Notes under the pieces: model-generated | What the model saw: only the letters and a program-made list of their open reading frames with translations | Told to the model about the DNA's origin: nothing | Databases searched by the model: none | In this document: positions 1-23,763 of the stretch, one piece after another | Layout of the letters: each line of letters opens with the position of its first letter | How positions within the stretch are numbered: the stretch's first letter is position 1 | Position numbers and translations under genes: made by a program | DNA from: Paecilomyces variotii | Taxonomy: Eukaryota | Reading direction: 5' to 3' (one strand) | Length of the DNA stretch: 23,763 bases | Assembly (NCBI GenBank): GCA_004022145.1 | Contig: RCNU01000004.1

Positions 1-1
1 A

Positions 2-868
2 GCAGCCTTCGTGGCAGGCATGCCTCTTCCATACGAAGTCAATGAGGACGGTTATGTGGGAGCACTTTCAGGGTCTCCCTTAGAGGTCGTTAAATGCGAG
101 ACGAACGATCTATATGTGCCGGCAAACTCGGAGATTGTTCTGGAAGGTCACATTTCCAACTCCAAAACAGTTCCTGAAGGTCCCATGGGCGAGTACCATG
201 GCTATGCCTTCAAAGATAAGCCTGTCATGAAACCACTCTTCCATGTCGACTGTGTTACCTACCGAAAGAATCCGGTGGTACCCATCTGCGTTGCTGGTCT
301 GCCGCCAGACGAGACGCACACAGTCTGGGGGCCATCTATTTCCGCAGAATTACTCTCAGCATTGCGCAAAGCTGGCTTCCCAGTGAATTTCGTTTGGCTC
401 CCACTCGAAGCATTGTGCATCTGGATCTTCGTTAGCGTCGATACCAAGAAGCTTGCGAGCATGAACATCTCCCCAGAAGAACTTTGCAAGCGTGCGGGAG
501 AGCTCATATTCGGCACACACGCTGGCTGGGAGATCCCGAAAGTGTTCCTTGTGGGAGACGATGTCGATATCACTGATATCAACCAGGTGCTTTGGGCGCT
601 CTCTACCCGCTACCGACCTGGAGCGGACGAATACATTTTCGATGAAGCGACTGGGCTTCCCTTGTTGCCGTACATGATGCGAGCTACGAGGAAAGAGGTC
701 CCTGATCCGGGCAAGGGAGGAAAGAGTGTTGTGAACCTGCTTCTGCCGGAAGAGTTTAATGGTGAGAGGAACTGGCTACCTAGCAACTTCGAAGGATCCT
801 ACCCGGAGGATACCAAAGAGACTGTGCTCTCCAAATGGGAGAAGTATGGATATTCAAAGGATGAGTGA
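2..868 (+). CDS. fdc1: UbiD/Fdc1-family prFMN-dependent (de)carboxylase, 3' part (5' end lies upstream of the window); Fdc1-like, orthology not established
   Basis: The frame is open from nt 2 (AAFVAGMP...) to TGA 866-868. It has UbiD-family motifs VPANSEIVLEG, catalytic EGPMGEYHG (176-202), DETHT, LVGDDVD, VLWALSTRYRPG and the fungal Fdc1-type C-terminus SYPEDTKETVLSKW. Confidence 0.93.
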   Translation, partial: AAFVAGMPLPYEVNEDGYVGALSGSPLEVVKCETNDLYVPANSEIVLEGHISNSKTVPEGPMGEYHGYAFKDKPVMKPLFHVDCVTYRKNPVVPICVAGLPPDETHTVWGPSISAELLSALRKAGFPVNFVWLPLEALCIWIFVSVDTKKLASMNISPEELCKRAGELIFGTHAGWEIPKVFLVGDDVDITDINQVLWALSTRYRPGADEYIFDEATGLPLLPYMMRATRKEVPDPGKGGKSVVNLLLPEEFNGERNWLPSNFEGSYPEDTKETVLSKWEKYGYSKDE

Positions 869-915
869 AACTTGAGCCTCAGATAGTATAGTATGTACAT
901 GATATTCTGGCTGCT

Positions 916-2267
916 CTAGTTCTTAGCAAAACGCTTCCAAAAAATTAGTCTAGTCTTAGCATTCTTTCTTCGAGCGTCAGATATACCATTCCCCAATTCA
1001 TCATCCAAATATTCGTCGTCTTCTGTACTCTCCATTGGAGGAACCCAAGGAACAGCCCATTTGTGCTGAGGAATTTCACCTAACTTGGTGCTTCCAGAGC
1101 TGATCGAGAGGATAGAAATTCTATTATGCCCCTGAGACCTCTCTGGTGGATCTTTTCTGATATTGCAACATTGAGGAAACTCAACTTGGCCCTTATCTGT
1201 AGCGTCACCTACACTCCTGCTCTGACGCTCTGAGTGTGACTCCAACTGATCAGCAGTATAATATCCCACGGGCTCATTCGAGGAGGTTGCTGCTTGATCC
1301 GTACCGGACATGTCGAGTCTCGCGTATTTGCTATAATCTGGTCCATCGATCTGTTTCCCTGATGCGTGCTTATTTCTTAGTTTAAGGTTGGCGGTCTGCT
1401 GATGGTGCTTGGTGGATGTTATCGTTGCCATGTAGATCGACGAGTGGTTTTTCGATCGTACCCATGCCCCCTGAACCGGTTCAGAAGCCACCGACTTTGC
1501 TTTCGACGTCTCTGTTTTCCGCCGCTGTTGCGACGCATGGAAATTACTATTCTTAGTTCGCGCTGCGCTTATCACCGATGTTTCTTTTCTAGTTTGTTGC
1601 TTTACTCTTCTTGTTGCTTGCTGATTCCTAGGTCGCCTGGCCAATTCATCTTTTCTAGTCCTTCCATGAACAGCTTTTTGAGATATTCTCGCTCGTGGAT
1701 CTCCACTAGAAGCAAAAAGCGTAAGCCTCTCCCGAAGTGCTTGTAGTGAGCTAACCGCCTCTGCGGCAGAGGTTTGCGATAAACTCAGCAGAGACTGCCG
1801 CGCGAGTTTGTCGCATCTGCTGGACCCTGTCCCTCCGTTCGGTGGAGTGCACAGGCAGGAAGATATGATTCTCATCAGGCCCGCGTTCAGAGCAAGTAGT
1901 GTATGTGTCAGCGAGGCTTGGGCTAGTTCTATATATATGTTAATTTCATCAGTATACTCTCTCATCTATCATGAAAAAGCTGCGTGGACAGAGAAGAATA
2001 ACCAAGCATACCATCTCCCCTCTCGAACCTCTGCCCGAATCTTCTCGTGCTCCGGTCATACTCTGTCATGATTTCGCAGGACCCTGCTTGAAGAGATCTA
2101 AGAAGATGCAGTTCATCTTCATCGTCATGATCGCGAGTACTCTTTCTGGATGTTCTGCGGGGTCGAGGTCCTTGTTTTCTCGTTTGAAGCCGTCTGAATA
2201 CGTCCATCCCGCTGTCGAACGCGGAGACGATAGACCCCACGATGGAAGAGACACTGGGGTTTGGCAT
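916..2267 (-). CDS. Fungal hypothetical protein, 2 exons (2267-2012, 1928-916), 422 aa, with a basic low-complexity C-terminal half
   Basis: ATG at 2267 (MPNPSVSSIVGSIVSAFDSGMDVFRRL). Intron 2011-1929 (GTATGC...ATTAAC...TAG) joins two track ORFs in frame as ...FERGD|ELAQASLTHTLLALNAGL. Total 1269 nt, ending at TAG 918-916. The C-terminal part contains SSGSTKLGEIPQHKW. Confidence 0.8.
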
Positions 2268-3459
2268 TTTGCTTGTGTCGATCTTTTCTTTTTCTCGCTT
2301 GATGGCAAGGCAAGTGCATGCCATGATTTACTTCCTACAAAGGACACCACGCCCGTATTTATTTTCCCGATAGGGGCCAGAGAACATGGATGAAGAACCC
2401 CACTGTACCTTATTCGAGCCTCTCTGTTGTAGACAAACCAATCGCGGCTTTTATCACATAGCCTTTGGAGAAGCATCGAGCCGTGCCAAAATAACTGCAA
2501 GTACTTCTATTCTCGCATAAGGTGCCTGTTGGAGTCTGCACTGACAGGGCGACGGCGCATCTTGGCCAACCACTCATTAAGCTTTCTGCCCTTGGTCGAT
2601 CTATTGATTCAAACAAGCGTATGCTCTGCTTTTGTCCTGTCTATACTGTATGGAGTGACCACCACGCAGAATGCAGAAATATGCAAGAGGGCGAGGCGCT
2701 CGACATTTTAGGAATGCGTCGACGGAGGGCGCGACCTCTCGATGTAGAGCTAAGCATGATAGGTTATCCAGGATAGTGACCAACTACATTTCATATTTCT
2801 GGAGCTTTCTGTCGATCTGTATGCAGGATCAGGAAGGAAAGAGTTAGTATACGGAGGCAGCAAATGGGAATAGAACGGAGTTTTCAAGGGGGTTCTTCCG
2901 GGCGCTTACAGGAGCGTTGGGATTCGGCCTTTCTTTACCGTGCCACAGCCCATACGAGATCGAAGAGAGGCCAATGTCTAGTTGACCATATCTGGGCTGA
3001 TACAAGCCCTGGGTAGATTAACTAACTATCCTGTGTCAAGGTAGTTAGCTAGTTAGTTACAGGAAGCTAATATTAATAATATCCTATCCCAACCGTAGAT
3101 CTGGACAAAGAAATACACTAAATTGCAGGTGGTCTGATGTTATACCATAAGACTCCGATAGCCCGTTCCCTCATATGTATGAAGTAACCCGCTTCCAATG
3201 ATATAGTAGTGAAAATATGAGCCTTAACAATTATTAAGCTTTGATGGTCTCGGCGCCCACAGGAGAAAATACTCCATCTATGAGAGTCTAAATTGAGTTC
3301 GCAGGTGAGTCAACTGCGGACATGACTAGAGGTTAGTTAAAGTTAGTTTAGACGAAGAAGTTGAACAGTGCAATTCTCATATTGATGACGAACGATATCA
3401 TAGCGCAAGTAACTAATATTTAGCTGGCGATATCTCCCCATAGTGGACACTTGAGACTA

Positions 3460-3730
3460 ACCGAAACCGGCTCAATATGGACTTAATTTCCCGATATGGC
3501 GGAACCCTCGGTTTCCGACAAAGAAAAGAAGACCCTTATGTCCGACACCAGCATCAAAGATTTTGCTTTTACGAACAGTTAACAAGTAAGGGCTAGTTTA
3601 CTAGAATGACGCTTATAAACCCTTTTAAGGTCTAGAACGATACGGGGTTAATTCGGCCGATATGTTTCCGATGGTTCTGGCAGACTACTCTAAGCTTTTA
3701 CCTGGCCATTACTGATTTATATATCTAGTC
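3460..3730 (+). promoter_or_regulatory. Putative MFS promoter with clustered CCG/CGG triplets (possible Zn(II)2Cys6 sites) and TATA-like elements
   Basis: CCGAAACCGG (~3461), CCGATATGGCGG (3491), CGGTTTCCGA (~3508), TCCGACA (3541) and CGGCCGATATGTTTCCGA (~3654). TATAAA at ~3614 and TATATAT at ~3718 lie upstream of ATG 3809. Confidence 0.35.
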
Positions 3731-3808
3731 GCCTCTCGTTCCTAAACAGCCATCCCTATATTCCCCTTCAACCTTGACACGGCTATCAGACTGCCAAGGT
3801 CACCTAAG

Positions 3809-5629
3809 ATGGCATTCATAATCCAGTATACACGACTGCGAAAGCAGGTTCTGCAGCAGTTGCAGGAGATGGACGCGGTGCAAGAGAAGGACGAGGTCGT
3901 ACCGACGCCAGCAGACGCCGATGTGACTAACCAGTCGCAACCGGGTAAGCCATACAACCCTTCACGCTATTGCCAGATCAGTGGAATCACGTTGGAAGAG
4001 GATTGTAACGGTGAACAGTACTTTCGAGTTGGATGGGCAGGGCCGGATGATCAGTTTAACCCGCGGAATTGGACCACGACACGACGTCTCTTTGCGACGC
4101 TCTTAGTATGTTTGATCGCTCTGGTAGCGACCTTGGCATCGTCCATTGATGCTGCAGTCATTACCCCAGCATCCAAGACGTTTGGAGTAGCCGAGGTGGT
4201 TGAATCGTTAGCCACGGGTATCTATCTGATCGGATTTGGCGTTGGCTCAGTGATCGCGAGTCCCTTGTCCGAAATGGTCGGTCGATACCCCGTGTACATC
4301 GGCGCCCTATCACTCTTTGCAGCATGGCTCCTGGGGGCAGCGTTGGCACCCAATATCGGAGCACAGATTGTCTTTCGCTTTCTGGCGGGAGTGTCCAGCG
4401 CCGCTCCGCTCACTGTGGCCGGAGGATCTGTCTCTGATGTCTGGGATACTCTGGAGAAGACATTCGCCTTTCCCTTTTTTGCAATCCAAGGATTTGGGGG
4501 TCCTTGTCTTGGTAAGGCCGTACAATGCAGAGACATGAGAGTCGAGGCTCATTAATCAATCTCTTTATAGGACCCGTCGTTGGTGCGTATATAGGCCAGA
4601 GCCCCCACATCGACTGGAGATGGACGGAATGGGTCATGCTTATCCTGAACGGTCTGATTATTACATTACTATTCCTGTTCAAACGTGAAACATTCGGTCC
4701 CCAGCTCCTTTACTACAAGGCTAGATTCTTCCGACAGGCTACAGGTGACCCGCGATTCAAAACCGAGCTGGAAGCTTCTGGGGTGGTGTCTGTAACCACA
4801 ACATTAAAGCGCCATTTCAGTCGTCCGTGGATCCTTGCCGTTGAGCCGATTGTCATATTTATGACCTTCTATCTCACCGTGGTTTACATCGTACTCTTCA
4901 CGTTCCTGGATGGGTGAGTATTGATTGTCCCGTGACTGCGACCCCGGTTTGGATTGTCTTGCTGATATCCTGACATAGTTACCCGGCCATATTTGGCCGT
5001 GTCCACCATATCAGCGATGGACTTGCGAACATCTGCTTCCTGGGCTTGTGGATAGGTATATTGCTGTCTATGTTGCTGGTTCCGATTCTGTACAAAAGAA
5101 CACAGAGACAGTTGAAGAAAGATGGCGACGACGGTTCTGGAAAAGTACTCAACCGAGAATCCCGTCTGTTCTTTGCCATGGTCGGGGCTCCGGCACTTCC
5201 AATCGGTCTCTTCTGGATGGGGTGGACAGATTTCGTGAGGATCCCTGTCTCGTGCAAAGCTCTTTCTAACACACTGTCTAATCGGTTGACATCTTACAGT
5301 CTTCTATTTCGATCTGGTCCCCATTGGTTGCCAGTGTCGCCGTCGGATTTGCCAATATTTGCATTTTCATGTCGGCGTACATGTATATCATCGACTCATA
5401 CTTACACTATGCTGCTTCGGCCCTCACATTTACCGCTCTCGTTCGATACCTGGCTGCTGGAGGCATGACTGTCGTCGGCATCCCGATGTACAATAATCTG
5501 GGCGTGCACTGGGCATTGACTGTGTTGGGTATTATCAGCGTCGTTGTGACGCCAATCCCCTACGTTCTGTACTTCTGGGGACCGAACCTGCGAAAGAGGA
5601 GCAAATGGGCCACGGCTATTTCAACCTGA
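3809..5629 (+). CDS. MFS multidrug/H+ antiporter (DHA1 family), 4 exons: 3809-4511, 4571-4913, 4979-5234, 5300-5629; 543 aa
   Basis: DHA1 motifs WAGPDDQFNPRNW, PLSEMVGRYPVY, FRFLAGVSSAAPLTVAGGSVSDVW, GPVVG, WRWTEW, ETFGP, EPIV, ESRL and YIIDSY..YAASA. Three GT-AG introns (4512-4570, 4914-4978, 5235-5299) give a continuous 1632-nt frame. Confidence 0.95.
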
Positions 5630-6010
5630 GGAGACCCATGATTCTCGACACACAGAACAATGGCGACAAACGAGGTACCGATAATGGAGAAGTCGGGAAA
5701 AGGAGAGCACGAGGAGACACTTTCTGCATCGCATTTCCATCCAGGACCGCAATGGAAATTATCTATAAACACGATTGGGCCATAACATTGCGTTACTGTC
5801 CGTTCCTAATGCTTTTTGATTTTTTTTCTTAATCTTTTTCCATTAATCTTTTAAGTCATTCCCAGTGTGGGTAATTAATAGCTTATTATAAGTAGCAGTT
5901 TCACATAAAAATCAAGCCAATTAAGAGTAGATAATCTTGATTGCAGTGGGTATTAAGTCTATTATATTAGGTCATAGGTGGTTTTCGTCGGAAGTAGTTT
6001 TCATTCTTAT

Positions 6011-6293
6011 TTAAATAAAGATGTATTCGGGTTTCAGCTGGACCTTGTTACAGCTCAACGGGAGTTCAGGCTGGTAGTACTCGACGAGGTAGAAGATCTG
6101 AGGGGCGTTGTGCCACCAGTCGCAGACTAGAGATGTACCTGTCAGAAGAATTGTCCTAGTCGAAAAATAATAAAGAAAATTCGTCCAATATGGATTACCT
6201 ACCAAGCCAGCCACCGAAGCCGTCCTCAGCGTTCCACTCAAGACCACTGGAGTTGATAGAGAAGCCAGAAGTACCGTAGCCAGCGTTGACCTC
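6011..6293 (-). pseudogene. 3' fragment of a small, probably secreted, fungal protein gene (exons ~6293-6203 and 6126-6011); 5' half missing
   Basis: Splicing intron 6202-6127 (GTAGGT...CTGAC...TAG) gives EVNAGYGTSGFSINSSGLEWNAEDGFGGWL|VCDWWHNAPQIFYLVEYYQPELPLSCNKVQLKPEYIFI*. This resembles the C-terminus of a family of small secreted Pezizomycotina proteins (recalled from memory as DUF7907-like). There is an in-frame TGA about 12 codons upstream and no start codon or signal peptide in this frame. Confidence 0.7.
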
Positions 6294-6368
6294 ATTTTGA
6301 GATAGCAGATAACATGTCCGTGTAGGTCAGCCAATTCAGAAAGCAAAGTTGCCAATCGCCAGCAAGAG

Positions 6369-7555
6369 CTATGTCGCAGGAGTGAGGCCCATCGCTAGTA
6401 TCTTTTCCCTCGCCAAGGCTCGTAGCCTGTTCAAAGACAAATTGAAGGTTGTGTTCGCATTTCTACCCGGCGTGATATATGGCCCGAAAAGTTCGCCCAG
6501 GGTTATCGGAGGATCTCTTTGGACAGTAGCTGCGGGCACTGGGAAAAGCTGCTATAGATTATTAAAAATCCTCATTAGTACAAAATTGAAGTCTAATAAC
6601 TAAGAGCAAAAGAGAGAGAGAGAGAGAAGAAAAGAAAAGGAAAGAAAACATACCTCACGGTGAAGCTGGATTACCGCCCCGGCAGGATTTCGGTGCCATA
6701 CCTCGATTAAACCCGTAACATAACCGTTGGCAATTCTCGTCCACTTAAGAAGGATTACATAGGCCACGTCGAGACCACCAGAAAACCACAGATTCTTATC
6801 TGCTTCTAAGTGCGGCCAGCTCTCTGACCATCCGGACTCAACAATTACACGAGGGAGGGATCCATGTGTATCAGGACGAAGCAAGAGATCAGGTTCCTTA
6901 CTAGAACCTGTATAAACACCGGAGAAACCAGTGAACCCTAGTTATATAATATTAGTAAGAAATAACTATAAGTTAAGAGTCAATTATAAGAATTATACTA
7001 ACTGGTGCCAACATTCAGTTCTAAAAATAGAAACTCAGGAGGCGATAGAAACTGAGCCACAGTCATAAACCAAAGCTCGTTCTTAAGCCATTGCACATGT
7101 ACGTTATGAATTTCAGTGGGCATTATTAAAACTCGTAAGACCCCTGAAGCTGCGTTGAAATGGATTCTAAGAAATAATAGATTTATTAGTTAGGAATACT
7201 TGCATAATAGTTAAAGTGGAATATATATTTACCTTGGTAACGCTCTTTCAATGCGGGGTTCATTGGCAAGAGATACTGTCACCAAAGAGCCAATCTCAGG
7301 TGCAATATTCTCGCAGATTATTTCCTTACTGTCTTCAGCATGAAGGATTGCATTGCAAATATGAAGAAAAAGCTGTTGTGCAGTGAATGGTGCAGCAGAA
7401 TGTGCAGTGTTACTTCTGAGGTTATAAGCTGAAGTGCCAGTAGGTCCACAACTAGGCGAAGCAGAAAGTGGCGCAGAGAGTGAAGCTGATGGTGTGGTGT
7501 TGCTTCTGAGACTGCGCGGAGGCCCGCGATGCGGTGACCTACTATCCTCGTCCAT
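6369..7555 (-). CDS. Hypothetical protein with a PD-(D/E)XK-like (Uma2/restriction-endonuclease-like) core; 4 exons: 7555-7233, 7166-7003, 6937-6654, 6551-6369; 317 aa
   Basis: Three GT-AG introns (7232-7167, 7002-6938, 6653-6552) give an uninterrupted 954-nt frame. It contains LIMPTEIHNVH, GSSKEPDLLL, PRVIVESGWSESWPHLEADKNLW and VILLKW, and ends ...LRALAREKILAMGLTPAT* at TAG 6371-6369. Confidence 0.82.
6604..6648. repeat. (AG)n microsatellite within a polypurine tract, inside intron 3 of the nuclease-like gene
   Basis: AGAGAGAGAGAGAGAG at 6611-6626, followed by AAGAAAAGAAAAGGAAAGAAAA. Confidence 0.85.
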
Positions 7556-7683
7556 TGTGAGAACTGGACTGAAGGATGTGTAAAATCAAGTTGAGAAGGT
7601 GCTACCGCGTAGCGGGGGATGTGAGGGGTAAGAAGCTTGGATTCTATCCTCCGGGGGAGGACTTGGACATGCTATGCTGACTA

Positions 7684-8140
7684 CCGTGTTTGACCGCCTG
7701 CCGACTGTTTCCACCTGACGACTACCTTTTTCTCATAGAAAATTAGCAAAATTAAACCTTTATAACTCAACCATAATTAAATATTTTTATATAAAAATTG
7801 AATTCTAAATAATATAAAGGCTGAATTTTTAATTAATATAGATTTTATATAAAATATATTAATATATAGAGTACTATAAGTAGTTAAAGTTAATAAGTTT
7901 TTAAAAATATTAAACTTAATATTATTTAATTATTCTTTAATATTTTATTATAAGATTAATTATATATATTTTTTATACTATAAAGTTTATATAAAATCTA
8001 TAAAAGTTTAAAAAATAATAAGAATATAGTATAATAATAAATAAACTTTTTAAAATTAAATTTTAAATTAACTTTAAATTAATAAAATATATATAAATTC
8101 TTTATTTTAAAGCTTTAAATATTAATTATAATTATATTTT
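7684..8140 (+). repeat. Left long inverted arm of the foldback element
   Basis: Reverse-complement match to ~8575-9039, e.g. TAAATTAACTTTAAATTAATAAAATATATATAAATTCTTTATTTTAAAGCTTTAA (~8064-8118). The inner boundary is approximate. Confidence 0.85.
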
Positions 8141-8574
8141 ATAATACTACTTAAAAAAATAAAGTTTTTTAATTTTTATTATAATTTTTTTAAAGGTTTT
8201 ATTTTTATTATAAAAACTATAATCTTTATTATTTTAATAATATTATTATTAATATTAGCTTAAATATAGTATAAATAAAATTTTACATATAAAAATAATA
8301 AAAGAATAGAAATTATTTATATTCTTACTAAATATTTTTAAATAATATAAAATATACTTTTTAAAACAACTTAATTTATTAATATAAATAAATTTAACTA
8401 GAATATTTTAAGTTTTTTAATATTTTTTATTTTCTATATAAAATTATATATTAAGAAATAATAAATTTATATAGATTATTTATATAAATAAAAATTTTTA
8501 TATTTTAACTTTAAAAGTAAAATATTATATATTAATATATTATAAGCCTTTTTTAATACTTCTTTTAATACTAA

Positions 8575-9039
8575 TATAAATATATAATAATAATTAATAT
8601 ATTAAAGCTTTAAAATAAAGAATTTATATATATTTTATTAATTTAAAGTTAATTTAAAATTTATATTTTAAAAAGTTTATTTATTATTATTATACTATAT
8701 TCTTATTATTTTCTAAACTTTTATAGATTTTATATAAACTTTATAGTATAAAAAATATATATAATAAATTTTATAGAAAAAATATTAAAGAATAATTAAA
8801 TAATATTAAGTTAAAATTTTAATAATTTTACTAACTTTAACTGCTTATAATATTATAAATATTAATAAATTTAATAAAAAATTAAATTAATTAAAATTCT
8901 AGTATATATAGTATTTATATATTAAATTTCATTTTAAAATATTTAATTATGGTTAAGTTATAAAGGTTTAATTTTGCTGATTTTCTATGGGGAAAAGGTG
9001 GTTATCAGGTAGAAACGGTCAGCAGGCGGTCAAACACAG
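8575..9039 (-). repeat. Right long inverted arm of the foldback element
   Basis: Reverse complement of 7684-~8140. The outer ~100 bp differ only by C/T and G/A transitions. Confidence 0.85.
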
Positions 9040-9772
9040 TAAGTAAGTGACGATATTTTCACACAGGACAATGGCTGGCAGAAGCCATCTATCGCGTACC
9101 GCTCCCAAGTCGCTGAGAGTGGCCCACAGCACGCACTCGAGTATCTGATGAATGTATGTACGGAGTACTGGCGTACTGTTAATGATGTAGAAGTAAAGGT
9201 CTTAGCTCGTCCTCTAGAATCCGTCATATGCAGGGTCCAACTTGGCGAGACCTTAATTATTCCGCCGCAGGAAGGCGGTCAGATGAAATATCGGCAGAAT
9301 CACAACCAAACCAAGTCTAAAAGGCGGTACAAAGAGGCAGAAATAGCTAAGTACTGTTTGGACGCAGTAAAGTATCTCAGATAGACTCTTGGACAGCACA
9401 GAATAACGTTCTCCTCGACTTGATTCTACATCGGAGCGGAATTATTGTGACATACTGTCTTTTGCTTTTATAAAGAGGCGCCTTTAGATCAGAAGCATTC
9501 TCTGTTAACATCTCTCCTTGACTTCTGCTTATCCTCCCCATTGTTAATCGTAGGTAACCAGCGGTACTTAAGCACCTGCATAAGATAGTTGGGCTCTACA
9601 GCTGACTTGCGATCTGCTCGAGATCATACTGTTCAAACACGTCACATATCTAACTGACAGTGGTGCGTCTATTAAATCACACAAACGCAAGTTCCCATCA
9701 AGATAAAAGCAAACTAACCTCCACAATCCTCCTGAAAAATAGTCTAAAGACTCCTCCCCAGCCTATATCCAC

Positions 9773-9990
9773 ATGCACCATCCGCGCCTGGCGGACTTCT
9801 TCAAGAACTTCACACACCCTCACACCTCGCTTTACACCAATATCGCTCTCCGGTCCTCACAAAACCACCCATACGCCGCGTCGGGCGTAATATATGGCTC
9901 AACGGCCTCGGGCCCCACGGCCGTGCCATCCTTTTTGCCTATCGAGGACATCTATATACTACCGCAGAACTAGCCTTTGAACCCGGAGAA
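9773..9990 (+). pseudogene. 5' fragment of a small fungal hypothetical gene with a RIP-type nonsense change
   Basis: MHHPRLADFFKNFTHPH...PSFLPIEDIYILPQN*PLNPE. The TAG at 9971-9973 reads as CAG (Q), restoring a PQxQPxNPE motif recalled from a family of small ascomycete proteins. Resemblance stops right after NPE. Confidence 0.5.
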
Positions 9991-10132
9991 CCCGGCAGCT
10001 CTTCACTTTGAGATTGTGCCTGGGTTAATAATAAGGATACTGTACACAATATATACATGTCAGTAACGAGTTACCAGCAGTGGGTGTATTTATATACTAA
10101 CCTACTTTAATAAACGGGGGAAGCAGACTAGG

Positions 10133-10311
10133 TGTCATAGATGACAACCCAGACCTCCTTGGGTCACGTGACCGGAAGGTCACGTGACCCACCCAGTGTA
10201 CTTAGACTTCTCGGATCCTAGGATCTCTTCTGATCCTTAATAAGAATACCTTCGATAACTACATTATTGTATTCTTATTCTTTTTTATTAATTTTTTTTA
10301 TTATCTTATAA
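10133..10311 (+). repeat. Putative 5' LTR (end approximate)
   Basis: Begins TGTCA and contains two GGTCACGTGACC palindromes. It lies directly upstream of gag-pol. No second copy is present in the window to fix the end. Confidence 0.55.
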
Positions 10312-10460
10312 TTTAAAAGATTTTAAATTATTAAATAAACCTTTATACTTATACTATAAACTATAGAAAACCTTAATAAACTATAGTAATTTAAAGTAAA
10401 TAGTTAGAGATATATCTTTAAATAACTATATTTTTTAAAAGGCTATAGTTTTTTATAAAA

Positions 10461-10542
10461 AGACTATAAAAAACTAAAGTAATCTATAACTTACTATAGT
10501 TAGACTATAAAAAATTAAAGTAATCTATAACTTACTATAATT
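10461..10542. repeat. 41-bp tandem duplication in the retroelement leader
   Basis: AGACTATAAAAAACTAAAGTAATCTATAACTTACTATAGTT followed by AGACTATAAAAAATTAAAGTAATCTATAACTTACTATAATT (2 transitions). Confidence 0.9.
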
Positions 10543-10880
10543 ATAAATAATAAGATCTTACTATAATAATTTATATATAACTATAAGATTAAGTAAAATA
10601 ATTAACTCTTAACTTATAAATAATAGGAGAACTAGCCTTAATACTAAGAATTCTATAATATCTTTAAGTTATTAAAAATTAAATAGAGATTAATAAAACC
10701 CTTTATAAAATAATAATAATAAATAGTAATAATATAAAATATCTTTAATAATAATAGAAGTATAAGAGTAAACTTATATAAATATATTAATAAATAATAT
10801 AATAATAAGAATAATAAAATTATTTAAATACTTATAAGATATTTAATAAGAATTAGCTTTAAAGTAAAATAATAGCGCTT

Positions 10881-10985
10881 AATTATATATTTAATAGCTA
10901 TATATTTAGCAGTTATACTTTTAGTAACTATATATTTAGTAATTATATATTTAGTAGCTATAAACTTAATAGCTATAATTTAAGT
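10881..10985. repeat. 15-bp tandem repeat, ~7 copies, possibly a 5-aa repeat in the gag N-terminus
   Basis: Units AATTATATATTTAAT, AGCTATATATTTAGC, AGTTATACTTTTAGT, AACTATATATTTAGT, AATTATATATTTAGT, AGCTATAAACTTAAT, AGCTATAATTTAAGT. Confidence 0.8.
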
Positions 10986-11099
10986 AAGTAATAGCGCTTT
11001 AAATATAAATCTAAAAGCTTTAATAATAGCTAGAGACCTTAATCTAATAAGAATAAATATAGAGTATAATATAATTTAATAATAGTAGTAGTTAAAATT

Positions 11100-11952
11100 T
11101 AAAAGTTTTTATAACTTTAATTAATAAAAAGCTTAAACTTTAATATTTAAAGGCATTTAATAGTTTAATAGAAGAACTTAAATATTAGATTATAAAATTT
11201 AATAAATAGCTAGATAATAAAGCGCTATATAATATTAAAGAGTAAGCCTCTTATCTTTACTTATATATAAAGAGTAAGATAAAGAGATATTTAATAATAT
11301 TAAAGATTAATAATTTAAATAATTTAATATTCTAGAATTATATACTATTATACTATTAGTTACTAGACTATTATAAACTAGTAAACGCTAAGGTAATTAC
11401 TATATAAAGAATATTTAACCTTTAATAATATTTTAATTAACTACTTTAAGATTTTATTAATAAATTTAAAACTATTATAGTAGACTTAGATTAAAATAAT
11501 ATTACGCTAAATAATATATTTAGCTATAAGCTTATACCGCGTATTATCTATAAGATTTATTAAGAGTATTTTACTTACTAACTATATATATAGAATAAAA
11601 ATATATTACTTAATAAGTAGAGCTTTATATATAAAAAAGAAAATATTATATAAAATAATTACTTTAAGACTATTGCGGCTATTTTAATTTAAGTAAATCC
11701 TTTAATATATAAAGCTAATTACTTAATAGAGAAATAATAATAAAGAGTAAAGAGTAAGGATAAGACTATAAAAGACTACTTTAAATCTTCTAAGGAAATA
11801 AAAGATATAATCTATTAAATAAGGAATAGAAAAAACAGTATAATAAAGGCCTTTATTTAAAATATAATAAAAAAGGCTATTAAAAGAAGTAATACTTAAA
11901 GGCTTTTTAATTAGTAAAGGCTATAAATATAAAAAACTAAAGAGAAAACTAA
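11100..11952 (+). pseudogene. gag: RIP-degraded gag (start not determined)
   Basis: De-RIPed reading includes PEAFDGS..ELEHW, IFNLRQ, DFIDEFE...DLDWND and a Cx2Cx4Hx4C knuckle at 11854-11895 (TAT TTA AAA TAT AAT AAA AAA GGC TAT TAA AAG AAG TAA TAC). It ends GAA AAC TAA at 11944-11952. Confidence 0.8.
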
Positions 11953-13990
11953 CTTTAAAGGCCTACTCCCCTTAAAATAAGCTTAAATAATATACTAATA
12001 TAGTATTATTAACTTATTTAAGTATTATATAAATTTAAGTATTATTATCTTATATACTTATATTTAAGAAAATTAAAGTATTTATTTTAATCGTAGTACT
12101 ATTAGCTATAGAATATATTATAATATTAATAGTATTAATAAATAGTAATATAAATATAAACTATATTAATATAATAGTAATAGAATAAATTAAAGAAATC
12201 TGCTTAATATTAGGACTAGTTTTACTATTAAGTATATAAGATATTAATAATATAGAACTAGTAAAACTAATAAAGTATTACTTTAAACTATATTATATAA
12301 TTTTAAGTAAAGAAATAAAACTCTATATATTTAAAGTATTACTAATAGCATTTAATATAATTCTTAGCTTATTATAGTTAATATTAGAGAATCTATTAAT
12401 TAACTAGAATAAAAAAAATATCTTAAAGTAATTAGCTAAGTAATAAAAGCTTCTTAAAATAAATTATATAATAAAATTAAAAGAAGATATAGAGAATAAT
12501 ATTAAAGAGAGTTTTATATTTATATTTTATTTAGGCTTACTTATAATAGTAATAAACTTAAAAAATAAAAAAGACTTAGTAACTATTAAAATACTATAGT
12601 AATATATAGATTTAGCCTAAATATTTAATAAGAAAGAAGCTAATACCTACCTCTATAAAGACTAAATATTAATTATAAGATTAACCTTATTAAAGGTATA
12701 GTATTACTATATAGACCTTATTACTATTTATTAAAGTAAGATTTAAAATATAAATATATTTAGCTATTTAATATACTATATACTTTATTATTACTATTTA
12801 TACTTAAAAGGCTTAAAGTTTTATAGCTTTATATAGATTTTAGAGCTATTAATAAAAAAATACTTAAAAATAAATACTTAGTTTTAATAATAAATAATTT
12901 ATTTTTAAGGCTATAAAATACAGTTATTTTTACCTATTTAAACTTCTGCTTAGCGTATTACTTAATCTATATAATAGAAGAATATAAATAGAAAACTGCT
13001 TTTTATATAAAATATAGTTTATTTAAGTAATAAGTAATATTATTTAGTCTCTATAATACTCTAGTAATATTTTAAGTATTTATAGACTTAGTACTTAAAT
13101 AGTATATTAATAAATATTATATAATATATTTAGATAATATACTTATCTTTAGCTATAATATTAGTCTTTATACTTAGTATATAAGAGTAGTTCTTTAAAG
13201 CTTATTAAATAATAGTCTATTTTATAAATTAAAAAAATATAAATTCTCTATATTTAAAGTTATATTCTTAGAGTTTATAATTATATCTTAAAGAGTAATA
13301 ATAAATAAATAGTAAATAAATACTATTACTATTTAGCCTATATTAATATTAATAATAAGCTTAAGCTAATTCTTTAAGTTCTATAATTTTTATTATTAGT
13401 TTATTAAGTATTATAGTTAAATTACTTTTCTATTAACTTAACTTATAAAATATAATATATTATTTATATAAGAAGAAAAAGCTTAAATAAGCTTTTAAAT
13501 ATTTAAGAAATACTTTATAGAGATACTATTATTAAAATATTTTAACTTAAATAAATAGCGCTTATTAAAAATAAATATAAGCGGCTTTATTAAATTAATA
13601 ATATTAAGCTAAGTTTTTAAAGATAAAATATAATATCTTATTATATTTTATAATATTAAATTTATAAATATAAAGTTATATTAGCTAACTTATAAGTAAA
13701 AGTTATTTATTATTATTAATACCTTTAAGGTTTAAAGGTATTTTTTAATTAAAATAAATAAACTAGTTAAAATAATTATAAACTATAATAATTTAAAATA
13801 TTTCTTAATAATATAAATTTTATTTAAGAAATAAGTAAAATAAGTAAAATATCTTTTATAATTTTATTTCTATATTAAATATAAGCTTAAGAAGTATAAT
13901 TCTATTAATAGCTTATTATATTAAAATAATTATAAATCTTAATAAATACTAAAGAATATATTAATATAATTTTTAAAGATTAAAATAATA
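11950..13990 (+). pseudogene. pol: RIP-degraded pol: aspartic protease, reverse transcriptase, RNase H
   Basis: VLINSN (=ALIDSG) at 12132 and FNIILSLL*L (=FDVILGLPWL) at 12351. RT motifs LCVDFRAIN, WKTAF, VMPFGLCNAP and YLDN (=YLDD) at 13127-13138. RNase H motifs ETDASG (~13570), TDHNNLKYF and NPADGLSR (~13900). A 1-nt frameshift lies near 12650. Confidence 0.9.
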
Positions 13991-14890
13991 TAGTATATAA
14001 AGAGATACTATTATTTTAAAATATTATTATAAAAGCTATCTTTAAATTAAGAGTAAGAATAAGATATCTTCTTATAAGACTAAATAAAGCATAGTTATAT
14101 TTATTATAGTACTAGCGCGGGAAATAAGTTACTTAAGAAGATTTACTAGTTAATACTTACTTAATCTAAAAGAGTAAAGCTTAACTTTTTTAAATTATAT
14201 AAGGAACTATATAACCTTATAAAAGATATCTTTAATATATAGCTTAATCTAGATTTAAGCTTTTTAAGCTATATTTTATTTACTAAGCCTACTTATAATA
14301 GCTTATTTTAATTTAAATTAACTAAATAAAGATCTTATAACTAGTAATATAAATTTATATCTAGGCTTAATATATTAGTTAGCATAAAATAGCGAATACT
14401 TAGTTATCCTTATATATTTAGTAAGAGTAGTTCTTAGAAATAAAAGAATAACTTCTTCTTCTCTAAAGTTATCTCTAGTTTTAAAACCCTAGGTTTACTA
14501 TTAAATAATAGTATATTACTATTAATCTAAGGCCTTCTACTATTAATTTTAATATTTATATATTATCTTAAATTTTTATATTATTTTATATCTCTATTAA
14601 TATAGGACTTATTATAAGTCTCTGTAATTAGCATTAATTAGCTCTATTAATTATTATATTTTATTACCTCTTATTATTAATTATTATACTTAATTACCTC
14701 TTATTTATATTATTATTTTAGCTATATTTTCTATTAGAATTATATAGGTAATTGCTCTTACTAGTAGTTTATTAGCACAGAATTTATTATTAGGTCTTTA
14801 CTAGAGATAGTATTAAATACTTCTATTAGTTTTTATTAGTTTTTTTCTATTATTATTATTTTATTATTATATTCTTATTATAGTATTATT

Positions 14891-14952
14891 AGAATATAGC
14901 TTAGCCTAGCTAAGGCTAAGCTTAGCCTACCTAAAAAGCTCAGCCTACCTAA
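14891..14952 (+). repeat. Left TIR of the MULE-like element (heavily RIPed)
   Basis: Matches the reverse complement of ~21220-21281, mostly via C>T/G>A changes. Confidence 0.8.
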
Positions 14953-15099
14953 GAAAAATCTAGGTTTAGCTTAGATACTAAGTTAGTTTTAATATAGCGT
15001 TTAGATAGGCTTAATATATATATAGCTTATATAACTTATAATAAAATTTTTATATTATATTGCAGTAAACTATATTTATTAAAAACTATATATAATATA

Positions 15100-17050
15100 T
15101 ACTCTATACTATATTATAGTATATGCTAAGTATAAGTTAGAGTAATACTAGGATATATATAGGGAGCTAGAACTGATATTATTCTGCGCAGTTTACTAAG
15201 ACAGTATATATAAAGGCAGTTATTAAGCATATATTAAAGTAATATTAGAATCCTATTATATAAAAATTCATATTATTTATATTATTTTTAACCTCCTTAA
15301 TAATACCTTTACCTTATCTCTATAATATTACAGTCTATTCTCTTATATTACTGCTATATAATTATAAAAATACTGCTATATTTAAAGAAACTCCTTACCT
15401 GCAATATAGTTTTATTAGCAGATAATTTAACAAACTATAAATATTACTATAATAAGTATATCTCCGCTTAATATTAAATATATATTAAATAAAAATAGGC
15501 CTAGTTCTTAACCTAAATCTAATATAAATCTTAAATTTATATACTATAGCTAAGTAGGAAAATAAGAAATTTAATAAGTAGATATTATATATATACTAAA
15601 AGTATACTAAATATAAATAATGCCTGCAATTATTACTAAAAAAAATACTTATATACTAACTCTTAAATCTTCTATCTTAAATATAAATAGGAATATATAA
15701 GTCCTTTCTTTAAAATTAACTAAGTATATGCTAAGCTTTTATAGTTACTAAGTATAAGTAAATATAAATAGCTTACTTATATATAATAAGATTATTAATT
15801 TATAGCCTATTATAAGTTTAATATAAGTTCTATATATATATAATATACTAATAGTTAAAGTTATAATATTATATAAGAACTATATACCTAGTAAGCTAGG
15901 GGTAAGTATATTATTATCCTTAGCATATACTAAATATATATTAATCTATTATAGTATTAAACTATAATATAGAGACTAATAATATAACTATAGATAAGAA
16001 GATAATTAGGCTATAATAAGTTTAAGATCTATTTTATATATATTAGAGCTACGCTAATAATATATAATATACTAATTAAATATATTTTGCTTAGTAAGTA
16101 GTAAGATATTAATTTTATTTATAAACTATAGTAAGTCTTAAGTATATATAGAGCTTATATTAAGCTAATATTTCTTTTAGTACAGGAAGTATATTAATTA
16201 AAGATATTACTATATCTTATAAAAAAATAGCTTATATTAATAATAAGTTTAAAAATAGCTATAAAAGCTAGTTTTATTAGAAAATAAGTTTAGTATATAT
16301 TAATATATAAATAGAATCTATATGCTATCTTCTTTATTATTTATATTATTATTTATATTGCTATTTATATATAACTTATAACTCTTAGTAAGCTTTTTAA
16401 ATATATTTAATATATACCTAATATTAACTTTAATTAATCTTAGCCTTTATTCTAGTATTTTATACTTTTATTAACCCTATCTTATAAATATATAATAAAT
16501 ATACCCTTGCCTATATTATATATATACTAATCTTATATAGACTAAAAATATCTTATTACTATAAGATAATAATAATAGAAATAATAATAAGTAGTCTTCT
16601 AATTTATCTTATATATATGCTAAATTAAGTTATAATATAAGTCTTATCTTAACTTTATTAAAGCATAAATAGTCTATATCTTATAATAAATATATAAATA
16701 AATATATTACTAATAAAGAAATATTAACTAAATTAAAATATAGCTATACTTATAGTTATAACTATAGATATTCTTATAATACTAGTAGCTATAGTATTAA
16801 GTTTATTAATAAGTTCTTCCCTTCTATATATAGAGTATATGTTAAGTTTATATCTATAAGTTATAATCTCCTTTTTTAAGGATAAGTTTTTAGAGGCCTT
16901 AAATATATAGATATTTAAGCTTAGCTCTCCCCTAAGCATATACTTAATATTAAACTTTAGTTTAATGCTAAGCTCTTATATTTAAAGATTATTAATGCTA
17001 AACTTTAGTTTAATACTAAATTCTTATACTTAAAGATTATTTTTCTATAT
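15100..17050 (-). pseudogene. Second, unidentified RIP-degraded coding relic inside the MULE-like element (strand and bounds uncertain)
   Basis: A surviving 68-aa ORF at 16939-16733, codon-like periodicity, an acidic stretch after de-RIPing (~16420-16280), an intron-like minus-strand segment near 16075-16030 and an in-frame 48-bp repeat. Confidence 0.35.
16945..17040. repeat. 48-bp tandem duplication (16 codons)
   Basis: 16945-16992 and 16993-17040 differ only by transitions. Confidence 0.88.
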
Positions 17051-17099
17051 CTTTAAATAATTATAATATAATATTCTTTATTTTTTTATTTATTCTTAT

Positions 17100-20000
17100 T
17101 ATAGGGGAAAAAAAATATATATATATATATTTACTATATAACTATAGCTATATAGATATATATATTTATTATATAAACTGCTATAATAATCTTTCTCTTT
17201 CTTACTTAAATTCTTATTACCTTTACTTTATTATTTTTCTTAATTAAATAATAAAATTAGTCTCTACTATTTCTTTTAATAAGGGTCTTCTATTATAATA
17301 TATATAAGCTCTATTTTATCTAGAATCTATACTTAACTCCTAGATAATATATGCTAGATATAGAGTTAGTATATACTCTAGATTAAAACTAGCAGAGCTA
17401 TTTAAATCTAATAAAGAGGTTTAAACCCTTCTAGATATTAGGACAGTATTAAATTAAACCTAGTCTTAAATATAACTAAAACCTCTAGGTTTACCCTTTC
17501 CTTAACCTCTATTTAGTATATACTTTTTACTTAATCTGTATTAAGAAATATAATCTGAGTTTAATTCTTTAGAGCTTAGCTTAGTTTACTTAGTCCTAGA
17601 TTAAATCTAGCTCTAATAATAATTAGAACCTCTAGATTAACTCCTTTTTTAACCTTTATTTAGTATATACTCTATATTTAATCTATATTAAGAATAATAA
17701 TCTAAGTCTAATTTTTTAGAGCTTAGCTTAGTCTGCTTAATCTTAGATTAAACTTAGCTCTAATAATAACTAAAACCTCTAGATTAACCCCTTTCTTAAC
17801 CTTTACTTAATATATGCTCTATAGATATTTTATCTTTAGCCAGTATATATTTAGCAGAAGGTTTAAATAAGGATATTAAAATAATCTTAAAATTAGTATT
17901 TTTATCAGAAGATTAATTATTACTATTATCTAAAGGTATATTATAGAGATTATTAGGATTAAATAGTAAATAAGATTAATTTATTTAATAATTAGCAGCT
18001 CTTTAATTCTATTAGTCTAAAAGATATATTTAGTATATGTTTAAAGGTATATTAAACTTTTATCTTACTATTTCTCTATATCTATTAGGAAATCTATATA
18101 GTATTACTATAGTTTTATTATATATTATTAATACTATAGTTAAAAAGCTTTTATTATTTAATAATATCTTCTATATATTATTATAGACTAAATATAAATT
18201 AGCCTTATTAATATTTAATCTATGCTAGATAAATACTAAGTATATATTAAGTATAAATATACTATTAAATAGCCCCTAGTAAAGATAAGTTTCTCCCTAT
18301 ATTATAATTATCTTAGAAGTAATTATTTTTAAATAATCTAGTATGCTTTTAAATATAACTCTACTATTTAAAAGGGATTTTTAATATTTCCTATAATAAT
18401 ATAATAAAAATCTATAATTTTATTTTATTTTAAAGCTATTTTTTAGTATCTAGATATTCCTTATCTTATTAATATATAGTTTAAAGGATTTCTTAATAAA
18501 AATATAGATCCTATAGATATTTCAGTTAATAAATAAGAGAATAAGATCTTTTAAACTTCTTATAAAAATTGCGTTTAATATATATTTAGTAAAAGATAAG
18601 TATATACTTAAGATATTCTTACTAGTTAAGGGAAAGATAAATAAAATATAAATAATTACTAAAGCCTAAATATACTTAGCATATATTCTGTATTTATTAA
18701 GATAATACTAACTAAATGCTTATTTCTTATATATATTTATAGTAACAGTCTATATCTCTTCTTTATTTAAAATATATGCCTATTAAATATATTAATATAT
18801 AGCTTATAATAATGTTTAAAATAATAATTTAAATATTTAAAAATATATATAATAAGTTTATAGAGAGATAAAAGTATAGTAATAGATATTAATCCTTAAT
18901 ATAAAATTAATATATATTAAACACATAATAAGGAGAAGTCAAATATATGTCTAGCTTTAGAATTCTAGCTTAAGATTAAAAAGATATTTATATTTCTAAG
19001 TATTATCTTATAAGCTAAATCTATTTTAAGATATTTAGTTTTTATAAATACTTTTACTTAAGTATTTATATAATAAATAATAATATATTCTCTAGTTTTA
19101 CTAATATTAATTATATAAATTTATTATTTATTACTTTCTTTATATTAGTTAAACTTATACTCTTATATAACCCCTATATAGTATTAATATATATAAAATA
19201 TATAATAAGAATAGATTCTAACTAATAATATCTAAACTAAATAAATATTATAGAAGTTTTTATTTTTAAATTAAATAAGTAATTTTATCTTTAATATTAA
19301 AAGAAGCTCTAATTGAATTTAAAGCTTAACCTTAATACTTTTACTTAAATATATATATTTTAAGAGATATTAAGAATTTGTCTATAAATATCTAGTCAGT
19401 ATATATAAAATATAGGCTTAAGATATATATAATATATGCGCAGTTATAATAAAAATATCTCCTTAATTAATTAGATCTATAAGTTCTTAAATAAAATCTT
19501 AACTTAACTTAGTTAGTAATAGAGAAAAATATATATAATTTTCTTAATAAATAAGAAGAATAAAAAAAAATAATCTTAATTATAAGAAATAAAAATATTA
19601 ATTAAAATATTATATTCTTTATATAGGACTTTAGATATATTTTAAAGATAGTTGAATTCTAGACCTATAGTTAATATATGCCTAGTATATATAGAGCAAA
19701 TACCTATTATAAGTTATGCGCCTTAAAGTAATATAATTAATATAGGTATAAGTAAATTAAATAAAAGTATTAGTATTATATATCCTATAAGCTATTAAGG
19801 TATATAAATAAGGTATATAAATTTAAGCTATATATATAGAGATAGCTTATACAATATACTATAGTTTAAAATCACTTATTAATAAGCAATTAATAAAGGT
19901 AACTAATAGCTAAGAATATATTTAGCATATATTAAGATTAAATATAGAGTTAAACTTATTTTATACTATTTAAAGATTACTAGAGTTTAATTTAAATATA

Positions 20001-20900
20001 TCTATATTTTACTTTCTGAATAAAAATAATATCCTGCTAATTATTAATTCTAAAAATAAAGAAATTTATTATACTAATTTTTAATTTTTCTTTTAAAAAA
20101 TTTACTAGCAGAAATAGTATTAGATATATAGCTTACTTTTTTATAAAGTATTTTAAAGATATTTAGTTTAATATAGCTATATTTATAATATTGTCTAAAT
20201 ATATGCTCTAATATATACTTGCAATATTTAATGCTATTGCATTTATATGCCTAATAGTATATTTTATTTTAAATTTTATCCTTTTTATTCTTTTAAAGAA
20301 GTAGAAGAGATAAAGTCTTATAATTGCCTTAAGCATAAAGCCTAAACTAGATCTAAACTATATTTAGTATATACTTATAATATATTAAATATCTGCTTAA
20401 GATAAGGTATAGATATATCTTTAATAAAAGTTATTAAAATATTTAATAGATATTTATATTAAAATAATTATAAGATAAAAGATTCTTTTAATAAATAAAA
20501 TATAAGATATTATTAAAATAAATTGTTAGATATTTAGAAATAAATAATTTATCCTAAATATTATTAACTATAATCTTAGAGATACTACTATAGCTAATAA
20601 TAATGCCTATAAGAAAAATAGCCTCCTAGATATACTTAGCATATACTCTGCTAGAACTTATATAAAAAAAATATATTTAATTAAGTCTTATATAAAGAGG
20701 AAATTTAAGATATATCTTAAATTTTTTATCTTCACTTTTTATATAGGAATAGATATTACTTCAATTACTTATTATATCTTTAAACTAGTTTAGGTATATT
20801 TTATAAAGATTATAATTCTATATAAATTTGCTCTATAGTAAGTTAGCGTCTAATCTAAATATAATAAATACTAAATATATGTTTAATATCTACTAGGCCT
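17100..20900 (-). pseudogene. Multi-intron DDE transposase relic, Mutator-like (boundaries approximate)
   Basis: De-RIPed minus-strand motifs in order: PEYPTT (20538-20521), CNGIKHCEY (20241-20215), HTHFPPPPTK (19540-19508), EIDLAYKM (D at 19021-19019), VTVDMCKKQA (D at 18737-18735), intron 18712-18666, GFGDYL, LIFCQVHVKRNF (CxxH at 18591-18580), WLQNK..PWI, SKIPFEWW, KHTGLSESSH (E at 18330-18328), GRNLSLLGAI. Confidence 0.78.
17453..17823. repeat. 147-bp tandem repeat (~2.5 copies; 49 codons) in the probable transposase C-terminal tail
   Basis: The anchor ACCTCTAG occurs at 17481, 17628 and 17775. Confidence 0.88.
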
Positions 20901-21219
20901 CTATAAGAATTATATTAATATACCTAGATAAAAATATTATGCAGTTATTAACTGAGAATATTATTAACTTAGCTATTAGTTATAATTACTTAATTCTTAG
21001 CTATTTTTAGGTATTTAAAGAAAAAGTAATAATATTTAGCTTTATATTAGCTATTATATATATATATATTATAAATTCTAAAGAGTTTTATTATATAAAT
21101 ATTATTATTAATCCTTAAATAGGCTAATCTTATATTAATTATATAATCGGCTTATGCCGAGCTTATACTTAATCTGTGCATAAGATAGGTTAAGCTTAAC
21201 CTAGCTAAAGATAAGCTCT

Positions 21220-21281
21220 AGGGTAAGCTGAGCTCCTAGGGTGGGCTGAGCTTGGCCTCGGCTAGGCCGAGGTATATACCC
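21220..21281 (-). repeat. Right TIR of the MULE-like element (nearly un-RIPed), with an internal hairpin and GCTGAGC sub-repeats
   Basis: GGGTAAGCTGAGCTCCTAGGGTGGGCTGAGCTTGGCCTCGGCTAGGCCGAGGTATATACCC. Hairpin CCTCGGC-TAG-GCCGAGG at 21256-21272. Confidence 0.8.
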
Positions 21282-21850
21282 TAGTATTATTATCTTTATT
21301 AATAGTAACTATATTAAGGTATATAATATTAAATATAGTCTTATTAAGTACTAATAATAAAAGCTACTTAAGAGATTTCTTTAATATTTATTATAATTAA
21401 ACTAGCTTATTAAATTACTATCTTTTATTAGGTAAAGTTATTCTAGAGAAATTAATTTAATTATAAGATAGTTAATTTAATTAACTTTATAATATTATTT
21501 TATAAGAATATTAAGATAAATTTAGCTAAACTTAAGTTATCTTTATTTATATTAGTAGACTATCTCTTCCTATATATTAAAAAAAGATATATATAAAAGT
21601 TTTTATATCTATATAATTAAGTTATTAATTAATTAGCTTTTAATTATATAATAAAAAACTTTCTATATTTAACTATAATATTAGCTAAATTCTCTATATT
21701 TCTATATTAGTAGAGAGAAATACTTAGAAAAACCTATAATAAGCTAGTATAATTATTAGGAAAAGTATAGTAAGTATAAATATATATTCTATAAGCCCTA
21801 AGTATTATTAGCTCTTAAGAACTAGAGCATTAATTATTATTATTTAATAC
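21282..21850 (-). pseudogene. RIP-degraded coding relic interrupted by the MULE-like insertion (appears to continue at 14880 and below)
   Basis: A codon-like minus-strand frame reads plausibly across the TSD when the element is removed. No family recognised. Confidence 0.3.
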
Positions 21851-23049
21851 TCTTTTATAGTAGTAAAATAGCTAAGATAATATTAGCAGATTAATATTAC
21901 TATTAGTATTATTATTATAATAATTAATATTAAATCTATTAATAAGTACTATCTTACGATTAATATTATAGGAATTATTAACTTTAAGATATAAGTTATT
22001 ATTATTTAAATATAAACCCCTAATAAATAAAATAGAAGTACTTAGGTCTTAATATATAATAGAGGTATTTAATAGTAATAATACTATAAATACTATAATA
22101 AATAATATAATAATAAATCTAACTTATTATTTTTTAAACTTTAACTTAATAATAATATAAATAATAAAAGAAATAATAAAATAAAATAAGGTATCTATAG
22201 AATAAAACTACTAACTTATAAGCTACCTTTTAAATTAAAATAATTAGATCTAGAGTAAAGGTAGAAGCTAAGACTAATACTAAGAAATACTTAAGAATAA
22301 TATATCTTTAAGAGATAGTATGCGGGGCGATTAGAGGCAAAATAACCTTAAATATTTCTTTCTTAATTTAAAGGATAATAATTATATTAAAAATAGCCCT
22401 ATTATAATATTAGGTAATTATATATATTATAGAAATATCCTAATATTTATTAATTAAATTAAGGATATAGTAATAGATAAGGGTAAGCTTATAATTAAGA
22501 TATATATATATATATTATTAAGAGGAGCTGCATTATAATAATTTATAGCTAAACTAACTTAATTTAAAAAAGATCTATTTAAGTAGCTATTTATAGAATA
22601 AGGCTAAATATTATTATTATTAAAATAATTTAAGAAAAATACTACTATAATAATATAGAAGCTTAATTAGCTATTTTATAATATACTTAATATCTAAGAG
22701 GGTAAGACCTTATAGAGGTTTATCTAATTAATTATATACTTAATATAAGTATTTAGCACTAGTTTAATATATAGCTAGATTTTTCTAATATAAAATAAAC
22801 TAGATCTTAACCTTAAATAAAATATATAAATCTTAACTAAAAATATATTCTTAGGAGATTTTATATTAAAACTAAAAGGAGTATATATAATTTAGCAGGA
22901 ATAAGCTATAAGTAGTAGTAAATAGCTAAGAGTTAATAATAATAATAAGTAAGCTTTAGTAATTATATATTTAGTAATTAATAATAGTTTCTTTCTAACT
23001 TTAAAATAAAATACTCTATAGACTTAAGATAGTAAGCTAATAATAATAT

Positions 23050-23720
23050 ATAAAAAAGTATAAATAAATATAAATATTAGCAGTAGTAATAAATACTATA
23101 AATATAAAATTATTAATATTAGTAAAGACTATAAATATTGTAGATATAGAGCTATTAATACTAATAAAGGTAATAAATATTATAATAAATACTATAGGCG
23201 CTATAAGTATAGCTTTAATAGATATTCCTATAGTAATTATATATTAACTTAAATTATTAGTAAGAATATTAATAATAAAAGTCTTACCTAGAAGATAATA
23301 TTTATATAGAAATATTTATATAATATTTTATAACTAGTAAGAGTATATTATAAGTATTATTATAATATAGGTAATATAAACTATAATAATAATTTAGCAT
23401 ATAGATAATATAAAGATAGCAATAACTTTTAGAAAGGCTTTTATTAAAGTATATATTATATTAATTAGAATAATAACAGTAAGAATTATTAAGCTTATAA
23501 AGACTTTCTTAACTAAGAAAAGCAGGATTTTTAAAACTAAGGTTTTAATAAAGCTATAAACCTTAAGTATGCTAAAGATAGCTTTAAATATTAGTCTATT
23601 AATATAAATTATATTAATTCTAATATTTTTATATAATATAAATATAGGCTTTACTATAATTTTTTTATCTCTAGTAATTATCTATATAATTATTTATATA
23701 AGGTTAATTTCTATAGAGTA
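23050..23720 (-). pseudogene. RIP-degraded coding relic with a Ser/Thr-rich low-complexity segment
   Basis: A long codon-periodic frame whose stops are all TAA/TAG. The de-RIPed reading near 23220-23070 is S/T-rich. No TE motif recognised. Confidence 0.25.
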
Positions 23721-23763
23721 ACTAAATAAATATAATCTTAACCTATATTTAATATAGCTATAG

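Follow-up and report, generated by a model that had tools for sequence, protein, structure and literature searches.

A block of DNA with 82% A+T in contig RCNU01000004.1 of Paecilomyces variotii raises the question of whether a complete transposon lies hidden in it and, if so, to which superfamily this transposon belongs. An earlier note on the window (the whole stretch of 23,763 nucleotides analysed here) had proposed a structurally complete Mutator-like element under RIP, carrying a spliced DDE transposase and a second gene. According to our analysis, positions 14891-21281 represent one inactivated member of a multi-copy family of class II (cut-and-paste) TIR transposons in a filamentous fungus, which most likely falls in the Mutator (MULE) superfamily.

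Termini of the element

The RIP-killed element measures 6,391 bp (window 14891-21281) and is delimited by the following features:

14881..14890, no strand: left TSD, TAGTATTATT, identical to 21282-21291
14891..14954, plus strand: left TIR, heavily RIP-mutated, starting AGAATATAGC (inverted-repeat search, alignment, purine/pyrimidine control)
14918..14952, plus strand: 18-bp subterminal tandem repeat in the left TIR, 1.9 copies (period 18, 94% matches)
21214..21252, plus strand: 18-bp subterminal tandem repeat in the right TIR, 2.2 copies (tandem-repeat search)
21256..21272, no strand: palindrome CCTCGGC-TAG-GCCGAGG, 10-26 nt from the right terminus (read directly)
21217..21281, minus strand: right TIR, less mutated, reading from the outside in GGGTATATACCTCGGCC... 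(alignment with the left arm)
21282..21291, no strand: right TSD, TAGTATTATT, identical to the left TSD

The perfect 10-bp TSD that had been claimed is present on both sides of the element. Its 10-mer occurs four times on the plus strand of the window, and 44 of 200,000 random 10-mer pairs drawn from the AT-rich part were identical (about 2.2e-4). The length of 10 bp is read from one copy, and 9 or 11 bp would also be possible because the TIR alignment contains a 1-nt offset. The TIR arms (14894-14954 and 21217-21277, 61 nt) are 75% complementary, and the alignment with this offset comprises 58 positions, including 43 identities, 12 transitions and three transversions. Since RIP alters bases by transitions only, which a purine/pyrimidine code ignores, the arms can be compared in that code, where they agree at 55 of 58 positions as against 29.0 +/- 3.9 (maximum 43) in 20,000 random pairs; the purine/pyrimidine control on the TIRs gave 62 nt at 95% identity. 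Moreover, the G+C-rich 41-nt core of the TIR matches at the two termini only within the window. As for the expected GGG/CCC ends of these ~60-bp TIRs, the TIRs themselves and the CCC of the right terminus were found, while the left terminus now reads AGA, which fits GGG after G>A mutation, as expected. Loose ends of further copies in the contigs, at 21271 and 21273, likewise terminate in CCC. The palindrome of the right TIR has a RIP-mutated mirror in the left TIR, and the 18-bp array of the left TIR mirrors that of the right one.

RIP damage and further copies

The G+C content of the element is only 18%, and its TpA/ApT and (CpA+TpG)/(ApC+GpT) indices are 1.33 and 0.31, compared with 0.82 and 1.19 in the genic part of the window. 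RIP later replaced most C by T and most G by A in the element, which shows the raised first index, the lowered second index and the largely transition-only pattern of a RIP-affected repeat. With ends, TSD and RIP indices all found, the description of a structurally complete TIR/TSD transposon under RIP stands. Each frame of the element contains 237-246 stops and no ORF of at least 80 aa occurs within it; the ORF track, as had been remarked, misses the transposase. A copy with this many stops gives no support to the earlier label of a non-canonical element.

The contigs of four public runs reveal that the element belongs to a multi-copy family, whose members differ almost solely by transitions. 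Between 2,163 and 4,717 contigs per run were placed on an 8.4-kb stretch at 80% likeness, and the alternative letter at the listed variant positions within the element is mostly carried by 6-24 contigs per run. In run X1, the copies differ by 1,437 transitions (A>G 415, T>C 356, C>T 360, G>A 306) versus 33 transversions. Summed contig depth, a poor measure of copy number when taken over unitigs, is higher in bins 14731-21450 than in most flanking bins and rises within the bins containing the element ends. The joint of 14890 to 21292 (the empty site) was not among the 15 joints listed out of 80, which is not evidence of its absence. Within the window, both blastn and purine/pyrimidine-coded blastn for a second copy returned short low-complexity matches only, and a degenerate TIR pattern run on metagenome contigs gave two matches, both by chance, in contigs of 69-79% GC.

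These observations bear on the view that there is no element at all and that the inverted and direct repeats arose by chance in low-complexity DNA. The 82% A+T composition, the 2,266 inverted pairs in the region and the four occurrences of TAGTATTATT would suit it; however, the purine/pyrimidine identity of the arms tops all 20,000 random pairs, the TIR core is confined to the two termini, other copies finish at the same CCC, depth rises at the element ends, and independent ORF fragments of the family exist (see below). This view is close to refuted.

A tandem array lies inside the element:

17453..17823, no strand: 147-bp tandem array, 2.5 to 3 copies (period 147, 84% matches, score 517)

Relative to the minus-strand transposase core it lies downstream, and the contig depth of bin 17531-17810 is raised 2- to 4-fold.

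The depth profile also touches on whether the element is of one piece. It might be a composite of a shorter MULE and nested or captured unrelated sequence, in which the left 2.5 kb and the putative second gene would not be original. In its favour, the summed depth of run X1 is 6,235-15,031 over 14731-17250, about half of the 14,889-25,299 over 17811-21170, some contigs have other sequence in front of the last ~55 bp of the right TIR (loose ends 21227 and 21229), and coding evidence was not found in the left part, which was searched with Pfam only. However, summed unitig depth is unreliable for copy number, and neither an internal TIR-like site nor a second copy was detected in the window at the DNA or purine/pyrimidine level, and we consider a composite origin quite unlikely.

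Remnant of the transposase

A phmmer search of minus-strand read-through frame 0 (window 17682-21281) against 1.84 billion representative proteins returned two matches, P0001 and P0002, which are ORF fragments from less-mutated copies of the family; for frames 1 and 2 and the left 2.8 kb, the search was limited to Pfam. P0002, which is encoded on a 5.5-kb contig, outlines the putative catalytic region:

19004..19027, minus strand: candidate first Asp motif, observed KIDLAYKI, RIP-compatible with EIDLAYKM (single site, frame 1)
18561..18985, minus strand: transposase catalytic-core remnant, homologous to P0002 residues 8-146, with a 1-nt frameshift near 18887
18720..18746, minus strand: second Asp motif, observed VTINIYKK*; VTVDMCKKQ in the less-mutated copy
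18681..18692, minus strand: CxxH motif, observed YRIY; CGAH in P0002 (frame 0)

The P0002 match (E 1.6e-4, 32% identity) covers 139 positions, of which 45 are identical, 55 RIP-compatible, six transition-compatible and 33 other, and its alignment across the frameshift scores 222 versus 29.5 +/- 3.5 in 20 shuffles. Near 18887 the remnant switches from frame 1 to frame 0, and because the open ORF of P0002 reads straight across this point, the switch is a 1-nt frameshift and not an intron; it is the single testable frame change, and the idea of a spliced gene is not supported. With about 240 stops per frame and at least one frameshift in the catalytic core, the copy is therefore unable to encode a transposase.

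Two of the motifs guessed earlier after reversal of RIP were recovered. EIDLAYKM is RIP-compatible at 19004-19027, directly upstream of the P0002 alignment, and its last codon coincides with Met1 of P0002, while VTVDMCKKQ corresponds to AVTVDMCKKQA in P0002. The Asp of EIDLAYKM may be the catalytic D1, and it is located about 92 residues upstream of the second Asp. In P0002 the latter is followed by a CxxH in the layout D88-x14-C103-G-A-H106, i.e., with Cys at +15 and His at +18. Two further guesses were not confirmed. CQVH (18670-18681) was in the wrong frame, lying in frame 2 where P0002 has CGAH in frame 0, and sites RIP-compatible with CQVH are common (10 on the minus and eight on the plus strand). 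TGLSESSH (18319-18342) lies in frame 2 too, but frame 0 is both the frame with few stops at this place and the one used by the less-mutated ORFs. Neither the catalytic Glu nor the Trp expected before it was located, and both the site of the Glu and the catalytic function assigned to the two Asp residues are putative.

Searches with P0002 yielded no Pfam family at E <= 1, no relative among longer proteins and only itself among proteins of near length, chance-level rows only in NCBIfam, PHROGs and PDB sequences, and no match in genome contigs and viral contigs. AlphaFold2 modelling of P0002 alone gave a mean pLDDT of 39.4, too low for the model to be of use. In the ESM Atlas, rows 1 and 3 are PF10551 MULE clusters (19% and 45% of members) at a score of 0.77, which is below the level often reached by shuffled proteins, and MULE and ZSWIM RNaseH-like are the sole family names among the nearest clusters. 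As well, Pfam returned no families at E <= 10 for all six read-through frames of the window, and a homologous-protein search with frame 0 residues 341-640 of the 900-aa query examined 6,845 candidates, none at E <= 10. RIP damage of this degree leaves about 45% amino-acid identity to the ancestor, so the missing Pfam match of the window is to be expected, and search failure is expected for relatives less than about 50% identical to the ancestor.

P0001 and the putative second gene

Upstream on the same strand, P0001 matches a further stretch:

19980..20336, minus strand: stretch matched by P0001, a 119-aa ORF of uncertain coding status (E 3.3e-33, 62% identity)

Of its 119 positions, 73 are identical to the window, 46 RIP-compatible and none other, which means that all 46 of the 46 differences fall at RIP-compatible codons. 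P0001 has a low ESM Atlas recognition value (975) and belongs to no family there. The upstream motifs of the earlier note were not confirmed: CxGIKxCEY has a single RIP-compatible site (20215-20241), in frame 2, while the P0001 ORF covers the same DNA in frame 0, which is also the low-stop frame there, and HxHxPPP has five minus-strand sites versus 0.74 expected in shuffles. Codon-class (purine/pyrimidine) and stop-density scans gave weak frame signals only, favouring frame 0 of the minus strand in two intervals that lie 450-1100 and 2550-3250 nt inward of the right end, and no support was obtained for a second gene.

Superfamily assignment and proposed mechanism

Membership in Mutator is suggested by the TSD length, the TIR architecture, the D...D-CxxH layout and a weak language-model lead. 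The 10-bp TSD, the long TIRs with a GGG end and the D...CxxH of the proposed Mutator-like element were found, and a Pfam MULE match was not. According to excerpts of PMC6446971 and PMC5225508, the TSDs of MULEs are 8-11 bp in length (PMC6446971), their TIRs are long (both papers), and a CxxH after the second Asp is common to MULE and hAT transposases (PMC5225508); the one copy here has a TSD of 10 bp and TIRs of ~60 bp with a GGG motif and 18-bp subterminal repeats. Neither CxxH nor long TSDs are exclusive to Mutator, as both are also found in hAT (excerpts of PMC5225508 and PMC5499845), and the spacing from the second Asp to His is 18 as compared with 24 in Muta1.

The element could instead be a RIP-killed TIR transposon of another or an uncatalogued DDE superfamily, hAT-related or new, whose 10-bp duplications are coincidental. 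Consistent with this, neither the window frames nor P0002 matched Pfam MULE (PF10551) or Transposase_mut (PF00872), relatives other than the family's own fragments are absent among the 1.84 billion representatives, and the first-Asp motif DLAYK differs from the usual MULE form, besides the CxxH being shared with hAT. However, a 10-bp TSD is a Mutator trait among superfamilies and hAT makes 8 bp, the TIRs with their GGG terminus and subterminal repeats suit MULEs (as excerpted from PMC5499845), the nearest ESM clusters name MULE and ZSWIM RNaseH-like only, and failed searches are expected at the divergence given above. We regard another superfamily as unlikely and retain Mutator.

In a Mutator-type scheme, the minus strand would have encoded a DDE transposase that recognised the ~60-bp TIRs by their terminal GGG motif, their palindrome and their 18-bp subterminal repeats, to which it bound. 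After excision, this enzyme would have inserted the element at a staggered cut of about 10 bp, the repair of which would have duplicated TAGTATTATT. RIP and the frameshift have since left the copy unable to encode its transposase.

The copy is a genuine relic of a mobile element, though an unremarkable one, most likely of the common Mutator type. MULEs are ubiquitous in fungi, with 17,658 copies catalogued (excerpt of PMC5751038), and earlier work has described two-gene fungal MULEs of similar size (Mutyl) as well as MULEs of Ascomycota whose TIRs measure 85-99 bp (excerpt of PMC6446971). It seems rather improbable to us that these copies stem from an uncatalogued, divergent branch of DDE transposases related (or sister) to Mutator, which would occur in this fungal lineage alone and would have lost all its copies to RIP. 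In favour of such a branch, P0002, the least-mutated fragment known, which spans the first-Asp flank, the second Asp and CxxH, has no Pfam match, no relative other than debris of the family itself was found among 1.84 billion representative proteins, and the spacings (~92 and 18) are unusual. If the family were such a lineage, its anatomy would be defined by the intact ends. The biological interest is modest: a multi-copy DNA transposon family with complete ends, silenced by genome defence in an AT-rich block adjoining ordinary genes. RIP-killed relics of this kind evade ORF- and Pfam-based annotation yet remain recognisable, and ORF fragments from copies with less mutation offer a match for their read-through frames.

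Comparison with known transposons

The hAT elements differ from the one described here in having 8-bp TSDs and short TIRs, and their first-Asp block is D-x-W, while no Trp-compatible codon is present at that place here. In common with MULEs, they have a CxxH that follows the second Asp, and both groups also possess a conserved Trp and use hairpin-on-flank chemistry (excerpt of PMC5499845).

Among fungal MULEs, compared by features described in excerpts of PMC6446971, the Hop group (the Ascomycota sub-group of clade 35, with Hop of Fusarium oxysporum) likewise lives in ascomycetes and resembles the element in its TIRs, which are some tens of bp long (85-99 bp listed), in having one or two ORFs and a DDE transposase with CxxH, and in a TSD in the MULE range; the TIRs here are ~60 bp, the first-Asp motif is DLAYK and no CCHC finger was confirmed. 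Mutyl of Yarrowia lipolytica is similar in its 9-10-bp TSD, its length with two ORFs and its fungal host, but has 22-bp TIRs, whereas the present element carries RIP-type mutation and its second ORF is putative.

Muta1 of Aedes aegypti, an experimentally active MULE, has a terminus of the GGG...CCC type followed by subterminal tandem repeats, as here; in Muta1 the terminal motif and these repeats are needed for binding and cleavage (excerpt of PMC5499845). Its motif reads GGGTCTACCC, the copy in the window GGGTATATACC, and a less-mutated copy from run X6 ends GGGCCTAC (one contig, 8 letters). The D...D...CxxH layout of Muta1 (D214, D283, H307 and E419, according to an excerpt of PMC5225508) also resembles that of the element, with differences in the TSD (8-9 bp), the D-D spacing (69 versus ~92 here) and the D-to-His spacing (24 versus 18 here). 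Muta1 is an intact animal element, whereas the one described here is a RIP-killed fungal copy.

Termini of the element

The element (14891-21281) is flanked by the perfect 10-bp target site duplication (TSD) described in the earlier note, since TAGTATTATT stands at both 14881-14890 and 21282-21291 and encloses 6,391 bp. Two random 10-mers from the AT-rich DNA of the window are identical in 44 of 200,000 cases, so a TSD at positions set by the ends of the terminal inverted repeats (TIRs) is no chance product. A repeat search of the window delimited TIR arms of 61 nt (14894-14954 and 21217-21277; 75% complementary), which, when aligned over 58 positions with a 1-nt offset at the tip, proved identical at 43 of them, with 12 transitions and 3 transversions at the rest. 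In purine/pyrimidine code, which is blind to transition mutations including repeat-induced point mutation (RIP; C>T/G>A), 55 of the 58 positions are alike, compared with 29.0 ± 3.9 (maximum 43) in 20,000 random 58-mer pairs drawn from the window's AT-rich part; an origin of this structure by chance is very unlikely. Moreover, the two termini are the sole matches to the 41-nt G+C-rich TIR core window-wide (at most 6 purine/pyrimidine mismatches). The previously noted TIRs of about 60 bp with GGG/CCC ends are thus borne out: the right arm, the less mutated of the two, reads GGGTATATACCTCGGCCTAGCCGAGG from the outside inward, with GGG at its tip, while the left arm starts AGAATATAGC, which fits G>A mutation. 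Each arm carries one palindrome with a 7-bp stem, 10-26 nt from the tip, and the following repeats were recorded:

14918-14952: 18-bp tandem repeat in the left TIR
21214-21252: 18-bp tandem repeat in the right TIR
21256-21272: palindrome CCTCGGC-TAG-GCCGAGG in the right TIR (7-bp stem, 10-26 nt from the tip)

RIP damage and surrounding DNA

The element has a GC content of 18%, a TpA/ApT index of 1.33 and a (CpA+TpG)/(ApC+GpT) index of 0.31, against 47%, 0.82 and 1.19, respectively, for the first, gene-bearing 7.5 kb of the window. There are 237-246 stop codons per minus-strand frame of about 2,130 codons, and no ORF of at least 80 aa lies within the element. The claim of a transposon hidden under RIP is supported. 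The AT-rich block around the element (10001-23763; GC 11-29% per 500 bp) has RIP indices no less extreme than those of the element and adjoins a gene-bearing part:

2-868, plus strand: UbiD-family decarboxylase, C-terminal part (PF01977, 4.7e-34; PF20696, 2.7e-24)
3809-4917, plus strand: set of exons of an MFS transporter (PF07690, 7.8e-11)

The AT-rich blocks 7501-9000, 10001-14880 and 21292-23763, with (CpA+TpG)/(ApC+GpT) of 0.11-0.15, are more extreme than the element, with a GC minimum of 6% at 8001-8500, and are probably other RIP-destroyed repeats. The 1-kb island at 9001-10000 (GC 46-49%) gave no Pfam match in six frames.

A multi-copy family in public contigs

No second copy of the element was found within the window by blastn, either plain or purine/pyrimidine-coded. 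The public sequencing runs of one organism that carry the stretch have contig sets of about 31-35 million letters each (one 71), and small shares of its sampled words also occur in a few food-fermentation and grain metagenomes. When contigs of four runs (three studies) were aligned to 13891-22281 at 80% likeness, 2,163-4,717 contigs per run were obtained, and the other letter was carried, in most cases, by 6-24 contigs per run at the listed variant positions within the element. Nearly all differences are transitions; run X1 shows A>G 415, T>C 356, C>T 360 and G>A 306, as against 33 transversions. Such a pattern is that of a repeat family in which RIP mutated each copy independently, and the present copy, transition-saturated and frameshifted, is one of many such copies and a relic silenced by RIP. 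At the 280-nt resolution of the bins, the proposed ends agree with the summed contig depth, which goes up in bin 14731-15010 and drops beyond 21171-21450, and other copies have loose ends at 21271 and 21273 that likewise end in CCC. The 15 of 80 joints listed included no empty-site joint, which carries no weight either way.

By far the highest summed depth was in bin 14171-14450 (X1, 111,843 vs 2,674-41,585 elsewhere), which points to a different repeat of very high copy number some 450 bp to the left of the element. As well, in contigs of runs X6, X7 and X18 the right TIR's terminal ~55 bp (21227-21281) follows unrelated, partly G+C-rich sequence, suggesting shorter or non-autonomous elements, or a differing number of subterminal repeats, with common ends.

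Protein relatives and candidate transposase motifs

Pfam gave no match in the six read-through frames, nor did a word-indexed search of proteins queried with the minus-strand frame that is most open. Search power was gauged with three ordinary window ORFs brought down to 18% GC by in-silico mutation; their translations remained 42-49% identical to the originals and scored 196-339 bits against them. With the mutated ORF embedded in junk translation and a library size of 1.84 billion, targets artificially diverged by 50% were recovered in 3/3 cases, 60% diverged in 2/3 at E ≤ 0.001, and 70% diverged in 1/3. An exhaustive search with minus-strand frame 0 of 17682-21281 (stops as X) returned two proteins, P0001 and P0002. 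P0001 (119 aa, E 3.3e-33) spans 19980-20336 with 73/119 residues identical to the window codons, and all of the other 46 are RIP-compatible, i.e., the residue has a codon that C>T/G>A turns into the window codon. P0002 (176 aa, E 1.6e-4; one source, two contigs of the Logan assemblies) aligns through residues 8-146 with 18561-18985 in a frameshift- and RIP-aware alignment (45 identical, 55 RIP-compatible, 6 transition-compatible, 33 other), its score being 222, whereas 20 shuffled versions of P0002 gave 29.5 ± 3.5 (maximum 42). On these RIP-aware alignments, both are ORFs from less-mutated copies of the element's family. Searches among longer and near-length proteins yielded no further relatives of P0002, and its AlphaFold2 model (pLDDT 39.4) was unusable.

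P0002 contains the segment EGIRAVTVDMCKKQAGGRHMLCLCGAHAKRVQAW, by which the de-RIPed VTVDMCKKQ (18720-18746) of the earlier note proved exactly right. The CxxH after this Asp is CGAH (Cys +15, His +18; 18681-18692, frame 0), not the CQVH formerly read from almost identical positions in frame 2; four-residue de-RIP matching is permissive, as CQVH fits 10 sites on the minus and 8 on the plus strand. EIDLAYKM (19004-19027, frame 1) held up as a lone RIP-compatible site with its last residue as Met1 of P0002, which places a first Asp, as a candidate only, about 92 residues ahead of the second. The proposed splicing was not upheld: the shift of the window from frame 1 into frame 0 near 18887 is a 1-nt frameshift of this copy, since P0002 is open there, and an intron at this point was rejected accordingly.

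Among the other candidate motifs, TGLSESSH (18319-18342) lies in frame 2, while stops there are rarest in frame 0 (5-6 vs 14-17 per 100 codons); CxGIKxCEY (20215-20241) is in frame 2, whereas P0001 is open in frame 0; and HxHxPPP has 5 minus-strand sites vs 0.74 expected from shuffles. The catalytic Glu was not located, and no evidence for the suggested second gene was obtained, with the left 2.8 kb covered by Pfam. Minus-strand frame 2 of 20215-20385 (84% A+T) stays open for 57 codons, overlapping the P0001 region, itself in another frame. Two internal arrays may be coding repeats or minisatellites:

17453-17823: tandem array of 147 bp (a multiple of three), 2.5-3 copies, 84% matches
16944-17041: tandem array of 48 bp, 2 copies

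Assignment and comparison with known elements

The element probably belongs to the Mutator superfamily, judging from the 10-bp TSD, the TIR architecture (GGG tip, palindrome and subterminal tandem repeats), the D...D-x15-CxxH layout and the ESM Atlas clusters nearest to P0002, namely PF10551 MULE (19% and 45% of members) and ZSWIM1-3 RNaseH-like, at a score of 0.77, below the level often reached by shuffled proteins. The TSD length, taken from one copy, falls within the 8-11 bp given for Mutator-like elements (MULEs) (PMC6446971), which are also described with TSDs of 8-10 bp and long TIRs (PMC5225508). This argues against another, or an uncatalogued, DDE group, an unlikely origin to which two observations would nevertheless lend themselves: CxxH and a conserved Trp are common to MULE and hAT (PMC5225508), and P0002 has no match in Pfam, NCBIfam, PHROGs or PDB. 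A divergent lineage without intact relatives appears still less probable; the failed searches are compatible with it, yet also expected because of RIP damage. For a Mutator-type element, the transposase would cut leaving a hairpin on the flanking DNA, and the 3' ends would join into a target cut in a staggered way, from which the 10-bp duplication would result.

Fungal MULEs are reported to be ubiquitous (PMC5751038), and the element is best filed as a transposon of an already described kind, likened to known MULEs by their published descriptions. Ascomycete Hop-group elements have 85-99-bp TIRs and one or two ORFs, Mutyl has two ORFs and 9-10-bp TSDs, and Phantom MULEs of aphids carry a minisatellite after the transposase ORF (PMC6446971). 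Transposase binding, cleavage and excision of Muta1, an active MULE, are controlled by its terminal motif GGGTCTACCC and subterminal repeats (PMC5499845), comparable to the GGG tip and subterminal repeats of the element. Similarly, the D/D/H order of Muta1 (D214, D283, H307, W401, E419; PMC5225508) has its counterpart in the second Asp followed by CxxH in P0002.
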